From: Myxococcales bacterium
Lineage (GTDB): Bacteria > Myxococcota_A > UBA9042 > JABWCM01 > BTVJ01
NCBI GenBank assembly: GCA_045863395.1
Contig: BTVJ01000041.1
Location: 1 to 64,000 of the forward strand
DNA length: 64,000 nt
Direction: 5' to 3'
In this document: positions 1 to 64,000 of the stretch, piece after piece
How the letters are laid out: each line of letters begins with the position of its first letter
Numbering within the stretch: position 1 is the first letter of the stretch
Position numbers and translations under genes: made by a program
The notes under the pieces: model-generated
The model's database searches: none
The model's input: the letters and a program-made list of their open reading frames with translations, nothing else
What the model was told of the DNA's origin: nothing

Positions 1-125
1 TAGCGGGGGGTAGCGGGGGGTAGCGGGGGGTAGCGGGGGGTAGCGGGGGGTAGCGGGGGGTAGCGGGGGGTAGCGGGGGGTAGCGGGGGGTAGCGGGGGG
101 TAGCGGGGGGTAGCGGGGGGTAGCG
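1..125. repeat. Perfect 10-bp tandem repeat (TAGCGGGGGG) x12 plus a partial TAGCG, open at the left edge
   Basis: Directly visible; 12 identical units from base 1. Confidence 0.98.
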
Positions 126-732
126 TCGGACTGCCCCCCCACCTCCGGGCGCCGAGGCACCGCCCGTCAGCCCTGGCGATCACGCCGACGGGTACCGTTG
201 GGACGTCCGTCCGGCGTGCCGGCCCCCATACGGGTGCCGGGCAGGGGTCCGTCACGCTCGACCACCCACCAGACGGGAGCTGGCGGTGTGGTCCGCACGG
301 GTGACGGGTGGCACCACGGGAGCCGGCGGTGGGGTCGTCACCGGTGCCGAGGGGGGCGCGGGAGGCCGGGGGCGGGGCGTCAGCCGGCGCCGGTGGAGAT
401 TCGCGCACCAGCACGCGGGCACCGGCAGTGCGCCGCTGCACGCCGGCAGCCCCGCGCTGCGTGGTCACTCGAACACGCGTGCTGAGCGGCCCCGGGAGGC
501 AGAGTCGAAGTGGCGCCCCCAGTCCGCATCACCGCCAGCAGCTCCTGCCGCCCCGCCAGGTCCTCAACGTTCTGCGCTGCCCGGGCCGGGGCCCGCGCCC
601 GGGCGGCATGCCGGCGTGGAGGGGCCGCGTCGCGACCGGGGGCGATCAGGGCGCCTGGAAGTGACGCGCGCCCCCTGGACTGAGTGCGGGCGGTGAGCTA
701 CGGTGACGCCCCTCCAATGACGAGGTGTGACC

Positions 733-1200
733 ATGGACGAGGCGTTCGAGCAGAGGCTCGTGGAGGACATGGCGGCGCGCGGGATCCGGGGGGACCACCT
801 GGTCTTCGGCCAGTCGTGTCACTCGGTGGCGGAGGCCGCCGAGGTCGCGGGTGCCCAGCCGACGGACTTCGTCAAGAGCATCTGCCTCGTGGGGGCGGAC
901 GGCGGGCTCATCGTGGCCGTCGTGAAGGGCGAGGACCGGGCGAGCGGCTCGCGGGCGGCGAAGCTGGTCGGCGTCCCGTCGGCGCGCCCGGCCACGCCGG
1001 ACGAGATGCTCTCGCTGACCGGCTACCCGTGCGGCGGGACCCCTCCATTCGGCTATGTGGCGCGCTTCCTCGTGGACGAGCGCGTCCTGGAGACGCCCGT
1101 CGTCTACGGCGGCGGAGGCTCGGAGCGAAGCCTCGTGCGGCTCGCGTCGGCGGAACTCGTGCGGGCGAACGGTGGACACGTCGGGCGCGTGCGGCGGTAG
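733..1200 (+). CDS. YbaK/EbsC/ProX family aminoacyl-tRNA deacylase
   Basis: HSVAEAA...FVKSI...TGYPCGGTPPFG...VDE...YGGGGS...L motifs typical of the YbaK fold; GAGGTG RBS before ATG 733. Confidence 0.88.
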   Translation: MDEAFEQRLVEDMAARGIRGDHLVFGQSCHSVAEAAEVAGAQPTDFVKSICLVGADGGLIVAVVKGEDRASGSRAAKLVGVPSARPATPDEMLSLTGYPCGGTPPFGYVARFLVDERVLETPVVYGGGGSERSLVRLASAELVRANGGHVGRVRR

Positions 1201-1359
1201 GCGTGGCGGCGGGGGTGGCGCCCCTGCGCCTTGCGGACACGGGGATCTGGCATGCCCGCCTCGCGGCCTTCCTGATCGGGCTCGCACCGTTCGCCACGGG
1301 GACGGGCGGAGCGGCGCGCTACACGCAGGCCCTCGCGCCCACTCCGGTGCAGGGTGGCG

Positions 1360-1745
1360 CTACCAGAGCAGGGACCACGCGCCCGGGTCATCGAGCGCCG
1401 CGTGCGCCGCCACGCCCTGGAGGGTGGCCGCGTCCGCGCCGTTGACGCCTCCCAGGAACGTGGCGCCCTCGGGGGACGCGCCGAGCAGGGCCGCGTGGAA
1501 GACGGCCACCGCGAGGTACGTGCCCGCCTTGGACGGGTGGCTGCCGTCCGGCGAGAAGAGGCCAATCCCCGGCGCCTCGGACAGCGACGCCCGCCACGCC
1601 GGGCCCACCGGGGCCACCGACGCGCCGAGGATCGCTGCGACCTCCAGGTAGGCAGCCGTCAGCGAGGCCTGCATCGCCGCGAAGTCGGCGAAGGGCGGGC
1701 TGCACAGGTCCCCCGCGCACTGCTGGCCGCCCGCTTCGACCCATC
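1360..1745 (-). pseudogene. 5'-truncated SGNH/GDSL hydrolase (C-terminal half)
   Basis: VAPVGPAW...LFSPDGSHPSKAGTYLA block V DxxHP motif. The frame stays open only about 28 codons upstream of ATG 1674 before a TAG, so the N-terminal GxS block is missing. Left boundary of homology is approximate. Confidence 0.65.
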
Positions 1746-1901
1746 GCCCCGCACAAAACTACCCACTACAACGCGCCAGAGCCCGTGGCGCCCACCGCCC
1801 GATGGTCGCTCCTGACCTTGGCGCCCCCGCCAACCCTCCCCCGGCCTCCTCTCCCACGCAACCCGCCCCCCGTGAACCCGCCTCGCGCTCCCGAAACCGC
1901 G

Positions 1902-2930
1902 ATGAAGGTTCCTATCCGCCCGGGCGCGAGAGGCAGGCGCTCCTGGGCAGGCGGTCCTACGGTCTGGTCCGCCGCTCGCTGACGGGGCATGAGGCCATCG
2001 GCATCCTGATCGATCCGCGCCACGAGGGGGTGGATCTGCGCGGCGGTCCCGAGAGCTACCGCACGGGCTCAGGATACAACGCACGCGCCATGCGGCAGGA
2101 TCGCCCGCCCGAGCGTGGTCAGCTCCTGTTCTACGCCCAGGGGCCACCACGAGGAGCTGTTCACCCTGCTCGCAAACGCGATCCTCCGGGCGATCAGCGC
2201 CGTAGGGCGCGACCCGGCCGCCTCGGTCGAGAGCGAGATCGAGGCGCTGCGCGCCGCCCTCCGGCCGGTGCCCTCGGACCTTGAACAAGGAGATCGGCTG
2301 TCCAGCCCCGCCGTGATCGCGCAGACGCGGCTCAGCCTGAAGCTGGCCCGGCGGGATGCCGAGGGGCTCGCGGCCAACGGCTGGGCTGTGAAGAAGACGG
2401 ACGCGCTGGAGGCGGACCTCGCCGCGCTGGAGGCGGCCAACGCCTCGTACACGGCGCGCTTCGGCGCTCACTCGGCCAACGGCAAGGCGGTGGCTGCGGC
2501 CGTGGGGAGCGCCAAGAAGTGGCGGGTCCGCACCCTGGCCATCGGGCATGCAGCCCTGACCGGGGAGGCGCTCGGGGCGTTGGAGAAGGCGACCTCGCCT
2601 ACGAGGGGCAGGGCGGACCGCCTGGCCCAGCAGATTCAGGCCCTCGCGGACATCGTCGAGGCTCACGAGGCCCTCTTCAAGGAGGAGGGCGCGAGCGACG
2701 GGCACCTCGCGGAGGGTAAGGCGCTCGCCGCCGCACTTGCGCAGGGCACGGCGACCCAGGCGAGCCGCCGCCGGGACCTGCCCGCCGCCCACGACGAGCT
2801 GGACGAGCTGGACGGGCGCATCTTCTTCCAGCTCAAGGCGCTCCACCGCTCCGGCCGCGCCCACCATCTCACCGTCGGCGATCGCGCCCGCGCCAACGAG
2901 TACAATCTGGATCTGCTCTACAACCGCTAG
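1902..2930 (+). pseudogene. Hypothetical alpha-helical protein, apparently with two compensating frameshifts (or read errors) in its 5' third
   Basis: 2142-2930 reads as a convincing GC3-rich helical protein (HHEELFTLLANAILRA...EYNLDLLYNR). About 1925-2140 is coding-like in another frame, joined across the GGGG run at 2140-2143. ATG 1902 is in the downstream frame. Confidence 0.55.
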
Positions 2931-2932
2931 AC

Positions 2933-3346
2933 CTCGCCGGCGCCGGAGGAGGGCTGCACGGCGCCGGGGCACCTCTGCACGGCGGCCGGAGCAGGGCTGC
3001 GCGGCGCCGGGGCACCTCTGCACGATGGTTGGACCAGGACTGCACGGCGCTGGTGCACCTCTGCGCGGCGCCGGAGCAGGGCTGCGCGGCGCGGAGAGAC
3101 CGCTGCACGGCGGCCGGAGCAGGGCTGCACGGCGCCAGAGGCGGGCTGCACGGCGCCAGGGGCGGGCTGCACGGCGCCAGGGGCGGGCTGCACGGCGCCA
3201 CGGGCGGGCTGCACGGCGCCAGGGGCGGGCTGCACGGCGCCAGGGGCGGGCTGCACGGCGCCGGGACAGCGCGGCACGGCTCCGGAGCACCACCGCACGG
3301 CGCCAGAGGCGGGCTGCACGGCGCCGGAGGCGGGCTGCACGGCGCC
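2933..3346. repeat. Degenerate 21(-22)-bp tandem repeat array, about 20 units, core CTGCACGGCGCC plus a variable 9-10 nt tail
   Basis: Units aligned by eye, e.g. CTGCACGGCGCCAGGGGCGGG at 3146, 3167, 3209 and 3230; early units alternate GCACCT-type and CAGGG-type tails. Confidence 0.95.
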
Positions 3347-3427
3347 CCACAGCTTCACTGCAACGGAGGCCGTCGGCTCCCCTTGCAGGATTGCGAGCAG
3401 GACGCTGGAGTCGATGGTGCTCGGCAT
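3347..3427 (-). pseudogene. vapC: VapC/PIN toxin N-terminal fragment, cut off by the 21-bp array
   Basis: MPSTIDSSVLLAILQGEP matches the PIN N-terminal D-[ST]-S-x-L motif. It starts immediately after the antitoxin stop (TGA-ATG) and runs into the repeats after about 27 codons. Confidence 0.72.
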
Positions 3428-3739
3428 TCAGCTTCGCTCCTCTCGCGCGGACTCGAGCGCCAGCAGAAGATCGACGGGCGGCGCTTCGAGCGGCTGCTGT
3501 TGCAGGAGGTCGAGCGCCAGGCTCCGGCCCTGGCGCGCGCGCGTGAGGCGGCCACGAAGCTCCTCGTCGTTCACAAATGCCTCCCACCGGGAGACGCGCC
3601 CGCTCACCACCGTGCGAGGTGTGCTGATCTCCACCACCACCTCGTCGCGGTCGGTGACCAGGATCACCTCGCCGTCGCGCGCAAGGCGGATATACTCGCT
3701 CAGCTTGTTCTTGAGTGCCTTGATCCCAACAGCCTTTCT
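3428..3739 (-). pseudogene. Phd/YefM family antitoxin; expected start codon position reads AGA
   Basis: KAVGIKALKNKLSEYIRLARDGEVILVTDRDEVVVEI is a typical Phd N-terminus; no ATG at the expected position (3737-3739). Confidence 0.8.
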
Positions 3740-3748
3740 GGTCCGAAC

Positions 3749-3765
3749 GTAGCTACCGTGGCTAC
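3749..3765. promoter_or_regulatory. Probable TA autoregulatory operator: tandem palindromes GTAGCTAC / GTGGCTAC
   Basis: One perfect and one near-perfect 8-bp palindrome about 10 bp upstream of the antitoxin start. Confidence 0.6.
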
Positions 3766-3961
3766 CGGCGGCAATCGCGGGCAGGGGGAGGCCCGTTCGA
3801 AGTGGCGGAGGAGGGACCCAACAGTGCTCCGCAAGGCGACCCGACTGTCAGATAGCCGGGTTGCCCGCCGAGGAGCTCGGCGGGTTGGGTGCCCCGCAGC
3901 AAGGACACGACCGATTCCGGCCCTGCAGCCAGATCTCGGATCGGCGCTGACCGCCGCTTCC

Positions 3962-4684
3962 ATGAGTCTGTCTTTGCCGCACGCTGGCTTTGCGAAGCAC
4001 TGGCGGCTAGCGTTTTTGGGGAGTGCCCGCAGGCTGATGGCCTGGCGCCAACTCTGGGCGATCACCCCCCCCGAGCGCCTCCGCCTCCGCGCGATCCTCG
4101 ACGCGGTCGTCGCGAAGCTCTACGGCCTCTCCGCCGACGACCTCGGGTGGATCCTCCGCGACTGCGACCACCCGGTCGACAGAGTCTGCGACAAGCCGTT
4201 CTCGCGCACCCTCGACCCCAAGGGCTTCTGGCGGGTGGACAAGGACAAGCCGCCGGAGCTGCGGCACACCGTCCTGTCTCTCGTGGCCTTCCACGAGCTG
4301 GAGCGGGTGGGCCTCGACGCCTTCCTCGCCCAGAACGACGGCGACGGGTGGGCGCTGCCCGAGACGCTGCGGCTCGCCGACTACGGCCTCGGGCACGACT
4401 CCCGCGCCACGTCACACCAGCCGGTCGCCGCCGCCCTGGGTGAGCGCTTCCTGCCGTGGCAGCTCGCGCAGTCTCCCGAGGAGTCCTGGGAGGAGTGCCG
4501 GCGCCACGCCGAGCTCATCGACCGCATCCTCGGCGTGCCTCGCGCGGAGCCGGCGCCGGAGCCTGGCGCCACGGAGAGGCCCCCGAGCGGAGGCGCGCCG
4601 CCCCCGACCGACCTCTTGGGCGACCCGATCCAGACCGACCTCTTCGGCAACCCGGTCTACACGCAGCCCAAGCGGCGGAGGTGA
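3962..4684 (+). pseudogene. C-terminal fragment of an Eco57I/PglX/DrmMI-like type IIG N6-adenine methyltransferase
   Basis: LWAITPPERLRLRAILDAVVAKLYGLSADDLGWIL...LDPKGFWRVDK resembles the C-terminus of large type IIG MTases (R..LDA.VA.LYGL motif). No catalytic NPPY/W region is present upstream. It abuts the helicase gene. Confidence 0.7.
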
Positions 4685-4688
4685 GCCC

Positions 4689-7600
4689 GTGCTGAACCCC
4701 ATCACCTACACGGAGCGCGTGGTCGAGGACTTCCTGCGCTACCAGCTCACCACCTACCCGTTCACCGACGAGCGCCTGGCGCGGCAGATGCGCGAGCTGC
4801 TCTCCCTCGCCCGGTCGCGGGAGACGCCGCTGCTCCGGGGCCCCTACGTGAGCCTGAGCCGCCCGTTCGAGGAGGGCCCGACCGTCGCCTCCCTGGTGGC
4901 GGAGGGGCTGTTCCACCCGCACATGGTGAACCTGATCCCCCACCCGACGCTCTACGGCCACCAGGGCGCGGCGGTGCGGCACATCATCGCCGAGCGGCGC
5001 CCCACCATCGTCTCGACGGGCACCGGGTCCGGGAAGACCGAGTGCTTCTTGTACCCGATCATCAGCCGGTGCCTGGCGCTCCGCGACGAGCCGGACGGCA
5101 TCGTGGCGGTCGTCGTCTACCCGATGAACGCGCTCGCCGAGGACCAGCTCGGCCGCCTCCGCGCGCTGCTCTGCGGCACGGGCGTCACCTTCGGCATGTA
5201 CGTGGGGGGGACGCCGGAGCGCGACGCCGAGGTTGCCGGGGTCGTGCTGCGGCAGGGCGCCTCCAAGGCCGACTACGAGCGCGCGCTGGAGGAGCAGGCG
5301 GCCGAGCAGAGCGGGCGGGCCGTGCACCCGCCCGAGGAGCGGGCGTCCCGGGAGGCCATGCGCAGCCGCCCGCCGCGGATCCTGCTCACCAACGTGAAGC
5401 AGCTCGAGTACCTGCTCACCCGGCAGAAGGACGTGGAGCTGTTCGACGGGGCGCGGCTCGAGCTCCTGGTGTTCGACGAGGCGCACACGTTCAGCGGAGC
5501 CGCCGGCGCCGAGTCCGCCTGCCTGGTACGGCGGCTCCGGGAGTTCTGTGGCCGGTCCGCCGAGCAGACCGTCTGCGTCGCCACGTCGGCCACCATCGCC
5601 GATCCCCACGGGGCGGCGGACGCCCCACGTCACTTCGCGTCGCGGTTCTTCGGGGTGGCGCCGGACAGCGTTGCGGTCGTCACGGAGCGGTACGCGCGGG
5701 CTCCCTGGCCGGACGAGCGGGTCGTGCCCCCGGCCCTGGCTGGCGCAGCGAACATCCACCTCGACAACGTCCTGTCCGCGCTGCGGAGCGTCGAGGACCA
5801 GCCCGCGGTGCCGGGGTCCATGGAGCTGCTGCGCCGCACCTTCGAGAGCATGACGGGCACGACCCTCGACCGGCACCGGTGGCGCGAGAGCCTCTACGAG
5901 CGCCTCGCGGGCAACGAGGTGGTCTACCAGGTCGCCGCTGCCCTGGAGCGACCGCGGCCGCTGGCGGAGCTGGTCGAGGCGCTTGCGGCCCGGGTCGGCC
6001 GCCCGGTCCCCGAGGAGGAGGTCCTGCTCTGGCTGGCGCTCGGGGCCGCCGCGCGGGACGACGGGCGCCCGCTGCTGCGCCCGGTGGTGCACGCCTTCGT
6101 GCGGGGCGTCGGAGGCGCCGTCGTCACCTTCGCGGACGGCGCGGACGACCCGGTGCTCTGGCTCTCGGCGGAGGACGCGGGCGGAGCGGGCTCGGGGCAG
6201 CGCGCCAGGCTCCCGGTGCTGTCGTGCACGACCTGCGGGCAGCACTACTTCGAGCACCACCTGGAGGACTTCGGCCTCACGGACCGCGCCCCGAGCGGAG
6301 GGCGGACGGACGGCCACCGCCGGCACTGGCGCCCCCTGGACGCGGCCCAGGAGGACAGCCGCCGCGTCGTCCTGCTGGACCGGTCCATCGGTGACGAGGG
6401 GGAGGACGGGGACGCTCCGAAGGACGCCGTGGCGCTGGCGCTGTGCCGCCGCTGTGGCACGGCCTCCCTCGACACCGAGCCGTGCAGCCAGTGCGGCAGC
6501 GGAGCGCCGGTGCCGCTGCTGGTGGTGCGGCAGAAGCACGACCGGCCGGGCAAGCTCACGCGCTGTGTGTCCTGCGGCACTTCGGGCCGCGTCGTGATGG
6601 GCCGCTACCGGGAGCCGGCGCGGCCAGTGCGGGCGCTGGCGGTGGCGGACGTCCACGTGCTGGCGCAGAGCCTCATCCAGCACGCGGAGCGGCGCCGCCT
6701 GCTGGTCTTCACGGACAACCGCCAGGACGCGGCCTTCCAGGCGGGCTGGATGCAGGACCGCGCGCGCCGCTACCGCCTGCGCGCCCTGATGGCGGAGCGG
6801 CTGCGCCGGGGGCCGGTGGGCGTGTCCGATCTGGCAGGCTGGCTCGACGCCCTGATGGACCAGGACGACGACCTGTCGAGGGTCCTCGTGCCGGAGGTGT
6901 GGCGCAAGGTGCCCAAGTCCAAGGTCGGCGTCGAGCACCAGCACGAACGCCGGTACTTCCTGACCATCCAGGTGCTCCGCGAGATCACGACGAGCCCGCG
7001 CCAGCGCATCGGCCTCGAGCCGTGGGGGCGCCTTCGCGTGGAGCACGAGGGCCTCGACGCGACGCTGCCGTTCTTCCTCCAATGGGCGCCGGTCCTGGGC
7101 TGCTCCGCCGCGGAGCTCCGCGACGGAGTGGCGACGCTGCTCGACGGCTTCCGCCGGCGCCTGCTGCTGCACCACCCGTCGGGGCTCTACTCGCGCTTCT
7201 GGCGGGACGGGGCGCCCGAGGTGGTCGCGGGCTACCTGCCGCTCCTGGAGGGTGTGCCCAAGGGCCTCAAGCTGCGTCGCGACCGCGACGACGACGAGCG
7301 GCGCATCGACCAGCTCATCCCCTCGCGGAACCAGACCGTGACGACGCAGGCGGCGTTGCGGTGGGGTGTGCCGGAGGGCGACGTCGTCGGGTTCGTGGAG
7401 GCGCTGTGGCGGCTCCTGACCGAGCTGGGCCTGCTCGTGCCTGTGACGCTCCGCGGGGTGAGCCCGCGCCTCACTCCCCTGCCCCGCTGCGCGGGCGCCC
7501 ACCAGATCGACGCGGACCGGCTGCTCCTCACGGCGTCGAGCAAGGTCTGGCGGTGCCGTGTCTGCCGGAGGACCCAGGCACGACGGACGCCGGGCGCCGC

Positions 7601-10091
7601 GTGCGTGGCCTGGCGCTGCCGCGGGACGGTGGAGCCGGTCGAGGAGCTGGCCGACGACTACGACCTGAGCATGCTGGACCAGCCCTTCGCCATGCTCCGG
7701 CCCCGCGAGCACTCGGCGCAGGTCCCGCGGGAGAGCCGCGAGCGGGTCGAGCGGCTCTTCAAGGGCCCCTCCGAGGCGGTGAACACGCTGGTCTGCACCC
7801 CGACGCTGGAGCTGGGCGTGGACATCGGGGAGCTCGACGCGGTGCTCATGCGCAACGTCCCGCCGCTCCCCGCCAACTACTGGCAGCGCGCCGGCCGCGC
7901 AGGACGCCGCAACCGCATGTCGGTGAACCTCACCTACGCGCGGCAGGCGAGCCACGACCGTGCCTTCTTCGCCGACCCCATGAAGATGCTCGCCGGGCCC
8001 ATCGACCCGCCGAGCTTCAACCTCCGCAACGAGGAGATGGTGCGAAAGCACGTCCACGCGGCGGTCCTGACGGAGCTCCAGCAGGTCGCGCGGCGGCGGG
8101 GCCCGCTCCACCCGGGACGCGACGAGGTCGCGCACGCCTTGAGCACGTGCTTCCCCACGCGCATCAGCGCCTGGCTCTTCGACTCGGCGGGCAACGTGCG
8201 CACAGGCCACTACGACGTGACCTCCCTCGGCGCCGTGATCGCGCGGCACCGGGCGCGCCTGCTCCAGACCGTCGAGCGGGTCTTTGCGCAGAGCTGGCCA
8301 GCCGAGGCCGCGCAGGTGGTGACGCCTGCTCGCCTCGGCGCGGCGGTGGACGCCATGCCCGGGAGGCTCGACGAGATCGTGCGGCGTGTCGAGCGGCGGC
8401 TGGCGTGGGCCATGCGAGAGCAGGACCGCCTCGACGCGCTGCGCCGGACCAGGGGCAGCCTGGAGCCTGACGAGGAGGCGACGTGGGCCCGGTGCTCGAA
8501 GCTCATCAAGCGGCTCAAGGGGGTCGCGAAGGCAAAGGGGGCCGACGCGTCGGGCCAGGACGACACCTACACCTACGCGGTCCTGGCGGCCGAGGGCTTC
8601 CTGCCCGGGTACGGGCTCGAGACGGGCACCGTTGTCGTCACCTACGTGACGCCGCGAGGGTCGAGCGAGCTGCGCGAGTGGGAGCTGCGCCGCGGGACCT
8701 CGCTCGCGTTGCGGGAGAGCTCCCCCGGCAACCTGCTCTACGCCAACGGCCACCGGTTCGTGCCGCGGCAGTTCCACCTGGACCCGGACCCTCCCTTGGC
8801 GCTCCGGGTGGATCCGAGCCGTGAGGTGGTCGTGGAGGCGACCGGCGATGCGCTCTCCGGCCTGGGGGACGCGCTGCTGCCGGCCGTGCGGGTGAGCGAC
8901 GTGGACCTCGCCCACTTCTCCCAGATCTCCGACGAAGAGGAGGTGCGGTTCCAGGTGAGCGTCGCGACCTGGGGCTACGAGCAGGACCGGCACGAGGGCG
9001 GCGCGGCGTGGCTCTGGGGGACGATGGCCGTGCAGCACCGGCGCAGCGTGCACCTGCGCCTGGTCAACGTCGGCGTGTCCTCGCTCGTCCAGGGCACAGC
9101 GCTCGGGTATCCGGTGTGCGAGACCTGCGGGCAGAGCCGGTCGGCGCTGTCGAGCGCCAAAGAGATCGAGCACTTCAGCAAGGTCCATGAGGACCGGTGC
9201 GGTGTGCGCCCGCGGCGCGTCGGCTTCTACGCGGACGTCGTCGCGGACGCGCTCTCCCTGCTCGACCTCCCGGACCGCGGCGTCGCCTGCAGCGTGGTCG
9301 AGGCGCTGCGTCACGGGGCGGCCGACGTCCTGGAGATGGAGCTCGACGACCTGCAGATCCTGGCCCTGGCGCACGCGGGCGACGACCGCGTCGACATGGC
9401 GCTCTACGACCCGATGCCAGGCGGCTCGGGGCTGCTCGACCAGATGGTCGAGCGCTGGCCCGACGTGGTCGAGGCGGCGCTGCGGGTGGTCCGCGACTGC
9501 CCCTCCCGGTGTGACACCTCGTGCCCTGACTGCCTCCGCGAGTTCCGCAACGCGTGGGTCCACCGCCACCTCGACCGGCGCCGCGCCGAGGAGCGGCTTG
9601 CCGCGCTGGGAGACGCCCTGCGGCCGACCCACCCCATCCCGCCGCGGCTGCCGGCTCGGGCCGCGGCAGGCGCGCCGGACACCCCCGGGGAGGCGACGCT
9701 GCACGCGATGCTGGAGCGCGCCGGCCTCGGGGGCTTCAGCATCCACGAGCGCGTCGACCTGGGCCGCCCGGTGGGAGCGACGATCCCCGACGTGTACTAC
9801 GCCGACCCGACCGGGCGCTCGGACGGCCTGTGCGTCTACCTGGACGGCATGAGCCGGGCGCTCCACGGAGACCCGGAGCGGGGGCGCCTCGACGCGCAGA
9901 TCCGAGCCGCCCTGGAGGGCCGGGGCTACGAGGTCCGCGCCATCGCCCAGTCGGACCTCACGGACCGGCAGGCGATGGCGACCCACTTCTACTGGATCGC
10001 GCGAAGGCTGCTACCAGACCGCCAGTCCGCCGACCGCCTCCGCGACGAGCCGACGTGGTTCGAGTCACAGGTCCCGCCGTCCGGGTCCTGA
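4689..10091 (+). CDS. Large SF2 DEAD/DEAH-box helicase (YprA/DruE-like) with Zn-binding CxxC motifs, DUF1998 and a C-terminal Vsr/DUF559-like nuclease domain (1800 aa)
   Basis: STGTGSGKT, VYPMNALAEDQ, DEAH, ATSAT, LLVFTDNRQDA, HSAQ, TPTLELGVDIG, QRAGRAGRR; DUF1998-like YDPMPGGSG...C..C..SCPDCL; tail PDVYY...VYLDG...HG...D..IR..LEGRGYEV. GTG start after GGAGGTG. Confidence 0.92.
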   Translation: MLNPITYTERVVEDFLRYQLTTYPFTDERLARQMRELLSLARSRETPLLRGPYVSLSRPFEEGPTVASLVAEGLFHPHMVNLIPHPTLYGHQGAAVRHIIAERRPTIVSTGTGSGKTECFLYPIISRCLALRDEPDGIVAVVVYPMNALAEDQLGRLRALLCGTGVTFGMYVGGTPERDAEVAGVVLRQGASKADYERALEEQAAEQSGRAVHPPEERASREAMRSRPPRILLTNVKQLEYLLTRQKDVELFDGARLELLVFDEAHTFSGAAGAESACLVRRLREFCGRSAEQTVCVATSATIADPHGAADAPRHFASRFFGVAPDSVAVVTERYARAPWPDERVVPPALAGAANIHLDNVLSALRSVEDQPAVPGSMELLRRTFESMTGTTLDRHRWRESLYERLAGNEVVYQVAAALERPRPLAELVEALAARVGRPVPEEEVLLWLALGAAARDDGRPLLRPVVHAFVRGVGGAVVTFADGADDPVLWLSAEDAGGAGSGQRARLPVLSCTTCGQHYFEHHLEDFGLTDRAPSGGRTDGHRRHWRPLDAAQEDSRRVVLLDRSIGDEGEDGDAPKDAVALALCRRCGTASLDTEPCSQCGSGAPVPLLVVRQKHDRPGKLTRCVSCGTSGRVVMGRYREPARPVRALAVADVHVLAQSLIQHAERRRLLVFTDNRQDAAFQAGWMQDRARRYRLRALMAERLRRGPVGVSDLAGWLDALMDQDDDLSRVLVPEVWRKVPKSKVGVEHQHERRYFLTIQVLREITTSPRQRIGLEPWGRLRVEHEGLDATLPFFLQWAPVLGCSAAELRDGVATLLDGFRRRLLLHHPSGLYSRFWRDGAPEVVAGYLPLLEGVPKGLKLRRDRDDDERRIDQLIPSRNQTVTTQAALRWGVPEGDVVGFVEALWRLLTELGLLVPVTLRGVSPRLTPLPRCAGAHQIDADRLLLTASSKVWRCRVCRRTQARRTPGAACVAWRCRGTVEPVEELADDYDLSMLDQPFAMLRPREHSAQVPRESRERVERLFKGPSEAVNTLVCTPTLELGVDIGELDAVLMRNVPPLPANYWQRAGRAGRRNRMSVNLTYARQASHDRAFFADPMKMLAGPIDPPSFNLRNEEMVRKHVHAAVLTELQQVARRRGPLHPGRDEVAHALSTCFPTRISAWLFDSAGNVRTGHYDVTSLGAVIARHRARLLQTVERVFAQSWPAEAAQVVTPARLGAAVDAMPGRLDEIVRRVERRLAWAMREQDRLDALRRTRGSLEPDEEATWARCSKLIKRLKGVAKAKGADASGQDDTYTYAVLAAEGFLPGYGLETGTVVVTYVTPRGSSELREWELRRGTSLALRESSPGNLLYANGHRFVPRQFHLDPDPPLALRVDPSREVVVEATGDALSGLGDALLPAVRVSDVDLAHFSQISDEEEVRFQVSVATWGYEQDRHEGGAAWLWGTMAVQHRRSVHLRLVNVGVSSLVQGTALGYPVCETCGQSRSALSSAKEIEHFSKVHEDRCGVRPRRVGFYADVVADALSLLDLPDRGVACSVVEALRHGAADVLEMELDDLQILALAHAGDDRVDMALYDPMPGGSGLLDQMVERWPDVVEAALRVVRDCPSRCDTSCPDCLREFRNAWVHRHLDRRRAEERLAALGDALRPTHPIPPRLPARAAAGAPDTPGEATLHAMLERAGLGGFSIHERVDLGRPVGATIPDVYYADPTGRSDGLCVYLDGMSRALHGDPERGRLDAQIRAALEGRGYEVRAIAQSDLTDRQAMATHFYWIARRLLPDRQSADRLRDEPTWFESQVPPSGS

Positions 10092-10138
10092 GCCTTGCCC
10101 GACACATGCCCCCCCTCCTCCATTTCCGCGCTGCCTCC

Positions 10139-10858
10139 TCACTGGGCCTGCGACTCAAGTTGCGTGGCGCGGCGCCTCCGCACCACTCCCTCGGCGACGA
10201 GCACCAGGAGGACGACGCCCGCCGGAATCCCCACGAGGCCCGTATAGACCCAGAAGACGAAGACGGGCGTCCACGGGTCGTCGCCGAAGCTCGGGACTCT
10301 ACCCGCCACCACCATCAGGAGCGCCGGGAGCGTGACGAGCTGGTACCCGTAGGTCAGGGTTCCCATGAACGCGCCCGCGGGGCGGATGCGAACCCAGATG
10401 CGCCACACGAGCAGGCACCACACCAGAACGGACGCCCCGTAGGTCATGTGGGCCATGGGGACCCATGTCCACACGTCGGTGCGCAGCGCGACGGGGAGCG
10501 CCCCGACCAGCGCCATGCCCAGCCACCCCACGAGCATGAGTCGCAGCCGGCGCCAGGGCACCTCCAGCGCCGGAATGGCCGGCCTGAACAGCACGGAGAG
10601 ACCCCACAGAACAAGGGCCGTCACCCCGAGCGCCACCGGAGCGGTCAGCAGCACCGCGGCGCCGGCCTCCTCGACGGTCGGGTTGCACTTCGCCGCCAAG
10701 AGCAGCGGCGACAGTCCGGCCGCGAGCAGCCGCAGTCCAGGCCGGGCGCCCGTGGCGGCTTGGCCTGATCGACGTCGAAGACGACGTTGGAGTAGATGAG
10801 CACGCACTCGGCGAGCCTCCCTGCAGGTGCGCCCTTCGCTCGTTGGAAGGGCCAACAT
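10139..10858 (-). CDS. Hypothetical integral membrane protein (start uncertain)
   Basis: About 5 hydrophobic segments in the C-terminal 180 aa, ending in a basic tail. Confidence 0.6.
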   Translation of the reverse strand: MLALPTSEGRTCREARRVRAHLLQRRLRRRSGQAATGARPGLRLLAAGLSPLLLAAKCNPTVEEAGAAVLLTAPVALGVTALVLWGLSVLFRPAIPALEVPWRRLRLMLVGWLGMALVGALPVALRTDVWTWVPMAHMTYGASVLVWCLLVWRIWVRIRPAGAFMGTLTYGYQLVTLPALLMVVAGRVPSFGDDPWTPVFVFWVYTGLVGIPAGVVLLVLVAEGVVRRRRATQLESQAQ

Positions 10859-10930
10859 GAGAGCAGCAATCGCTGGAGCTCGTCAACCCCGGACCGCAGC
10901 ACCGGCCAGCGTGGCCGCCCCGCTCTACGA

Positions 10931-13390
10931 CTACGGGCACCCTGGCATCGGGCAGGGGCCGTCCTCGCACGGCTCGAAGATGCGGACGAGCCAGATGTTC
11001 TCGTCTTCGTAGTACGTGTTCCCGGCGAGCGCGGCGCCGCCGGGCGCGGCGGCGAGGATCCCCATGGGGCTGGGAGGATCCGGCAGGCCCGTGAGCCCCC
11101 ACAGCGTGCCGTCTGGGGTCACGTGGCCGTACCAGAAGGGGGTGTCCTTCTGCCAGGTCTTGCCGAACAGCGTTGCGCCGGTTCCGTCAGAGACGCCATG
11201 CCAGATGGGGGTGGTGAGCTTCTTCTCCCACACGACCGAGCCGTCGCTGCCGAGCCGCCGGAGCCACCCGCTCTCCACCTTGCCCCCGCCGCTGGTGTCC
11301 ATGCCCTCGCCGCCCGCGAGGAAGTCGCCATCGGGCATTGCGATCAAGAAGCGGGTCGTGTCGTTGATCGGGGTCGGATAGGTCGTGTCGGACAGCGTCA
11401 CCAGCTCGTGGTCGGTCACCACCAGGCGGACGTCCCCATAGCCTGGCGCGGGCGTCGTCACATAGCCGAGCATGCCGACCGTGTCCTCCGTCGAGGCGAC
11501 GCGACGGAGCCCGCCGATGGTCGCCGGGCCGCCGACCCAGGCGGTCTCTCCCTGAAGCTCGCCGCCAGCGTCGATCCGAAACGCCCACGGGTAGGAACCT
11601 CCCAGTCCGCCGACGTGCCCGACGATCACGTAGCCACCGCCGGGGAGCGGAGCAATCGCATAGGCATACTCTTCCGAAGGGCCCCCGACTGCCGTCGTCC
11701 ACTCAAGCGAACCATCCGGCGCGGTCCTGCCGACCAGCACGTTTGGTTGCGCCGGCACTCCCCCAACCACCACCCACACCGTGCTCCCGTCCGGATCGAC
11801 CGAGAGGGCCCGGATCTCCGTGTGCGCGGAGACCGGGTACGTCTTCGCCCAGAGCAATGTCCCCTCCTCGTCCACGCGGAGCAGGTGCGGCTGGGACATC
11901 TCCAGCGCTGACGGACTGAAGGCACCGCCCACGACGAAGCCGCCCTGTGGGTGAGCTGCCACGGCCAACGCACTCTGCAAACCCTTGGCCTTGTAGATTC
12001 GCGTCCACCCCTGGAGGGCGCTCGGCACGCAGACGCCGTCGTCGCACTGCCCGCCGAGCGCGCAGCCCGCCGGCTGGCATGGACCCGCGGCCGCCACGTT
12101 GCGGCACCCGATGGCGGGGTCGCACGAGTCCGCGGTGCACGGGTTGCCATCGTCGCAGACCACCGGGCTTCCGGCACACTGACCGGAGACGCACACGTCG
12201 TCGACCGTGCACGCGCTGCCGTCGTCGCAGGGCGCCCCGGGCTCTGCGACGAGCGGATCGCAGTCCGACGCCATGTGGCACTGTCCATCGACGCACCGTG
12301 GCTTCGCGTCCTCTTCGCAGGTCGCCTTCCCCGCGTAGCATCCGACCCACATGAAGTGAGCGCAGTAGTCGACAGCCACTGACTCGGCAGCCGCGACGAA
12401 CGCGTCGGCCTCGCTGGAGGCAACGGCGACGGGACAGCTCGCGCCACACGGTGACTTCAGGAGCACCTCCTGACAGCCGGCGTCTTCGGTGCAGCCGCCA
12501 TGAGCGGAGGCCGCGGCGGCAATCTGCTCCTTGGACGCGGCGATGGCAGCCGCGCACGTCAAGCAGCCCTCGACCGTCTTGACGTGGTTGGCCGGGCACC
12601 CCGGGGAGCACTTCACCCCAAGGCAGAACTCCGTCGACATGCAGTATTTCAGCCCCTGGGCGTTGCAGGTGCACCAAGAGGTGGGGCCGCACTCCCCGCA
12701 GCAACACATCTTCCCCATCGGGCACACCATCGGGAAGCTGCAGACAGCGTTGGGCGGGAACGTACCCATCTCGTCGGGGCACTTCGTCAGGATGATCGGG
12801 CCTGTGCCGTCGGATGAATCATCCGTTGCGTCTTGCGCCCCGTCCGCGTACGACTCGGTCGCGTCGACTGGCGCACCTGAGTCTCCGGGCGACTCCACGT
12901 CGGTTGGGTCCGGCATGTCACCGTGCGTCTGCCCGTCGGTCGGTCCCGGCGCGTCGCTTGGCGCCTGTGCGTCCTGGAATCCTTGCCCATCGGTCAATCC
13001 CACGGCGTCTTCATGCTGCTGTCCCAAATCATCGGCGGCTCCTCCGCTATCGCCCTGCGGGGCTGCCCCTCCGTCGCCCGGCGACGAGTCTGCGGCGGCC
13101 CGCGTCACGCCATCGGAGACGGCGCCGTCGGAGGGCAGCGCACTGCTGTCCGGCGCAGAAGCGTCCAGCGATGCGCCAGCCTCGGGTCCCTCTCCTCGGG
13201 GAGTCAGGTCGGTGATCTGGTCCTCCGCCGTGGAGCCCGCGCTGCCATCCTGAGCTGCGGCGCTGCCACCCACGTCCGAAGGCGTCAAACCGCACGAGGT
13301 CTGGAACAGCGCGACCGCGCCGAGGAGGCTCAGGCGACCGAGCCACTGGGACGGGCAGACGAGCGACGTGGGAGTCAGACCGCGTACCAT
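10931..13390 (-). CDS. Secreted Cys-rich lipoprotein with Asp/Ala-rich linker, CDDGxxCT repeats and a C-terminal beta-propeller-like region
   Basis: GGAGG RBS; signal ending FQTSC; CDDGSACTVDDVC and CDDGNPCTADSCDP repeats; repeated D.xG.xxW.K.Y blades. Confidence 0.8.
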   Translation of the reverse strand: MVRGLTPTSLVCPSQWLGRLSLLGAVALFQTSCGLTPSDVGGSAAAQDGSAGSTAEDQITDLTPRGEGPEAGASLDASAPDSSALPSDGAVSDGVTRAAADSSPGDGGAAPQGDSGGAADDLGQQHEDAVGLTDGQGFQDAQAPSDAPGPTDGQTHGDMPDPTDVESPGDSGAPVDATESYADGAQDATDDSSDGTGPIILTKCPDEMGTFPPNAVCSFPMVCPMGKMCCCGECGPTSWCTCNAQGLKYCMSTEFCLGVKCSPGCPANHVKTVEGCLTCAAAIAASKEQIAAAASAHGGCTEDAGCQEVLLKSPCGASCPVAVASSEADAFVAAAESVAVDYCAHFMWVGCYAGKATCEEDAKPRCVDGQCHMASDCDPLVAEPGAPCDDGSACTVDDVCVSGQCAGSPVVCDDGNPCTADSCDPAIGCRNVAAAGPCQPAGCALGGQCDDGVCVPSALQGWTRIYKAKGLQSALAVAAHPQGGFVVGGAFSPSALEMSQPHLLRVDEEGTLLWAKTYPVSAHTEIRALSVDPDGSTVWVVVGGVPAQPNVLVGRTAPDGSLEWTTAVGGPSEEYAYAIAPLPGGGYVIVGHVGGLGGSYPWAFRIDAGGELQGETAWVGGPATIGGLRRVASTEDTVGMLGYVTTPAPGYGDVRLVVTDHELVTLSDTTYPTPINDTTRFLIAMPDGDFLAGGEGMDTSGGGKVESGWLRRLGSDGSVVWEKKLTTPIWHGVSDGTGATLFGKTWQKDTPFWYGHVTPDGTLWGLTGLPDPPSPMGILAAAPGGAALAGNTYYEDENIWLVRIFEPCEDGPCPMPGCP

Positions 13391-13653
13391 GGAACCTCCG
13401 TCCGGCTGCCGCCGTGAGGCGAAGCCCGTCACCCTCGGTGGTTGACACCGCGGGCACCTGCGACACGGCCGGCTGGCTCGTCCGACGCGGCGCCTGGGCC
13501 CCCCAAGGGGAACCCCCACACCACGGGCCTGCAAGCCTCCGAGCGGGCGACGGCCCTCAGGCACCGATCCGCGGAGCATGACACGCTCCCATGGCGGCAG
13601 CAGCTCATGACTGGAGTCTACCCCTGCCGGGTGTCCCCACCAAGGCCAAGTGC

Positions 13654-16020
13654 TCAGGACGGGTGTGCGGCAGGGATATGGCGCGCCACGTCGAGCTGTG
13701 ACGTTCCCGCACGTGCACGAACAAGGATGAATGGGCTGGTGCTCCCATCGGGCGTGAAACGGGCGTGTACTGGCCCTGTCATCTCCAGAACACCACCGGA
13801 TGCGACCCAGGTGACCGTGGCTTCGCCCTCCCCTGTGACCCGGGCGCACAGATCGAGGGAGTCCCCCAGCCGCCGTGCCTCCATCCTTACGCGGAAGGAG
13901 CGGTCCAGGGGACCCGACCGCTCGGCGCGTGGGAGGTCGCCAAATGTCACATCCGGCGGCGGCGGGTCGACCACGGTGGGGGCATCCGCTGCGTCAGGCA
14001 CGTCGTCGGGCAGCGGCGCGTCGCTCCAGGCGTCCAGGACATCGGGCGGCAGGGGATCCCAGACCAGGGGCACGTCGGCCGTGTCTGCGCCCGCGTCCGG
14101 GGGCAGGGAGTCCCACTCCATCCGCGAGCCCTCATCCACGAGGGCCGCGTCCAGGGCGTCGCCGACGTCGGGGGGCAGCGGGTCCAGCACATCCCAGGTG
14201 GCGGCGTCCGGGGGCAGCGGGTCGACCACCTGAACGTCGAACGTCGCATCCGGGGGCGCCGGGTCCACCACCTGCGTGTCCACACCCTGGTGGCCGGCGT
14301 CTTGGTCGTTCGTCACGGGCGACGTGCACCCCTGCACCGCGACCGCCGCCGCCATCATGGCCGCCGTGCGCGCCATGTGCAGGCCCCGGACGGGCGCCAG
14401 GAGCGCGACCGAGCGCGGCCGGGCCCACGCCTCCATCTGGCGCCTGAGCTCCTCCATGCGGGGCCAGAACCATGCGTCGGCACGGGCCACCTCCTCCGCG
14501 AGGGCCTCCGTGAAGGCGACGACCTCCTCGTCGCTGCGCCCGGAGGCGGACACGAAGCGCCGCGCGCGCGTCAGCTTCTCCAAGGTGTCGGCCCCGAGGG
14601 CGCGGGTCAGCGAGAGCACCTCCAGCCCGAAGGCGCGCGCCTGCGGGCCCGGGTGGAACCAGGCGAGCAGCGCCGCGAGATACCCGATTCCGCTCAAGGC
14701 GTTGGCTGTGCTCTGCTCACCGAAGTTGCGAGGTCCGAAGGCCACCGCCGTGATGCGGAACAGCCGCTCCACGCGAGGGTCCTCGATGGTGTAGGTCATG
14801 CCATCGAGGCCGCCCCGGAGCCTCCCCGCGTCCCGCAGCCGCTGCTCCAGGACGCTGCCCGGATAGACCTCCGTGCGACAGAAGTTCCATGGGAAATCGA
14901 GACTTCCCCGAAGAAAGCTCAAGTTCTCGTCGATGTCAGTGAGGGTCGTGTCCGGCTCGAAGAGCAGCACGTTGAAGCAGGCGAAGACCCCGGCATCGCG
15001 GAGCAGGTCCAAGGCGCGGGCACACGCCGCGACCGTGGTGCGGCGGCCCAGGTGGTCGAGGCCGGCCTGGCTCCCGTTCTCGACGCCCACGTAGAGGCGC
15101 ACGACGCCCATGCGCCGCGCCTCGTGGAGCAGCTCCCGCGACAGCTCGTCCGGGCGACACTTGGCCACGAGGGAGACCTTGCCGACCCCATGCCCATCCA
15201 GAGCGAGGCGAAGCGACCGGAGCCGCTCCAGCGTGTGGGCGGGCTTGGGCAGGAAGAAGTTCTCGTCGTGGAAGCAGAAGATGCGCGCCTCGCGGCTGCG
15301 ATACAGGCTCGCCATCTCCGCCGCGATGGCCTCGGGGGAGCGCAGCCGCACGCGGGGCCCCGTCCGCCCGCGGTGGTACGTGTGGATGGAGCAGTAGGTG
15401 CAGGACTGCCAACACCCGCGGCTCCCGAGGATGGGCGCAAACCCCAGCCCCAGGTGGCGCGCGCCGGGCCCCGACCGGAGGGGCAGGTCCAGGGTGTCCA
15501 GGTCGCGGGGGACCTCGCGGGGTGGCGTGGCGCCCGGGCGGCCACCGGGCAGGCGGAAGGCGACGCCGCTCACCCGGGACAGGCGCTCGAGGACAGGCGA
15601 CGCCAGGACCCGGTGGGACCCGCCCACCGGGAGGGGCGCGCCAACCAGCGCCGCTGCTACGTCCACGAGGGTCTGCTCGCCGTCGTGGCGCACGACCACG
15701 TCCACCTCGGGCACACCGTCGAGGATCTGGCCAGGGCGGGCCGTCGGGATGTGCCCGCCCCACACGATGAGCCCGTTGACGCTGGCAGCGCGCAGGTCCC
15801 GCGCCAGCGCCCGGAAGTCCCCCAGGCGGTGCTGGAACGCCACGGACATGCCGATGAGCTCAGGCCGGGTCATTCGGAGGCGGCCCACCACCTGCCTCCG
15901 CTCCTCCGGCGTGTCGAAGCCCACGATCTCGACGCTGTGACCAGCCCGAACGAGCGGGGTCGCCAGGTAGCGGACGGCCAGGTTCTCTTCCAGATCGGCG
16001 CCGACGAGCGCGACACGCAT
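13654..16020 (-). CDS. Cobalamin-binding (class B) radical SAM enzyme fused to a lipoprotein-like segment with VxDPxPPD repeats and a small beta-rich C-terminal domain
   Basis: N-terminal B12-binding fold (ENLAVRYLA...LIGMS...IVWGGHIPT...HDGEQT), SRGCWQSCTYC CxxxCxxC, FHDENF, LYVGVENGS, YPGS. GGAGG RBS. A single open frame runs to 13654. Confidence 0.9.
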   Translation of the reverse strand: MRVALVGADLEENLAVRYLATPLVRAGHSVEIVGFDTPEERRQVVGRLRMTRPELIGMSVAFQHRLGDFRALARDLRAASVNGLIVWGGHIPTARPGQILDGVPEVDVVVRHDGEQTLVDVAAALVGAPLPVGGSHRVLASPVLERLSRVSGVAFRLPGGRPGATPPREVPRDLDTLDLPLRSGPGARHLGLGFAPILGSRGCWQSCTYCSIHTYHRGRTGPRVRLRSPEAIAAEMASLYRSREARIFCFHDENFFLPKPAHTLERLRSLRLALDGHGVGKVSLVAKCRPDELSRELLHEARRMGVVRLYVGVENGSQAGLDHLGRRTTVAACARALDLLRDAGVFACFNVLLFEPDTTLTDIDENLSFLRGSLDFPWNFCRTEVYPGSVLEQRLRDAGRLRGGLDGMTYTIEDPRVERLFRITAVAFGPRNFGEQSTANALSGIGYLAALLAWFHPGPQARAFGLEVLSLTRALGADTLEKLTRARRFVSASGRSDEEVVAFTEALAEEVARADAWFWPRMEELRRQMEAWARPRSVALLAPVRGLHMARTAAMMAAAVAVQGCTSPVTNDQDAGHQGVDTQVVDPAPPDATFDVQVVDPLPPDAATWDVLDPLPPDVGDALDAALVDEGSRMEWDSLPPDAGADTADVPLVWDPLPPDVLDAWSDAPLPDDVPDAADAPTVVDPPPPDVTFGDLPRAERSGPLDRSFRVRMEARRLGDSLDLCARVTGEGEATVTWVASGGVLEMTGPVHARFTPDGSTSPFILVRARAGTSQLDVARHIPAAHPS
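13945..14280 (-). repeat. Peptide-level repeats inside the rSAM gene: VVDPAPPD, VVDPLPPD, VLDPLPPD, EWDSLPPD, VWDPLPPD, WSDAPLPD, VVDPPPPD
   Basis: Read from the translation of ORF 13654..16083. Confidence 0.9.
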
Positions 16021-16160
16021 GACCCACCTCCACGAGCGGCAGCGTCGCGGCCCAGTGTATAGGGCCCGACCGCGCGTGCTCATGGAGATACACCAGGACG
16101 GTTACAGCGACTGATGCCAGCAGGCCAGGATGTGGAACATCGGTTACACAACGACCTTGT

Positions 16161-17012
16161 TCAGCGGCCTCGCTTCGCCCTGCGCTCCGCGGCGTTCAGC
16201 GCCTCCCGCTCCGCCGCCAGCCGGACCAGCGCCGCCTGCATGGCCCCGTGTACCTGCTCGTGGCACCGCTCCACGTAGTCCGCGTCCTCGGCGGCTCCTT
16301 CCCCATGACGGTCGAAGTGGACCGGCGGCAGGACCTCCATGACCATACGACTCGGCCACGGAAAGTGGGGCGGCGTCGGCCCTATCGTGAGTCCCCACGG
16401 CAGGCTGAGCGCCACGGGCCACCGCTTCACGCGGAAAAGGCGGTCGGCGCCGATGGCCTCCGCGATGTGGCGGCCGTCGTCCAGGATGACGTAGGTCTCA
16501 TGCGCACCCGCCGTCACCACAGGCACGATGGGCGCCCCGGCGCGCAACGCGAGGCGGATGTACCCCCTCCGCGGCCCGAAGATCACCTTGTGCCGGTCGC
16601 GCCAGGAGCGCATGGCGTCCAGGTCCCCGCCCGGATAGACCAGCACCTTGTGGCCCTCCCGCAGGGCGCGGAGCCCGTTGTCCGGGCACGCCCGCACGGC
16701 GCCCATGGGGACGAAGAGCTGGTGGACGAGCGGCCACCGGATGGGCACCTCGTGCATGAGGCCGTAGGGCAGCGCCGAGACGCCGTGAGCCCGCAGGGCG
16801 GCGATGCCGAAGACGTAGGAGTCGGGGGTCAGCATGCCGGCGTTGTGGTTGCCCACGTACAGGGCCGTCCCGGCGGGGATGCGGTCCAGGCCGTGGATGA
16901 CGGGGCGGAACCAGCGCCACAGGAGCGGCTCCACGAGGGCGGCGATGCGCTCGATGCGGGCCGGGTCCCGGTTGTCCATCGAGTCGGTGTCGTACCAGCG
17001 CATGGGCGTCAT
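16161..17012 (-). CDS. Lysophospholipid/glycerol acyltransferase family protein (PlsC/DGAT2-like)
   Basis: LYVGNHNAG..D, VLVYPGG, GYIRLALRAGAPIVPV. Confidence 0.9.
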   Translation of the reverse strand: MTPMRWYDTDSMDNRDPARIERIAALVEPLLWRWFRPVIHGLDRIPAGTALYVGNHNAGMLTPDSYVFGIAALRAHGVSALPYGLMHEVPIRWPLVHQLFVPMGAVRACPDNGLRALREGHKVLVYPGGDLDAMRSWRDRHKVIFGPRRGYIRLALRAGAPIVPVVTAGAHETYVILDDGRHIAEAIGADRLFRVKRWPVALSLPWGLTIGPTPPHFPWPSRMVMEVLPPVHFDRHGEGAAEDADYVERCHEQVHGAMQAALVRLAAEREALNAAERRAKRGR

Positions 17013-18439
17013 CCTTTCACCACGATCAGTGGGACGAGCCGGGCCACCTTGCGGGCCAGGCCCGCGCCCGCCACGGCGTCGACCACGTCCGCCACGTCCT
17101 TGTAGGCTTCGCTGATCTCCTCGGCGACCGTCCGGGGGCTATCGCTGCGCACCAGGATGCCGCGCTGGGCCAGCTCCTGGAAGAGCGAGCGGCCCCGCGC
17201 CTCCTTGAGCGCCGCGTGGCGTGACAGGCGCCGCCCCGCGCCATGACAGCAGGAGCCCCAGGTCTCGCGCATGGCCCGCTCCGTGCCCGAGAGGACGAAG
17301 CTGTAGCGCCCCATGTCACCGGGGATGAGCACGGGCTGTCCAACCTGACGGTACCGCTCCGGCACGGACGGGTGCCCGGGCCCGAAGGCGCGCGTCGCTC
17401 CCTTGCGGTGGACGCACAGGCGCCGCACCTGGCCGTCCACCTCGTGCTCCTCCCACTTGGCGATGTTGTGGCACACGTCATAGACGAGCCGGAGGCCGAG
17501 CTGTCGCCAGCCGCGCCCCAGGCACCGCTCCAGGGCCTCCCGCACGAAGTGGGTCATCATCTGGCGGTTGGCGAACGCGTAGTTGACGGCGCAGGCCATG
17601 GCCGCGAGGTAGGCGCGGGCCTCGGGGCTCCCGAGCGGCGCCGCGCAGAGCTGCTTGTCGGGCAGGGCGATGCCGTAACGGGCCGAGGCGGCGAGCATGT
17701 CCCGCAGGGAGTCGTCGCAGACCTGGTAGCCCAGGCCACGGCTCCCCGAGTGGATCATGACGGTCACCTGCCCGTGGTGCAGCCCGTAGGCGGCCGCGGC
17801 GGCCTCGTCGTAGATGGCGTCCACCCGCGCCAGCTCGCAGAAGTGGTTGCCCGAGCCGAGCGAGCCGAGCTGAGGCAGACCCCGCTCCTTGGCCCGCTCC
17901 GATACGAGGCCCGGATCGGCTCCCCGGAGCTGCCCGTGCTCCTCGATGACCTCGAGATCGGCCGCGTCCCCGTAGCCGCTGCGCACCGCCCAGGCGGCCC
18001 CCTGGACCAGCACGTGGTCGAGCTCGCGTGGCGTCAGGTGGCGGTGGCTCCGGGAGCCCACCCCGGACGGGATGGCCTGGTGCAGCGCGGTCGCGACCGC
18101 CTCCAGGCGGCCGTCCAGCTCACCCGCGTCCAGGTCGCTGCGCAGGAGCCTCACGCCGCAGTTGATGTCGTAGCCCACGCCGCCGGGCGAGACCACGCCG
18201 CCCTCGCCGAAGGCCGCCACCCCCCCGATGGGGAAGCCGTAGCCCCAGTGGATGTCCGGCATGGCGATGGACGCGCCGACGATGCCGGGCAGGTGCGCCA
18301 CGTTGACGACCTGCTCGGGGCTCTTGTCCGCGCGGATGTCCTCGATGAGGGCCTCGGAGGCGTAGACGAGACCCGGGACAAGCATGGCGCCCCGGCGGGG
18401 AATGCGGTAGCGGTGCGCGTCGAGCTGCTCGAACTGCAT
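17009..18439 (-). CDS. rtcB: RNA-splicing/repair ligase RtcB
   Basis: MPDIHWGYGFPIGGV, GVGYDINCG, LGSLGSGNHF, HSGSRG, YDVCHN, HRKGAT, PGDMG, HGAGR, EAYKDV, VVKG end. Confidence 0.97.
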   Translation of the reverse strand: MQFEQLDAHRYRIPRRGAMLVPGLVYASEALIEDIRADKSPEQVVNVAHLPGIVGASIAMPDIHWGYGFPIGGVAAFGEGGVVSPGGVGYDINCGVRLLRSDLDAGELDGRLEAVATALHQAIPSGVGSRSHRHLTPRELDHVLVQGAAWAVRSGYGDAADLEVIEEHGQLRGADPGLVSERAKERGLPQLGSLGSGNHFCELARVDAIYDEAAAAAYGLHHGQVTVMIHSGSRGLGYQVCDDSLRDMLAASARYGIALPDKQLCAAPLGSPEARAYLAAMACAVNYAFANRQMMTHFVREALERCLGRGWRQLGLRLVYDVCHNIAKWEEHEVDGQVRRLCVHRKGATRAFGPGHPSVPERYRQVGQPVLIPGDMGRYSFVLSGTERAMRETWGSCCHGAGRRLSRHAALKEARGRSLFQELAQRGILVRSDSPRTVAEEISEAYKDVADVVDAVAGAGLARKVARLVPLIVVKG

Positions 18440-18453
18440 GGCAGCCTCCCTGT

Positions 18454-18864
18454 TCACACGTCGACGACCACGCGCGCGACGAGGCGCCCGCCCTCGCGCA
18501 CCAGGGTCAGTTCGTGCCACGTCGCGGCCTTGAGCTCCGTGCGCACGCGGTGCCAGGCGCCCTCCTCTCCGGACAGCCGCGCGTCGAGTCCCTCTGGCGT
18601 CACCGTCACGTCGGCCTCGGCGACCAGGAAGCCGCGGGTCACCGCCAGGTAGATGATCTCGTTCATCCACCGGATCAACCTGTCCTCGGGATCGCTGGAG
18701 GCAAGCTGGACGTGGCGCTCGACCTTCGGCTCGATGCGAGCGCCCTCGGTGAGGGCAGAGACGACGGCACGCGCCGCCTCCGCGAGCAGCGCCTCCTCCG
18801 TGTCGGCCCACAGCTCCAGGCGCAGATCCGCCGTGTGCTCCAGGTGGCGGTGGCCCGGCTTCAT
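18454..18864 (-). CDS. Archease (RtcB activator)
   Basis: LEHTAD N-terminus, ELKAATWH, C-terminal VVVDV; directly upstream of rtcB. Confidence 0.93.
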   Translation of the reverse strand: MKPGHRHLEHTADLRLELWADTEEALLAEAARAVVSALTEGARIEPKVERHVQLASSDPEDRLIRWMNEIIYLAVTRGFLVAEADVTVTPEGLDARLSGEEGAWHRVRTELKAATWHELTLVREGGRLVARVVVDV

Positions 18865-20294
18865 GGCGCGCTCCGCTCGCAGGCCAACAACCGCTGGTAG
18901 CGCTCCCAGCCTGGTCCCCCCTTGGCGGCGAGGCGCCGCGCCATGACGCGGTTCTCCTCGGCGCGGGCGAGCCGCTCGTAGGGGGACGCCCGCAGCTCGA
19001 GGGCGTCCAGGGAGGCGCCCGCGCGCTCCAGGGCTGCGGCGGCCTCGCTCAGGGCGCGGAGCTCTGGCCAGGTGTCGAGCGCGCTCGCGATGGCGACCCC
19101 GTCCCTGGCCAGGGTCGTCGCGAACTCCGGGTGCCAGGGGTCGTCGAGCACCGGCCATCGGGAGAGGAGCCGCCCCGCCGCCCTCCGGAACGCCGCCTGC
19201 TCCTCCCGCTCCGCCTCGTCCACCGCGCGCCGCGCCGCCTCGACCCCTGCGCGCAGATCGCGCTGGCGGCGCCTCGCCTCGCCCGAGCGCCCCGCGAGAC
19301 CGAGCGACTCGCCCAGGGCCCGCACCACCGCGTCCTCCTCCGGCAGGGCGACAGGCGCCTCCGGACCCGCGGCGGGCGCCTCGGCCCGGAGCCACCGCTC
19401 GGAGGTGGTCGTCGGCACGCCCAGCGACCGCATGGCGATGCGCGCACGGGTGTGGGCCTCGAGGAGCGACACGCGGCCGTCTCCGTCCAGGTCGAGGGTC
19501 GGGATCGGCAGCGGCTCCCCCGCGCGGTCCCGCCCCCGCAAGGCATTGAGCAGGTGGAGCGCGTACCCGTCGTGGGTGCGCCTGTCCGGGTCCGGGTCGC
19601 ACCCGCTGGCCTCGGCGTCCCAGGTGGAGGCGAACAGACCGCAGCGGTCCCCCTCCGCGGGGCCCGCCCCCGGGTCGGCCCCCTTGAACACGAGCTCAGC
19701 GAACCCTCCCGAATAGCAGGACGTGACGATGACCCGCACGCGCCGATCCGGTGGGGCCAGGTCCAGGACCTGCGCCAGGTCGGCGGGCCCGATCGCCTCG
19801 TCCCCCCACGTGAGCAGAGCCGCGTCCCGGGGACCGTTGCCTCGCTCGCCGTGGCCCATGAGCAGCAGCAGCGGCTCGCCCGTGACGAGGGACTCCACCG
19901 CGTCCAGGATGCCGTCTGCCGTGGCAGCCCCGTCGGGGCGCGCCGTGGTCGCGCGGTAGGTCGCGTCGCGCCCCCCCCGCGGCGAGAAGATGGCGCCGAG
20001 GCGCTGGAGCAGGTCGTCGCGGCTGGAGGTGCGCACCTGCACGGCCCGGGTCTCCGAGCCGCCGGCAAAGAGCAGGAGGCCGCTGCCTGCACCGAGCACC
20101 TCCCGCGCCAGCGCCAGATCCGCCTCGATGGACACCTGGTTCAGCTCGGGGGTGGGGCCGCCCCCCGCGGCGACCCAGCGGAGGGGCGCCGGGCGCACAG
20201 CGGGCGGTGGCTCGGCCTCCACGAGCAGCGGCGGCCGCAGCAGCGCCAGGCCCAGCAGAGCTGCGATCAACGGGCCGGGGGACGGCTGGCGCAT
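18861..20294 (-). CDS. Secreted caspase-fold (C13/legumain-like, clan CD) cysteine peptidase
   Basis: Signal-like N-terminus; LLLLMGHG (His) and VIVTSCYSGGF (Cys) dyad; DLDGDGRVS EF-hand-like loop; ATGA overlap with archease. Confidence 0.7.
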   Translation of the reverse strand: MRQPSPGPLIAALLGLALLRPPLLVEAEPPPAVRPAPLRWVAAGGGPTPELNQVSIEADLALAREVLGAGSGLLLFAGGSETRAVQVRTSSRDDLLQRLGAIFSPRGGRDATYRATTARPDGAATADGILDAVESLVTGEPLLLLMGHGERGNGPRDAALLTWGDEAIGPADLAQVLDLAPPDRRVRVIVTSCYSGGFAELVFKGADPGAGPAEGDRCGLFASTWDAEASGCDPDPDRRTHDGYALHLLNALRGRDRAGEPLPIPTLDLDGDGRVSLLEAHTRARIAMRSLGVPTTTSERWLRAEAPAAGPEAPVALPEEDAVVRALGESLGLAGRSGEARRRQRDLRAGVEAARRAVDEAEREEQAAFRRAAGRLLSRWPVLDDPWHPEFATTLARDGVAIASALDTWPELRALSEAAAALERAGASLDALELRASPYERLARAEENRVMARRLAAKGGPGWERYQRLLACERSAP

Positions 20295-20499
20295 GGTCTC
20301 CCTCGTGCGGGTCGTGGGTGCCGCTGCGGCGGCCGCAGTATGCCAGGGGCCACGGAGTGCGACAACGCGAGGTGTCAAGCGAGCCCCGCCGGGGCGCCAC
20401 TCCCGTTACGCCCCTGCCCCGCGGCCCCGACGAATTCCTCTCCCAGCTCCCGACCACATGGAGTATGGTGGCGCCACTTCGTCCAACGTGAGGAATGCG

Positions 20500-23400
20500 A
20501 TGCGCTTGCTCCGCACCGTCTCAGCGCTCCTGGCAGCCCTCGTCCTGCTCGCCGCACCGCCCCTGGCCGCCGACCTCGACCGCCGCCTCAGCGTGCAGGG
20601 CCGCATGGACACCGCCGCCGGCGCCCCGGCGAGCGGCACCTTCGATCTCACCGTGCGCCTGTTCCCGACCGACACGGGCGGCACCAGCGTCTACACGCAG
20701 GCGCTGACCGGGGTGGTCGTCGCCGCGGGGCTCTTCGACGCAGAGATCGGCCCCCTGCCGGCGGGCGTCCTGGAGGCGGCGGACTCCCTCTGGCTGGAGG
20801 TGCAGGTGGGCTCCGACACCCTCCCGCGCCGCCCGCTGCGCGCCGTGGCCTACGCCCTGGTCGCACAGCAGGCGCGGACCGCGCTCACCTCCGCCGACCT
20901 CGCCTGCAGCGGGTGTGTTGCGGCGGCGGAGGTCGCCTTCGGCTACGCCGCCTCGGACACCAAGGGAGGCGACGCGACGGGGCTCTCCTGCACCGGGTGC
21001 ATCGGCGCCACGCAGATAGCGGCCGGGTCCGTAGGCACGGCGCAGCTCGCCGTCGGGGCGGTCACCGCTGAGAAGGCGGCCTTCAACTACGCGGGGGCGA
21101 ACGCCGTCGGCGGACCGGCCAAGGACCTCGCCTGCACCCGCTGCGTGGGCTCGGACGACCTGGCGACGAGCCTCGCGCTGGTCGGCGACGTGGGCGTCGA
21201 GGGGAGCCTCACGGCCTGCCAGGCGGGGGCCCCCGGGTGCGCCGTGGGCGTGCGCGACACGAAGCTCACGGCCGCAGGCGACGGGTGGCTGACGGTGGGC
21301 GCGCCCATTGGAGTCCAGGTCCGCGACACGTCAGGCAGCGCGTACCGCCCCCTGGTCTTCGGCGGCGGCACCTCCGTCGGCAACCTGGAGGTCACCGGGG
21401 CGCTGGCCGCATCGACCGCCGTGGTCGGCGGCAGCGTCCAGGTGGCTGGAGACGCAGCGGCCTGCAACCAGTCGAAGGCCGGCGCCATCCGGTGGGTCGC
21501 CGGGTCGCTGGAGTTCCAGGGCTGCAACGGCGCAAACTGGGTGCGCCTCGACAACGCGCCCCAGCCCATCGTCACGGGGATCACGCCGTCGAGCAGCCCG
21601 CTGGCCGGCGGCCCGACGATCACGCTCACCGGCGCCAACTTCGCGGCCGGCGCCACGGTCGCCTTCGGCGGGCTGGCCTCTCCCAACGTCACCTTCGTCA
21701 ACTCGTCGACGCTGACCGCGGTCGCCCCGCCGGCCGCCGTGACCGGAGCGGTCGCCATCGTGGTGACCAACCCGGACGGCTCCGGGGGCGGCACGACGGG
21801 CTTCATCTACTACGCGCCCCCGGCGGTGTACGCGGGGTCCCTCTCGGAGGGCGTGGGGCTCCGCTACCAGTACTCGCCGCTGTCGGCGGGCTTCCTGAAG
21901 GCCAACTGGGCCCCTCAGCCCTGGGTGAGCGGGTACGTGGTGCAGGTGGGCACGAGCCCCGGCGGGTCCAACGTGGTCGGCCCCACCAACGTCGGCTCTC
22001 AGACGAGCTTCACGGCCAGCGGCTTGACGTTGCAGGGGGCCTGGAGCGGCACCTCGTACTACGTCACTGTCGCCTATCAGGGGCCCTCCGGCACCGTCAC
22101 GAGCGGCACCTCGGGGCCCCTCGGCATCGCCGAGGCCGTGAGCTGGGACGGCGTGGCGACCTCTGGCCTGCTCAACACCTCGTCCATCGGCGGCTACACG
22201 GCGAACTTCCCGTCCGGCAGCAACTGGACCGTGTTCTACGGCAACCACTACTTCGAGACGGTCACCATCGCCAACGGCACCACCGTCCGGGTGCAGCCGT
22301 TCGGGCTCGCCGACAGCGTCCCGGCCGGCGTCTCCCCGTCCGACTCGCGCGTGACCAGCCCCAAGGATGGCTGGCTCGGCATCTACGCCAACGAGATCAC
22401 GGTCGCCGGGGTCATCGACGCTCGCGGGCGAGGGTATGGGGGCGGCGCCGGGGCGGGAGCGACGAACGCGGGCTCGGGCCTTGGCGGCTCCAACGGGCTG
22501 TCGGGCAACGGAGGCGGCGGCGGCTCGGGGAATGGCGCCGGCGGCGTGGGCCGTGGCGGCGGCGGCGGCGGCGCGAACGGTTCGTGCGGCAGCGGCCCGA
22601 AGAACGGCGGCGCCGGCGGCGTCTTCGGCGGCGGCGGTGGCGGCGTCAGCGGCTTCATGTGCAACAGCAGCACTGGAGCGGGCCACGGCGGCGACGCCCA
22701 GAGCAGCGGCGCCGGAGGTAACGGGAGCGGAGACTGCGGCGGCGCCGGCGGCGCGGCCGACTACAAGGGCGGGCGCTCCACGCCGGTCAATGGGTCATCG
22801 CACTTCGGCGGCGGCGGCGGCGGCGGCTACGGCGCTGGCGGCGGCGGCGGCGGGTGCGCGGGCTACGGCGGCGGCGGCGGCGGAACGGGCGGCTTCCCGG
22901 CCAGCGCCTTCATCGCCTCGAACGCGAACAACAACAAGGGCGGCGGCCCGGCGGGCGGCCTCGGCGGCGACGCCAGCTCGTCGAGCGTCGGCATGTGCGG
23001 ACGAGCTGGAGGCTACAACGCCGCTGGCACCAACACGGACACCACGACGGACGCCTCCTTCCGCCTCGGCTCCGGCGGCGGTGGCGGCACGACGACCAAC
23101 GTCACGTCCGACTGCTGCGAGGGCGGCGGCGGCGGCGGCGCGGGCGGTGGCGCCGTGCGGCTCATCGCGGCGAACACGCTCAGCGTCACGGGGCAGGTGC
23201 TGGCCGGGGGCGGCGCAGGCGGCGCCGGGAACTCCCGCACCGGCGGCGACGCGGACAACGGCGGCGGCGCGGGCGGCGGCGGCGGCGGCATCGTGCTCTC
23301 GGGCGGCACCCTGGCGGTCACCGGCACGGTGCGGACGCTGGGCGGCCAGGACGGCTACTTCGTCGACTGCGGCAACGCCCTGACCTGCCCCGGGACCACC

Positions 23401-23544
23401 CGCGGCGGCTACGGTGGCGACGGCGACGCCCGGTCGGTCAACGGCGGCACGGTGAAGCTCTTCTACGGCGCCTTCAGCGGCACCAAGCCGACGACCGCCA
23501 GCGCCGGCCGGGTGCACGACGCGGGGGCGGGGAGCGCGCTCTGA
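20500..23544 (+). CDS. Secreted fibre/adhesin-like protein: N-terminal module, three LxCxxC repeats, IPT/TIG domain, FN3-like domain, glycine-rich C-terminal domain
   Basis: Signal peptide MRLLRTVSALLAALVLLAAPPLAA; PIVTGITPSSSPLAGGPTITLTGANF...VVTNPDG (IPT/TIG); long GGGGG runs from about 22430. Confidence 0.82.
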   Translation: MRLLRTVSALLAALVLLAAPPLAADLDRRLSVQGRMDTAAGAPASGTFDLTVRLFPTDTGGTSVYTQALTGVVVAAGLFDAEIGPLPAGVLEAADSLWLEVQVGSDTLPRRPLRAVAYALVAQQARTALTSADLACSGCVAAAEVAFGYAASDTKGGDATGLSCTGCIGATQIAAGSVGTAQLAVGAVTAEKAAFNYAGANAVGGPAKDLACTRCVGSDDLATSLALVGDVGVEGSLTACQAGAPGCAVGVRDTKLTAAGDGWLTVGAPIGVQVRDTSGSAYRPLVFGGGTSVGNLEVTGALAASTAVVGGSVQVAGDAAACNQSKAGAIRWVAGSLEFQGCNGANWVRLDNAPQPIVTGITPSSSPLAGGPTITLTGANFAAGATVAFGGLASPNVTFVNSSTLTAVAPPAAVTGAVAIVVTNPDGSGGGTTGFIYYAPPAVYAGSLSEGVGLRYQYSPLSAGFLKANWAPQPWVSGYVVQVGTSPGGSNVVGPTNVGSQTSFTASGLTLQGAWSGTSYYVTVAYQGPSGTVTSGTSGPLGIAEAVSWDGVATSGLLNTSSIGGYTANFPSGSNWTVFYGNHYFETVTIANGTTVRVQPFGLADSVPAGVSPSDSRVTSPKDGWLGIYANEITVAGVIDARGRGYGGGAGAGATNAGSGLGGSNGLSGNGGGGGSGNGAGGVGRGGGGGGANGSCGSGPKNGGAGGVFGGGGGGVSGFMCNSSTGAGHGGDAQSSGAGGNGSGDCGGAGGAADYKGGRSTPVNGSSHFGGGGGGGYGAGGGGGGCAGYGGGGGGTGGFPASAFIASNANNNKGGGPAGGLGGDASSSSVGMCGRAGGYNAAGTNTDTTTDASFRLGSGGGGGTTTNVTSDCCEGGGGGGAGGGAVRLIAANTLSVTGQVLAGGGAGGAGNSRTGGDADNGGGAGGGGGGIVLSGGTLAVTGTVRTLGGQDGYFVDCGNALTCPGTTRGGYGGDGDARSVNGGTVKLFYGAFSGTKPTTASAGRVHDAGAGSAL

Positions 23545-23626
23545 CAGGCGCTCGCGCCGCGCGAACGGTGGCGCCGAGAGTGCGTGCGGTTGCGCTGGGC
23601 GCGTCCGTGCGACACCATGGCGCCCC

Positions 23627-24910
23627 ATGACGGACGACATCCGCAAGCACCTCTCCGAAGCTGGCTCTTCGCTGCCCACGACAGCCCTCGGGCGCCTCGG
23701 CCGCACGGCCCGGGCCGCCTGGAGCGTGGGCCGGTCCCTCCGCGGCGGCGACCCTGACCAGCAGGCAATCCTGGACGCCGTGGCGCGGGTCGGGCAGCTC
23801 AAGGGCATCGCCATGAAGGCCGCGCAGATCATGAGCTACGTGGACGTGGCCCTGCCCGACGAGCTGCGCTCCGCCCTCGCGGTGCTCCAGACCTGGTCCC
23901 AGCCCATGCCCGTCGAAGAGGTGCGCGGCATCCTGCGCGCCGCCCTGGGCGAGCGGGCCGCGCCCCTGCTCGGCACCTTGGAGCCGGTGCCCATCGCGGC
24001 GGCCTCCATCGGGCAGGTCCACCGGGCGTCCCTGGCGTCGGGGCCCGTGGTCGTCAAGGTGCGCTACCCCCACATCGAGGACGCGATCCGCGCCGACTTC
24101 CGCCCCGCGGCAGCCGGCGCGCGCCTCGCCAGCCTGATGGTTCCCGGCGCCCGCGTGGACGACTTCATCGGCGAGGCCCGTTCGCGCTTCCTCGAGGAGT
24201 GCGACTACGCGCACGAGGCGCAGGCGCAGCAGCGGTTCCACGCGCTCCTGCGGGGCCACCCGGTGCTCGAAGTGCCGCCGGTGGTCCCGGACCTCTGCGC
24301 CACGAACGTGCTGACCATGGCGTTCATGGAAGGGGTCCACCTCGATACGTGGCTCGCCACGGACCCGAGCCCCGAGACCCGCGACCGGGTCGGGGTCGCC
24401 TTGTTCGACTTCTATGTGGGGTCGCTCTTCCGGCACGGGCTCTACAACTGCGACCCGCACCCCGGCAACTACCTGTTCAAGGACGACGGCCGCGTCGCAG
24501 TGCTCGACTACGGCTGCACCCGGGCCTTCGAGCCCCCCTTCGTGGCGGCGCTGGCGCGACTGACTCGCGCCGTACACGCCGACGAGCCAGCGCTGCTGCA
24601 CCGGGCCTGCCTGGACGTGGGCCTCGTCCAGGAGGGGCGGCGCTATGACGCGGCCACGGCGCGCAAGCTCCTGCGCGCCTTCTACGGGCCCATGCTCCGC
24701 GACGCGCACCAGGCCATCGATCTCGGCGAGGCGACCTCCATGGCAGAGATGATGAAGAGCAAGCGCGAGCTGCTCCGCCTGACCCTGCCCGGGGAGCTCC
24801 TGTTCCTGTTCCGCATCCGCTTCGGGCTGATGTCCGTGCTGGCCCGCATCGGGGCGCGGGCCAACTGGCACCGCCTGGAGCGCACGATCATCGACGAGAG
24901 CGGGCTGTGA
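23627..24910 (+). CDS. ABC1/UbiB/AarF family atypical kinase
   Basis: LKGIAMKAAQ, PIAAASIGQVHRA, VVVKVRYP, EECDY, DPHPGNY, LDYG. Confidence 0.93.
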   Translation: MTDDIRKHLSEAGSSLPTTALGRLGRTARAAWSVGRSLRGGDPDQQAILDAVARVGQLKGIAMKAAQIMSYVDVALPDELRSALAVLQTWSQPMPVEEVRGILRAALGERAAPLLGTLEPVPIAAASIGQVHRASLASGPVVVKVRYPHIEDAIRADFRPAAAGARLASLMVPGARVDDFIGEARSRFLEECDYAHEAQAQQRFHALLRGHPVLEVPPVVPDLCATNVLTMAFMEGVHLDTWLATDPSPETRDRVGVALFDFYVGSLFRHGLYNCDPHPGNYLFKDDGRVAVLDYGCTRAFEPPFVAALARLTRAVHADEPALLHRACLDVGLVQEGRRYDAATARKLLRAFYGPMLRDAHQAIDLGEATSMAEMMKSKRELLRLTLPGELLFLFRIRFGLMSVLARIGARANWHRLERTIIDESGL

Positions 24911-24916
24911 GGGGGG

Positions 24917-25720
24917 TCAGATCAGGGCGGCGCAGAAGAACACCACTGCCAGGGCGGCCTCGGCGATGCCGAGGGTCATCAGCCGTGGCAGCGGGCGCCC
25001 GAGCCGCGAAAAGCCCCACAGCGCGCGGGCGACGGCGGGCAGGTACGCCAAAGCGAGCCAGGGTGTGCCCATGGGGGAGACTGCGAGCGCTGCCAGGGTT
25101 GCGGCGTGCCACCCCAGGGTCGCCACCGCGAGGGGGCTCCGATGCACGGAGAGCCCACGGCGGCCTCGCTTCCACCCGTCGAGCAGCATCTTGACGAAGA
25201 GCATGCCCCCCCCGAACCAGGCGACCGACAGGGCCCAGACCGTCGCCGCCTGCGTGGCCGTGCCCCCGCCCACCATGACCGCGGCAGGCCCCGTCAGGGT
25301 CAGCGCCGGGACCGCCAGGAGCTCGCCCACCACAGAGCGGTCGAAGCGCTTCCCGCCGGGGCGAGCCAGCGCCCACAGCAGCGCGAGGAAGATGGCCCCC
25401 CCCACGGCGCCCAGGGCGAGCAGGCCGAGGCGCACCGCGGGGGGGACCAGCAGCAGCAGCGCAGCGCCGGATACGACCGCGACTGCGCCGCACGCCGCGA
25501 GCCAGGACACGGACGAGGGCGCCAACCTCCCCCGCACGCGGCGCCGGATCAGGTCCTGCCCGAGGAACACGGCGAGGGCCGCAACCGTGAGGAGCGCGTG
25601 CCGCCCGGACAGGCCGCCGACGGCCGCGCCCAGCATCAGCGGAAGCGCGAGCATCACCCACGCTCCGTGCTCCCGCGGCGCCTGCGCCTCGACCCTCTCC
25701 GCCACCCGCGTCGCTCCCAT
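24917..25720 (-). CDS. YwiC-like membrane protein
   Basis: PREHGAWVML N-terminal motif, multiple TM helices, C-terminal LGIAE; GGAGG RBS. Confidence 0.8.
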   Translation of the reverse strand: MGATRVAERVEAQAPREHGAWVMLALPLMLGAAVGGLSGRHALLTVAALAVFLGQDLIRRRVRGRLAPSSVSWLAACGAVAVVSGAALLLLVPPAVRLGLLALGAVGGAIFLALLWALARPGGKRFDRSVVGELLAVPALTLTGPAAVMVGGGTATQAATVWALSVAWFGGGMLFVKMLLDGWKRGRRGLSVHRSPLAVATLGWHAATLAALAVSPMGTPWLALAYLPAVARALWGFSRLGRPLPRLMTLGIAEAALAVVFFCAALI

Positions 25721-25757
25721 GGCAGCCTCCGTCCCCCGCGTCAGAAGCTGCCTCGTC

Positions 25758-25782
25758 AAAAATACGATGTCAAGGTCTTTTT
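25758..25782. promoter_or_regulatory. AT-rich imperfect inverted repeat AAAAATAC-N9-GTCTTTTT containing a minus-strand TTGACA, upstream of the ywiC-like gene
   Basis: Seen in sequence; the regulatory role is inferred from position. Confidence 0.45.
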
Positions 25783-25791
25783 ATTCACTTA

Positions 25792-26316
25792 TCAGAACAG
25801 CACCGAGAAGCCGAGCCCCCAGCGGAAGTCCACGTCCTCGGGCAGCACCCCCGCCTCGACCAGCACCGCGTCGGCCCCGAGGTAGGCGATGACCCCGGCG
25901 AAGGCCTCGAGACCGAAGTTGCGCGAGACCATGAACAGCGCCCCGCCGAGCCCGCCGACCGTGTAGAAGACGTAGTCCTCGTCGAGGCGGTCCCCCCGGT
26001 AGCCCAGCCAGACGACGCCGCCGTTGGCCTCGATGAAGGGCGACACCGGCCCGCTCAGCAGGTCCAGGATGTAGTACCGCAGCGACAGCTCGGTGAACAG
26101 CCGGTGGGCGTCGGCCACGTCGCTGCCCTGCCACGTGTAGGTGAGCGCGATCCCCGGACGGAGCTGGTCGATGACGAAGTACCCGAACCCAGCGCCCACG
26201 GAGACCGTCCGGGGGCCGCCCGATGCTCCGAGGCCCACGCTCATGCGCCCCTGGGACAGGGGGCCCGCGGTGGCCATGGCTGGGAGGAGGAGCAGCAGCA
26301 GGGTCGCCCGGCTCAT
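25792..26316 (-). CDS. Small outer-membrane beta-barrel protein
   Basis: Signal peptide, alternating beta strands (GAGFGYFV, LSLRYY, SPFIEANGG), C-terminal Phe. Confidence 0.75.
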   Translation of the reverse strand: MSRATLLLLLLPAMATAGPLSQGRMSVGLGASGGPRTVSVGAGFGYFVIDQLRPGIALTYTWQGSDVADAHRLFTELSLRYYILDLLSGPVSPFIEANGGVVWLGYRGDRLDEDYVFYTVGGLGGALFMVSRNFGLEAFAGVIAYLGADAVLVEAGVLPEDVDFRWGLGFSVLF

Positions 26317-28007
26317 GGCAAGGCTCCGCACGTGGCAGAGATACGCGGCGCGGCGGGATCCAGGAGGGACGCCGGGTCGAAGCAGGTGGTGGGCTGGCGC
26401 AGGTGGACCTCCAGGAGCTCCCGGAGCATGGCCCCCTCCTCGACGACCCGCGCCCCGGAGAGGGGCGGCCCCATGTGGTCACCGCCGCTCATCAAGAAGT
26501 CGGCGACGACCACGCGGTAGAGGCGGGCAGGGTCCAAAGGGGCGCCGCCCACGGTGACGTCGCACAGGCGGTCGGTCTCCCAGTCGGCGACCACCCCATC
26601 GCCATCGATGTCCGAGCCGCCGGAGCGACCCGGGTCGTAGGAGTAACGGGCGCCCGACACCTGGAGGACCCCGTGCGCCCCCGACGTCCCGATGCGCAAC
26701 ATCAGGGCGAGCTTCTCGCCGCTCATCTCCACGAGCACGGCGCGGTTGTCGAAGGGCATCACGTCGTGGACGTGGCTGCGCCGGATGATCCCGGAAGGGA
26801 TATCTGCGCGCAGCCCCCCCGAGTTCTGGACGGCGACGTCGGCGTCTGGGAAGGCTCCCCGCAGGGCGTCCGCCATCAGGTCCCCGACGGCTGACTCCCC
26901 GGTCCGGTTGCGGACCAGGGGCGCCGTCGCGCAGGCCACCTGGTCGCACAGGCTCCCTGCGGTGCTCTCCAGGCGTCGGATCAACGCCAGGGCGTCCGCC
27001 GAGGGTGTCACGGGTCGCCCGCCGACCTGGCGCGCGGCGAGGGGGAAGTCGCCGCCGTCGCAGCCCGGATCCACGCGGTCATGCGTGAGGATCCAGGGCG
27101 GCTCGATGCGGGAGCGTTCCGGGTCCACTCCGCTCTTGCCCAGCACGAGGTCCACCCGCACCAGCGCCCTGCCCTGCGCCCACGCCTGCGCGACGAAGGT
27201 TCGCCCGACGCGGGTCGCCATGAGGGTGTGGGCGTGGCCCGAGACGATGACGTCGATGGTCCCCTCGGGCAGCTCACGCAGCAGCCGCCCGATCTCGCCG
27301 TCGGGGACGCACGGCGCGCCTGAGGCGTGGCACTCCCCGGTCAGGTGGCCGATGACCACGAGCACCTCGGCGCCCGCGGCGCGCACCTCGGGAGCGAGGC
27401 GCCGAACGGTGTCCACCGGGTCGGCGAACCGGAGTCCAGCTACGAGCTCGGGGCGCGTGGTCGTCGGTGTCTCCGTGGTGGACAGGCCGATGAGGCCCAC
27501 CTTGACGCCGCCACGCTCGATGAGGGCCCACGGGCGCACCCCCTCGGGCTGCCAGCGGGCGCCCGCGTCGTCGTGAACGTTGGCCGTCAGCCAGAGGAAG
27601 CGCGCATCCCTGGCCGCGGCCTCCAGCGCGCCACGCAGGGGGTGTCCTCCCTCGACGCCGCCGTAGTCGAACTCGTGGTTGCCGATGGCGGAGGCGTCCA
27701 CGCCGAGCAGCTCAAGCGCCTCGACGGCTCCCCGCCCCCGCGTGGCGTTGACGGGCCAGGACCCCTGGAACGAGTCGCCCCCGTCCAGCAGGACGAGGTC
27801 CGGCGCCTCTTGTCGCAGCACCGTGATCGCACCGGCGAGCCACGGCAGCCCGCCATAGGCACGCAATGGGTCCTTGGGATCCGCCAGCTCGTACAGGGCG
27901 CCGTGGAAGTCGTTCATCGTGACGAGGGTCAGCCGCCGCTCGGCGGCCTGCGTGCTACCGCAGCCAGCGAGCGCCAGGACAAACAGCACCCACACGCGAC
28001 GTCTCAT
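26313..28007 (-). CDS. 5'-nucleotidase/UDP-sugar hydrolase family metallophosphoesterase (lipoprotein)
   Basis: LAGC lipobox; NDFHG, LDGGDSFQGS, GNHEFDYG, SGHAH, NSGGLRAD, MPFDN. Confidence 0.95.
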   Translation of the reverse strand: MRRRVWVLFVLALAGCGSTQAAERRLTLVTMNDFHGALYELADPKDPLRAYGGLPWLAGAITVLRQEAPDLVLLDGGDSFQGSWPVNATRGRGAVEALELLGVDASAIGNHEFDYGGVEGGHPLRGALEAAARDARFLWLTANVHDDAGARWQPEGVRPWALIERGGVKVGLIGLSTTETPTTTRPELVAGLRFADPVDTVRRLAPEVRAAGAEVLVVIGHLTGECHASGAPCVPDGEIGRLLRELPEGTIDVIVSGHAHTLMATRVGRTFVAQAWAQGRALVRVDLVLGKSGVDPERSRIEPPWILTHDRVDPGCDGGDFPLAARQVGGRPVTPSADALALIRRLESTAGSLCDQVACATAPLVRNRTGESAVGDLMADALRGAFPDADVAVQNSGGLRADIPSGIIRRSHVHDVMPFDNRAVLVEMSGEKLALMLRIGTSGAHGVLQVSGARYSYDPGRSGGSDIDGDGVVADWETDRLCDVTVGGAPLDPARLYRVVVADFLMSGGDHMGPPLSGARVVEEGAMLRELLEVHLRQPTTCFDPASLLDPAAPRISATCGALP

Positions 28008-28345
28008 GCTTCCTCCATCCGAGAGCAGAACGAACGTACCACGGGCGGCCACCACCCTCCAGCGGCGCAGTGCCATCCGAGGTCCCACGGCCAGAGGCGC
28101 CCGCACGCCCTCGCTGTAACCGCCACGCTCCATTCCAAAGGTGCTCCATGAAAGATCTTTCCTCCTGCGGGGGGCCACAGACCCGACCCCGCGTCGAGTC
28201 CATGCCCACGATGCAGCGGGCAGGCCGCCCCCAGAATGTTGACGCCCACGGCCAAGGCACTGTAACTTGGCCCCGACAACGACGTGAGCCAGTGCAACCG
28301 TTCGTGGGCGGCCGAGCCAACGGGGCCGCCCAAGGTGGCCTCTGT

Positions 28346-29584
28346 ATGGACCGGGTGCTGCGCGATTCCCTGGACGAGCTTCGCATCGCCCTGCCACCCC
28401 CGGCGCGAATCCTGCTGGTAGACGACGAGGTCGAGAACCTGGCGGTCCTGGAGACCCTCCTCGAGGACGACTGGGACGTGCAGACCGCCGGGGGGGGGGC
28501 TGAGGCGCTCGCGCTCCTCGAGGGGGGCGACGTCGACCTGGTCATCAGCGACCAGCGCATGCCCGAGATGACGGGCGTCGAGCTGCTGGCGCGCATCGCG
28601 GTCCGCTCTCCCGACACCATCCGCATCGTCCTGACGGGCTACACCGACGCCGAGCCCATGGTGCGGGCCATCAACGAGGGGGCGATCCACCGGTTCCTTC
28701 TCAAGCCGTGGGACCGCGACGAGATGCTCGCCGCGGTGCGGGAGTCCTTGGAGGTGCGCGCGACCCAGCTCGCCCTCCAGGCGGTGATCCGAGAGCGGAC
28801 GCGGCGAAACGACGCTCTGCGAGAGACGCTGGACCAGCTCCGCCACACCGAGGACCAGATCGTCGCCGCTGAGCGCTTGAGCACGCTGGGCCGCCTGACC
28901 GCAGGCATCGCCCACGACATCCGCAACCAGGCCCACGTCATGCTGCTCCTGGTCGACACCGTGAAGATGGAGTCGGCGGATCCCGCGGTCCACGCGGCAG
29001 CGGAGCTCGCGAGGACCTCGCTGAAAGCGCTCGTGGACCTCGTGCAGGACGTCAACAGCTTCGCGGGCGCGCACGCGCGCACCCTGCACCGCGTCCCGGT
29101 CCCCACCCGGGACCTCCTGACGGACGCCGCGTCGCTGTTCGCCCTGGAGCCCGGAGGCAAGGGGCGTGCGATCAGCGTGGACGTCGAGCTCGGCGCCGAC
29201 TCCATGGACGTCTCGGTCCAGTCCATGCGCCAGGCCCTCGTGTCCCTCATGCGCAACGGCGCCGCGGCCAGCGCTGATGGCGCGCCGCTGCTGCTCAGGG
29301 CACGTACGGTGGGTGACGACCGGCTGTCCCTCGAGGTGGTCGACCAGGGCTGCGGCATGACGCCCCACGAGCTGAAGCGAGCCGTGGAGCCGTTCTTCAG
29401 CGGCTTCGACCCCCCGGGGCTCGGCCTGGGCCTGGAGATCGTCCGGCTCGTCGCCGAGGCCCACGACGGCCACCTGGTGCTCGAGAGCACGCCAGGTCAG
29501 GGGACCATGGCGAGCATGGTGATGGGGCGCCGCGCGCCCATCATCGCGGTCCACACCGAGGAGGTGCCCCTTGGAGGTCGTTGA
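28346..29584 (+). CDS. Hybrid response regulator-histidine kinase (REC-HisKA-HATPase), PhcR/PhcQ-like architecture
   Basis: ILLVDDE, ISDQRMPEMTG, LTGYTD, KPW; AGIAHDIRN H-box; DQGCGM, PFFS, GLGLGL. Confidence 0.92.
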   Translation: MDRVLRDSLDELRIALPPPARILLVDDEVENLAVLETLLEDDWDVQTAGGGAEALALLEGGDVDLVISDQRMPEMTGVELLARIAVRSPDTIRIVLTGYTDAEPMVRAINEGAIHRFLLKPWDRDEMLAAVRESLEVRATQLALQAVIRERTRRNDALRETLDQLRHTEDQIVAAERLSTLGRLTAGIAHDIRNQAHVMLLLVDTVKMESADPAVHAAAELARTSLKALVDLVQDVNSFAGAHARTLHRVPVPTRDLLTDAASLFALEPGGKGRAISVDVELGADSMDVSVQSMRQALVSLMRNGAAASADGAPLLLRARTVGDDRLSLEVVDQGCGMTPHELKRAVEPFFSGFDPPGLGLGLEIVRLVAEAHDGHLVLESTPGQGTMASMVMGRRAPIIAVHTEEVPLGGR

Positions 29585-30713
29585 GACGATGCACGGGGCC
29601 CCTGCGTTGGCGGTGTGGGTCACATCCCACGCCACATCGGCTCTGCTCACCCCCCTCCGACAGGTGCTGGGGAGGGACACCGCTCTGGGCCCGCCCTGGC
29701 CGGAGGTGGGCCCGGCGATCCCCATCCTGGTCCCATCGGACCTTGCCCCCGGCGCGCGGGAGGCCACCCTCTCCCTCTGCGCGCGGGCGACCCCGGGCCG
29801 CGGCGTGCTGGTGGGGGGGACCCGCAACAAGGACGTCCTCCTCGACGCCATCAACCAAGCGCACGTGTTCCGGGCGCTCCCCGACGGGACGGCCCCCGAG
29901 ATTGTCGCCGAGGCGGCGCGCCAGGCCCACGGCCACATGAGCGCGGTGATGGCCCTGGCGCGCGAGTCCGTGTCGTTGCGCCGCGAGACCCAGGAGCTCG
30001 ACGACGCCCTGGCGGACCTCCGCCGCGCCCGCGCGCGGTTGCTCCACACGGAGCGCCTCTCCACCCTCGGGCGCATCACGGGCGGCCTGATCGAGAGCGC
30101 CCGCCAGCACCAGCAGGCGCTCGACGACTTCCGCTCGGTGGTGGAGCAGCGCACCAACGACCCGGAGCTGATGCAGCTCCTCACCTTCGCCACCGAGGGC
30201 ACGCGCAGCATCGCAACGCTCCTCGACGAGATCCAGGCCTACGCCCAGGAGCGCGCCCTCACCTACACCATGCAGGACGAGAGCCTCGACGACCTGGTCC
30301 GCCACGCGGCGGCCTTCGTGCGCTTCGACACCCTGGCGAAGCAGCGGATCCTGAGCGTCGAGGCCAACTCGGGCACCACCGTCAGGGCCAACCGCTACCG
30401 CATCTACCAGGTGCTCCTGAACCTCCTCCGCAACGCCCTCCAGGCCACCGACCAGAACGACACGGTGTCGGTCAAGACGTGGCGAGAGGGTGACAAGGCA
30501 TGGATCGAGGTGGCGGACACGGGCTGCGGCATGCCCCCCGAGGTCAAGGAGCGGATCTTCGACCCCTTCTTCACCACCAAGTTCGACAAGGGCCTGGGCC
30601 TCGGACTCCGGATCACGTTGTCGACGGTCCAGCACCACGGCGGCACCATCGACTGCCGCAGCCAGGTCGGCGAGGGGACGGCTTTTCGGATTGGGTTGCC
30701 GTGTGTGGGCTGA
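29571..30713 (+). CDS. Degenerate REC plus histidine-kinase-like protein lacking the H-box His (start TTG 29571 or ATG 29589)
   Basis: ERLSTLGRITGGLIES replaces AGIAH; intact QVLLNLLRNA, DTGCGM, FDPFFTTK, GLGLGL. Confidence 0.85.
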   Translation: MEVVETMHGAPALAVWVTSHATSALLTPLRQVLGRDTALGPPWPEVGPAIPILVPSDLAPGAREATLSLCARATPGRGVLVGGTRNKDVLLDAINQAHVFRALPDGTAPEIVAEAARQAHGHMSAVMALARESVSLRRETQELDDALADLRRARARLLHTERLSTLGRITGGLIESARQHQQALDDFRSVVEQRTNDPELMQLLTFATEGTRSIATLLDEIQAYAQERALTYTMQDESLDDLVRHAAAFVRFDTLAKQRILSVEANSGTTVRANRYRIYQVLLNLLRNALQATDQNDTVSVKTWREGDKAWIEVADTGCGMPPEVKERIFDPFFTTKFDKGLGLGLRITLSTVQHHGGTIDCRSQVGEGTAFRIGLPCVG

Positions 30714-30911
30714 CGCAACTGGGCGGGCTTGGATCGAGAGCCCCGCTCACTGCGCGTAACCGTTCTGGGCCAATTGAGCCAGTTTGCAGGTTACGAGCCG
30801 GAGTATAGTTGCTAGATCTGGTAACCGGCGGGCAGCGCCCGTGAACTTCGTCAACCAAGCGCGCGCGGGCCGTTAGGGGCTTGCCGGCACCAGGCTAAGG
30901 AGGATGTGGCC

Positions 30912-32501
30912 ATGGCAGATGACACCGAGGACGGACTCGGAACTTCGGTGGACACCGACAGGCCAAGCCCAGACCACCACCTTCTCCAGAACGAACCCAA
31001 GGACCCTGGGCAGGGGCGCTCGTATGAGGACCTGAGCGGTGGTCTTGGGCACGACATCTTCTTCCGCCCACCGCGCTACACCTCAATGGACCTGACAGGC
31101 GGCGCCCACAACGTCTTGCTTGGCTCGGAGCCACACCACGAAATTTGTGAACTCCACGACGTCTCACAGAACGGAGTCGCGTGGTACTGGCCTCACCATG
31201 ATCCGCCACAGCAAGGCGAGGTCCTGCAACGACTGCGCGTGATTCTGGACAGGCACGACGCCTATGACGGCCAGGCCCGCATCGTCTCGGTGCGTCAAGA
31301 GGAGTCGAGACTTCTGGTGGGCGCGATGTTCCTCGACTCGTTGATGGACATCGGGGATGTTCTGCAAGCCCGACAGCTCAGGACCAGGACCACTGTCAGC
31401 GACCACCCGCTCTGGCCGCTGACCCGACGCGTCTCGACCACCGGAAATCCCCAGTTCAAGGCTCTGGTGTCCGAGCTGCGACTGTTCTTCGAGGAGGCGT
31501 CAAATGACCTGGCGCGGTTGGAGTCGACCGTGCCATGGTCAGCGCTCCATGGTGAGACCCTGTCGGCCACCCGCGCTGCACTCATTGAGCTGATGCAACG
31601 CGAGTTCGTTCCCGGATTCGTGCGCTACTCGGAGGAGATTGACCGGGCCATTCGCCGCTCCGATTCAGCAGAGAACCTTGTCTTGAAGGACTACTCGCTG
31701 AGGATGCTCCAGGACTTCATGATGAGAGCTCCATTCCTTCACCGCACGCGCTGGAAGCCCCTCGGCTACCCTGGTGACTATGTGGTGATGCGATACATCT
31801 ACGAGAACAGCTTCGAGGGCCAGACGCTCTTCGGAAAGTCACTCCACCTGGCAGTGTGCGAGACGCGGGGCGCCAGGGCTGTCTGGGAGCGGAAGGAGCT
31901 CGTCAAGCGACGCATGCGGGACTTGCTCAAGGCCTACCCCTGCGCTGGGCGCCCTCTCCGCGTCGCCTCCATTGCTGCCGGACCGGCCCAGGAGATCTTC
32001 GAACTGCTCAGAGACACGGCGCCCGAGGGGCAGCACATGGAGATCGTGCTCTTCGACCAGGACGTCCAGGCACTGTCCTTCGCCCAGAGCCGCGTCCAAC
32101 CACAAGTCGAGGCCCGATGGAAGCCATGGTGCAAGGTGACCTACCTGCATGACTCCATCAAGCGCTTGCTACACGACCCAACACTGTTCAACGGCTTCGG
32201 CCCCTTCGATCTGATCTTTTGCACCGGGCTGTTCGACTATCTGAAGGTTCCAACAGCCGCACGCCTGACACAGACCTTCTGGACCAATCTTGCAGAGGGC
32301 GGCAGCGCCTACATCGGCAATATGCACCCATCCAATCCGTGCCGCTGGTTCCTTGAGCACCACCTGGAGTGGGTTCTCACCTACCGAACCCACGACGAGA
32401 TGCTGGAGTTCGGTCACCTGGGCGCACCTCAGGCCCAGCTCTCAATCGTCGAGGAGCCCACGGGCGTCAATCCCTTCCTCCTGGTGCAGAAGGTCCACTG
32501 A
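30912..32501 (+). CDS. phcB: PhcB-like class I SAM-dependent methyltransferase (fatty-acid methyl ester signal synthase family) with an N-terminal PilZ-like domain
   Basis: APFLHRT.WKPLGYPGDY..M..IY....EG.TLFGK, VASIAAGPAQE, LFDQD..AL, FDLIFCTGLFDYL, L..GG...IGN, LEW.L.YR recall the PhcB family; translationally coupled to a PhcS-like sensor. Confidence 0.72.
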   Translation: MADDTEDGLGTSVDTDRPSPDHHLLQNEPKDPGQGRSYEDLSGGLGHDIFFRPPRYTSMDLTGGAHNVLLGSEPHHEICELHDVSQNGVAWYWPHHDPPQQGEVLQRLRVILDRHDAYDGQARIVSVRQEESRLLVGAMFLDSLMDIGDVLQARQLRTRTTVSDHPLWPLTRRVSTTGNPQFKALVSELRLFFEEASNDLARLESTVPWSALHGETLSATRAALIELMQREFVPGFVRYSEEIDRAIRRSDSAENLVLKDYSLRMLQDFMMRAPFLHRTRWKPLGYPGDYVVMRYIYENSFEGQTLFGKSLHLAVCETRGARAVWERKELVKRRMRDLLKAYPCAGRPLRVASIAAGPAQEIFELLRDTAPEGQHMEIVLFDQDVQALSFAQSRVQPQVEARWKPWCKVTYLHDSIKRLLHDPTLFNGFGPFDLIFCTGLFDYLKVPTAARLTQTFWTNLAEGGSAYIGNMHPSNPCRWFLEHHLEWVLTYRTHDEMLEFGHLGAPQAQLSIVEEPTGVNPFLLVQKVH

Positions 32502-35131
32502 TGACTGTGGTCGAGCGGGAGATCGAGGCCCGGTGGGCTGACTGGCTAGTCTCCCGCAACCGCCGTGGGGCGCGAATCGTCCTGTGGCTCGTGGCAATCT
32601 TCTACCCGTTCTTTGGCGTGCTGGACTGGTTGGTGGCGCCACCCGACATGCTGCCACTGCTCTACTCCTCACGGGCGGCCGTCACGGCAATCACCATTGC
32701 CATGTTCTGGGTTGTGCGCTCTGACCTCTTCGAGCGTCGATCAGACATGGTCACAGCGTTTTATGCGCTGGTGCTCGCCGCGGGTATCGCGGTCATGGTC
32801 TTTGCCCTTGGAGGGTATCAGTCCCCATACTACGCGGGGCTCAGCCTCGTGATCGTAACGACGGGCCTGCTCTTCCTCTGGCCAGCTCGCGTCGCTGCCG
32901 TCACCCACGCTACCGTGGTCCTGTGCTACCTCGTCCCCAACGCCTTCACCGCCACGACCGACCAGCTCCTCTCCGCCGTTACGAGCTTCTTCTTCCTCGC
33001 GACAACCGCGGTGATCGTTGTCGCCGCCCAGATCCTGATGTACCGAAGTCAGCACGAGCAGGTCACGGGGAAGCTCATGCTGGAGAGGATCACGGCCGAG
33101 CGCGAGGAGGCTCTCGCGCGGCTCCAGGAGCTGGACCGAGCGAAGAGCATGTTCTTCAGCAACATCACGCACGAGTTGCGGACTCCGCTGACCATGATCC
33201 TGTCGCCACTGGAGAGCATGCTCTCTGGCGACCTGGGGAGTTTCCGGAGCGAGCAGAAGCTCTACCTGCGGAACGTGTGGCGCAACGCCCTGAAGCTGTT
33301 GAAGCTCATCAACGACCTTCTGGACATGGCCAAGATCGAGGAGCGATTCCTGAAGCTCAGCGTGGCGCGCGGCTCCCTGGTCCCCTTGCTGGAGGAGATC
33401 GTCGAGCACGCGCAGCCACTCGCCGCGCGCAAGGACATCGCGCTCATCCTCGAGGTGCGTCACGACAGCCAGGACCTGTGGACCGACCTGGAGCGCATGG
33501 AGCGAGTGTTCATCAATCTGCTCTCGAACGCGCTGAAGTTCACCGAGGCCAACGGCCGTGTGTCCATCGTGTTGGATCGAGGCGAGGGGGGGGAGGTCAC
33601 GGTCGCGTTCAGCGACTCGGGAATCGGAATCGCACCCGACAAGCTCGGCAAGGTGTTCGAGCGGTTCAGCCAGGCGGACGAGTCGACGACCCGGCGCTTC
33701 GGGGGGACGGGAATCGGCCTCGCGCTCGTGAAGGAGCTCGTCGAGCTGCACGGCGGCACCATCGACGTCGAGAGCGCGGTTGGTCGAGGATCTACCTTCA
33801 CCGTGCGCCTCCGCGAAGGGCGCGAGCATCTGGGAGACGCGGTCACGGAAGCGACCCTCTCCGGCGACGCCCGGGACTTCGGCGCCCAGATTCGGGAGGG
33901 CCGCCAGTACCGATTCCAAGACATCGAGGAGGCCACGGAGCGCCGCATCGCAGAGCGCGGCGACGACTCGACCAAGTCGACCAAGGTCCTGGTGGTCGAG
34001 GATACCGTGGAGCTGCTGCGCTTCATCCACATTCAGCTTCAGGAGGAGCACGCCGTCTACCTGGCGCTCAACGGGAAGCTGGGGCTGGAGCTGGCTAAAC
34101 GAGAGATGCCGGATCTGATCGTGACGGACTACATGATGCCGGAGATGGACGGGGTCGCAATGATCACGGCCCTACGGCAGGACCCGAAGACTGCGGAGAT
34201 CCCCATCGTGATGCTGACGGCGAAGAACGCCGTGGAGGACCGGCTCGCTGCGCACGGGGCCGGGGCGGACGTGTATCTGAACAAGCCGTTCAGCCCGCGG
34301 GAGCTGCGGGCCGTGATCGCGCAGCTCCTGGGGAAGCGGGGGCGACAGGCGACCACGGTCATGAAGGCGCAGGCGCGGAGCCTGGAGATCATCAGCGCCG
34401 GGCTCGCCCACGAGCTGCACAACCCGCTGTCCTACCTGAAGAACGCGGTGCTCACGACGGCGGAGAGCGCCGGACGGCTGCTCGGGATCATGCGGGACGA
34501 GACGCTGAGCCCGGCGGAGCGAGACAAGGCGCTGCAGAAGGCCAACCAGAAGATCGAGCGCATGTTGCCCGTGGCCGAGAAGGGGATTCAGCGCATCGAG
34601 TCCGTGGTGGCTCTCGTGCGGCGCTATGCCCGCGAGGGGTATCCAGAGGAGCCCACCGAGACTCCGCTGGATCGCGCGGTCTCCGACGTGGTGGAGCTGA
34701 TCGCCCCGAAGAGCGACAAGTCGGTTTCGCTGACGACGAACCTCGGGTGCGGCGACGCCGCCGTGCTGGTCATCCCGGAGGAGCTGCACCAGACGATCCG
34801 CAACCTGGTCCAGAACGCCATCGACGCCGTCGGGGACGGCGGCTCAGTGCGCCTGAGCACCCGCACGGCGGATGGCGGGAAGGTCGCGGTGATTGAGGTG
34901 GCCGACGACGGGCCGGGCATCCCGAAGGACGTCATGCCGCGCATCTTCACGCCCTTCTTCAGCACCAAGGGGCCGGGCAAGGGCATGGGCGTCGGTCTCT
35001 CCATCGCGCTCCAGGTCGTCGAGCAGGCGGGCGGCACCATAGACGTGCGAAACGCCGCGGAGGGGGGGGCGGTGTTCACGGTGCGGATTCCTACCATCCA
35101 GGTGGCGGCGCAGGTCGCGCTGGCGGGGTGA
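32501..35131 (+). CDS. Membrane hybrid sensor kinase (about 6 TM-HisKA-HATPase-REC-HisKA-HATPase), resembling a PhcS+PhcR fusion
   Basis: TM region with FGVLDW and SPYYAGLSLV; NITHELRTPL, NLLSNALKFT, GGTGIGL; VLVVED...TDYMMPEMDG...KPF; second AGLAHELHNPL...PFFSTK..GKGMGVGL. TGATG overlap. Confidence 0.92.
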   Translation: MTVVEREIEARWADWLVSRNRRGARIVLWLVAIFYPFFGVLDWLVAPPDMLPLLYSSRAAVTAITIAMFWVVRSDLFERRSDMVTAFYALVLAAGIAVMVFALGGYQSPYYAGLSLVIVTTGLLFLWPARVAAVTHATVVLCYLVPNAFTATTDQLLSAVTSFFFLATTAVIVVAAQILMYRSQHEQVTGKLMLERITAEREEALARLQELDRAKSMFFSNITHELRTPLTMILSPLESMLSGDLGSFRSEQKLYLRNVWRNALKLLKLINDLLDMAKIEERFLKLSVARGSLVPLLEEIVEHAQPLAARKDIALILEVRHDSQDLWTDLERMERVFINLLSNALKFTEANGRVSIVLDRGEGGEVTVAFSDSGIGIAPDKLGKVFERFSQADESTTRRFGGTGIGLALVKELVELHGGTIDVESAVGRGSTFTVRLREGREHLGDAVTEATLSGDARDFGAQIREGRQYRFQDIEEATERRIAERGDDSTKSTKVLVVEDTVELLRFIHIQLQEEHAVYLALNGKLGLELAKREMPDLIVTDYMMPEMDGVAMITALRQDPKTAEIPIVMLTAKNAVEDRLAAHGAGADVYLNKPFSPRELRAVIAQLLGKRGRQATTVMKAQARSLEIISAGLAHELHNPLSYLKNAVLTTAESAGRLLGIMRDETLSPAERDKALQKANQKIERMLPVAEKGIQRIESVVALVRRYAREGYPEEPTETPLDRAVSDVVELIAPKSDKSVSLTTNLGCGDAAVLVIPEELHQTIRNLVQNAIDAVGDGGSVRLSTRTADGGKVAVIEVADDGPGIPKDVMPRIFTPFFSTKGPGKGMGVGLSIALQVVEQAGGTIDVRNAAEGGAVFTVRIPTIQVAAQVALAG

Positions 35132-35226
35132 GCCGGGGGGGGCGGTTGGCGGTTTGCACGGGAGCGGTCGGTTGAGAAGCTGTCTGGCCACGAGAGGTGG
35201 AGGACGCGAGCCCTGAGCAGGGTGGG

Positions 35227-36204
35227 TCAGCGGGAAGCGCAGCAGCGGTAGGGGAATTCCGTGGTCTTGGTGCCGGGAGCCATCTGTGACGCGCTGGCGG
35301 CGTAGGAATAGTCGCAGGATCCTCCTCCCCCGATAGCGCCCAATGCTCCTTGGTAGATCTCCTCAGGCTCGCTGAAGAGTACCCTCGCGACGATGTCAGC
35401 ACTCCACTCGGGTGTGAAGCCCACGGTATCCTGAATTTCGTCGACCCAGCCCCGGCCGCACACCTCCATCACCTCGTCGCCACGGCAGAGGCGCAAGCCT
35501 GCCTTGCGGCACGCGCTCAGTGCCTTGTGGCTGTAGTCCGCCGGGCGTAGCGTGGACTCCATGCAGGTCTCCGGGGACACGGCGACCAGGCCCTCGGGGC
35601 ATGGTCGCGGAGCCTTCCATTTCGCATCGAGCTCCCCCTCCAGAGCAATCAGTGTGGCACCTCGAGCGGCGGCATCGCTCTCCAGGGCTTCGACGCGCGC
35701 CTCCAGTGCGTCGATTCGCCCCTGTGCCGCTGCGAGTTCCACAGCCGCGGCTGCCTCTGCGGCCGCCAGCGCCCCCTCCAGGGCCGTCATCCGTGCGTCA
35801 AGGCTCTGGGTCGCGGAGTCAAGGGAGGTCAGCGCACCCTGAACCGTCGCGCCTGGGCCGCTTGCGGCGATCACTTCGGCCCCGGGCGGAGGGGCCTGCT
35901 CCAGCGCCATCACCCGCTCAGGGAGACCGGCCAGCGCCTCCCCGTGGGAGTCCACCTTCTGTGTCAGGCCCACCACCGAGCCCTCCAGCGCGTCCGTCCG
36001 GCCGGCGAGGTCCCCGTTCGCCGCCTGCTGCGCAGCCAGCTCATCCAGCGCACCCTGGACCGTTGCCGACTTCACGCCGGCGGGAGCCACATAGGACACC
36101 TCCGACGCTCGGGTCGCTGTCTCCGGGTCGGAGCACCCGGGCGACACGACGATCACGGCCACCCACGTCGCACGGGTCATCACTCGTCGCATCCTCGCCT
36201 CCAT
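35227..36204 (-). CDS. Lipoprotein with coiled-coil stalk and a C-terminal Cys-containing C-type-lectin/FGE-like domain
   Basis: SPGC lipobox; two ATVQGAL motifs; heptad region; CPEG...C...AC...GLRLC..DE...C...EW...YRCC. Confidence 0.72.
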   Translation of the reverse strand: MEARMRRVMTRATWVAVIVVSPGCSDPETATRASEVSYVAPAGVKSATVQGALDELAAQQAANGDLAGRTDALEGSVVGLTQKVDSHGEALAGLPERVMALEQAPPPGAEVIAASGPGATVQGALTSLDSATQSLDARMTALEGALAAAEAAAAVELAAAQGRIDALEARVEALESDAAARGATLIALEGELDAKWKAPRPCPEGLVAVSPETCMESTLRPADYSHKALSACRKAGLRLCRGDEVMEVCGRGWVDEIQDTVGFTPEWSADIVARVLFSEPEEIYQGALGAIGGGGSCDYSYAASASQMAPGTKTTEFPYRCCASR

Positions 36205-36214
36205 CGCAGCGGCG

Positions 36215-39200
36215 TCACCAGTGGGGAAATGGGACCGCCTCGCCTGGAGACGCGGTCACGGCCACGTCCACCACGAGCGGCACCTGGTTGGCAGTCCATG
36301 GGATCGGCGTGGCGCCATCTGCCTCCACGCTCACGGGCAGCTTGACCGTCTCGCCGGGCGGAGTCCAGATGCGGACCGACGAGGCAAGCGACAGCCACGG
36401 GCGCACGAAGACCTGCTTCGTACAGGTCGCGCAAGGGGGGGTGCCGGTGGCCGGGCAATCGAACCCGCACTTGTCCTGGTAGAAGCAGGTCGCCTTGTCG
36501 GTGAGCGGGTGCGGCGTCGCGCTTGCGCAGCCCTCGCCGTCCGGGCGCACGTAGACGTAGCCAGTCCCGTAAGTGCTCAGCGGCACCGGGTCGAGCAGCG
36601 CGCATGTGCCAGGCCAGGCCGCGAGGAGGTCCAGCCACACGCTGGACGAAGCCGGGATGCTCACTGCGCCGCTCGTTGGTGCTGGCTGCCCGTCGGGAGT
36701 CGTGCGGACCGCCATCGAGAAGGTGGGGCTCGTCAGGACTCTGCTCCAGACTGTCTCCGCGGCCGACAGATCCTGGCACGCGCCGCCTGCGGGAGTCTCG
36801 CCGGCATAGGTCGTCGCCTCGTAGATGCACGCGTCACCCCCACACAATGGGGCGGCGACCAGGGCGGTCTTGGCACCGTAGTGCCGCGCGCCGGAGGCGG
36901 TCGCGTGGAGCTTGCTCAGAGGCCACGAAGGATTCAGGAGCCCCACCTGCAGCGGCATCGGGTACGGGTTCCACAGGCGGAGCTGCCGGAAGCGCGCCGG
37001 GACCGGCGTCGCACGGAACGGCGCGTGGGCCGTGCCACCCGAGATGGAGAGCGCGGGGCCGTCCGCCAGCGTCAGGGGCGCTGACACCGGCTCCATCAGC
37101 AGCGGCGGGGTCACCAACTCCAGGGTGAAGGTCACCTCCAACGCCGCGCTCGCGTTCCCGGCGACGTCTACGGCGCGCACCTGGAGACCGGTGGGAAGCA
37201 ACGTCTTGGAGTCGGGGATCGCTTGGCTCTTCATGAAGAGAGGAGACGCGATGGGCAGAACGGCCCCTCCCATGGGCGCCCAGCCTGCGCCCGGATCCGG
37301 GAGGATCCCGGGCCACAGGAAGCGGTACTGGACGACGAGCGGCGGGGCTCCGGCAGGAGGACCCGCGTCCTGAGCCAGGACTCCCAGGTGCGGTACATTC
37401 TGCCCCTTGAGCGCAGCTCCCGTCCAAAGGTCAATCCCCTGACCCAACCGGTGTGGAAACTTCCGTAGCACGCCGCAGTGGGGCAGGCACAGGTCCTTGA
37501 GCTTGAGGTTGGCGTCCGGCGGGCACTGATAGGCCACGGTGTTCCCATTGGCGACAACATTGCACAGGGCGTCAGGGACGTAGCCCTCATCGCTCCCCCA
37601 CCCCACCACCGGCGGCAGAGTATCCACCATGAGCACCCGCTCGACGACCACGCTCGTGTTCCCCGCCACGTCCACGGCGTATACGGCCACCACGTGGGCT
37701 CCCTGCGCGGCTTGCCCGCCGCCGTCGAGCAGCGAGATCGGGGCCGTCCACGTCCACGCTCCCTTTGCCCCCGCTGCCACCACCTGCGCCGCTCCCACCT
37801 CGCCGTCCACCACCACCCACACCGACGCGACGCCCGAGATGCCGTCCGTAGCCACCCCACCGAGGGTCAGCGTCGCCGTGTTGAACCACACCTTGTCTGG
37901 AGCCGGCGTCGTGATGGAGACCACCGGCGGCTCCAGGTCGGCGGTCACCGTCACCTGCACCGGCTTCGACTCGTTGCCCGCCACGTCCTGGGCCACGACC
38001 TGCACCACCGTCGGCGCGCCGCCCGCCAGCAGCGGGACGACCGCGGACCACGAATCTCCCGTTGGCGTCGCCTCCACCGGGGCCGCGCCCGACGCCGTGA
38101 GCCGCACCAGCGCCACACCGCTGGTGGCGTCGCTCGCCGTGCCGCTCACGGTCACAGACGCCGACGCGAAGAACCCGCCGTCGAGACCGGGCGCCACCCC
38201 GATCTGGGGCGCCACCCGGTCCACGCCGAACGGGCGCTCCACCTCCGACGTGTTCCCGAGCGCATCGGTGCCTTCCACGACCAGCATCCGCACCCCGTCG
38301 GCCACGCCCGTCAGGCTCGCCGTCCACGCCTTGCCGTCGACCTTCGCCGCCACCTCGGCGCCACCCTTGACGCCTACCACCACCCCCGCCACACCGACCC
38401 CCGCGTCCGTGACCACCCCGGAGGCAGCCACCGCGTCCGTGGTCACCCACGCGCCGTAGCCCGGCTCGTCGATCGACACGCTCGGGCCGTTCGGGTCCCA
38501 CAAGACCACCCGCTGCGTTTCACCCACGTTCCCAGCCTCGTCCGTCGCCCGCACCGCCCACGTGTGCTCTCCGGCGTAGGCGTAGTCCGCCTTCGCGCTC
38601 CAGCTCGTGCCGCTCCAGCTCCCCGAGAGCAGCTTGCCGTTCAGCCGCACCTCCAGTGACTTGACCCCCGCCGCCAGGCCCTCGCGCGGCGTCGGATCCG
38701 CCACCGATCCGCTCGCCACGGCCGCGCTCTGCGCCGTCGCGCTCGCCGCTGGCTCGACGAAGGTCACCACGGGCGCCGTGCGGTCCACGTGCAGCACCCG
38801 CGTCAGCTCACCCACGTTCCCCGCCGCATCCACGGCCTCTACCCTCACCTTCACGAGACCGTCCGGCAGCGTGTCCAGGGGCACCAGCGCCGCCACCACC
38901 CGCTCGTCCGGCAGCACGGACAGCGCCACCAGCGAAAGTGGCACCACCTCGCCCTCTCCCGTCGCCGTACCCGTCACGCCAGAGACTCCGCCCACATCCC
39001 ACGCCCGCGCCTTCACGGTCGGCGAGCTCCCCACAATCGTCCCCTCCGCTGGCGTCGGCTCCTCCCACGCGAGCCCCGGGGCCAGCGGGTCGAAGGGGCG
39101 CGGCGCCACGGGCGGGTACAGCGGGCCGTCGTCCAGCGCCAGGTCCTCGTAGAGGCCGCCCGGCGCCAGCAGCGGCGCCTGGTCCAGCTCCGGCGTCAGA

Positions 39201-40192
39201 TCGAAGATGGCGCGCGCCAGCTCCCACCGCGTGGTGTCCACCGTGACCGGCTTGACGCCCTTCACGTTGACTCCCAGCACCGAGCCGTCCGCCGCCGGCG
39301 TCAGACCGTCGAGGACCCCGTCGCCCGCATCCCGCATCAGCGCCGTCACGACGTCGATCACCTTCACGGATGCCTCGGCCTCCACCGACCACCGCGCCGC
39401 GATGCCACGCAGACCGGCGTGTGTCAGCCCAAGCAGGGCCGAGCCCCCCGAGAAGCCCTCGTCCCCGGACATCCACACCTTGGTGTGGTTGAGCAGCCAC
39501 TTGTCTGGCCGCCACAGGTGCTCCTCGAGCCGGCTGCGCGCCATCTTCTCGGCGACCGCCGCGTCCTGGACCGCTCCGACGTACGCCCGCGCCAGACGCG
39601 TCGCCACCGTCGTCCAGGCGTGCAGGTTCAGGTTGTAGACGGGCTCCCCCGCCCGCAGATCAATCACCACGGTCAGGGCGTCGTCCACGTCGAAGGTCTC
39701 CGTCCCCTCCCCCGCCGGGTAGGTCGCCTTGGTCCCCCGCGCCCGCACCTCCACCCACCCACCGGAGGGCACCGCCAGCGCGAAGACTCCGTCAGCGTCC
39801 GTGGTGCCCTCCGCCACCGCCGAGATCGCCTCCAGCTCCTTCCCCAGCGCCCACGCCTCCACGATGGCCCCCACCACCGGTCCCGTCAGCGCAACCCGCC
39901 CGCTCACGGCCACGGCAGGACCCGGCACCCACGCGACGTCGTCAACGATGTCCTGGTGAGAAACCTGGGGGGCCCCATCGACACTCATTGCGTCCGCGTC
40001 ATCAACGACGTCCGCGAGGCCGGCGGCGCCGTCCCCGTCAGAGGTCCCTCCCGAGTCTTCAGCGCCCCGCATCGCGTCACTGGCGCAGGCCCCCACGACG
40101 GCCAGCACCAATACCCAGGTGCCCACACCGTACGCCCCAGGCCGCACGCGCGACTGCACCCGCACGCGGCCTGCCTCGCCTCGCACCGTCAT
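36215..40192 (-). CDS. Large surface lipoprotein with tandem bacterial Ig-like repeats
   Basis: VGAC lipobox; repeated V.A.D.AGN / D..AP.V / SGV..V motifs (5-6 copies); Cys-rich C-terminus; GGAGG RBS. Confidence 0.85.
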   Translation of the reverse strand: MTVRGEAGRVRVQSRVRPGAYGVGTWVLVLAVVGACASDAMRGAEDSGGTSDGDGAAGLADVVDDADAMSVDGAPQVSHQDIVDDVAWVPGPAVAVSGRVALTGPVVGAIVEAWALGKELEAISAVAEGTTDADGVFALAVPSGGWVEVRARGTKATYPAGEGTETFDVDDALTVVIDLRAGEPVYNLNLHAWTTVATRLARAYVGAVQDAAVAEKMARSRLEEHLWRPDKWLLNHTKVWMSGDEGFSGGSALLGLTHAGLRGIAARWSVEAEASVKVIDVVTALMRDAGDGVLDGLTPAADGSVLGVNVKGVKPVTVDTTRWELARAIFDLTPELDQAPLLAPGGLYEDLALDDGPLYPPVAPRPFDPLAPGLAWEEPTPAEGTIVGSSPTVKARAWDVGGVSGVTGTATGEGEVVPLSLVALSVLPDERVVAALVPLDTLPDGLVKVRVEAVDAAGNVGELTRVLHVDRTAPVVTFVEPAASATAQSAAVASGSVADPTPREGLAAGVKSLEVRLNGKLLSGSWSGTSWSAKADYAYAGEHTWAVRATDEAGNVGETQRVVLWDPNGPSVSIDEPGYGAWVTTDAVAASGVVTDAGVGVAGVVVGVKGGAEVAAKVDGKAWTASLTGVADGVRMLVVEGTDALGNTSEVERPFGVDRVAPQIGVAPGLDGGFFASASVTVSGTASDATSGVALVRLTASGAAPVEATPTGDSWSAVVPLLAGGAPTVVQVVAQDVAGNESKPVQVTVTADLEPPVVSITTPAPDKVWFNTATLTLGGVATDGISGVASVWVVVDGEVGAAQVVAAGAKGAWTWTAPISLLDGGGQAAQGAHVVAVYAVDVAGNTSVVVERVLMVDTLPPVVGWGSDEGYVPDALCNVVANGNTVAYQCPPDANLKLKDLCLPHCGVLRKFPHRLGQGIDLWTGAALKGQNVPHLGVLAQDAGPPAGAPPLVVQYRFLWPGILPDPGAGWAPMGGAVLPIASPLFMKSQAIPDSKTLLPTGLQVRAVDVAGNASAALEVTFTLELVTPPLLMEPVSAPLTLADGPALSISGGTAHAPFRATPVPARFRQLRLWNPYPMPLQVGLLNPSWPLSKLHATASGARHYGAKTALVAAPLCGGDACIYEATTYAGETPAGGACQDLSAAETVWSRVLTSPTFSMAVRTTPDGQPAPTSGAVSIPASSSVWLDLLAAWPGTCALLDPVPLSTYGTGYVYVRPDGEGCASATPHPLTDKATCFYQDKCGFDCPATGTPPCATCTKQVFVRPWLSLASSVRIWTPPGETVKLPVSVEADGATPIPWTANQVPLVVDVAVTASPGEAVPFPHW

Positions 40193-40308
40193 TGGACCCT
40201 CCTGCACACACAGGAGTGTCCCCCCAACCGTGCTCTTGCGTCAACCTTGCTGGTGAGTCCTGACCTTGATCGCTCCAACCCTCGCTCCGAGCATCGCGAC
40301 ACCGACCT

Positions 40309-40803
40309 TCAATCCGAGTCGAAGAACCGATGCCACCCCTCCGGGACCCCATTAGGGAGAATCTCCTCCATGCGGTCGCTGGTGGCCATCACATACGAGA
40401 CCTTGGCCGTGCAGCAGAGCTTGTCGCCCTGAAGGAGCTTGCAGCGCACGGTCATCATGCCGTCTCCCTCGGCGGTGAGCTCGCCGACCCCGACGCACTC
40501 CTCGCCAAGCCGGATGCCGCGAATGTAGCTGAGGCTCATGGAGCACGTGACGCCGATGCGGCCTCGCAAACCGACCAGCACCCACCCGGCCAGCTCGTCG
40601 CAGATCAGCGCCTGGAGCCCACCGTGCAGCAGGTCCGGCGGCCCGTCGTGCCCCTTGCCGAGCACGAAGCGGGTCGTCACCCGGTCGCCCTCGCGCCGGA
40701 ACCGGAGCCGCAGCCCCCGCTCGTTGTGCGGGCCGCACCCGAAGCAGGTCTGGGAGGAGCCAAAGGTGTAGGGATCGAGATCGATGACCGGTGTGTCGCT
40801 CAT
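40309..40803 (-). CDS. PaaI family (hot-dog fold) thioesterase
   Basis: CFGCGPHNERGL, HDGPPDLLHGG...CDE. Confidence 0.88.
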   Translation of the reverse strand: MSDTPVIDLDPYTFGSSQTCFGCGPHNERGLRLRFRREGDRVTTRFVLGKGHDGPPDLLHGGLQALICDELAGWVLVGLRGRIGVTCSMSLSYIRGIRLGEECVGVGELTAEGDGMMTVRCKLLQGDKLCCTAKVSYVMATSDRMEEILPNGVPEGWHRFFDSD

Positions 40804-40917
40804 GGCGCCAGTTCGCCACGCCGGGCCTTCCGCTGTCAAGGTCGGGGGCGGCTCCAGAGCCTCTGCGAGGTCGAACGCCGCGCCAGCCAGCGACTGCCGC
40901 GCCAGACTCCCAGCGAC

Positions 40918-42075
40918 TCACGCCCCGCACGCCCTCTGCACCAGGCGCACCCACCAGCTCGCCCCCGCCACCAGGATGTCGTCATTGAAGTCATACCGCG
41001 GGCTGTGCAGCGGGCTGCCACCGACGCCCGCCCCCAGCCAGGCGTAGGCGCCCGGGCGGGCCTCCAACATGCAGGCAAAGTCCTCTGCGCCCATGCTCGC
41101 CTTCAGGCCCTCGTCCACGGCCCCCTCCCCCAGCACGTCCCGCGCCGCGGCCGCAGCGAGTGACGCCTCGGGACCCGTGTTGACGGTGGGGGGGTAGCGG
41201 CGCTCGTAGCGCACCCGAGCCTCGACGCCATGCGCCGCGGCCACGCCGGCCACCACCCGGCGCAGCCCGGACTCCACCTCCTCCCGCACCTCCGGTCGCA
41301 GACTCCGAGCCGACCCTGCGAGCACGACCTGCCCCGGGATGACGTTCCACGTGTCTCCCCCCTGGATGCGCGTCACGGACACCACCGCCGCGTCCAGGGG
41401 GTCCGTCGCGCGGCTCACCACCGTCTGCAGCGCCAGCACCATCTGCGCCGCCGCCACCACCGCGTCCGTCCCCAGGTGGGGCATGGCGCCGTGGCAGCCG
41501 CGGCCCTCGACGGTGATCTCGAAGACGTCGAACGCCGCCATCATGGTGCCCGCACGAACGGCGAAGCGCCCCACCTCCAGGCCCGGCCAGTTGTGGAGCC
41601 CATACACGGCGTCCACCGGAAACCGCTCGAAGAGGCCCTGCTCTACCATGACGCGCCCGCCGCCCTCGTTCTCTTCCGCCGGCTGGAAGATCACGCGCAC
41701 CGTGCCGCGGAAGGAGCGCGCCTCGGCCAGGTGGCGCGCCGCGCCGAGCAGCATGGCGACGTGGCCGTCGTGGCCGCAGGCGTGCATCCGCCCCTCGTAG
41801 GTCGATCGGTGGGAGACCTTGCCCGCCTCCTGGATGGGCAGCGCGTCCATGTCCGCCCGCAGCCCGATGGAGGGGCCCTCTCCCGTGGTCAGCGTGCCGA
41901 CGACCCCCGTGCCGGCGAGTCCCCGGTGCACCGAGTACCCCCAGGACTCGAGCAGCCGCCCCACCGTCTCGGCGGTGCGGTGCTCCTCGAAGGCGGTCTC
42001 CGGGTGGGCGTGCAGGTCCCGGCGCCACGCGACCAGGTCGGCGGCACGGGCAGCGATGGCGTCGTTCACGGGCAT
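40918..42075 (-). CDS. M20D amidohydrolase (hippurate hydrolase-like)
   Basis: RRDLHAHPE, LRADMDALP, MHACGHDGH, FQPAEE, GLHNWP, GAEDF, LHSP.YDFND. Confidence 0.95.
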   Translation of the reverse strand: MPVNDAIAARAADLVAWRRDLHAHPETAFEEHRTAETVGRLLESWGYSVHRGLAGTGVVGTLTTGEGPSIGLRADMDALPIQEAGKVSHRSTYEGRMHACGHDGHVAMLLGAARHLAEARSFRGTVRVIFQPAEENEGGGRVMVEQGLFERFPVDAVYGLHNWPGLEVGRFAVRAGTMMAAFDVFEITVEGRGCHGAMPHLGTDAVVAAAQMVLALQTVVSRATDPLDAAVVSVTRIQGGDTWNVIPGQVVLAGSARSLRPEVREEVESGLRRVVAGVAAAHGVEARVRYERRYPPTVNTGPEASLAAAAARDVLGEGAVDEGLKASMGAEDFACMLEARPGAYAWLGAGVGGSPLHSPRYDFNDDILVAGASWWVRLVQRACGA

Positions 42076-42108
42076 GGGTCCTCCTTGGCGGCAACCAACC
42101 TGCGCGAA

Positions 42109-43302
42109 CTACACCAGTAGCTCCAGCCGCCCGAGCAGGGTCTCCCGCGCGATGACCACCTCGTGCACCTCGTCGGGGCCGTCGGCGATGCGGGCCGCCC
42201 GGGCGTGGCGGTACCAGGCGCTGAACGGCACGTCCTCGGAGTAGCCGAGGCCCCCGTGCATCTGGATGGCGTCGTCGAGCACCTTGCAGAGCACCCGCGC
42301 CACGTGGGTCTTGGCCATGGACGAGTACGCGCGCGCGGCCCGCGGATCCCCCTGCTCCAGCATCCACGCGCAGTGCAGCGTCATCAGGTTGCCCGCGTGG
42401 ATGCCGGTTGCGGCCTCCGCGAACATGCGCTGCACGAGCTGGTGCCGCGCGAGCACCTTGCCGAAGCTCTCGCGGGTGCCCACATACGCGCGGCAGAGCT
42501 CGACCGTCCTGTCGGCAAGACCCAGCCACCGCATGCAGTGCGTGAGCCGCGCGGGGACGAGGCGCGCCTGGGCCAGCCGGAAGCCCTGCCCTACCCCTCC
42601 CAGGACGGCGTCGTCGTCGACGCGCACCCCCTCGAATCGCAGCTCCCCCTCCCGGTGCGCCAATAGCGGCTCGCCCATGCAGGGCACGTCCCGCACGTGC
42701 CGCACCCCGCCGGCGTGGCGGTCCACCAGGAACATGGTGGCGCCCTCCTTCGGGTGGTCGCTGGTGCGCGCCATCACGATGAGGAACGCGGCGTCCCCCG
42801 CCCCCGTCGAGTACCACTTGTGGCCGTCGATGACCCACCCGTCGCCCTCCCTCCGCGCGCGGGTCAGCAGATTGGTGGGGTCGGCGCCCGCCCCCGGCGC
42901 CGGCTCGGTCATGCAGAAGGCGCTGGTGATCTCGCCCCGGCACAGGGGACCGAGCCATCGCTCCCTCTGACCCTCGCTCGCCACGAGGCGCAGCATGTCC
43001 ATGTTGCCCTGGTCCGGCGCGTCGCAGTTGAACACCGCCGCGCCGACGGGCGAGCGGCCCATCTCCCGGAACAGGGCGCACATGCCCATGACGCCCAGGC
43101 CGAGCCCGCCCAGCTCCGGCGGCAGGTGGGGCGTCCAGAGCCCCGCCTGCCGGGCCTCGTCACGCAGCGCCCTGAGGGTCGCGCTCGGCCCGCTTCGGTC
43201 CTCCTCCTGGACGCGCCCCTCGAGAGGGACCACGCGCTCCGCCACGAAGGCGCGCACGCGGCGCCGCAGCTCGCTCAGCTCAGGGGTCAGCAGGAAGTCC
43301 AA
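42109..43302 (-). CDS. Acyl-CoA dehydrogenase (ACAD10/11 / LvaC-type)
   Basis: FNCDAPDQGNM, SAFCMTEP, GHKWYSTG, AQARLVPARLTHCMR, AIQMHGG.G, RIADGPDEVH. Confidence 0.93.
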   Translation of the reverse strand: MDFLLTPELSELRRRVRAFVAERVVPLEGRVQEEDRSGPSATLRALRDEARQAGLWTPHLPPELGGLGLGVMGMCALFREMGRSPVGAAVFNCDAPDQGNMDMLRLVASEGQRERWLGPLCRGEITSAFCMTEPAPGAGADPTNLLTRARREGDGWVIDGHKWYSTGAGDAAFLIVMARTSDHPKEGATMFLVDRHAGGVRHVRDVPCMGEPLLAHREGELRFEGVRVDDDAVLGGVGQGFRLAQARLVPARLTHCMRWLGLADRTVELCRAYVGTRESFGKVLARHQLVQRMFAEAATGIHAGNLMTLHCAWMLEQGDPRAARAYSSMAKTHVARVLCKVLDDAIQMHGGLGYSEDVPFSAWYRHARAARIADGPDEVHEVVIARETLLGRLELLV

Positions 43303-43311
43303 GCGCGCACC

Positions 43312-43704
43312 TCACTCGATGTCGGGGCTCAGGTCGAAGCGCGGGTTGGTCACGGCGAGGCGCTCCCGGAGCGTCGCCACCACGTGATCCCGCACCGCTT
43401 GCGTGTCCTCCCCCTCCCGCACCATCCGCGCAAGGGTCGCCTCCATGGCGCGCATGGCGGCGTGACGCTCCCCGCGGCGAGCGGTTTCGCCCCCATCGCC
43501 CAGGATCCCCACGAGGCGCTCCAACTGCGCCTCGTCCTGGTCGTCCTCCTGCCGCAGCTCCGCGGCGACCATCTGCACCAGGCTCGCGGCGATGGCGACC
43601 CGAAAGCCGAGCGCGGGGTCTACCCCCTTCACGCCAGCCAGGTCCCGGGTCAAGAAGCCCGCCACGGCGTCGAGCAGCGTGGCCATGTCCGGTCGGTCCT
43701 GCAC
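43312..43704 (-). CDS. Small helical protein (DUF6285 / LvaB-like)
   Basis: MQDRPD...LLDAV..FL...F..AIA..L and C-terminal L.V.NP; lies between the phosphotransferase and the ACAD. Confidence 0.72.
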   Translation of the reverse strand: MQDRPDMATLLDAVAGFLTRDLAGVKGVDPALGFRVAIAASLVQMVAAELRQEDDQDEAQLERLVGILGDGGETARRGERHAAMRAMEATLARMVREGEDTQAVRDHVVATLRERLAVTNPRFDLSPDIE

Positions 43705-43705
43705 G

Positions 43706-44689
43706 TCACACCACCCCCATGAGGCGGAGCGCCTCCCACTCCATCTCGCTCGCCCGCCGCGCGATGGCGAGCAGCTCCAGGTCCGAGGACTCCCCACTGA
43801 GATACCGCTCCCCCTGGTACACGCAGCCGGCGGCCCACCGGACGTTGCCCAGGATCTCCCACCACAGCAGGTCACCACCGACCCGCCGCCCGCTCGCCGC
43901 CTCGTAGGCCGCCAGGAACGGCGCGCGCTCCCCGAAGCCCCCCACGGGCTTGCGGAGCACCCCGAAGCGCCAGTCGCGCACGCAGAGCCACGCCAGGTCC
44001 TCCGCGGGGCACCCGAGGTGCGCGAACTCCCAGTCGAGGATGCCGGAGAGGCCCTCAGGGGTGACCAGGAAGTTGCCCGTCCGGAAGTCGCCGTGGACGA
44101 GCGTCACCTCGCGGCTCTCCGGCGGGTGCTCGCCCAGCCACCTCACAGCCAGCTCCAGGGCGGGTCGCGGCGCCATCTCGTCCAGCATGGCACGGACGAA
44201 CGCGAGGGCGCCTGCGACGGGATCCGCCGGCACGGGCAGGACGTCCCCCAGCTCCGATGCGCCGATTGAGTGGACCTGGGCCAGATTCCCGGCGAGCTGC
44301 CACGGGAGAACCGCACGCGCTCCAACCAGCTCGTGGTTTCGCACGATTTTACGACCGATAGCCTCGCCGCTCACCCAATCCATGAAGTACGCGGTCGCCC
44401 CAGGGCGAACCAGGTCCCGCCCGACCCACCTCGCGGCGGGCGTCCTCACCCCTGCGGCCACCGCCGCTCCGATCACCGCCGCCTCCGTCGCCCGGTCGAT
44501 GCTCCCGGGGAGCGGCCGCGCCGTGTCGCTCCGCAGCACGAGGCGCCGGGCCTGTCCGCCGATGAGCGCATCCACACGCAGGTTGTCCTGGCAAGCGCCC
44601 CCAGCGAGGGGGGCGACGGCCGTCACCTCCACGTCCTCCCCCGTCGCAGCCGCCAGGTGCGCGGCGATGCGCTCCCGCAGCTCGCCCAT
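43706..44689 (-). CDS. APH/choline-kinase family phosphotransferase (LvaA-like)
   Basis: LAGGACQ, LVLR, LVHGDFRTGN, ILDWEFAHLG.P.EDLAW..VRDWRFG. Confidence 0.92.
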   Translation of the reverse strand: MGELRERIAAHLAAATGEDVEVTAVAPLAGGACQDNLRVDALIGGQARRLVLRSDTARPLPGSIDRATEAAVIGAAVAAGVRTPAARWVGRDLVRPGATAYFMDWVSGEAIGRKIVRNHELVGARAVLPWQLAGNLAQVHSIGASELGDVLPVPADPVAGALAFVRAMLDEMAPRPALELAVRWLGEHPPESREVTLVHGDFRTGNFLVTPEGLSGILDWEFAHLGCPAEDLAWLCVRDWRFGVLRKPVGGFGERAPFLAAYEAASGRRVGGDLLWWEILGNVRWAAGCVYQGERYLSGESSDLELLAIARRASEMEWEALRLMGVV

Positions 44690-44728
44690 GGTAGTGTGGC
44701 CATCCATCGCCGCAGAGGAGAACCCAAG

Positions 44729-45493
44729 ATGACGGTCCGTGTCGAGCGAAATGGTCCCGTGACCACGGTGATCCTGAGCCGCCCCGAGGTGCGCAACGCC
44801 GTGGACCGCGCGACGGCGGAGCTGCTCGCAGCGGCGTTCCGTGCCTTCGAGGCCGACGAGGCCGCCCGCGTGGCGGTGCTCTGGGGAGAGGGCACCTTCT
44901 GCGCCGGCGCCGACCTCAAGGCGGTGGCCGCGGGCTCGCCAAACAGGGTCGCCCCGGACGGCGACGGGCCCATGGGGCCGACCCGCCTGCGCCTCTCCAA
45001 GCCCGTGATCGCCGCCATCTCCGGGCACGCCGTCGCAGGCGGGCTGGAGCTGGCGCTGTGGTGCGACCTGCGCGTCGCCGAGGACGACGCGGTGCTCGGC
45101 GTGTTCTGCCGGCGCTGGGGCGTGCCCCTCATCGATGGTGGCACCGTCCGCCTGCCCCGGATCGTGGGGCTCGGCCACGCCATGGACCTGATCCTGACCG
45201 GGCGGGCCGTGGGCGCCGGCGAGGCCCTGGCCATGGGGCTGGTCAACCGGGTCGTCCCGTCGGGGCAGGCCCGCCTCGCCGCGGAGGCCCTGGCCGCGAC
45301 CATCGCCGCCTTCCCCCAGGTGTGCCTGCGGGGCGACCGGGCGAGCGCCCTCGAGGAGCATGGGCTCCCTGAGGAGGCGGCCCTCCACAACGAGCTGCAG
45401 CACGGTCTGCGGGCGCTCGCCGCCGAGGCGGCGAGCGGGGCGACGCGATTCGCAGGGGGAGCAGGACGGCACGGCAGCCCCGCCGACTCCTGA
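44729..45493 (+). CDS. Enoyl-CoA hydratase/isomerase (crotonase family)
   Basis: SRPEVRNAVD, FCAGADL, KPVIAAISGHAVAGGLELALWCDLR, GVPLIDGG. Confidence 0.95.
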   Translation: MTVRVERNGPVTTVILSRPEVRNAVDRATAELLAAAFRAFEADEAARVAVLWGEGTFCAGADLKAVAAGSPNRVAPDGDGPMGPTRLRLSKPVIAAISGHAVAGGLELALWCDLRVAEDDAVLGVFCRRWGVPLIDGGTVRLPRIVGLGHAMDLILTGRAVGAGEALAMGLVNRVVPSGQARLAAEALAATIAAFPQVCLRGDRASALEEHGLPEEAALHNELQHGLRALAAEAASGATRFAGGAGRHGSPADS

Positions 45494-45791
45494 GGCGAAC
45501 GCCCGGAATTTCCCCAGAACGGCCCAGCACCGGCGCCCAGCCGACCCAGCCCATCGCAACCAATTGAAACAAGGCGACTATTCGCCCCGACACCCCCAGC
45601 CCGGACGCCAGCCGGGCCCAGCCGGAGCCCGGCCTCCCGCAACATGGCCCGGAGCAACCCCACCTCGCGACTGTCGACAACCCGTTGAATTTGCCAGCGT
45701 TTTCCTCAATTAGCTTGTCAACATTTTTTTTCTGTGCTCTCGTAACCGTAGTGGTCGAGCCACCCCGCAAGACCCATACGGGAGGACAGAC

Positions 45792-46643
45792 ATGGCCAAC
45801 AGCAAGCAGGTGACGACGAAGACGGTGCTGGATCAGTACTTCATCGAGATCAACCGCGTGCCCCTCCTCTCCCGGAGCGAGGAGCAGGAGCTGGCCCGGC
45901 GGCTCAAGGACGATAACGACCCCGAGGCGGGCCGCAAGCTGGTCCTCGCGAACCTCCGGTTCGTCGTCAAGGTCGCCTTCGAGTACCGCAAGTATCAGAT
46001 CAGCATGCTGGACCTCATCCAGGAGGGGAACCTGGGCCTGATGACGGCCGTCCAGCGCTTCGACCCCTACCGGGGCTACCGGCTGATCTCCTACGCGGTC
46101 TGGTGGATCAAGGCCTACATCCAGGGCTTCATCCTCCGCACGTGGTCGCTGGTGAAGCTGGGGACCACGGCGCAGCAGCGGCGCATGCTCTTCGGCAACC
46201 ACCGCGACGAGGACGGCCGCGACGAGGAGACGGTGAGCGTGCTCCCCGCCATCGCCTCGCGCTCCAGCGGTGAGCTGCTGGAGCTCGACACGCACATCGC
46301 GCGCCGCGACTTCTCGCTGGACGCGTCGCTGGACGAGACGGCGCGGGTCTCCTACCTGGACATGCTGCGCGACGGCGACGAGGGGCAGGAGGAGGCCCTC
46401 GCCCGCGGAGAGACCCGAACCATCGTGCAAGAGCACCTGGACCGCATCGAGTCCCAGCTCAACGAGCGGGAGCTGTTCATCCTGGAGCACCGGACCTTGA
46501 GCGACGAGCCCATGACGCTCCAGGACATCGGCACCCACTTCCACGTCACCCGCGAGCGCACGCGCCAGATCGAGGCAGCGCTCATGCGCAAGCTGGCTCG
46601 CGCCATGCCGGAGCTGGAGGGCGACTTCGCCAACGCGGCGTGA
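45792..46643 (+). CDS. rpoH: RpoH (sigma-32)-like RNA polymerase sigma factor
   Basis: ANLRFVVKVA, DLIQEGNLGLM, FDPYRGYRLISYAVWWIKAYI, RpoH-box-like WSLVKLGTTAQQRRMLF, TLQDIG....VTRERTRQIE. Confidence 0.85.
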   Translation: MANSKQVTTKTVLDQYFIEINRVPLLSRSEEQELARRLKDDNDPEAGRKLVLANLRFVVKVAFEYRKYQISMLDLIQEGNLGLMTAVQRFDPYRGYRLISYAVWWIKAYIQGFILRTWSLVKLGTTAQQRRMLFGNHRDEDGRDEETVSVLPAIASRSSGELLELDTHIARRDFSLDASLDETARVSYLDMLRDGDEGQEEALARGETRTIVQEHLDRIESQLNERELFILEHRTLSDEPMTLQDIGTHFHVTRERTRQIEAALMRKLARAMPELEGDFANAA

Positions 46644-46842
46644 CGGAGCGCGGCCGTCCCTGGCCCGCCCGTGCTCGGACGGACAGGTCAAGCAGCGGGC
46701 GTGGTTCCAGCCCCCCTGAAGGTCCGAACGGCCCAGAGCGTGGGGCCTCGCGGTCTCAGACGAGGCCTTGCCCGCGTGCGGTGGGCGAGGCCTCCCCACG
46801 CTCCCCTCGACGGACTCGCCAGCGGCACGTATCATCGCCCCC

Positions 46843-48636
46843 GTGAACGGCCCTTGCCCCCACAGGCCCGCGTGCCCCGGCTGCGACCTCTTCGAGCTGT
46901 CCTACGACGAACAGCTCGCCCTCAAGTCGCAGCGCACCCGAGAGGCGCTCGAGCGCTGGGAGGCTCTCCGCTCGTTGCCCATCGCCCCCTGCATCGGGGC
47001 GGAGCAGCGGACCGGCTGGCGCACCCGCTCGAAGTGGGCCGTCGAAGGGCCGCGCATCGGGCTCTTCGGGCCGGGGCACGCGGTCGTCGACACGCCGGGG
47101 TGCGTAGTCGCTGCGCCAGCGGCCCTCGCCATCGCGGAGCGCCTGCGTCACCGCCCGCCGGAGCGCGGGGCGCGGCTGGTCGCCCTGGACGTCCGGGTCA
47201 GCCGCGACGGGGACGCCGTGCCCGTGCTCGTGGTGGAGGCGCGAGACGCCGATGCAGCCTTGCGCCACGCCGAGGCCCTCGCGGATTGGCTTGGAGAGAT
47301 CGAGGGCGCCCGCGTGACCGGGGTGGCCGCGAGCTGGCGCCGCCCGGGCGCCCCGACCACCCTCGGGGGCATGCCGCGCACCCTCTGCGGCGAGACGGTC
47401 ATCGAGGACTGCGTTGGCCACAAGCCCCTGCTCTTCCCCGCGGGCTCGTTCTCGCAGCCCCACGCAGCGCAGACCGAGGCGCTCCAGGACCTGATCGCCG
47501 AGGCGCTCGACCGGCTCGGCCACGAGGCGCGCAAGGCCGAGCTCATCGATCTGTACGCGGGGACGGGCGGGCTCGGCTTGTCGCTGGCCCGGCGCGTGCG
47601 GCGCGTGACCCTGGTGGAGACCAACGGCCCCGCAACGGACGCCGCCCGCATCTCCGCCGAGCGCCTCGCCGTCGGCGACCGGGTGCGCGCCCTCGCCATG
47701 CCGGCCGAGCAGGCCCTGGCGGAGCTCCACCCTGGTCGCCCCCTGGTCGTCATCGTCGATCCGCCGCGCACGGGCCTCGCCGCGCCGGTCCTCGCCGCCC
47801 TCGTCCGCCTGCGCCCCGAGCTGCTGGTGGTGGTGAGCTGCGACCCGCGGACCCTGGCGCGGGACCTGGGGCTGCTCGCCCCCTTCGGGCTGGCCGCGGG
47901 CACCGTCAGGCCGCTCGACCTCCAGCCTGGGACCAGCCAGGTGGAGTGCGTGGTCGCCCTGCAACCGGCGGAGCCGCCACCCGTGAGGACCATCGCCGAG
48001 GGCCCCGGCTGGGTGGTGGTGGACAAGCCCCCCCTGATGCCCACCATCCCCCACCCGGAGTGGCCCGCGTCCCTGCTCGCCCTGGTGCGCCGACTGCTCC
48101 CCCGCGCCCACGCCGTCCACCGCCTCGACGGGGGCACGAGCGGCCTCGTGCTGGTGGCCGAGCCTGGGGCGACGGCGCCGGATCTGGAGCGCTCCACCAA
48201 GACGTACATCGCCCTCGCCAAGGGCATCACCCACAAGGCCGGGGCCCTTCGCCAGGAGCTCTTCGACGACGGGCGCCCCGTGGAGGCGGAGACCCGGTAT
48301 CGCCGCGTGGACGTCGTGGGCGGACACAGCCTGCTGGAGGTGGAGCTGGTCACCGGACGCACGCACCAGATCCGCCGCCACCTCGCGGGCGTGGGCCACC
48401 CGGTGCTCGGCGATGGGCGCTATGGAGACCCGGCCTCCAACCGCCACATGGACGCGCGCCACGGCCTGGTGCGGCCGTTCCTTCACGCGGCGCGCATCGC
48501 GACGCCCCACGGCACCTTCGAGAGCCCCCTGTGGCCGGACCTGACCGCGACCCTGGAGTCGCTGCGGGCGACGCCGGGACCGGCTCCCAGAGGGCGGCCC
48601 GGTGGGCGGGCCCGGCGCCCCGGGCACCGAGGCTGA
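46843..48636 (+). CDS. Fusion of an RlmD/TrmA-type RNA m5U methyltransferase and an RluA-type pseudouridine synthase
   Basis: CPHRPACPGC, DLYAGTG, VDPPRTG, VSCDPRTLARDL, then VVDKP, HRLDGGTSG, TGRTHQIRRH, HPVLGDGRYG, FLHA in one frame. Confidence 0.9.
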   Translation: MNGPCPHRPACPGCDLFELSYDEQLALKSQRTREALERWEALRSLPIAPCIGAEQRTGWRTRSKWAVEGPRIGLFGPGHAVVDTPGCVVAAPAALAIAERLRHRPPERGARLVALDVRVSRDGDAVPVLVVEARDADAALRHAEALADWLGEIEGARVTGVAASWRRPGAPTTLGGMPRTLCGETVIEDCVGHKPLLFPAGSFSQPHAAQTEALQDLIAEALDRLGHEARKAELIDLYAGTGGLGLSLARRVRRVTLVETNGPATDAARISAERLAVGDRVRALAMPAEQALAELHPGRPLVVIVDPPRTGLAAPVLAALVRLRPELLVVVSCDPRTLARDLGLLAPFGLAAGTVRPLDLQPGTSQVECVVALQPAEPPPVRTIAEGPGWVVVDKPPLMPTIPHPEWPASLLALVRRLLPRAHAVHRLDGGTSGLVLVAEPGATAPDLERSTKTYIALAKGITHKAGALRQELFDDGRPVEAETRYRRVDVVGGHSLLEVELVTGRTHQIRRHLAGVGHPVLGDGRYGDPASNRHMDARHGLVRPFLHAARIATPHGTFESPLWPDLTATLESLRATPGPAPRGRPGGRARRPGHRG

Positions 48637-48658
48637 CGGCGGGCGGGGCTGCCCACTC

Positions 48659-48725
48659 CAGGGGACCAGGGCACCCACCGGGAGCCCCCTCGTTCAGGGG
48701 ACCACGGCACCCACCGGGAGCCCCC
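48659..48725. repeat. 31-bp direct repeat (1 mismatch, 36-bp period) duplicating the 3' end of the convergent gene
   Basis: CAGGGGACCA(G/C)GGCACCCACCGGGAGCCCCC at 48659 and 48695. Confidence 0.85.
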
Positions 48726-49473
48726 ACGCAGCGGTGGCGGACGGCAGCAGGGGCGCGGGGATCACGGCCACGAGCAGCGGTGGCGTCGCCTTCGCTGCGA
48801 GGGCTGCCAGGCTCTGCGGGTCGAGCGCGACGCAGCCGACGGTGGGCACGGCCGGGGCGCTCCACGCGTGGACGAAGATGCAGCTCCCCCCACCGGGGAC
48901 CGCTCCGCCCTCCACCCCGTTGTGGTCCACCACTGCGAGAAGCCGGTAGAGGCCGTCCTCACGAACCATGTGCTCCGCCGAGGCCCAGGGAGGCATCCCC
49001 GCCGGCGCCTCCACGATCTGGCCATACCTCGGGGAGGCCGGGTCGTCCACGCAGCGGGTGGTGGCGCGCGCCTGGCGGTAGGGCATGGCGCCGCGGTGGG
49101 CGGGGGCCTCCCCCACCAGGGTGGTGACCCGGAAGAGCCCCGCGGGGGTGGCGCCATCCCCTTCGCGCTTGATCCGCGTCCCCGGTGGAGCGGTGAGCCC
49201 CCTGCCCCACCGCAGCCCGCCGTGCCCCACCGTGACGGGGAGCAGAGCGCCAGCACGCCACGAGTCCCCCTCCCGGGTCCACGGGACCAACGTCCCCGCC
49301 GTGGAGTCCCAAGCCGGCACGGTGACCACCCACAGCGTGCTGGCGGCGGCAACGGCCTGTCGGGCCTCCGCACCCGCCGGGACGTCCGCACGGGCCTCCG
49401 CCACGAGCAGCCCAGTCACGAGGGCAAGGAGCCGCAGGGAGTCCACCGGACGGGTGCGATGCGCGAGAGCCAT
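48694..49473 (-). CDS. L,D-transpeptidase (YkuD-like) family protein
   Basis: KREGDGATPAG, GSCIFVH......PTVGCVAL catalytic His/Cys; signal-like N-terminus. Confidence 0.88.
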   Translation of the reverse strand: MALAHRTRPVDSLRLLALVTGLLVAEARADVPAGAEARQAVAAASTLWVVTVPAWDSTAGTLVPWTREGDSWRAGALLPVTVGHGGLRWGRGLTAPPGTRIKREGDGATPAGLFRVTTLVGEAPAHRGAMPYRQARATTRCVDDPASPRYGQIVEAPAGMPPWASAEHMVREDGLYRLLAVVDHNGVEGGAVPGGGSCIFVHAWSAPAVPTVGCVALDPQSLAALAAKATPPLLVAVIPAPLLPSATAAWGLPVGAVVP

Positions 49474-49561
49474 GGGAGTCCTCCGTGTAGCGGCCGCGAC
49501 GCCCTTTGGAGTATACGGGATCCGCGGGCGCGCCCCGCCAACCGAGCAACAAGGAAGCTGG

Positions 49562-50914
49562 ATGAGACTGACCGCCTTCGCCCTCCTGTGCGCCCTGGTC
49601 GCCCCTGCCCAGGCGGCGCCGGACGCCTCCCAGGTCACCGAGGCCACCCTGAAGAACGGCCTCAAGGTGATCGTGTGGCCGGACCGGGACATCCCCAACG
49701 TGGCGCTCTACCTGTGGTTCCGGGTCGGCAGCCGAAACGAGGCGCCGGGCATCACGGGGGTGAGCCACTTCTTCGAGCACATGATGTTCAATGGGGCCAA
49801 GAAGTACGGCCCCGGCGAGTTCGACCGGGTGATGGAGGCCGCCGGCGGCTCCAACAACGCCTTCACATCCAACGACGTCACGGTCTACCAGGACTGGTTC
49901 CCCAAGGAAGCCCTGGCGACCATCTTCGACCTGGAGGCGGACCGTATCGGCGCCCTGGCCATCGACCCGAAGATGGTGGAGAGCGAGCGAGGGGTCGTCG
50001 CCTCGGAGCGCCGCACCTCGGTGGACGACAGCAACGAGAGCGTCCTCGACGAGCAGGTGCGCGCCGTCGCGTTCACGGCGCACCCCTACGGGATCCCCGT
50101 CATCGGCTGGCCGAGCGACATCGAGACCTGGACCATCGGGGACCTCCAGCGGCACTTCACGACCTACTACGCCCCCAACAACGCGACCCTGGTCGTGGTT
50201 GGCGACGTAGACGCCAAGGCCATCGTGGCTCTCGCCACACGCACCTTGGGCAAGATCCCCGCCCAGCCGCCGCCGCGCCCCGTGACCACGAATGAGCCCG
50301 AGCAGCGGGGCATGCGACGCCTCGTCGTCGAGAAGGAGGGGCAGCTCGCCATCGTCCAGGCGAGCTTCCACGCGGTGGCGGCGGGGGACGCCCGGTTCCC
50401 GGCCTTCGAGCTGCTGCGGACCATCCTCACGGACGGGGAGTCCTCCCGCCTCCACCGGCGCCTGGTGGAGCTCGAGCGCGTCGCCGTCGACGTGAGCTGC
50501 CAGCTCGACGACGGCTTCGACCCGGGGCTGCTGTCCTTCCAGGTCGTCGTGTCCGAGGGTGCAGACCCGGCCCGCGTCGAGGCGGTGCTCTTCGAGGAGC
50601 TCACACGCATCGGCCGCGAGGGGCCGACCGCGGCAGAGCTCCAGAAGGCGCGGACCCTCGCCCTCACGAAGTTCTGGCGCATGATGCGGACCATCGACGG
50701 CAAGGCGTGGGCGCTCGGCCAGTGGGAGACGTTCCGGGGCGGCTGGCGCGGCGCCATGACCGCGGCGAGCCTCTGGGACGCGGTGACGGCCGACCAGGTC
50801 CGGGACGCGGCCCAGCTCCTGCGCGCGACCAACGCCACGGTGGGCGTGCTGCTCCCGGTTCGGAGCGGAGGCCAGACCGAAGCCGAAGCAGCCACAGAGG
50901 GAGGTGCACCATGA
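49562..50914 (+). CDS. M16B zinc peptidase, catalytic subunit
   Basis: Signal peptide; VGSRNE..GITGVSHFFEHMMF (HxxEH), NAFTS.D.T.Y, HPY..P.IGW, YYAPNNA. Confidence 0.95.
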   Translation: MRLTAFALLCALVAPAQAAPDASQVTEATLKNGLKVIVWPDRDIPNVALYLWFRVGSRNEAPGITGVSHFFEHMMFNGAKKYGPGEFDRVMEAAGGSNNAFTSNDVTVYQDWFPKEALATIFDLEADRIGALAIDPKMVESERGVVASERRTSVDDSNESVLDEQVRAVAFTAHPYGIPVIGWPSDIETWTIGDLQRHFTTYYAPNNATLVVVGDVDAKAIVALATRTLGKIPAQPPPRPVTTNEPEQRGMRRLVVEKEGQLAIVQASFHAVAAGDARFPAFELLRTILTDGESSRLHRRLVELERVAVDVSCQLDDGFDPGLLSFQVVVSEGADPARVEAVLFEELTRIGREGPTAAELQKARTLALTKFWRMMRTIDGKAWALGQWETFRGGWRGAMTAASLWDAVTADQVRDAAQLLRATNATVGVLLPVRSGGQTEAEAATEGGAP

Positions 50915-52287
50915 GCCGCGTCGTGACCCTCGCCGTCCTTGCTGCACTGTTCGCCCCTGCCGCCCGTGCCGACCTGAAGCTCCCCGAGGTGCGGCGCCTC
51001 ACCCTGGACAACGGCGCCGTGGTGCTGCTCATCCCGCACCGCGAGGTCCCCATGATCGCCTTCGAGGCCGTGCTGCGCGGAGGCAGCGTGCTCGACCCCG
51101 CCGGCAAGGAGGGCCTCGCCGGCTTCACCGCGGCCATGGTCCGCAAGGGGGCCCGGGGCCAGACGGCGGAGCAGCTCGCGGACCTGGTGGACGGCCACGG
51201 CGCGTCCCTCTCGCTCTCCGTCGATGAGGACGCGACCTGGGTCGGGCTGGAGCTCCTCGCCCGGGACGCCGCGACCGGAGTGGACCTGCTCGCAGACCTG
51301 CTCATGCGCCCCGACTTCCTGCCGGAGGAGGTGGAGAAGCTCCGGGCGCGCACGGCGGACGGAATCCGGGCGGCCAAGGAGGAGCCCCGGAGCGTGCTGA
51401 GCCTCTACTTCGCGTCGGCGTTGTTCGGAGAGCACCCCTACGGGCGCCCGGGCACGGGCACCGAGACCACGGTCGCGACCTTCACCGCGGACGACGTGCG
51501 CCGCTTCCACGAGCAGCACTGGGGCGGCGACCGGCTGCTCCTGGCCGTCGGCGGCGACTTCGACGTGGACGCCATGGAGGCCACGTTGCGTTCGCGCTTC
51601 GGAGGCTGGCGCAGGGCGGCTCCGCTCCCGGCCGTACCCGCCCCGACGCCCGTCACCGGGCGCCGCGTCGTCCTCATCGACAGCCCGGGAGCGACGCAGA
51701 CCTACTTCTCCATGGGGAACGTGGGGCAGCCCAGAGCGCAGCCGAACCGGGAGCCCCTGGACCTGGTGCACGTGCTGTTCGGCGGGCGGTTCACGTCGAT
51801 GCTCAACACCGCGCTCCGCATCGAGAGCGGCTTGACCTACGGGGCGCGGCTCTCCCGCTCCGAGAGCGGGAGCGGCGGCTCGGTGACCATGTGGTCCTAC
51901 ACGCAGGTCAGCCACACGGCCGAGGCCATGGACCTTGCGCTCGCGACGCTACAGCGCCTGCACGAGCAGGGCATCGCGGCAAAGGACCTGGAGTCCGGCA
52001 AGGCGTATACCCGCGGCCAGATGCCGACCACGCTTGAGACCGCCTCCCAGGTGACGGAGAAGGTGGCGGAGCTGGCCTTCTTCGGGCTGCCCGACGACGC
52101 CGTGGAGGGCTACCTGCCCCGGCTGGCGGCGGTGACCGTCGAGTCTGCCCGCGAGGCGATCCGAACACGCATGGTGCGCCCCGATGACCTGGTGATCGTG
52201 ATGATCGGGGACGCGGCGCAGATCCGGGACGTGGCCGCCCGCTACGGCCCCGTGACGGAGAAGAAGCTCATGGACCCGGGCTTCTGA
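50911..52287 (+). CDS. M16B peptidase non-catalytic partner subunit
   Basis: Same fold without HxxEH; HPYGRP..GT, GG.FTS.L...LR...GLTYG; ATGA overlap. Confidence 0.92.
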   Translation: MSRVVTLAVLAALFAPAARADLKLPEVRRLTLDNGAVVLLIPHREVPMIAFEAVLRGGSVLDPAGKEGLAGFTAAMVRKGARGQTAEQLADLVDGHGASLSLSVDEDATWVGLELLARDAATGVDLLADLLMRPDFLPEEVEKLRARTADGIRAAKEEPRSVLSLYFASALFGEHPYGRPGTGTETTVATFTADDVRRFHEQHWGGDRLLLAVGGDFDVDAMEATLRSRFGGWRRAAPLPAVPAPTPVTGRRVVLIDSPGATQTYFSMGNVGQPRAQPNREPLDLVHVLFGGRFTSMLNTALRIESGLTYGARLSRSESGSGGSVTMWSYTQVSHTAEAMDLALATLQRLHEQGIAAKDLESGKAYTRGQMPTTLETASQVTEKVAELAFFGLPDDAVEGYLPRLAAVTVESAREAIRTRMVRPDDLVIVMIGDAAQIRDVAARYGPVTEKKLMDPGF

Positions 52288-52342
52288 GTCCCCTGTCGGG
52301 ATCCCGAACAGGCGCTGTCGGGTGCTGAGGCGAGCGGCTGCC

Positions 52343-53701
52343 ATGACCCCACCGCAACCACCGGAGATTACGCCCAGACCCCAGATGGCGCGCCCCGTGC
52401 AGTCCACCCAGGCCATGAGCTTCGACGCCCTGCGCGAGGAGACCCTGCAGCGGATGACGGTCCGCGTCTTCCGCCTGCGTGTGCACCTGCTCCTGCCGCT
52501 GTTCGCCGTGGTGTTCGTGACGCTGTTCGCGGTGGGCATCGAGGCGTGGCGCGCCTGGGCTCTGGGTGGCCTCGGGCTCCTCATCGGCGCCGGCTTCGTC
52601 TGGGACGCGCGGCGCGTGGGGCGCCTGCACGTGGACGACGCCTTCTTCCGGCGCTACATCCCGGTCATCGCGATCATCCAGACTGCGCTGATCACCGTCA
52701 CCGGGGGTCTCCACAGCCCGCTGCTGCCGGTGTACCTCCCCCTGGCGTGGGTCGCGGGGACCGTGCTGCGCTCCGCCAGGGACGTCGCCCTCGTACCGGC
52801 GATCATCGCCGCGGCGCTGATCCTCATGGGCGTCACAGAGGGGGCCGGGGGCTTGCCGTCGGTCCCAGGGTTCGGCGTCGAGGGCACCCACCTGGCCGCG
52901 CTGGGGCTGATCGTGCTCGTGATGACCGCCGTCTCCTCCATCACCGCCACCATCGCGTGGCGCACCGCTCGGGCCTACGAGGACATCGACCGTCGCCTGG
53001 ACGCCGCCCGCGCCGAGGCCCTCGCTGCCCACGAGGAGCGGCTCCGCACGGTGGAGTCCCTGTCCCGCCGCGTCGCCCATGAGGTCCGCAACCCGCTGGC
53101 CGCCATCAAGGGGCTGACGCAGCTCCTCCAGCGCCGGGGGGACCCGAGCGGCCACCTGGCCGTGATCGCGTCGGAGGTGGAGCGGCTGCAGGAGATCCTC
53201 GACGGCTTCCTCTCGCGCCCCCTGGACGACCTGCGCCCGGCCGAGACCGACGCGTGCGCTCTGGTGCGGGACGTCGTCTCCATCCTGGAGGCGCGCCTCG
53301 CCCAAGGGGGAGTGGCCGTGTCCTTGGAGCTCCCCGCCACGGCCCCTGTCCGAGCCGACCCAGCGCGCCTCAAGCAGGTGCTGCTGAACCTGATGCTCAA
53401 CGCCGCCGAGGCCATGGAGCAGGGTGCGGGGGGGCGGCGCCTGAGCGTTCGGGTCGATGCGGGCGACCCTGTTTGCGTGCGGATCGGCGACACCGGCCCC
53501 GGCGTGGACCCGGCCCGCGCCGAGCACCTCTTCGAGCCGTCCGTATCGTCCAAAGAGAACGGCACGGGCCTCGGCCTGCCCATCAGCCGCGCCATCGTCC
53601 ACGCACACGGCGGCTCGCTGAGCCTGGCCGCCACGGACCGCGGAGCCGAGGCGACGGTGACGCTCCCTCGCGGCGGGCCGGCCCGCCTGGAGACCGCATG
53701 A
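52343..53701 (+). CDS. Membrane sensor histidine kinase
   Basis: About 5-6 TM; VAHEVRNPL, QVLLNLMLNA, DTGPG, GTGLGL. Confidence 0.93.
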   Translation: MTPPQPPEITPRPQMARPVQSTQAMSFDALREETLQRMTVRVFRLRVHLLLPLFAVVFVTLFAVGIEAWRAWALGGLGLLIGAGFVWDARRVGRLHVDDAFFRRYIPVIAIIQTALITVTGGLHSPLLPVYLPLAWVAGTVLRSARDVALVPAIIAAALILMGVTEGAGGLPSVPGFGVEGTHLAALGLIVLVMTAVSSITATIAWRTARAYEDIDRRLDAARAEALAAHEERLRTVESLSRRVAHEVRNPLAAIKGLTQLLQRRGDPSGHLAVIASEVERLQEILDGFLSRPLDDLRPAETDACALVRDVVSILEARLAQGGVAVSLELPATAPVRADPARLKQVLLNLMLNAAEAMEQGAGGRRLSVRVDAGDPVCVRIGDTGPGVDPARAEHLFEPSVSSKENGTGLGLPISRAIVHAHGGSLSLAATDRGAEATVTLPRGGPARLETA

Positions 53702-55023
53702 CGAAGATCCTGGTGGTCGACGACGAGCAGGGGGTCCGCTACACGCTGCAGGCGGTGCTCGAGGACGCCGGCTATGCCGTCGTGGCCGTTGCCGACGGCG
53801 AGTCCGCCCTCCGCGAGCTGCCGCAGGCGGACGCGGTGATCACGGACCTCGCCATGCCCGGCATGGACGGCATGGAGCTGCTCCGCCAGATCCGGGCGAG
53901 CCACCCGAGGCTGCCGGTGATCGTGATCACGGCCCACGGCTCGGAGCGCCACGCCGTCGAGGCCATGAAGCGCGGCGCCTGTGACTACCTGCGCAAGCCC
54001 TTCGACATCGACGAGCTGCTGCTGGTGGTCGGCAAGGCCGTCGAGCAGCAGCGCCTGCTCGATCAGAATGAGGAGCTGCGGGCGCAGGTGGGGCTCTCCA
54101 GGCCCGTCGTGTACCGCTCCGAGGCCTTCGGCCGCCTGATGGCGCTGGCGCACCGTGCGGCAAAGCGCAACGTGACCGTGCTGGTCACAGGCGAGACCGG
54201 CACCGGCAAGGAGCTGATCGCCTGGGCCATCCGCGAGCTGTCCGACCGGGCCAAGGGCCCCTTCGTGCGCTTCAACGCGGCGGCAGTGACGGAGACCCTC
54301 GCGGAGAGCGAGCTGTTCGGCCACGAGCGGGGCGCCTTCACCGGCGCGGTCAAGGCCCACGACGGTCTGTTCCAGCGAGCCCACGGCGGGGTGCTGTTCA
54401 TCGACGAGATTGGCGAGATGAGCCCCGCCCTGCAGGTCAAGCTGCTGCGGGTGCTGCAGGACGGCGAGGTCCGGCCGGTCGGGTCGTCCGCGACGCGGCG
54501 GGTGGACGTGCGCGTGGTGGCGGCCACCAACAGGAACCTTGCGGAGGAGGTCGCCAAGGGGGCCTTCCGCGAGGACCTGTACTACCGGGTCAACGTGGTG
54601 GAGCTGCACGTCCCCCCGCTCCGCGAGCGCCCCGAGGACATCCCGCCGCTGGTCGCCCACTTCGCGGCGCGGGCGGCGGACCGCTTCGGCATGCGGGGGG
54701 TCTCCGTGGAGCCGGAGGTCTTCGCCCGCCTGGCCGCCCGACCCTGGCCAGGGAACGTCCGGGAGCTGGAGAACGCCGTCGACCGCCTCGTCGCCCTGTG
54801 CGACGGAGAGTTCGTTCGGGCGGGGGACCTGGAGCTGATCGCCGAGCCGCGCGCCGCCACGGGCTCGGATCTCGCCCTCCGAGACCGCGTCGAGCACTAC
54901 GAGGCAGGCCTGATCCGCGAGGCCCTGGACCGCAACGGCGGCAACCAGTCCGCGACGGCCCGGGAGCTGCGCATCAGCCGCGTCACCCTCATCGACAAGC
55001 TCAATCGGTACGGGCTGCGGTAG
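53698..55023 (+). CDS. Sigma54-dependent NtrC-family response regulator (REC-AAA+-Fis HTH)
   Basis: ILVVDDE, TDLAMPGMDG, GETGTGKE, ESELFGHERGAFTGA, FIDEIGE, WPGNVRELEN, GNQSATARELRISR. Confidence 0.97.
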   Translation: MTKILVVDDEQGVRYTLQAVLEDAGYAVVAVADGESALRELPQADAVITDLAMPGMDGMELLRQIRASHPRLPVIVITAHGSERHAVEAMKRGACDYLRKPFDIDELLLVVGKAVEQQRLLDQNEELRAQVGLSRPVVYRSEAFGRLMALAHRAAKRNVTVLVTGETGTGKELIAWAIRELSDRAKGPFVRFNAAAVTETLAESELFGHERGAFTGAVKAHDGLFQRAHGGVLFIDEIGEMSPALQVKLLRVLQDGEVRPVGSSATRRVDVRVVAATNRNLAEEVAKGAFREDLYYRVNVVELHVPPLRERPEDIPPLVAHFAARAADRFGMRGVSVEPEVFARLAARPWPGNVRELENAVDRLVALCDGEFVRAGDLELIAEPRAATGSDLALRDRVEHYEAGLIREALDRNGGNQSATARELRISRVTLIDKLNRYGLR

Positions 55024-55221
55024 CTCGCCCTGTGCCCGGGAGCCCGACTCTGGCAGGGGCCGCGCACGCGCCGCGCACGTTCCCCGGAGGACGACGCCCG
55101 GGCCCTGCGCGAGCTGACGCGAGACGTGTGACGTCCGCGGCGGTCCCCCACGCGCGTTGCCCCTTGTGCGCGATGGCGTCTCGACGTAGCGTTGGGCGCT
55201 GACACCACGCGGAGGCCGACC

Positions 55222-57903
55222 ATGCGACTCCCCCTGCTCGCGCTCCTCGCGCCGGTCGCCCTCGTGGCGTGCGGCGAAGGCCACGACGGCGGCCCGCAGC
55301 GGGAGCGGGAGAGGGAGCTCGAGCTGGGCGTCGTCGAGGGGGCCGTCACCTGCGCGGCGAGCCTCGAGAAGTACCCGGTCCAGGGCAAGCACAACGGCGG
55401 CTGGGACAAGAACGCCCTGACCTACACGTGCCCCGCGCACCCGTCCTCGTCGCCGGACAACTCGGACTTCATCGCCGGAGACCACTACGGCAACGACATC
55501 TTCGGAGCCCTGGGCACGCCGCTGGTCGCCTGCGTCGACGGGACCGTGGCGAGCGTCGCGAACACGTCCATCGGTGGCAAGAACGTCACCATCAAGGACA
55601 AGTGCGGGTGGTACTACTACTACGCCCATATGGACACCATCGCGTCGGACATCAAGGCGGGCATGGCGATCAGCGCCGGAAAGAAGATCGGCACCCTCGG
55701 AAAGACGGGCAACGCCGCGAGCACGTCTCCCCACCTCCACTTCTCCATCTACCCGGGCACCTACACGAAGGGGATCGACCCCTACCCTCTCTTGAAGACG
55801 GTGGACGCGACGTCGTGCAGCGGCACAGCGCCGGCGCCGACGCTGCCCGTCATGGACATCTGGTCCGCGACGGCGGCCACGGACACACGCACGGAGGGCA
55901 AGTCCAAGGGCATCGGCGACGTCTGGGAGGGAGACACCTTCGTGGTCGACATCTACGTGACCGCGAAGGCGACGGGCTCGAAGACGGCGGACCACGTGCA
56001 GATTGGCTATTGGGTGCAGTCTCCCTACCTGAGCCCGACCGCCTACACCATCTATACGGACTGGCCCGCGAAGGACCAGAAGACGTGGAAGGTCAACGAC
56101 GCCAACTCCGAGCCCAAGAACCCGCCGCACACGAACCCGCCGGCTTCGGGGAAGCTGAATATCTATGGAATGAGCCCGGGGGAGACCAAGCGCATCAAGC
56201 TGACCGTCCGCGCCGACAAGTACAGCATCGGCGCGGTGGATCACCCGGACGTCCGCGCGTGGGTGTGGCACGTGGGCAACTACTACGGCGAGATGACGGG
56301 GTGGGACGACCCCGTGGAGACCAACAAGGCCGGCAAGCTGCTCCGCACCTTCCAGCAGCACGACGTCTACGGCAAGACGCATTGGGAGTGGAACGGCACG
56401 GCGCCCGAGCTGGAGGGCTGGGTGAAGGTCGCCGGGGTCACGGCGCTGAAGGTCAACGAGTCGGTCCACGCGATGGCCATCCAGCAGGGTGGCAAGGACC
56501 CGCACGTCAAGGGCCCCGTGACCGCCTTCTCGGCGAGTACCTACAAAGGGGTGGAGCTGCGGGTGCGCCACTACGAGGGGCCGAAGAAGGGCCAGCTCTT
56601 CTGGCTGACGAAGGACGACGGGGCGTGGAGCGAGTCCAAGAGCGCCGTGTTCGTGGCACCTGGCGACGGCGCGTTTCACAAGGTGACGGTCGACACGGGC
56701 AAGGTCGGCACCTGGAAGGGCACCATCACACAGCTCCGCCTGGACCCCACCGTAGAGTGCACGGGCTGGTACGACGTGGACTGGCTGCGAGCCGTCGAGG
56801 CTCCCGGGCCGACCACCGGCGATGCGGACGGTGATGGGGCGCTGGCCGACGTGGACTGCGACGACGGCGACGGGACTGTCAAGCCGGGGGCCAAGGAGGT
56901 CTGCAACGGGAAGGACGACGACTGCGACGGCACGACCGACGAGGGCTTTGACGTCGGCGCGCCTTGCACCGCTGGGACGGGGGCTTGCGCCGCCTCGGGC
57001 AAGCGAGTCTGCAAGGGCGGGGATGCGGTCTGCGGCGCCACGGCAGGCGCCCCGGTGGCAGAGTCGTGCAACGGCAATGACGACGACTGCGACGGCCAGA
57101 CGGACGAGGACTTCGGCCTCGGAGACGCCTGCCAGGTGAGCGCGGGCGCGTGCGTGCGCTCTGGCGTGCGGGTCTGTGTTCCCGGGGGCGGCTCGGTGTG
57201 CGACGCGCCGGCGCCGGTGGCACTGGCCGAGGTCTGCAACGGCCAGGACGACGACTGCGACGGCGACGTGGACGAGGGCTTCGGCGCCGGCGAGCCCTGT
57301 GTGTCGGGGCTCGGGGAGTGTGCGACCGCCGGCACGGTCGCGTGCACCGCAGAGGGCACGGCCGCCTGTGCCGCGGTGGCTCCCGTGGGCTCGCCCGAGC
57401 TGTGCGACGGCCTCGACAACGACTGCGACGGCGCCGTGGACGACGGCTACGCGGTCGGAACGCCCTGCTCGACGGTCTCTTGGGGCTGCGCGGTGGAGGG
57501 AGCGGTGGCCTGTGCCCCCGGGGGCGCTGGCACGTGGTGCGAGGCAGACCCACCCACCGAGCCCTGCGAGGAGGGCGGTGACGCCCGCGGCGACCCCTGG
57601 GCGGAGGACGGGGGCACCCACCCTGACGGCGAGGCGTGGGACCCTGGCGGACCGCGGTGGGGGAGCCCCCCGCCGATGGGCGAGGGCCCTGGGGGCAGCT
57701 TCGGCGGCACGTCGCTCGAGGACGCCGCGGTGCAGGGCGACCCACTGGGAGAGCCAGATTCAGGCGCCGCGGTGATAGGTGGGACAACCGGCGCGGTGAG
57801 CGGAGGCTGCGCCTCGGGCGGCGCGGCACGCTGGTGGTGGGTGGTGCCCCTGCTGGCCTTCGCTCACCGGAGACACAAGCGAGGAGGACACCGATGCGCG
57901 TGA
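55222..57903 (+). CDS. Surface lipoprotein: M23 peptidase, beta-sandwich/CBM-like domains, Cys/Asp-rich MopE-like repeats and a MYXO-CTERM-like tail
   Basis: LVAC lipobox; HYGND, YYAHM, PHLHF; four E.CNG.DDDCDG..DEG-type repeats; C-terminal GGC...WWWVVPLLAFAHRRHKR. Confidence 0.88.
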   Translation: MRLPLLALLAPVALVACGEGHDGGPQRERERELELGVVEGAVTCAASLEKYPVQGKHNGGWDKNALTYTCPAHPSSSPDNSDFIAGDHYGNDIFGALGTPLVACVDGTVASVANTSIGGKNVTIKDKCGWYYYYAHMDTIASDIKAGMAISAGKKIGTLGKTGNAASTSPHLHFSIYPGTYTKGIDPYPLLKTVDATSCSGTAPAPTLPVMDIWSATAATDTRTEGKSKGIGDVWEGDTFVVDIYVTAKATGSKTADHVQIGYWVQSPYLSPTAYTIYTDWPAKDQKTWKVNDANSEPKNPPHTNPPASGKLNIYGMSPGETKRIKLTVRADKYSIGAVDHPDVRAWVWHVGNYYGEMTGWDDPVETNKAGKLLRTFQQHDVYGKTHWEWNGTAPELEGWVKVAGVTALKVNESVHAMAIQQGGKDPHVKGPVTAFSASTYKGVELRVRHYEGPKKGQLFWLTKDDGAWSESKSAVFVAPGDGAFHKVTVDTGKVGTWKGTITQLRLDPTVECTGWYDVDWLRAVEAPGPTTGDADGDGALADVDCDDGDGTVKPGAKEVCNGKDDDCDGTTDEGFDVGAPCTAGTGACAASGKRVCKGGDAVCGATAGAPVAESCNGNDDDCDGQTDEDFGLGDACQVSAGACVRSGVRVCVPGGGSVCDAPAPVALAEVCNGQDDDCDGDVDEGFGAGEPCVSGLGECATAGTVACTAEGTAACAAVAPVGSPELCDGLDNDCDGAVDDGYAVGTPCSTVSWGCAVEGAVACAPGGAGTWCEADPPTEPCEEGGDARGDPWAEDGGTHPDGEAWDPGGPRWGSPPPMGEGPGGSFGGTSLEDAAVQGDPLGEPDSGAAVIGGTTGAVSGGCASGGAARWWWVVPLLAFAHRRHKRGGHRCA

Positions 57904-58382
57904 TGATCCTGGTCGCGTGGCTGCTTGGCGGCTGCGAGGCGGCGGAGACTGCTCCAGGTGGCGACACCAGCGCGACCGCCGGTGCAACGGGGACCGTCAC
58001 CCTCGGCATCGACGGGGGAGTGGTCTTCGGCACGGGGACTGCGATGGCCAAGGGCCACGACCTCAAGGCGGACCTCATGGCCTACAAGAGCGGCACGGGG
58101 CTCGACCTGAAGGCGGGAATCCCGCAGGGGTCCACCTCCCGGCGGCCACTCCACGTGCTGAAGACGCCCGGTGGCACGGACGCCACGTTCGCGAGCCTCG
58201 CGGAGGTGCCGGTGGAGCTGCCGTCGGAGTCCGAGGCCAACGCCTACGCCCACAAGGTCAAGGCGGGGATGGGGATCGTGCTGCGCAACAACGTCTCCGA
58301 GGGCCACACCGTCGTGTGGGTCGAGGCCGCTGGGGGATCGCCCGCCACGGTCACCCTGCAGTACCGAGTGATCTTGGAGTGA
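57894..58382 (+). CDS. Hypothetical lipoprotein
   Basis: GGAGG RBS; MRVMILVAWLLGGC lipobox. Confidence 0.75.
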   Translation: MRVMILVAWLLGGCEAAETAPGGDTSATAGATGTVTLGIDGGVVFGTGTAMAKGHDLKADLMAYKSGTGLDLKAGIPQGSTSRRPLHVLKTPGGTDATFASLAEVPVELPSESEANAYAHKVKAGMGIVLRNNVSEGHTVVWVEAAGGSPATVTLQYRVILE

Positions 58383-58441
58383 CACTGGCTCTCGGCCCTG
58401 TGCAGCTCATTCTTGCACGGGGCCAGTGGGACGGAGGAGAG

Positions 58442-58795
58442 ATGGACGTCAGCCTGGACCGATGGGTGGGCTCCCCACGCGCACGGCTCGCCGTCAGGGT
58501 CCTCGTAGTGCTCGTCGCGTCGGGTCTGTCCGTCGCCTTCTTCGGCCTCTGCGTCCCCTTCTTCCTGCTCTCCGCGGAGGTCCTCCCCTCGCTCGGGGTC
58601 GCCGGTGTGGTCTACCTGGCCTTCGGAGGCCTCGCCGGGCTGCTCTTCGGGGCCATCACGACGTCGGTCAGCCTCCGGCGCAGCCCGCGTCTCGTGACGC
58701 CGTGGTGCGTGGGGCTCATCGGCGCCCTGGCGCTCTTGATCCTCGTCTACACCGTCTCCTACCTGAACGTAGCGTGGATGCAGCGGCACATCTGA
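58442..58795 (+). CDS. Small hypothetical membrane protein (3 TM)
   Basis: GGAGGAG RBS; three hydrophobic segments. Confidence 0.65.
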   Translation: MDVSLDRWVGSPRARLAVRVLVVLVASGLSVAFFGLCVPFFLLSAEVLPSLGVAGVVYLAFGGLAGLLFGAITTSVSLRRSPRLVTPWCVGLIGALALLILVYTVSYLNVAWMQRHI

Positions 58796-58987
58796 CCTGG
58801 GCGCCCGCGCCTCCGAGGAACCTCGCCGGAACACGGTGCCGGACCTCGGGGACCACCCCCGGGGGCCGGACTGCCAGGACCTTGCCCCGCCGCCCCGATG
58901 CTCGTCGGCCCCGCACCGTGACCTGCTCCACCCGAGGGCGCCAGTGGTGCCTCGTTGCCCCCCATCGCCTGTCGCCTGCACCGCCGC

Positions 58988-59045
58988 TTGACACGCCCCT
59001 CTCCTCCACGTATCAATGACCGCCGGGTCAATGACCGACCAGTCA
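58988..59045 (+). promoter_or_regulatory. Sigma70-like promoter (TTGACA-17-TATCAA) followed by two tandem palindromic operators TGACCGCCGGGTCA and TGACCGACCAGTCA
   Basis: -35 at 58988-58993, -10 at 59011-59016, operators at 59017-59030 and 59032-59045, upstream of the TetR gene. Confidence 0.75.
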
Positions 59046-59074
59046 CGAACTTCGAGCGATCCCTGGAGAACGCC

Positions 59075-59755
59075 ATGGCGCGACCCGCCAACCCGAACCT
59101 GGGACAGATGCTGCGCGACGCGGCCCGCGCCGAATTCGCGGAGCGGGGCCTGCGGGCCGTGCGCGTCGAGGACGTGACCCAGCGCGCCGGGGTGGCCAAG
59201 GGCTCGTTCTACATGCACTACGAGAGCAAGGAGCAGCTCTACGAGGCCATCGCCCGGGACTTCCTGGACGAGGTCGCGGCGCGGCTCCTCGGGTTCCGCG
59301 AGTGCGCCTGCCGGGGCGTCGGCGCGGAGCAGATGCGAGCGATGATCGCCATGGACGTCGCGTTCAGCGACTTCCTCTGGGAGAACCGGGACGCCCTGCG
59401 CATGGTCCTGGAGGGAGCCGCGGGCACGAGCCACGCCTATCTGTCCGACGCCTTGGTGGAGCTGTTCGCCCAGCACATGCGCGCCGTGATGCTCGACCCC
59501 TCCTTCGTCGACCAAGGCGCCCACCCGGCCCTGGACCCCGACCTGGTCTCGGACATCGTGACCGGCGCCGTGGTCATGTTTGCGCGGCGCATCTTGAGGG
59601 AGGGGTCGCGCCCGGACTTCCGCAGGTGGTCGACGCAGCTCCACCGGGTGCTGGCGGGCGGGCTGTTCACCCCGGAGGTCGGTGGCGGGCTCATCGCGTG
59701 CCTGGATGAGATCGCCCGAGACGAGACGTTTGATCAGGTCAGGAGTGCTATATGA
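59075..59755 (+). CDS. TetR/AcrR family transcriptional regulator
   Basis: AARAEFAERG...VRVEDVTQRAGVAKGSFYMHYESKEQL HTH. Confidence 0.95.
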   Translation: MARPANPNLGQMLRDAARAEFAERGLRAVRVEDVTQRAGVAKGSFYMHYESKEQLYEAIARDFLDEVAARLLGFRECACRGVGAEQMRAMIAMDVAFSDFLWENRDALRMVLEGAAGTSHAYLSDALVELFAQHMRAVMLDPSFVDQGAHPALDPDLVSDIVTGAVVMFARRILREGSRPDFRRWSTQLHRVLAGGLFTPEVGGGLIACLDEIARDETFDQVRSAI

Positions 59756-60873
59756 AGGTCAAGATAGCCATTGCGCTGTTCGTGCTGTCCGCGGCCGTCT
59801 TCGGGGTGATCATCGCCCAGAAGGTGGACAAGCGCCTCGACGTGCTCGCCGCCGTCCAGGAGGACGGCGAGCGGCGCGCCGCGGAGGCTTCCCGCGTCGT
59901 CCCACCCGTGCTGGTCAATCCCGAACCCCACCCCGGGGGGCGGCGCATCGTGCTCACAGGCACGCTCGTCCCCGAGGCCGCCGTGGACCTGGGCTTCAAG
60001 ATGCCCGGGCGGGTCATCGCGGTGAACGTCAAGCGGGGCGACCACGTGAAGGCGGGCCAGGTGCTGGCGGAGCTCGACGACAAGGAGCTCGACGCGCAGG
60101 CCGCCCAGGCCCGGGCCGCCATCAAGCTTGCCCAGGCGCAGAAGAGCCTGGCCGCCGAGAGCGTGAGCTGGTCGCAGCGCCTCAAGGAGGCGGGAGTGGC
60201 CACCGAGCAGCAGGTCTCCCTCGCCACGAGCCAGGAGGGGGTCAGCGGGGCGGGGATAGCCCAGGCCAAGGCATCGGTGCTGTCCATCGCCGCGGTGCGC
60301 TCCGAGCTGAAGCTGACCGCCCCCATCGACGGCGTCGTCGTCTCGGCCCCTACGACGGCCGGCTTCGTCGCGGCCCCCGGAGTGCCCCTGTTTCGTATCG
60401 AGCGGCTGGACCAGGTGCGCTTCACGGGGCACCTGTCCGAGCGAGACGCCGCGCTCGTGGCCGTCGGCACGCCGGTCCACGTGCGCACCGAGGCCGGTGT
60501 GGAGGCGACGGGGGAGGTGAGCCTCATGCTGGGGAGCCTCGACCGGGCCACGCGGCGCATGCCCATCGAGGCGGTGCTCGACAACGCAGAGGGGCGCCTG
60601 TTCGGGGGCGCCTTCGTCGACGCGACGATCACCGTGGAGACCCCTCCCGTGCTGCGCGTGCCGCTGACTGCGCTGCTCACCGGCGAGGCGCCGTCCGTCC
60701 TGCTGGCCGAAGAGGGCCGACTCAAGCGGCGGCCCATCGTCGTCGACTCGACGCTGGACGGCTGGATCCACGTTCGCGCCGGGCTCTCCCCCACCGACCA
60801 GATCGTCGCCGACCCCGGGGCCACCTGGCGCCCCGGAGACTCCCTGCCCCCCGTCGTGGCGTCCGCAGAGTAG
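59752..60873 (+). CDS. RND efflux periplasmic adaptor (membrane fusion protein)
   Basis: N-terminal TM; GRV..V.V..GD.VKAGQVLAELD, LTAPIDGVV, LDRATR, VP..AL. Confidence 0.93.
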   Translation: MKVKIAIALFVLSAAVFGVIIAQKVDKRLDVLAAVQEDGERRAAEASRVVPPVLVNPEPHPGGRRIVLTGTLVPEAAVDLGFKMPGRVIAVNVKRGDHVKAGQVLAELDDKELDAQAAQARAAIKLAQAQKSLAAESVSWSQRLKEAGVATEQQVSLATSQEGVSGAGIAQAKASVLSIAAVRSELKLTAPIDGVVVSAPTTAGFVAAPGVPLFRIERLDQVRFTGHLSERDAALVAVGTPVHVRTEAGVEATGEVSLMLGSLDRATRRMPIEAVLDNAEGRLFGGAFVDATITVETPPVLRVPLTALLTGEAPSVLLAEEGRLKRRPIVVDSTLDGWIHVRAGLSPTDQIVADPGATWRPGDSLPPVVASAE

Positions 60874-60903
60874 GTCCGCCCCCCCGTACCGAGGAGACTC
60901 GCC

Positions 60904-63900
60904 GTGACACTCTCGGATGTCGCCATCCGCAGGCCCGTCCTGACCACCGTCTTCACCATCGGGGTGATGGTGATGGGCCTCCTGTCCTACTCGAACCTCG
61001 GGACGGACCTGTTCCCCGACGTGAACTTCCCCGTGGTGACCGTCAACACGGTCTACCCCGGCGCCTCGCCCGCCGAGGTGGAGCGGCTGGTGACCAGGCC
61101 CCTCGAAGACGCGGTCGCGGGGATCAGCGGGCTCGACACGGTGCGGTCCTTCAGCCGCGAGTCCATGTCCACGGTCGTCGTGATCTTCAAGCTCGCGACG
61201 GACATCGACGAGGCCGCCACCGACGTCCGGGAGCGGGTGGCGGCGGCACGAGCCAAGCTCCCGACGGACGTTCGGGACCCGGTGATCCGGCGAATCGACG
61301 TGGCGGCCGCGCCGATCATGGTCTTCGTCGCCAACGGCGAGAACATGGCGGACAGCGAGGTGCGCCGCATCACCGAGGACCAGGTCAAGCCGGCGCTGGA
61401 GAGGGTGGCCGGAGTCGCCGCCGTGGAGGTCATCGGCGGCCAGGACCGGGAGATTCGGGTGGACGTGCGCCGGGCCGACATCGCGCGATTGGGGATTCCC
61501 CTCACGGCCGTGGTGGACAAGCTGCGCATCGAGAACCTGAACCTGCCCGCCGGCAGCTACGAGGAGGGGCCGCGGGAGATCTCCGTGCGGCTCCGAGGCG
61601 ACCTGCGCACCGCGGAGGAGGTGGCCGACATCGTGGTGTCCCGGTCGGAGTCCGGGACCCAGATCCATATGAAGGACGTGGCCAATGTGACGGACGGCTT
61701 CGCAGACGTGCGCACCCGCGTCCGAGCCAACGGAAGGTCGGCGGTCGCCTTCGAGATCCAGAAGGCGTCCGGCACCAACACCGTGGAGGTCGCAGAGGCC
61801 GTGCAGGCGCGCCTCAAGGAGCTGGCGCCGACTCTGCCCAAGGGCTACGCCACCAGCGAGATCATGGACACGAGCGTGTTCATCCTGGAGAACGCCCACG
61901 AGGTGGAGATCGCCATCGTCTTCGGCGGGGCCATGGCGATCCTCGTGATCCTGCTCTTCATGCTGGACATGCGGTCTACGCTGATCAGCGCGCTGGCGCT
62001 CCCGACGAGCGTGATTGCCACGTTCATCCTCCTCGACTCCCTCGGCTACACCCTCAACATGATGACCCTGCTCGGGCTGTCGCTGTCCATCGGCCTGCTC
62101 ATCGACGACGCGGTCGTCGTGCGGGAGAGCATCTTCCGGCGGCTGGAGCGGGGAGAGGACCCGAAGACGGCAGCGTCCAAAGGCACGGCGGAGATTGCGT
62201 TTGCCGTGCTGGCCACGACCCTGACCGTGGTCGCCGTGTTCATCCCCGTGGCCTTCATGCAGGGGGTGGTGGGGCAGTTCTTCAAGCAGTTCGGGTTCAC
62301 CGTCGCGGGCGCCGTCATGATCTCGCTGCTCGTGGCGTTCACCCTCGACCCCATGCTCTCCGCCCACTTCGCCGTGAAGGTGGACGCGCACCGGCGCCGC
62401 GCCTGGCCCGTCCGCATGATGGAGGCGATTCATCAGTGGGTCGAGGACACGTATGTGTCCACCCTGCGCTTCGCGGTGCGTCACAAGCTGCTCACGGTGG
62501 CCGTTGGCATTGGAGTCTTCATCGGGTCCATGCAACTCGCCGGCCTCATGGGGTCTGATTTCGTCGCGCCCGAGGATCGGGGGCAGTACATGGTGACAAT
62601 CGAGCTCCCGGCGGGGACGTCTCTGGACGAGACCGGACGCCGCCTGCTGCCTGCGGAGCGGCGCCTGCTCGAGGACCCGAACTTCGTGACCATCTACTCG
62701 AAGCTCGGGCCCAACATGGAGGTCAACAAGGCGCGGTGGCGGGTGGTGACGACGCAGAAGACGGAGCGGGACGTGGGCCTGCTGGAGCTCCAGGAGCAGA
62801 CGCGGGCGGTGTTGCTGGAGCTGGTCCCCGAGGCCAAGGTGTCCATCGAGCCGCCGGCCTTCGTGGAGGGGCTGGAGGAGGGGGCGCCGCTCCAGGTGCA
62901 GGTGCGAGGCCGGGACCAGGACCGCCTGGAGCGAAACGCCATCGCGGTCCGGCGCATGCTGGACAGCATCGCGGGCCTGTCGGACGTGCGGGTGCAGTAC
63001 TCGCCGGGCAAGCCTGAGCAGATGCTGACCATCGACCGCAAGCGGGCCGCGGAGCTCGGGGTGCCCATGCTCGCCGTGGCCCGCACGCTGCGGGCGGCCC
63101 TCGACGGGGAGGAGGCGGGCAACCTGCGCCTGGAGGAGGGAGAGAGCAAGGAGGTGAAGATCCGCGTGCGCCTCCAGCCGCAGGACCGGAGCTCCATGGA
63201 GCGCATCGGGACGCTGCCCATCGCGACGCCAGGCGGTGTGGTCCCCCTGTCGGACCTGCTGGAGACGCAGCCCGCCGCCGGGCCCCAGGTCATCGAGCGG
63301 CAGGACCGGACCCGGCAGATCGTGGTCTCGGGCGTGCCGACCAATCGCTCGCTCGGCGAGGTGCTGGCGGACCTGACGCCTCTGCTCGACGCCCACGACT
63401 TCGGTGAGGACGGGTATTACCACCTGGAGGGCCAGGTCAAGCAGATGAAGGAGACAGGGGCCGCTCTGGGGCTCGCCCTGGCGCTGGCCGTGCTGTTCAT
63501 CTATTTGATCCTCGCGGCGCAGTTCGAGTCCTTCGTGCACCCCCTGACCATCATGCTGTCGCTCCCCTTGGCCTTCGTGGGGGCGTTCGTGGCGCTGTTC
63601 CTGACCGACGCGTCCATGTCCATGGGGTCCAACATCGGCATCATTCTCTTGATGGGGCTCGTGACGAAGAACGCCATCCTGCTCGTGGACGCGGCGCTCG
63701 TGAACCAGCGGGCGGGGGAGACGGCCGTGGAGGCCGTGCTCGACGCGGGGAGGCGCCGCCTGCGGCCCATCCTGATGACGTCGGCGGCGATGATCCTGGG
63801 GATGGTACCAACGGCGATCAGCGACGGGCCGGGCTCCGAGTTCCGGGCACCCATGGCCATCGCCGTCATCGGCGGGGTGATCACGTCGACCATCCTGACC

Positions 63901-64000
63901 TTGGTGGTGGTGCCGGCGGTCTACCTGTGGCTCGACGCGATCATGGCGCTGTTCGGGCGGGTGCGGGCGCGGCTCTTCGGCGCTCGGGCGGCGCAGATCG
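60904..64000 (+). CDS. RND efflux permease (AcrB/AcrD/AcrF family), 3'-incomplete at the window edge
   Basis: GTG start; [70 protein letters not shown]; no stop before 64000. Confidence 0.95.

Follow-up and report, generated by a model that had tools for sequence, protein, structure and literature searches.

TIGR04133/TIGR04134 is a pair formed by a radical SAM enzyme and a lipoprotein. To our knowledge, the B12 domain is absent from the enzyme of this pair and from splicease-type radical SAM enzymes, and we know of no export signal or own substrate carried by MgmA, OxsB, TokK, CysS or TsrM, which are class B (cobalamin-dependent) radical SAM enzymes. In the spliceases PlpXY and RhaXA, a radical SAM enzyme acts on the short portable motif X-Tyr-Gly in a neighbouring protein, and the leader helix works in an engineered form in which it is fused to the C-terminus of the enzyme, according to the accessible text of PMC11414181. 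Borosins are divided into the fused types I–III and the split types IV–X, as given in the accessible part of bioRxiv 10.1101/2021.12.24.474128. In the DAG-RiPPs lipo-DybAH and lipo-NedABC, as the accessible text of PMC13056109 describes them, a cytoplasmic metalloenzyme modifies a motif, which is sometimes repeated, and lipidation comes afterwards; the terms 'radical SAM', 'cobalamin' and 'fused' occur nowhere in the main text of that paper.

The locus studied here lies on the reverse strand of the window, that is, the whole stretch of 64,000 nucleotides of DNA that was analysed; the organism it comes from occurs in sludge. Its central gene joins an enzyme of the class B type to a lipoprotein-like tail with repeated motifs. 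The reading that the enzyme modifies, probably C-methylates, the motifs tethered to itself, and that release of the tail as a lipoprotein follows, is given a little better than an even chance. As for the chemistry on the motifs, methylation would be the more probable reaction, and other radical chemistry would take the considerable remainder.

13654..16020, reverse strand: fused gene (P0001) for a class B radical SAM enzyme with a lipoprotein-like tail (translation, Pfam, AlphaFold2, contig coverage)
16026..16031, reverse strand: GGAGGT, a Shine-Dalgarno-like site just above the ATG at 16020 (read from the sequence)

The gene is translated into a single frame of 788 aa with no internal stops, and the starts of homologues coincide with the ATG at 16020. 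Its product is laid out as a B12-binding domain, a radical SAM core, a helical domain, a lipoprotein-like signal, the repeats and an Ig-like end domain. In the AlphaFold2 model, the helical domain ends near aa 541 and a separate helix is located at 545–561; most of 562–693 has low confidence, which suggests a disordered repeat region, and a seven-stranded beta domain is formed at 710–781. The search for a promoter-like site of the fused gene found none, and the single terminator-like site inside it is at chance level. Immediately upstream of the fused gene, the window contains an acyltransferase gene.

Judging by Pfam domains and structure matches, the enzyme part is a class B radical SAM protein of an unnamed family, which agrees with the earlier assignment made by a sequence-only reading of this DNA.

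15658..15987, reverse strand: B12-binding Rossmann domain, aa 12–121, with Phe62 in the loop after strand 3 (Pfam PF02310; TokK and OxsB alignments)
14914..15423, reverse strand: radical SAM core, aa 200–369, with the family-specific Lys287 and Asn350 (Pfam PF04055; conservation)
15391..15414, reverse strand: CX3CX2C iron-sulfur motif Cys203/Cys207/Cys210, followed by Ile212 (sequence; conservation)
14398..14778, reverse strand: C-terminal helical domain, aa 415–541 (AlphaFold2 model; complex model)

First of all, both domains exceed their Pfam cut-offs (PF02310, 66.8 bits against 32.1; PF04055, 59.2 bits against 29.5), the former is also matched in fold to B12-binding domains, and the frame runs from them into the tail without a stop, just as had been read from the sequence. 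Cys203, Cys207 and Cys210 are present in 100% of the 231 alignment rows, while Lys287, Asn350, Arg382, Glu384 (these two just past the radical SAM core) and Arg431 are family-specific in comparison with 12 distant class B relatives. In VIA-align, MgmA (Z 22.4, rmsd 3.3, 372 aligned) is tied with OxsB (Z 21.6, 5.0, 480) and AprD4 (Z 21.4, 3.2, 404), and by sequence the solved structure that matches best (E 9e-29) is that of OxsB, which does not methylate. Hydrophobic residues at the places of TokK Trp76, under the cobalamin, and Trp215, between cobalamin and cluster, are tied to radical methylases in the accessible text of PMC12931638. Phe62, found in 215 of 231 rows, is aligned with TokK Trp76, with a one-residue gap at that spot; OxsB also has Phe at this place, and its Asn186 is aligned with the variable position 61. 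Ile212 (224 of 231 rows, the remainder Val or Leu) follows the place of TokK Asp214, where the alignment ends, and would therefore correspond to Trp215, so that at the sequence level the hydrophobic residue of radical C-methylases, absent at that place in OxsB, seems to be present here.

The top NCBIfam scores belong to BchE (96.9 bits, curated cut-off 481) and HpnR (65.1, 650), which like ApyD (62.6, 750) are far below the cut-off; KedN5 (51.3, 700) and TIGR03975 (32, 282) are below it too. The TIGR04133/TIGR04134 and splicease models of NCBIfam gave no match for the fused protein (E 0.01), nor for its tail together with six split partners (E 0.1). In source databases, at least some members of the family bear the label magnesium-protoporphyrin cyclase (BchE) or YgiQ-like, and these labels are not supported here. 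The ESM Atlas returned generic B12 radical SAM clusters only for the enzyme core, and no usable name for the tail.

The repeated region of the tail holds six clear motifs and one degenerate copy, the same number as in the sequence-only reading.

14248..14265, reverse strand: core motif 1, Asp586, DPAPPD (pattern, family matrix)
14206..14223, reverse strand: core motif 2, Asp600, DPLPPD (pattern, family matrix)
14167..14184, reverse strand: core motif 3, Asp613, DPLPPD (pattern, family matrix)
14095..14112, reverse strand: core motif 4, Asp637, DSLPPD (pattern, family matrix)
14041..14058, reverse strand: core motif 5, Asp655, DPLPPD (pattern, family matrix)
14005..14022, reverse strand: degenerate motif, Asp667, DAPLPD (pattern; not above 5 bits with the family matrix)
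13951..13968, reverse strand: core motif 6, Asp685, DPPPPD (pattern, family matrix)

D-[PS]-x-P-P-D is observed six times, and in 20,000 shuffled versions of this acidic region the count never exceeded one, so the repeats are not just low complexity. Throughout the family, under patterns that were set after inspection of the data, the motif is D/E-x-x-P and occurs in two types, D-P-x-P and E-M-A-P, each bound to a clade; therefore, the acidic residue and Pro form the common part and Val does not. Val is a poor candidate for the modified residue and was rejected as variable: it stands at position −1 in 52% of D-type motifs and is outside the five commonest residues in the E-type. The motif type follows the enzyme clade, in that 4 changes suffice for the 102 D-type and 66 E-type rows, compared with 52 after shuffling. 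Moreover, 95 of 102 D-type enzymes have Tyr at barrel residue 310, where 65 of 66 E-type enzymes have Phe, a covariation that is not phylogenetically independent and includes 2 independent pairs, too few for significance. Positions 346 and 446 were rejected as type markers: their raw counts were as good, but the independent pairs went either way.

No motif label is found in 29 of the 182 fused tails. The motif is kept while the tail domains are swapped (TonB_C, carboxypeptidase-regulatory, ankyrin and HYDIN-Ig), and since the tails carry such folded extracytoplasmic domains, nothing points to cutting into small peptides, which had also been suggested. A scan of the own genome for further DPxPP lipoproteins, as once recommended, yielded no other frame with at least two copies of the original pattern; with the family matrix, a scan over six reading frames gave 126 other matches of at least 12 bits, and among the best 30 of these 126 none lies behind a lipoprotein-like signal. 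On these scans, other DPxPP lipoproteins of the own genome were rejected as trans substrates.

13666..13917, reverse strand: Ig/PKD-like beta-sandwich end domain, aa 702–785, candidate docking ('follower') domain (searches, fold, complex model)

The beta-rich end domain, noticed earlier from the letters, is also seen by AlphaFold2; its likely docking role, as well as the family-wide D/E-x-x-P motif, had been missed. All 31 proteins found by a search with nothing but the end domain carry the enzyme or the motif, and the own genome contains 1 copy of the domain. Its fold matches (ICAM-2, Z 8.9; PKD, Z 8.4) reflect a widespread Ig-like arrangement and do not reveal a function. In the predicted complex, the end domain sits on the enzyme helical domain with a score of 0.91, while the best control scored 0.01. 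Such a mark is attained by 116 of the 157 solved complexes and by 2 of the 215 mismatched pairs; the runs share at least 64% of contacts, and the partner pLDDT is at least 75. Because the partners, folded with a custom alignment, were the halves of a single protein, the complex may reflect no more than intramolecular packing. The predicted docking surface consists of aa 409–436 and 496–523 and includes Arg422, which is present in 99 of 99 enzymes with the domain in the tail or a neighbour and in 20 of 98 without it, a covariation that is not phylogenetically independent (7 independent pairs, too few for significance; sign test p 0.25–0.5). Asp685 of the motif falls outside the confident contacts, which is no evidence either way. 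On the strength of the model, the end domain likely docks on the helical domain.

As for relatives, 114 of the 119 listed non-self homologues carry 2–14 motifs; that is to say, the fusion is real and conserved, and the motif persists at varying copy number, as had been anticipated. In a sample of 401 genomes of the phylum, 58 matches comprised 40 fused, 16 stand-alone, 1 cut and 1 broken forms, and in a contig profile scan 9 of 50 loci among the matches listed were family members, the rest being mostly distant class B enzymes. Inspected by eye, and counted after the data had been seen, 14 of the 19 stand-alone enzymes for which the DNA context is available adjoin a motif-bearing protein that begins with a signal-like stretch (baseline in the own genome: 7 of 556 lipoprotein-like frames), which bears out the expected adjacent lipoprotein-like partners; of the remainder, 3 are without a partner, 1 has a near-miss motif and 1 is ambiguous. 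Five motif-bearing neighbours overlap the enzyme stop by ATGA. In the split partners, the signal stands at the N-terminus of a separate protein, and some of them keep the motif as a single copy. No conserved protease or transporter was seen by eye adjoining the loci of relatives. Because relatives encode the tail as a neighbouring gene, the tail is probably modified by the enzyme to which it is fused and exported afterwards.

14326..14376, reverse strand: lipoprotein-signal-like stretch with Met549, an Ala-rich hydrophobic helix and the lipobox-like VQG-Cys565 (pattern, conservation)

Met549 (14374–14376) and Cys565 (14326–14328) are where they had been placed before. A Cys after the hydrophobic stretch is found by pattern in 162 of 182 fused members, and in 124 of 182 by a stricter pattern. 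The host genome encodes LspA, Lgt and TatC; twin Arg is absent just before the hydrophobic stretch of the fused protein. No paper was found on internal lipoprotein signals behind a cytoplasmic domain.

The favoured course of events would be as follows. The N-terminal 541 aa, by domain and fold, are a cytoplasmic cobalamin-dependent radical SAM enzyme, and the tail is a complete lipoprotein-like protein such as relatives encode in the adjacent gene. The Ig-like end domain, as modelled, would clamp onto the helical domain, and the disordered repeat region would be looped out beside the active site, where the [D/E]-x-x-P motifs may be modified one after another. The likeliest reaction would be radical C-methylation on the acidic residue itself or beside it, and the family-specific Lys287 and Arg382 might hold the carboxylate of that residue. 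The internal signal would be used late, when Lgt would lipidate Cys565 and LspA would cut before it, and this cut would free the modified lipoprotein from its own enzyme. A folded, docked end domain is hard to reconcile with Sec export, which is a point against the export step.

Among the other explanations, the one that survives best is nonetheless unlikely: the motifs would be modified in cis, the fused tail would not be exported as a lipoprotein, the helix would be a fusion relic or a leader/activator helix, and the product would stay attached or be released by another protease. It fits a helix 545–561 that is modelled as ordered and continuing the helical domain (pLDDT about 70–75), an end domain predicted to fold on the cytoplasmic enzyme, the activating leader helix fused to the C-terminus of the splicease RhaX (accessible text of PMC11414181), and the Cys missing in 10 of 61 E-type fused members; yet 91 of 92 D-type fused members with cores less than 75% identical retain the Cys, which would not be so in a relic, and the tails bear typical extracytoplasmic domains.

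It is distinctly improbable that the tail is not a substrate, with the hydrophobic stretch as a membrane anchor, the repeats as a spacer or binding motif, and the enzyme acting on a lipid or small molecule like HpnR/BchE-like class B enzymes. The leading places of BchE and HpnR among the NCBIfam scores, the upstream acyltransferase and the disorder modelled in the repeats speak for this view; against it, those scores are far under the cut-off, no acyltransferase was seen by eye adjoining the relatives, the split partners keep a single-copy motif, and the D/E switch follows the enzyme clade.

Still less is to be expected of two proteins made from one frame, by an internal start at Met549 or by in-frame translational coupling, the lipoprotein being modified in trans as in split relatives. 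Met549 stands 16 aa ahead of Cys565 with GGGG a few bases above it, and the ATGA coupling of split relatives is at the same place, but no stop precedes Met549, and of the 124 fused members that have a lipobox-like Cys, just 28 show a Met 15–32 aa ahead of it (GTG/TTG starts uncounted), so that the internal start earlier considered does not hold as a family mechanism.

An independent DNA contig (X7), whose run is not flagged as a possible source, covers 13577–17200 in one piece with 12 substitutions and 0 gaps relative to the window, and no insertions or deletions are listed in any of 4 runs. RNA-library contigs also cover the gene and cannot show transcription; one (X14) bridges the enzyme/tail junction and may be DNA. 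An assembly error or missed stop, to which the metagenome-like source and the existence of split forms might point, is refuted almost beyond doubt by the gapless independent contig and by the above homologues, more than 100 of them divergent, with the same fusion.

If the favoured self-modification is extended to the whole family, a bolder and so far doubtful proposal is obtained: a widespread system in which a B12 radical SAM enzyme places a new kind of modification on a portable [D/E]-x-x-P tag of exported proteins, most members being self-processing polyproteins that are clamped by the Ig-like follower domain, modified repeat by repeat, and freed and lipidated via the housekeeping lipoprotein pathway at a signal lying 550 residues into the chain. 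Instead of methylation, the chemistry could then be OxsB-like (rearrangement or ring formation at Asp/Glu). No description of the system was found in open-access full text; it could be listed in subscription papers or in the supplementary tables of surveys of B12 radical SAM enzymes. If the favoured reading is right, a B12 radical enzyme would join the short list of enzymes tailoring lipoproteins before export, the borosin-like fused design of enzyme and substrate would be extended to oxygen-sensitive radical chemistry, and signal peptidase II could release a product from a long cytoplasmic enzyme, a release on which no paper was found. With the target tag and docking domain named, the reaction would be testable with one gene, and a short portable tag accepted on many unrelated domains would serve protein labelling.

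Compared with known systems, the fused protein has in common with MgmA/QCMT (PDB 9ccb), OxsB (5ul2), TokK (7kdx), CysS (9n1b) and TsrM (6wte) an N-terminal B12-binding Rossmann domain and a radical SAM barrel, at only 14–21% identity; MgmA, according to its PDB entry title, methylates a residue within a protein. The DAG-RiPP precursors, with their signal peptidase II signal, resemble the tail with its lipoprotein-like signal, as far as sequence tells, but in the accessible text of PMC13056109 their enzymes are MNIOs, and each precursor has a gene of its own and carries the signal at its N-terminus, whereas here the signal is internal (aa 549–565). Borosins, in the accessible part of their description, likewise include lineages in which enzyme and core are fused and others in which the two are split; they have repeated acidic cores and a folded domain (BBD) by which the precursor docks on the enzyme, and this architecture of enzyme, repeated core and split relatives would be matched here if the repeats are cores. 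The borosin enzyme is described there as a non-radical backbone N-methyltransferase, while Pfam finds only B12-binding and Radical_SAM domains in the fused protein; the BBD is five-helix and the end domain is predicted as an all-beta Ig-like sandwich; and, unlike the borosins so described, the fused protein carries a putative export signal between the enzyme and the core.

The gene at 13654-16020 (-) encodes, in a stop-free frame by translation, a protein of 788 aa, in which a B12 radical SAM enzyme is followed by a lipoprotein-like tail. Its parts, including those read from an AlphaFold2 model (57 sequences, pTM 0.82), are as follows:

aa 12-121: B12-binding domain (Pfam, above cut-off)
aa 200-369: radical SAM core (Pfam, above cut-off)
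to about aa 541: helical domain (AlphaFold2)
aa 545-561: helix after the enzyme (AlphaFold2)
most of aa 562-693: low-confidence region (AlphaFold2)
C-terminus of the 788-aa protein: seven-stranded end domain (AlphaFold2)

Met549 (14376) and Cys565 (14326-14328) lie where the sequence-only reading had placed them, and its six motif copies (Asp 586, 600, 613, 637, 655 and 685) and one degenerate copy (667) are present; in 20,000 shuffles of the acidic region there was never more than one copy. The genes around it are:

4440-10091 (+): large helicase of the DEAD-box type, carrying an MrfA Zn-binding domain and resembling DpdJ and DECH helicases below threshold
10931-13396 (-): lipoprotein-like, Cys-rich protein (about 820 aa) containing a Dictyostelium-type repeat, starting about 260 nt below the enzyme stop; no D-P-x-P-P repeats in it
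16161-17012 (-): acyltransferase gene (Pfam PF01553, DAGAT-like), ending 141 nt above the enzyme start
17009-18433 (-): RtcB RNA ligase gene (Pfam PF01139), upstream, overlapping the acyltransferase gene
19990-23544 (+): surface-type protein rich in Gly, containing a TIG / choice-of-anchor Z domain

Neither the acyltransferase nor the RtcB gene was seen beside the loci of relatives.

The fused form is the norm for the family. In a protein search biased towards fusions, being seeded with the whole fused protein, 120 of the 186 matches were listed; once the window's own record is set aside, D-[PSAM]-[LPVAM]-[PA] occurs 2-14 times in 114 of the 119 listed homologues. Of the remaining five, one is a partial record, two are short enzymes that stand alone, and two are fused tails in which this pattern is missing. 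A search of 401 genomes of the phylum with the core only found 58 places in 41 genomes, all of which were read: 40 fused, 16 stand-alone, one cut by a contig end and one broken. Named records with members belong to Myxococcales, other Deltaproteobacteria, one Gemmatimonadota and one Omnitrophota genome, and a fused member also occurs in Candidatus Sulfotelmatobacter. From all sources 290 distinct cores were pooled, after 16 duplicates, all matches below 400 bits and cut cores had been dropped; thinning these to <75% identity left 231 rows (182 fused, 49 stand-alone or cut).

Several members depart from the common plan. In the broken copy (L107, G309:C280:296-830), the B12 domain ends after 148 aa and an end-domain remnant follows immediately, as if the middle had been deleted. 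Two loci (L106 and L108) form a distant fused subfamily (E about 1e-39) with a signal-like stretch, no D/E-x-x-P repeats, and tails of Cys-bearing domains with short C-terminal Cys motifs at the end; this subfamily may have a different target. One D-type clade (L011, L015, L017, L019, L022, L043, L084 and L085) has short Pro-rich tails and no end domain, and several of its genomes hold two or three paralogues with differing tail type. A small clade of three proteins (P0208, P0217 and P0237) has no signal directly after the enzyme, a hydrophobic C-terminal stretch at the tail end, and single D-M/Y-x-x-like motifs.

Two types of tail motif occur. D-type tails contain V-V-D-P-x-P-P-D in 2-14 copies, and E-type tails contain T-H-x-x-E-M-A-P in 1-6 copies; an acidic residue with Pro three positions later is common to both. 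The acidic and Pro positions were preset in these patterns, and the 4-mer counts, which are free of that constraint, agree, with DPPP, PPPP and DPLP on top in D-type tails (67-71 of 92) and EMAP in E-type tails (32 of 61). The family motif is thus wider than the (V/W/L)D(P/S)xPPD repeat of the sequence-only reading. Val at -1 accounts for 52% in the D type and is outside the five commonest residues in the E type. A further 29 fused tails bear no type label, many with a single or odd motif and some with none. Pfam, run on 17 fused proteins, named tail domains in three (TonB C-terminal, carboxypeptidase-regulatory, ankyrin, HYDIN-like Ig) and none in the others; since unrelated extracytoplasmic domains sit on motif-bearing tails, the motif acts like a portable tag. 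When motif types are mapped on a FastTree phylogeny of the cores (102 D rows, 66 E rows), 4 changes suffice, whereas shuffled labels require 52 on average. The barrel-strand residue 310 is nearly always Tyr with D motifs (95 of 102 rows) and Phe with E motifs (65 of 66), a pattern that is no proof of co-evolution because kin share labels and only 2 pairs are independent. The own genome (G000) also holds a frame with a tandem PPPPD run and a high motif-matrix score (C48:12393-12920 (-)), in which no lipoprotein-like signal was seen.

The split forms identify the equivalent of the fused tail as an adjacent partner gene. DNA context was available for 19 stand-alone enzymes (16 from the 401-genome search and 3 from a search of further genome contigs). 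Read by eye, 14 of them (L023, L025, L027, L030, L032, L086, L088, L090, L091, L092, L093, L097, L098 and L100) adjoin a same-strand gene with a signal-like start, mostly Cys-ended, and a motif fitting [VAC]-D-[PE]-x-P or [AC]-E-[MK]-[AI]-[PA]; in L023, L027, L030, L090 and L093 the partner ATG overlaps the enzyme stop. In L095 the neighbour's motif comes close without matching, L035 allows no clear call, and no partner is present within the DNA context examined for L028, L031 and L104. The own genome has this pattern in 7 of its 556 lipoprotein-like frames, a contrast somewhat inflated because the pattern was written after the partners had been seen.

The end domain is a likely module for docking on the enzyme. 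Its profile, built from the window's clade, detects it in most D-type fused tails (111 of 120) but in few of the E type (2 of 56). The profile also matches the C-termini of four split partners (L088, L091, L092 and L098; E between 1e-14 and 1e-16), gives weaker matches in three more (L023, L032 and L086), and picks up a single copy in the own genome. When the protein collection was searched with the end domain alone (8,000 candidates scored, seeds from this same system), 31 proteins were obtained: 22 B12 radical SAM fusions by Pfam, five fragments of such fusions and four stand-alone lipoproteins, each with a single motif right after its Cys. The modelled fold (pLDDT 89.6) is a generic Ig/PKD-like sandwich, close to ICAM-2 (Z 8.9, rmsd 2.2 over 73 residues) and a PKD domain (Z 8.4, rmsd 2.9 over 80 residues). 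Co-folded as separate chains, aa 1-545 and aa 676-788 gave a complex score of 0.91 against 0.01 for the best control, with at least 64% of contacts shared between runs and partner pLDDT of at least 75. Among solved complexes 116 of 157 attain this mark, as do 2 of 215 mismatched pairs, counts that hold only roughly here, the chains being halves of one protein with a custom alignment and ligands included; the pass may reflect intramolecular packing only. The predicted interface sets enzyme aa 409-436 and 496-523 against aa 702-707 and 761-785, with Arg422 contacting Leu705. Arg422 is found in 99 of 99 enzymes with an end domain in tail or neighbour (all 7 stand-alone ones included) and in 20 of 98 others, an association that is not significant over 7 independent pairs (p 0.5). 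As half of the family lacks the end domain, it is not required family-wide.

By domain and fold the enzyme is a class B radical SAM protein outside every named family tested. Against NCBIfam the window's protein fell below cut-off for every family (top score BchE, 96.9 bits vs 481). The core fold is equally close to MgmA, OxsB and AprD4 (Z 22.4, 21.6 and 21.4), followed by CysS, TsrM and TokK, and the closest by sequence is OxsB (E 9e-29). In two reviews, radical methylation is tied to a hydrophobic residue under cobalamin (TokK Trp76) and another between cofactor and cluster (TokK Trp215), while in OxsB the second residue is missing and Asn186 is accompanied by water (PMC12931638, PMC13331322). 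Phe62 of the window's protein falls opposite Trp76 in an alignment with a one-residue gap at that point (Phe62 kept in 215 of 231 rows), and Ile212 occupies the place of Trp215 (224 of 231). C-methylation is favoured as the chemistry with clear reserve, because OxsB likewise has Phe at the Phe62 position. Lys287, Asn350, Arg382, Glu384 and Arg431 show 90-98% conservation across the family, and 12 distant class B relatives mostly have other residues there; Lys287 and Arg382 may bind the motif carboxylate.

The domain order, the fusion, the split equivalents and the conserved motif are directly seen in the genes. In the proposed working, each [D/E]-x-x-P motif would be modified in cis by the fused enzyme, probably by methylation, with the end domain docked on the enzyme, and the chain would then be lipidated at Cys565 and released by LspA; as a whole this sequence of steps is given slightly better than even credence. 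Of 182 fused members, 178 have a hydrophobic stretch after the enzyme, with a Cys behind it in 162 (91 of 92 D type) and a stricter lipobox pattern in 124, and the host genome encodes LspA, three Lgt matches and TatC. The signal would have to work some 550 residues into a chain whose tail must remain cytoplasmic while the enzyme acquires its cofactors, and Sec export is hard to reconcile with an end domain that is already folded and docked. A weak internal Tat-signal match, under cut-off, is present in one family protein (P0156); the window's protein lacks a twin Arg at its internal signal-like stretch. That the motifs are modified and the tail is not exported is considered unlikely, and that the tail is no substrate at all, set beside the motif-bearing split partners, distinctly so. 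It is more doubtful still that the tail is made from an internal start, as the sequence-only reading had allowed: Met549 precedes Cys565 here, but of the 124 members with the stricter lipobox pattern only 28 have a Met at signal distance before the Cys, so internal start is not a general feature of the family. The chance of an artefact is negligible, and the fusion is real and conserved across the family: one DNA contig spans the whole gene gap-free in one piece (four runs compared), and no insertion or deletion in the gene was found in any of the four sequencing runs.

Other systems for comparison are the TIGR04133/TIGR04134 pair and the bottromycin and polytheonamide methylases. No description of the fused system was found in the open-access literature. 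In DAG-RiPPs, a cytoplasmic MNIO modifies the precursor, which is lipidated afterwards; the proposed working would resemble this in order, modification and then lipidation; the main text on DAG-RiPPs mentions neither radical SAM enzymes nor fusions (PMC13056109). Borosins likewise occur both fused and split, with acidic repeats and a domain for docking (predicted here), but neither enzyme nor docking fold is in common (bioRxiv 10.1101/2021.12.24.474128). A splicease engineered to carry its leader helix at its C-terminal end (PMC11414181) is a precedent for the post-enzyme helix serving as leader. In summary, the system is real, conserved and, as far as the open-access literature goes, apparently undescribed; its fused design makes it an unusual variant among enzyme-plus-tailored-lipoprotein systems.

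Follow-up and report, generated by a model that had tools for sequence, protein, structure and literature searches.

Four same-strand genes in the window, the 64,000-nucleotide stretch of DNA analysed here, are by sequence one operon that encodes an enzyme and a membrane sensor distantly related to Ralstonia PhcB and PhcS. We consider it probable, by analogy with known systems, that this operon uses a methylated lipid signal of its own making to drive a multistep phosphorelay. The ORF list of the window places two relay genes, RK1 and RK2 (28346–29584 and 29589–30713), ahead of a methyltransferase gene (30912–32501) and a sensor-kinase gene (32501–35131), all on the forward strand. The last two genes overlap through the TGATG described in the original prediction, which was located at 32499–32503. 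The genome is 97% complete, and its earlier assignment as myxobacterial-type agreed with ribosomal protein S3, whose relatives carry mostly Myxococcota-type names (Myxococcales 83%, Myxococcota 79%, Haliangiales 77%), with further named relatives in Deltaproteobacteria (75%) and one Pseudomonadota record (74%). The phc system is treated as Ralstonia-specific in the accessible part of one study (PMC8578825), and in that of another, which covered 6,937 Pseudomonadota genomes, it is confined to Betaproteobacteria (PMC10653808, whose Table S5 could bear on the range). Our literature search, which took in few subscription papers (the original enzymology of PhcB not among them) and main texts only, likewise found no description of phc outside Betaproteobacteria.

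The third gene had been read as a PhcB-like synthase from the motifs KPLGYPGD, SIAAGPAQE and GLFDYL, all of which are present, and that reading was staked on specific similarity of the enzyme and of the sensor's transmembrane domain to PhcB and PhcS; such similarity was found for both, and the claim survived. The encoded class I SAM methyltransferase (529 aa, with an alternative GTG start at 30906) aligned with PhcB of locus L174 at 27% identity over 435 aa (E 2e-36). L174 belongs to the Ralstonia genus, outside the plant-pathogenic complex, and its PhcB (464 aa, with Arg22) matches the PhcB description. Used as a query, L174 PhcB retrieved the window enzyme as its only match in the genome; profile-profile comparison with PhcB gave a probability of 100, and all 26 near-invariant columns of the family are kept in the window enzyme. 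In JGI, many relatives of the enzyme go by the name 3-OH PAME biosynthesis protein. The predicted structure has a class I methyltransferase fold, a PDB sequence search gave no match at E 1, and NCBIfam held no model for the enzyme or for the PhcB-like proteins tested. In the methyltransferase tree, PhcB falls within Planctomycete and Verrucomicrobial enzymes and has no sister relationship to the window clade; given this placement and an identity of only 27%, the substrate may differ.

The methyltransferase also has an N-terminal PilZ-like domain (31044–31334, forward strand), absent from the earlier description, which appeared as a beta-strand domain in the model and matched Pfam at E 0.023, below the cut-off. 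PilZ domains that bind c-di-GMP carry the motifs DxSxxG and RxxxR. The window domain keeps DxSxxG and, in place of RxxxR, has two invariant arginines spaced as RxxR. Among 117 close relatives, R52, R55, S85 and G88 were conserved in all 117 and D83 in 115. The domain is homologous to the N-terminal domain of PhcB (profile probability 94), and PhcB-type sequences carry NLQRKS at the motif. Fold searches with the enzyme were filled by methyltransferase-domain matches, leaving the PilZ-like domain unmatched there.

The sensor (876 aa) contains the predicted six hydrophobic helices with SPYYAGL, and Pfam recovered the proposed order HisKA-HATPase-REC-HisKA-HATPase. Its phospho-acceptors are intact: His224 in kinase 1, Asp543 in the receiver and His637 in kinase 2. 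The best NCBIfam match was LvrA, with 332 bits against a cut-off of 1200. The PhcS-type, MASE8-like sensing domain at the head of the protein (32525–33070, forward strand) was supported by hhalign (probability 98.5 over 174 columns) and by a profile of 25 window-clade heads that, searched against 44,555 genome ORFs, retrieved nine PhcS proteins (E 7e-14 to 2e-9), upholding the homology to PhcS that had been claimed for it. Identity to PhcS heads is 17–20%, and an invariant Arg of the head is common to Ralstonia. An AlphaFold2 model (pLDDT 97.6) showed six helices and almost no outside loop. Its closest folds were Pseudomonas aeruginosa ImcA (Z 16.7) and the cyclase membrane anchors AC9 (16.3), AC5 (15.3) and Rv1625c (9.9), with rmsd 2.5–2.7 over 175–180 residues for the top three at only 9–13% identity. 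The predicted fold thus matches that of adenylyl-cyclase membrane anchors, although likeness of fold is no evidence of a common ligand. The Atlas structure entry for the head is MASE8; Pfam MASE8 (PF20968) did not match the window head, which matched MASE10 at E 0.005, and gave sub-cut-off matches in 4 of 13 related sensors. For cyclase anchors, lipid modulation is reported, with no modulator mapped to an anchor in the accessible text (PMC12414865), while ImcA is described, in the part of the source available, as controlled by a protein partner and not by lipid (PMC10904736).

The original prediction described this protein as a sensor and relay fused, which the kinase phylogeny does not support: the PhcS kinase pairs with kinase 2, and the counterpart of PhcR appears to be the separate RK1. 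PhcS aligned to the second kinase core (34388–35095, forward strand) with 82 bits, compared to 61 bits for the sensor domain and kinase 1. PhcS kinases nest among Planctomycete and Verrucomicrobial second kinases (support 98), first kinases form a clade of their own that excludes PhcS (SH-aLRT 100), and forcing PhcS to join them was rejected (p-AU 0.021). This grouping makes canonical PhcS look like a cut-down version of a longer two-kinase receptor from which, as these trees suggest, it descends, and short TM-kinase forms occur at three separate places among second kinases. Nor is the fused layout peculiar to this genome: it occurs in 41 of 59 same-phylum loci, and a separate PhcR-like gene stands beside the long form in 36 of the 59. 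That a PhcS gene and a PhcR gene were joined in the window's lineage is therefore most improbable, even though the domain order resembles PhcS followed by PhcR and topology tests rejected neither a grouping of the PhcR kinase with window-type second kinases (p 0.505) nor one of the PhcR receiver with internal receivers (AU p 0.21), the observed grouping of that receiver being with RK1-type receivers (SH-aLRT 100).

RK1 (412 aa) has a Pfam REC-HisKA-HATPase architecture with Asp69 and His190 and resembles a PhcR relay. It is the best genome match of Ralstonia PhcR (23.5% over 404 aa, 76.6 bits), by a thin margin over the next at 75.9 bits; its receiver groups with PhcR/PhcQ receivers, and in the kinase tree it is a candidate rather than a firm PhcR orthologue. 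Only one of the two upstream REC-kinases originally proposed is intact, because RK2 (374 aa), a paralogue of RK1, lacks both phospho-acceptors. RK2 groups with RK1-type kinases and retains the ATPase motifs, the ATPase domain being all that Pfam detected, with Glu169 in place of the histidine; towards the N-terminus lies a degenerate receiver that lacks the acidic pocket and that hhalign matched (probability 94) across no more than the C-terminal 60 columns. A His-less RK2 gene was also found in L075 and L077, making three cases in all. The genome yielded no PhcQ orthologue: matches centred on the receiver, and the C-terminal part of PhcQ alone retrieved nothing at E 1e-3. The window had been noted to lack a PhcA-like LysR gene, and no PhcA orthologue was found in the whole genome either: the best matches reached 30%, compared to 24–32% for unrelated LysR paralogues inside Ralstonia/Cupriavidus and 75% for a true orthologue. 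Three of three relatives likewise gave no match at 1e-15; the query was taken to be PhcA from its position, its length (346 aa) and its LysR domains rather than from a database annotation.

Transcription of the locus was assessed from RNA libraries. More than half of the sequence words of the locus occurred in libraries from three studies, runs X9–X17, with small word shares, being left out. A single RNA-library contig spans all four genes at a depth of 31 with scattered, low-depth coverage of the flanks; such contigs may include DNA, as run X1 extends over the flanks as well. Contigs from two studies start at 28288 and 28295, a weak hint of a possible 5' leader at 28288–28345 (forward strand), as contigs reveal neither strand nor start. 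Scans of the locus found no sigma-70-type promoter and a single terminator-like match, within the sensor gene and below chance level.

The methyltransferase-sensor pair extends beyond the published range, as it was detected in 73 of 301 same-phylum genomes sampled, or a quarter, and also in Planctomycetes and Verrucomicrobia, the taxa named being a lower bound drawn from the best 80 of 598 contig-scan matches. The linkage of the two genes, originally proposed from this locus, was seen across loci: a sensor domain lay within 3.5 kb of the methyltransferase in 52 of 59 same-phylum loci (two of the seven misses being at contig ends), in 66/66 betaproteobacterial-type loci and in 26/26 mostly Planctomycete or Verrucomicrobial loci. 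The head domain was also found by hand count in 65 of 228 genomes without a methyltransferase match, and without a window-type methyltransferase it sits on cyclases, GGDEF proteins and Ser/Thr kinases. Upstream of 18 sensor-kinase loci chosen for having no PhcB-type neighbour, we found, as raw counts uncorrected for chance neighbours, another methyltransferase in 10, a polyketide synthase in 3 and no identifiable enzyme in 4. The ORF upstream of the L193 sensor was discarded as an apparent shadow frame and counted as an unidentified enzyme. Single chains combining head, cyclase, cNMP-binding domain and PhcB-like methyltransferase occur in L081, L085, L091 and C27 of the window genome. In a further PilZ-hydrolase-methyltransferase type, Acyl_transf_2 exceeded the cut-off in L210, with weak hydrolase matches in L203, L206 and L208; a PDB search with this protein matched the methyltransferase part only, and thus the thioesterase reading of the middle domain comes from Pfam alone.

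Enzyme and sensor head behave, in sequence comparisons, as one exchanged cassette (approximately 30880–33050, forward strand) with a history apart from the rest of the operon, because their trees conflict with those of the kinase part and because one strain differs much less inside the cassette than outside. L034/L036 join the window methyltransferase and head, while L075 joins the window kinases, RK1 and RK2 (AU p 5e-9, 0.003 and 2e-9, on quick trees without a mixture model and for groups chosen once the similarity tables had been inspected). Sliding identity also places the switch at the cassette, near sensor residue 200–250. In the strain, represented by an RNA contig, there were 7 differences in 2171 bases of the cassette (0.3%) compared to 141 in 3665 outside it (3.8%). 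GC3 of the cassette is 0.775, compared to 0.92–0.95 in RK1 and RK2, a modest dip that falls in the bottom 12% when set against a crude collection of genes. Across 55 loci, methyltransferase and head identities remained correlated with the kinase domains removed (partial r 0.57, from pairs that are not independent). In Ralstonia, PhcB and PhcS are reported to group by signal type and PhcR and PhcQ by phylotype (accessible part of PMC8578825). The cassette is common to members of the organism's own population.

In the mechanism we propose, the methyltransferase would methylate a fatty-acid-like molecule, and the product would likely be released and then bound by the six-helix head. Binding would alter kinase 1 (His224), by analogy with Phc and Lvr, and phosphate from kinase 1 would pass to the internal receiver at Asp543 and switch kinase 2 (His637). 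Either kinase could then phosphorylate RK1 at Asp69, and RK1 would autophosphorylate at His190 and pass the signal to an unlinked regulator, the target of the relay being probably encoded elsewhere. RK2, as a partner that is itself catalytically inactive, would perhaps tune RK1. It is rather doubtful that the product is a 3-hydroxy fatty acid methyl ester in particular. A self-made lipid signal is suggested by the homology of three input domains to PhcB and PhcS, the linkage and co-inheritance of enzyme and sensor, the other methyltransferases and polyketide synthases in the enzyme slot, the likeness of the head to cyclase anchors with their reported lipid modulation, and the RNA-library contig across all four genes. 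The occurrence of the head without a methyltransferase, the control of its fold match ImcA by a protein partner, the low identity of the enzyme to PhcB and its separate place in the tree, and the failure to find PhcA or PhcQ orthologues argue against it.

The enzyme could instead methylate a membrane lipid or metabolite of its own cell, the sensor reading internal state with no intercellular signal. The near absence of an outside loop, the many output types that use the head without the methyltransferase and the single-chain head-cyclase-methyltransferase fusions would suit such an in-cell circuit, but we regard it as unlikely, since PhcB and PhcS, which have these domains too, serve a signal that is released from the cell (accessible parts of PMC8578825 and PMC6989110), and since matching between cells would suit both the joint exchange of enzyme and head and a cassette that is nearly identical in diverged strains. 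It is less likely still that the methyltransferase acts on the sensor itself by methylation or binding, with co-inheritance reflecting a protein interface. Partners of the CheR or RpfF type do act on or bind their receptor protein, and the TGATG translational coupling, the fusions in other genomes, the protein contact through which the ImcA head is reported to work and a weak Pfam CheR match of the enzyme (E 1e-4, below the cut-off) are in keeping with this. However, the fold of the enzyme comes closest to an uncharacterised Bordetella protein and otherwise mostly to methyltransferases that act on small molecules, the same slot is occupied at other loci by unrelated enzymes, polyketide synthases among them, and the PhcB product is a diffusible signal. 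Cross-talk, in which the locus would make or detect the 3-OH MAME/PAME of Ralstonia and Cupriavidus, is highly improbable despite the catalytic-core residues and invariant head Arg common to Ralstonia, as the heads are so dissimilar in sequence, the window enzyme and head fall in a different major clade from PhcB/PhcS, and the cassette circulates in the organism's own population.

Extending the self-made lipid signal to the family, we consider it possible rather than probable that Phc represents a single, reduced offshoot of an extensive and so far undescribed lipid-signal family whose receptor has the cyclase-anchor fold. Synthase (PhcB-type methyltransferase, PilZ-hydrolase-methyltransferase or polyketide synthase) and head would be swapped together, outputs would vary among kinase relay, cyclase, GGDEF and Ser/Thr kinase, the PilZ-like domain may give second-messenger control of signal synthesis in the window clade, and the locus would be a Myxococcota autoinducer system seen shortly after a cassette exchange. 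If the chemistry holds, such a family would be widespread among bacteria of sludge, soil and sediment. These include the Myxococcota, a group with, to our knowledge, few known small-molecule autoinducers. The reading is directly testable because candidate synthase and receptor lie side by side, and through the fold match a bacterial receptor whose class of lipid ligand is known could serve as a model for what cyclase anchors bind.

Compared to the Phc system of Ralstonia, Cupriavidus and Paraburkholderia (phcBSRQ, phcA), the locus shares a PhcB-family methyltransferase with its N-terminal beta domain, a kinase immediately downstream that bears the same six-helix head, relay through a REC-kinase that has no DNA-binding domain, and an enzyme and sensor that evolve together. 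It differs in having two kinases and a receiver in its sensor, whereas PhcS (~445 aa) has the head and a single kinase, in its upstream relay genes, in a dead REC-kinase paralogue in the place of Ralstonia PhcQ, in the lack of PhcA, in the low identity and separate clade of enzyme and head, and in an intact DxSxxG that is degenerate in PhcB. Leptospira LvrA/LvrB(/LvrC) likewise combines a kinase-receiver-kinase hybrid with a Rec-controlled kinase, neither DNA-binding. LvrAB was considered as a phc-like system and rejected, as LvrA is cytosolic with a PAS sensor, unlike the membrane head of the window sensor, and the accessible main texts mention neither 'methyltransferase' nor 'quorum' (PMC5863495, PMC13269768). 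Vibrio Cqs and Legionella Lqs, likened here by design and not by head sequence, also pair a synthase with a 6TM kinase, although the synthase is a PLP enzyme (accessible part of PMC10653808), and the CqsS head is reported to drive Rv1625c in a chimera (accessible part of PMC12414865).

The four genes lie in order on the forward strand: a REC-kinase (RK1, 28346-29584), its paralogue (RK2, 29589-30713), a PhcB-family methyltransferase (MT, 30912-32501) and a PhcS-type membrane kinase (the sensor, 32501-35131), with TGATG joining MT to the sensor. Pfam recognised REC-HisKA-HATPase in RK1 and HATPase alone in RK2; MT gave weak methyltransferase and PilZ matches, and the sensor gave HisKA-HATPase-REC and another HATPase. 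All sequence motifs quoted in the original prediction were found in the window; of its two REC-kinases, RK1 stood and RK2, which has no phospho-His, did not. Judged by its sequence, RK2 is a pseudo-kinase, since Glu169 replaces the phospho-His and the receiver is degenerate. In alignment tallies, the phospho-His was likewise missing from the aligned column in 8 of 19 distant same-phylum REC-kinase rows (L047, L048, L062, L076, L078 and other same-phylum loci, by the aligned column only) and in 7 of 27 Planctomycete/Verrucomicrobial rows, often enough that dead relay partners appear to recur. The PilZ-like domain of MT keeps DxSxxG but has the arginine spacing RxxR, so MT may be under c-di-GMP control. 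More than half of the stretch's words were present in RNA libraries of three studies, in two of which contigs start 50-60 bases 5' of RK1, and there is a weak hint of a single transcript for the operon.

The window belongs to contig C41 of an 8.8 Mb genome (71% GC, 97% complete), and its ribosomal protein S3 is nearest to Myxococcota-labelled records, in agreement with the predicted myxobacterial-type host. The operon is flanked by genes for a 5'-nucleotidase, an Ig-like protein, peptidases and an acyl-CoA dehydrogenase; no regulator gene was detected among the flanking genes scanned (the domain scan took 32 of the 122 window ORFs of at least 200 aa). On the minus strand just downstream of the sensor lie a coiled-coil protein with a Cys-rich tail, converging on it (35227-36204), and a 1330 aa Ig-like repeat protein (36215-40207). 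A DEAD/DEAH helicase of 1883 aa with an MrfA Zn-binding domain occupies 4440-10091.

Comparison with phcBSRQ reference loci from Ralstonia- and Cupriavidus-genus genomes, whose source names PhcS, PhcR and PhcQ were confirmed in their clusters, upheld the predicted similarity of the methyltransferase to PhcB and of the sensing domain to PhcS. MT is 27% identical to PhcB of the Ralstonia-genus reference L174 over 435 aa and was the sole match when the genome was searched with that protein. Profile-profile comparison of the window clade with betaproteobacterial proteins, with domain limits taken from a joint profile, gave probabilities of 100 for the methyltransferase domain, 94 for the N-terminal PilZ-like domain and 98.5 for the six-helix sensing domain (the head), the last over 174 columns almost without gaps. 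Across 155 methyltransferases, 26 columns are conserved at a level of 93% or more; MT retains every one of them and the Ralstonia PhcB 25. A control search used a profile built from 25 window-clade heads on all 44,555 genome ORFs plus nine PhcS loci. Apart from the sensor itself and all nine PhcS proteins (E values between 7e-14 and 2e-9), that set yielded a cyclase with this head, a weak Ser/Thr kinase and no further match. Because the input side appears to work like that of Phc, but the sensor layout is not Phc-type and no PhcQ or PhcA orthologue was found in the 97% complete genome, the operon is best read as a Phc variant, not Phc proper.

The original prediction saw the two-kinase sensor as a fusion of PhcS and PhcR, but the second kinase gives the better alignment with PhcS. 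In two unrooted quick trees, one with 220 kinase cores and one with 81, the first kinases formed one clade without PhcS, PhcS fell inside the Planctomycete/Verrucomicrobial second kinases, and other short head-kinase forms arose separately among second kinases. Grouping PhcS with the first kinases was rejected (p-AU 0.021). Grouping PhcR with window-type second kinases, as a fusion would have it, was not rejected by the AU test (0.505), and the receivers separated into internal ones and a set of RK1, PhcR and PhcQ (SH-aLRT 100), with the alternative not significantly worse (AU 0.21). In the simplest history, a long receptor would have shed both kinase 1 and its receiver on several occasions, PhcS being one outcome; because the trees are unrooted, the direction of loss is drawn from nesting.

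MT and the head, which we take as one exchanged cassette, have their closest relatives at loci L034-L036 (56-65% identity). For the receiver, the second kinase, RK1 and RK2 the closest locus is instead L075, where MT and head share only 29% and 25% identity with those of the window. Forcing either half onto the other half's neighbours was rejected (p-AU 5e-9, 0.003, 2e-9) in tests whose groups were named once the similarity table had been seen. The affinity switches at about sensor residue 200-250. A related-strain RNA-library contig differed from the window at 148 of 5836 bases, with only 7 differences inside the 2171 bases of MT and head (Fisher p 7e-21), a contrast to which mixed-strain assembly could contribute; in RNA-library run X1 the near-identical tract was broader. 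GC3 is 0.775 for MT, against 0.92-0.95 for RK1/RK2 and a crude genome median of 0.91. A like split is described in Ralstonia, where PhcB/PhcS follow signal type and PhcR/PhcQ follow phylotype (PMC8578825).

The methyltransferase domain was matched in 73 of 301 same-phylum genomes. Among 59 loci fetched around these matches, 52 had a sensor head within 3.5 kb of the methyltransferase, 41 the complete head-kinase-receiver-kinase layout and 36 a REC-kinase. By hand count the head occurred in 68 of the 73 methyltransferase-positive genomes versus 65 of 228 others, the former figure being biased upward by a head profile built from methyltransferase-adjacent heads. The named loci listed extend the range at least to Planctomycetes and Verrucomicrobia, to a genome of the Polyangiaceae and to a plasmid from a cyanobacterium. 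In passages of the literature, phc is described as genus-specific (PMC8578825) or as restricted to Betaproteobacteria among Pseudomonadota (PMC10653808), and homologues are noted in Cupriavidus and Paraburkholderia (PMC6989110); the available portions of PMC13320629 and PMC13220807 add nothing on its range. Since automatic KEGG-style names label many MT relatives as 3-OH PAME biosynthesis proteins, the PhcB homology is already on record, unstudied as far as our literature searches go. A conjugative Paraburkholderia graminis plasmid (L002, NZ_CP024936.1, 6497-10872) carries a phcB-phcS-like operon with a 134 aa receiver-only gene in PhcR's place. On a Pseudanabaena plasmid (L003, NC_019690.1, 5956-8575), a short PhcB-like methyltransferase faces a head-bearing kinase and receiver, and the locus adjoins a Tn3 transposase. 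Other PhcB-like enzymes (L045:7690-10416; L167:6383-8440) have additional N-terminal domains, either a second methyltransferase (also in P0089) or a receiver.

We consider it fairly probable that MT makes a methylated, lipid-like signal that would be bound by the head, and that phosphate would then pass from kinase 1 through the internal receiver and kinase 2 to RK1 and on to an unlinked regulator, with RK2 acting as a dead modulator. This relay logic is borrowed from LvrA/LvrB. There a hybrid kinase is reported to phosphorylate the receiver it carries as well as a kinase under Rec control, whose phosphorylation target in turn is an unlinked anti-sigma factor (PMC5863495, PMC13269768). The head was confidently modelled as six helices, with a predicted fold matching ImcA, AC9, AC5 and Rv1625c, and carries the Atlas label MASE8-like. 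As a pointer to a lipid ligand this modelled fold is only suggestive, because the reported modulation of mammalian cyclases by fatty acids has no mapped site (PMC12414865), whereas ImcA is described as controlled by a protein (PMC10904736).

Twenty further loci were chosen by score from head matches without an adjoining PhcB-type match, and none contained a PhcB-type methyltransferase. In a plain tally of the genes upstream of the sensor in the 18 kinase-type loci, we found a PilZ/hydrolase/methyltransferase gene in nine, a polyketide synthase in three, a PilZ protein with a separate methyltransferase in one and a PilZ protein alone in one; nothing was identifiable in four. Upstream of the two GGDEF receptors (2 of the 20 loci) were a GDSL hydrolase and an AMP-binding enzyme. 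The nine proteins of the first type (L194, L199, L202, L203, L205, L206, L208, L209, L210) are 830-1300 aa long. They carry a class I methyltransferase and, in most cases, PilZ domains, with a middle part in which a hydrolase/acyltransferase is weakly detected; this family is a candidate second synthase type. The polyketide-synthase-like genes (AT-ACP-KR-DH; L197, L200, L207), of which two have a thioesterase-like end, lie immediately 5' of head-kinase-receiver genes. Related 830 aa PilZ-containing proteins precede the sensor at L191:7198-9681 and L192:7266-9773, their C-terminal domain without an assigned family, and in L192 a small separate methyltransferase lies between PilZ protein and sensor.

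The window's genome also encodes a second PhcS-type head protein (G000:C27:73142-76009; L093:7143-10010), in a fusion with an adenylate/guanylate cyclase, a cNMP-binding domain and a methyltransferase domain that is PhcB-like but degenerate. L081 and L085 resemble this fusion, and in L091 the methyltransferase domain is better preserved. A third, weaker head homologue (G000:C15:96491-98749) has a fused partner that reads as a Ser/Thr kinase, and fusions of this type occur near the methyltransferase in L070 and L173.
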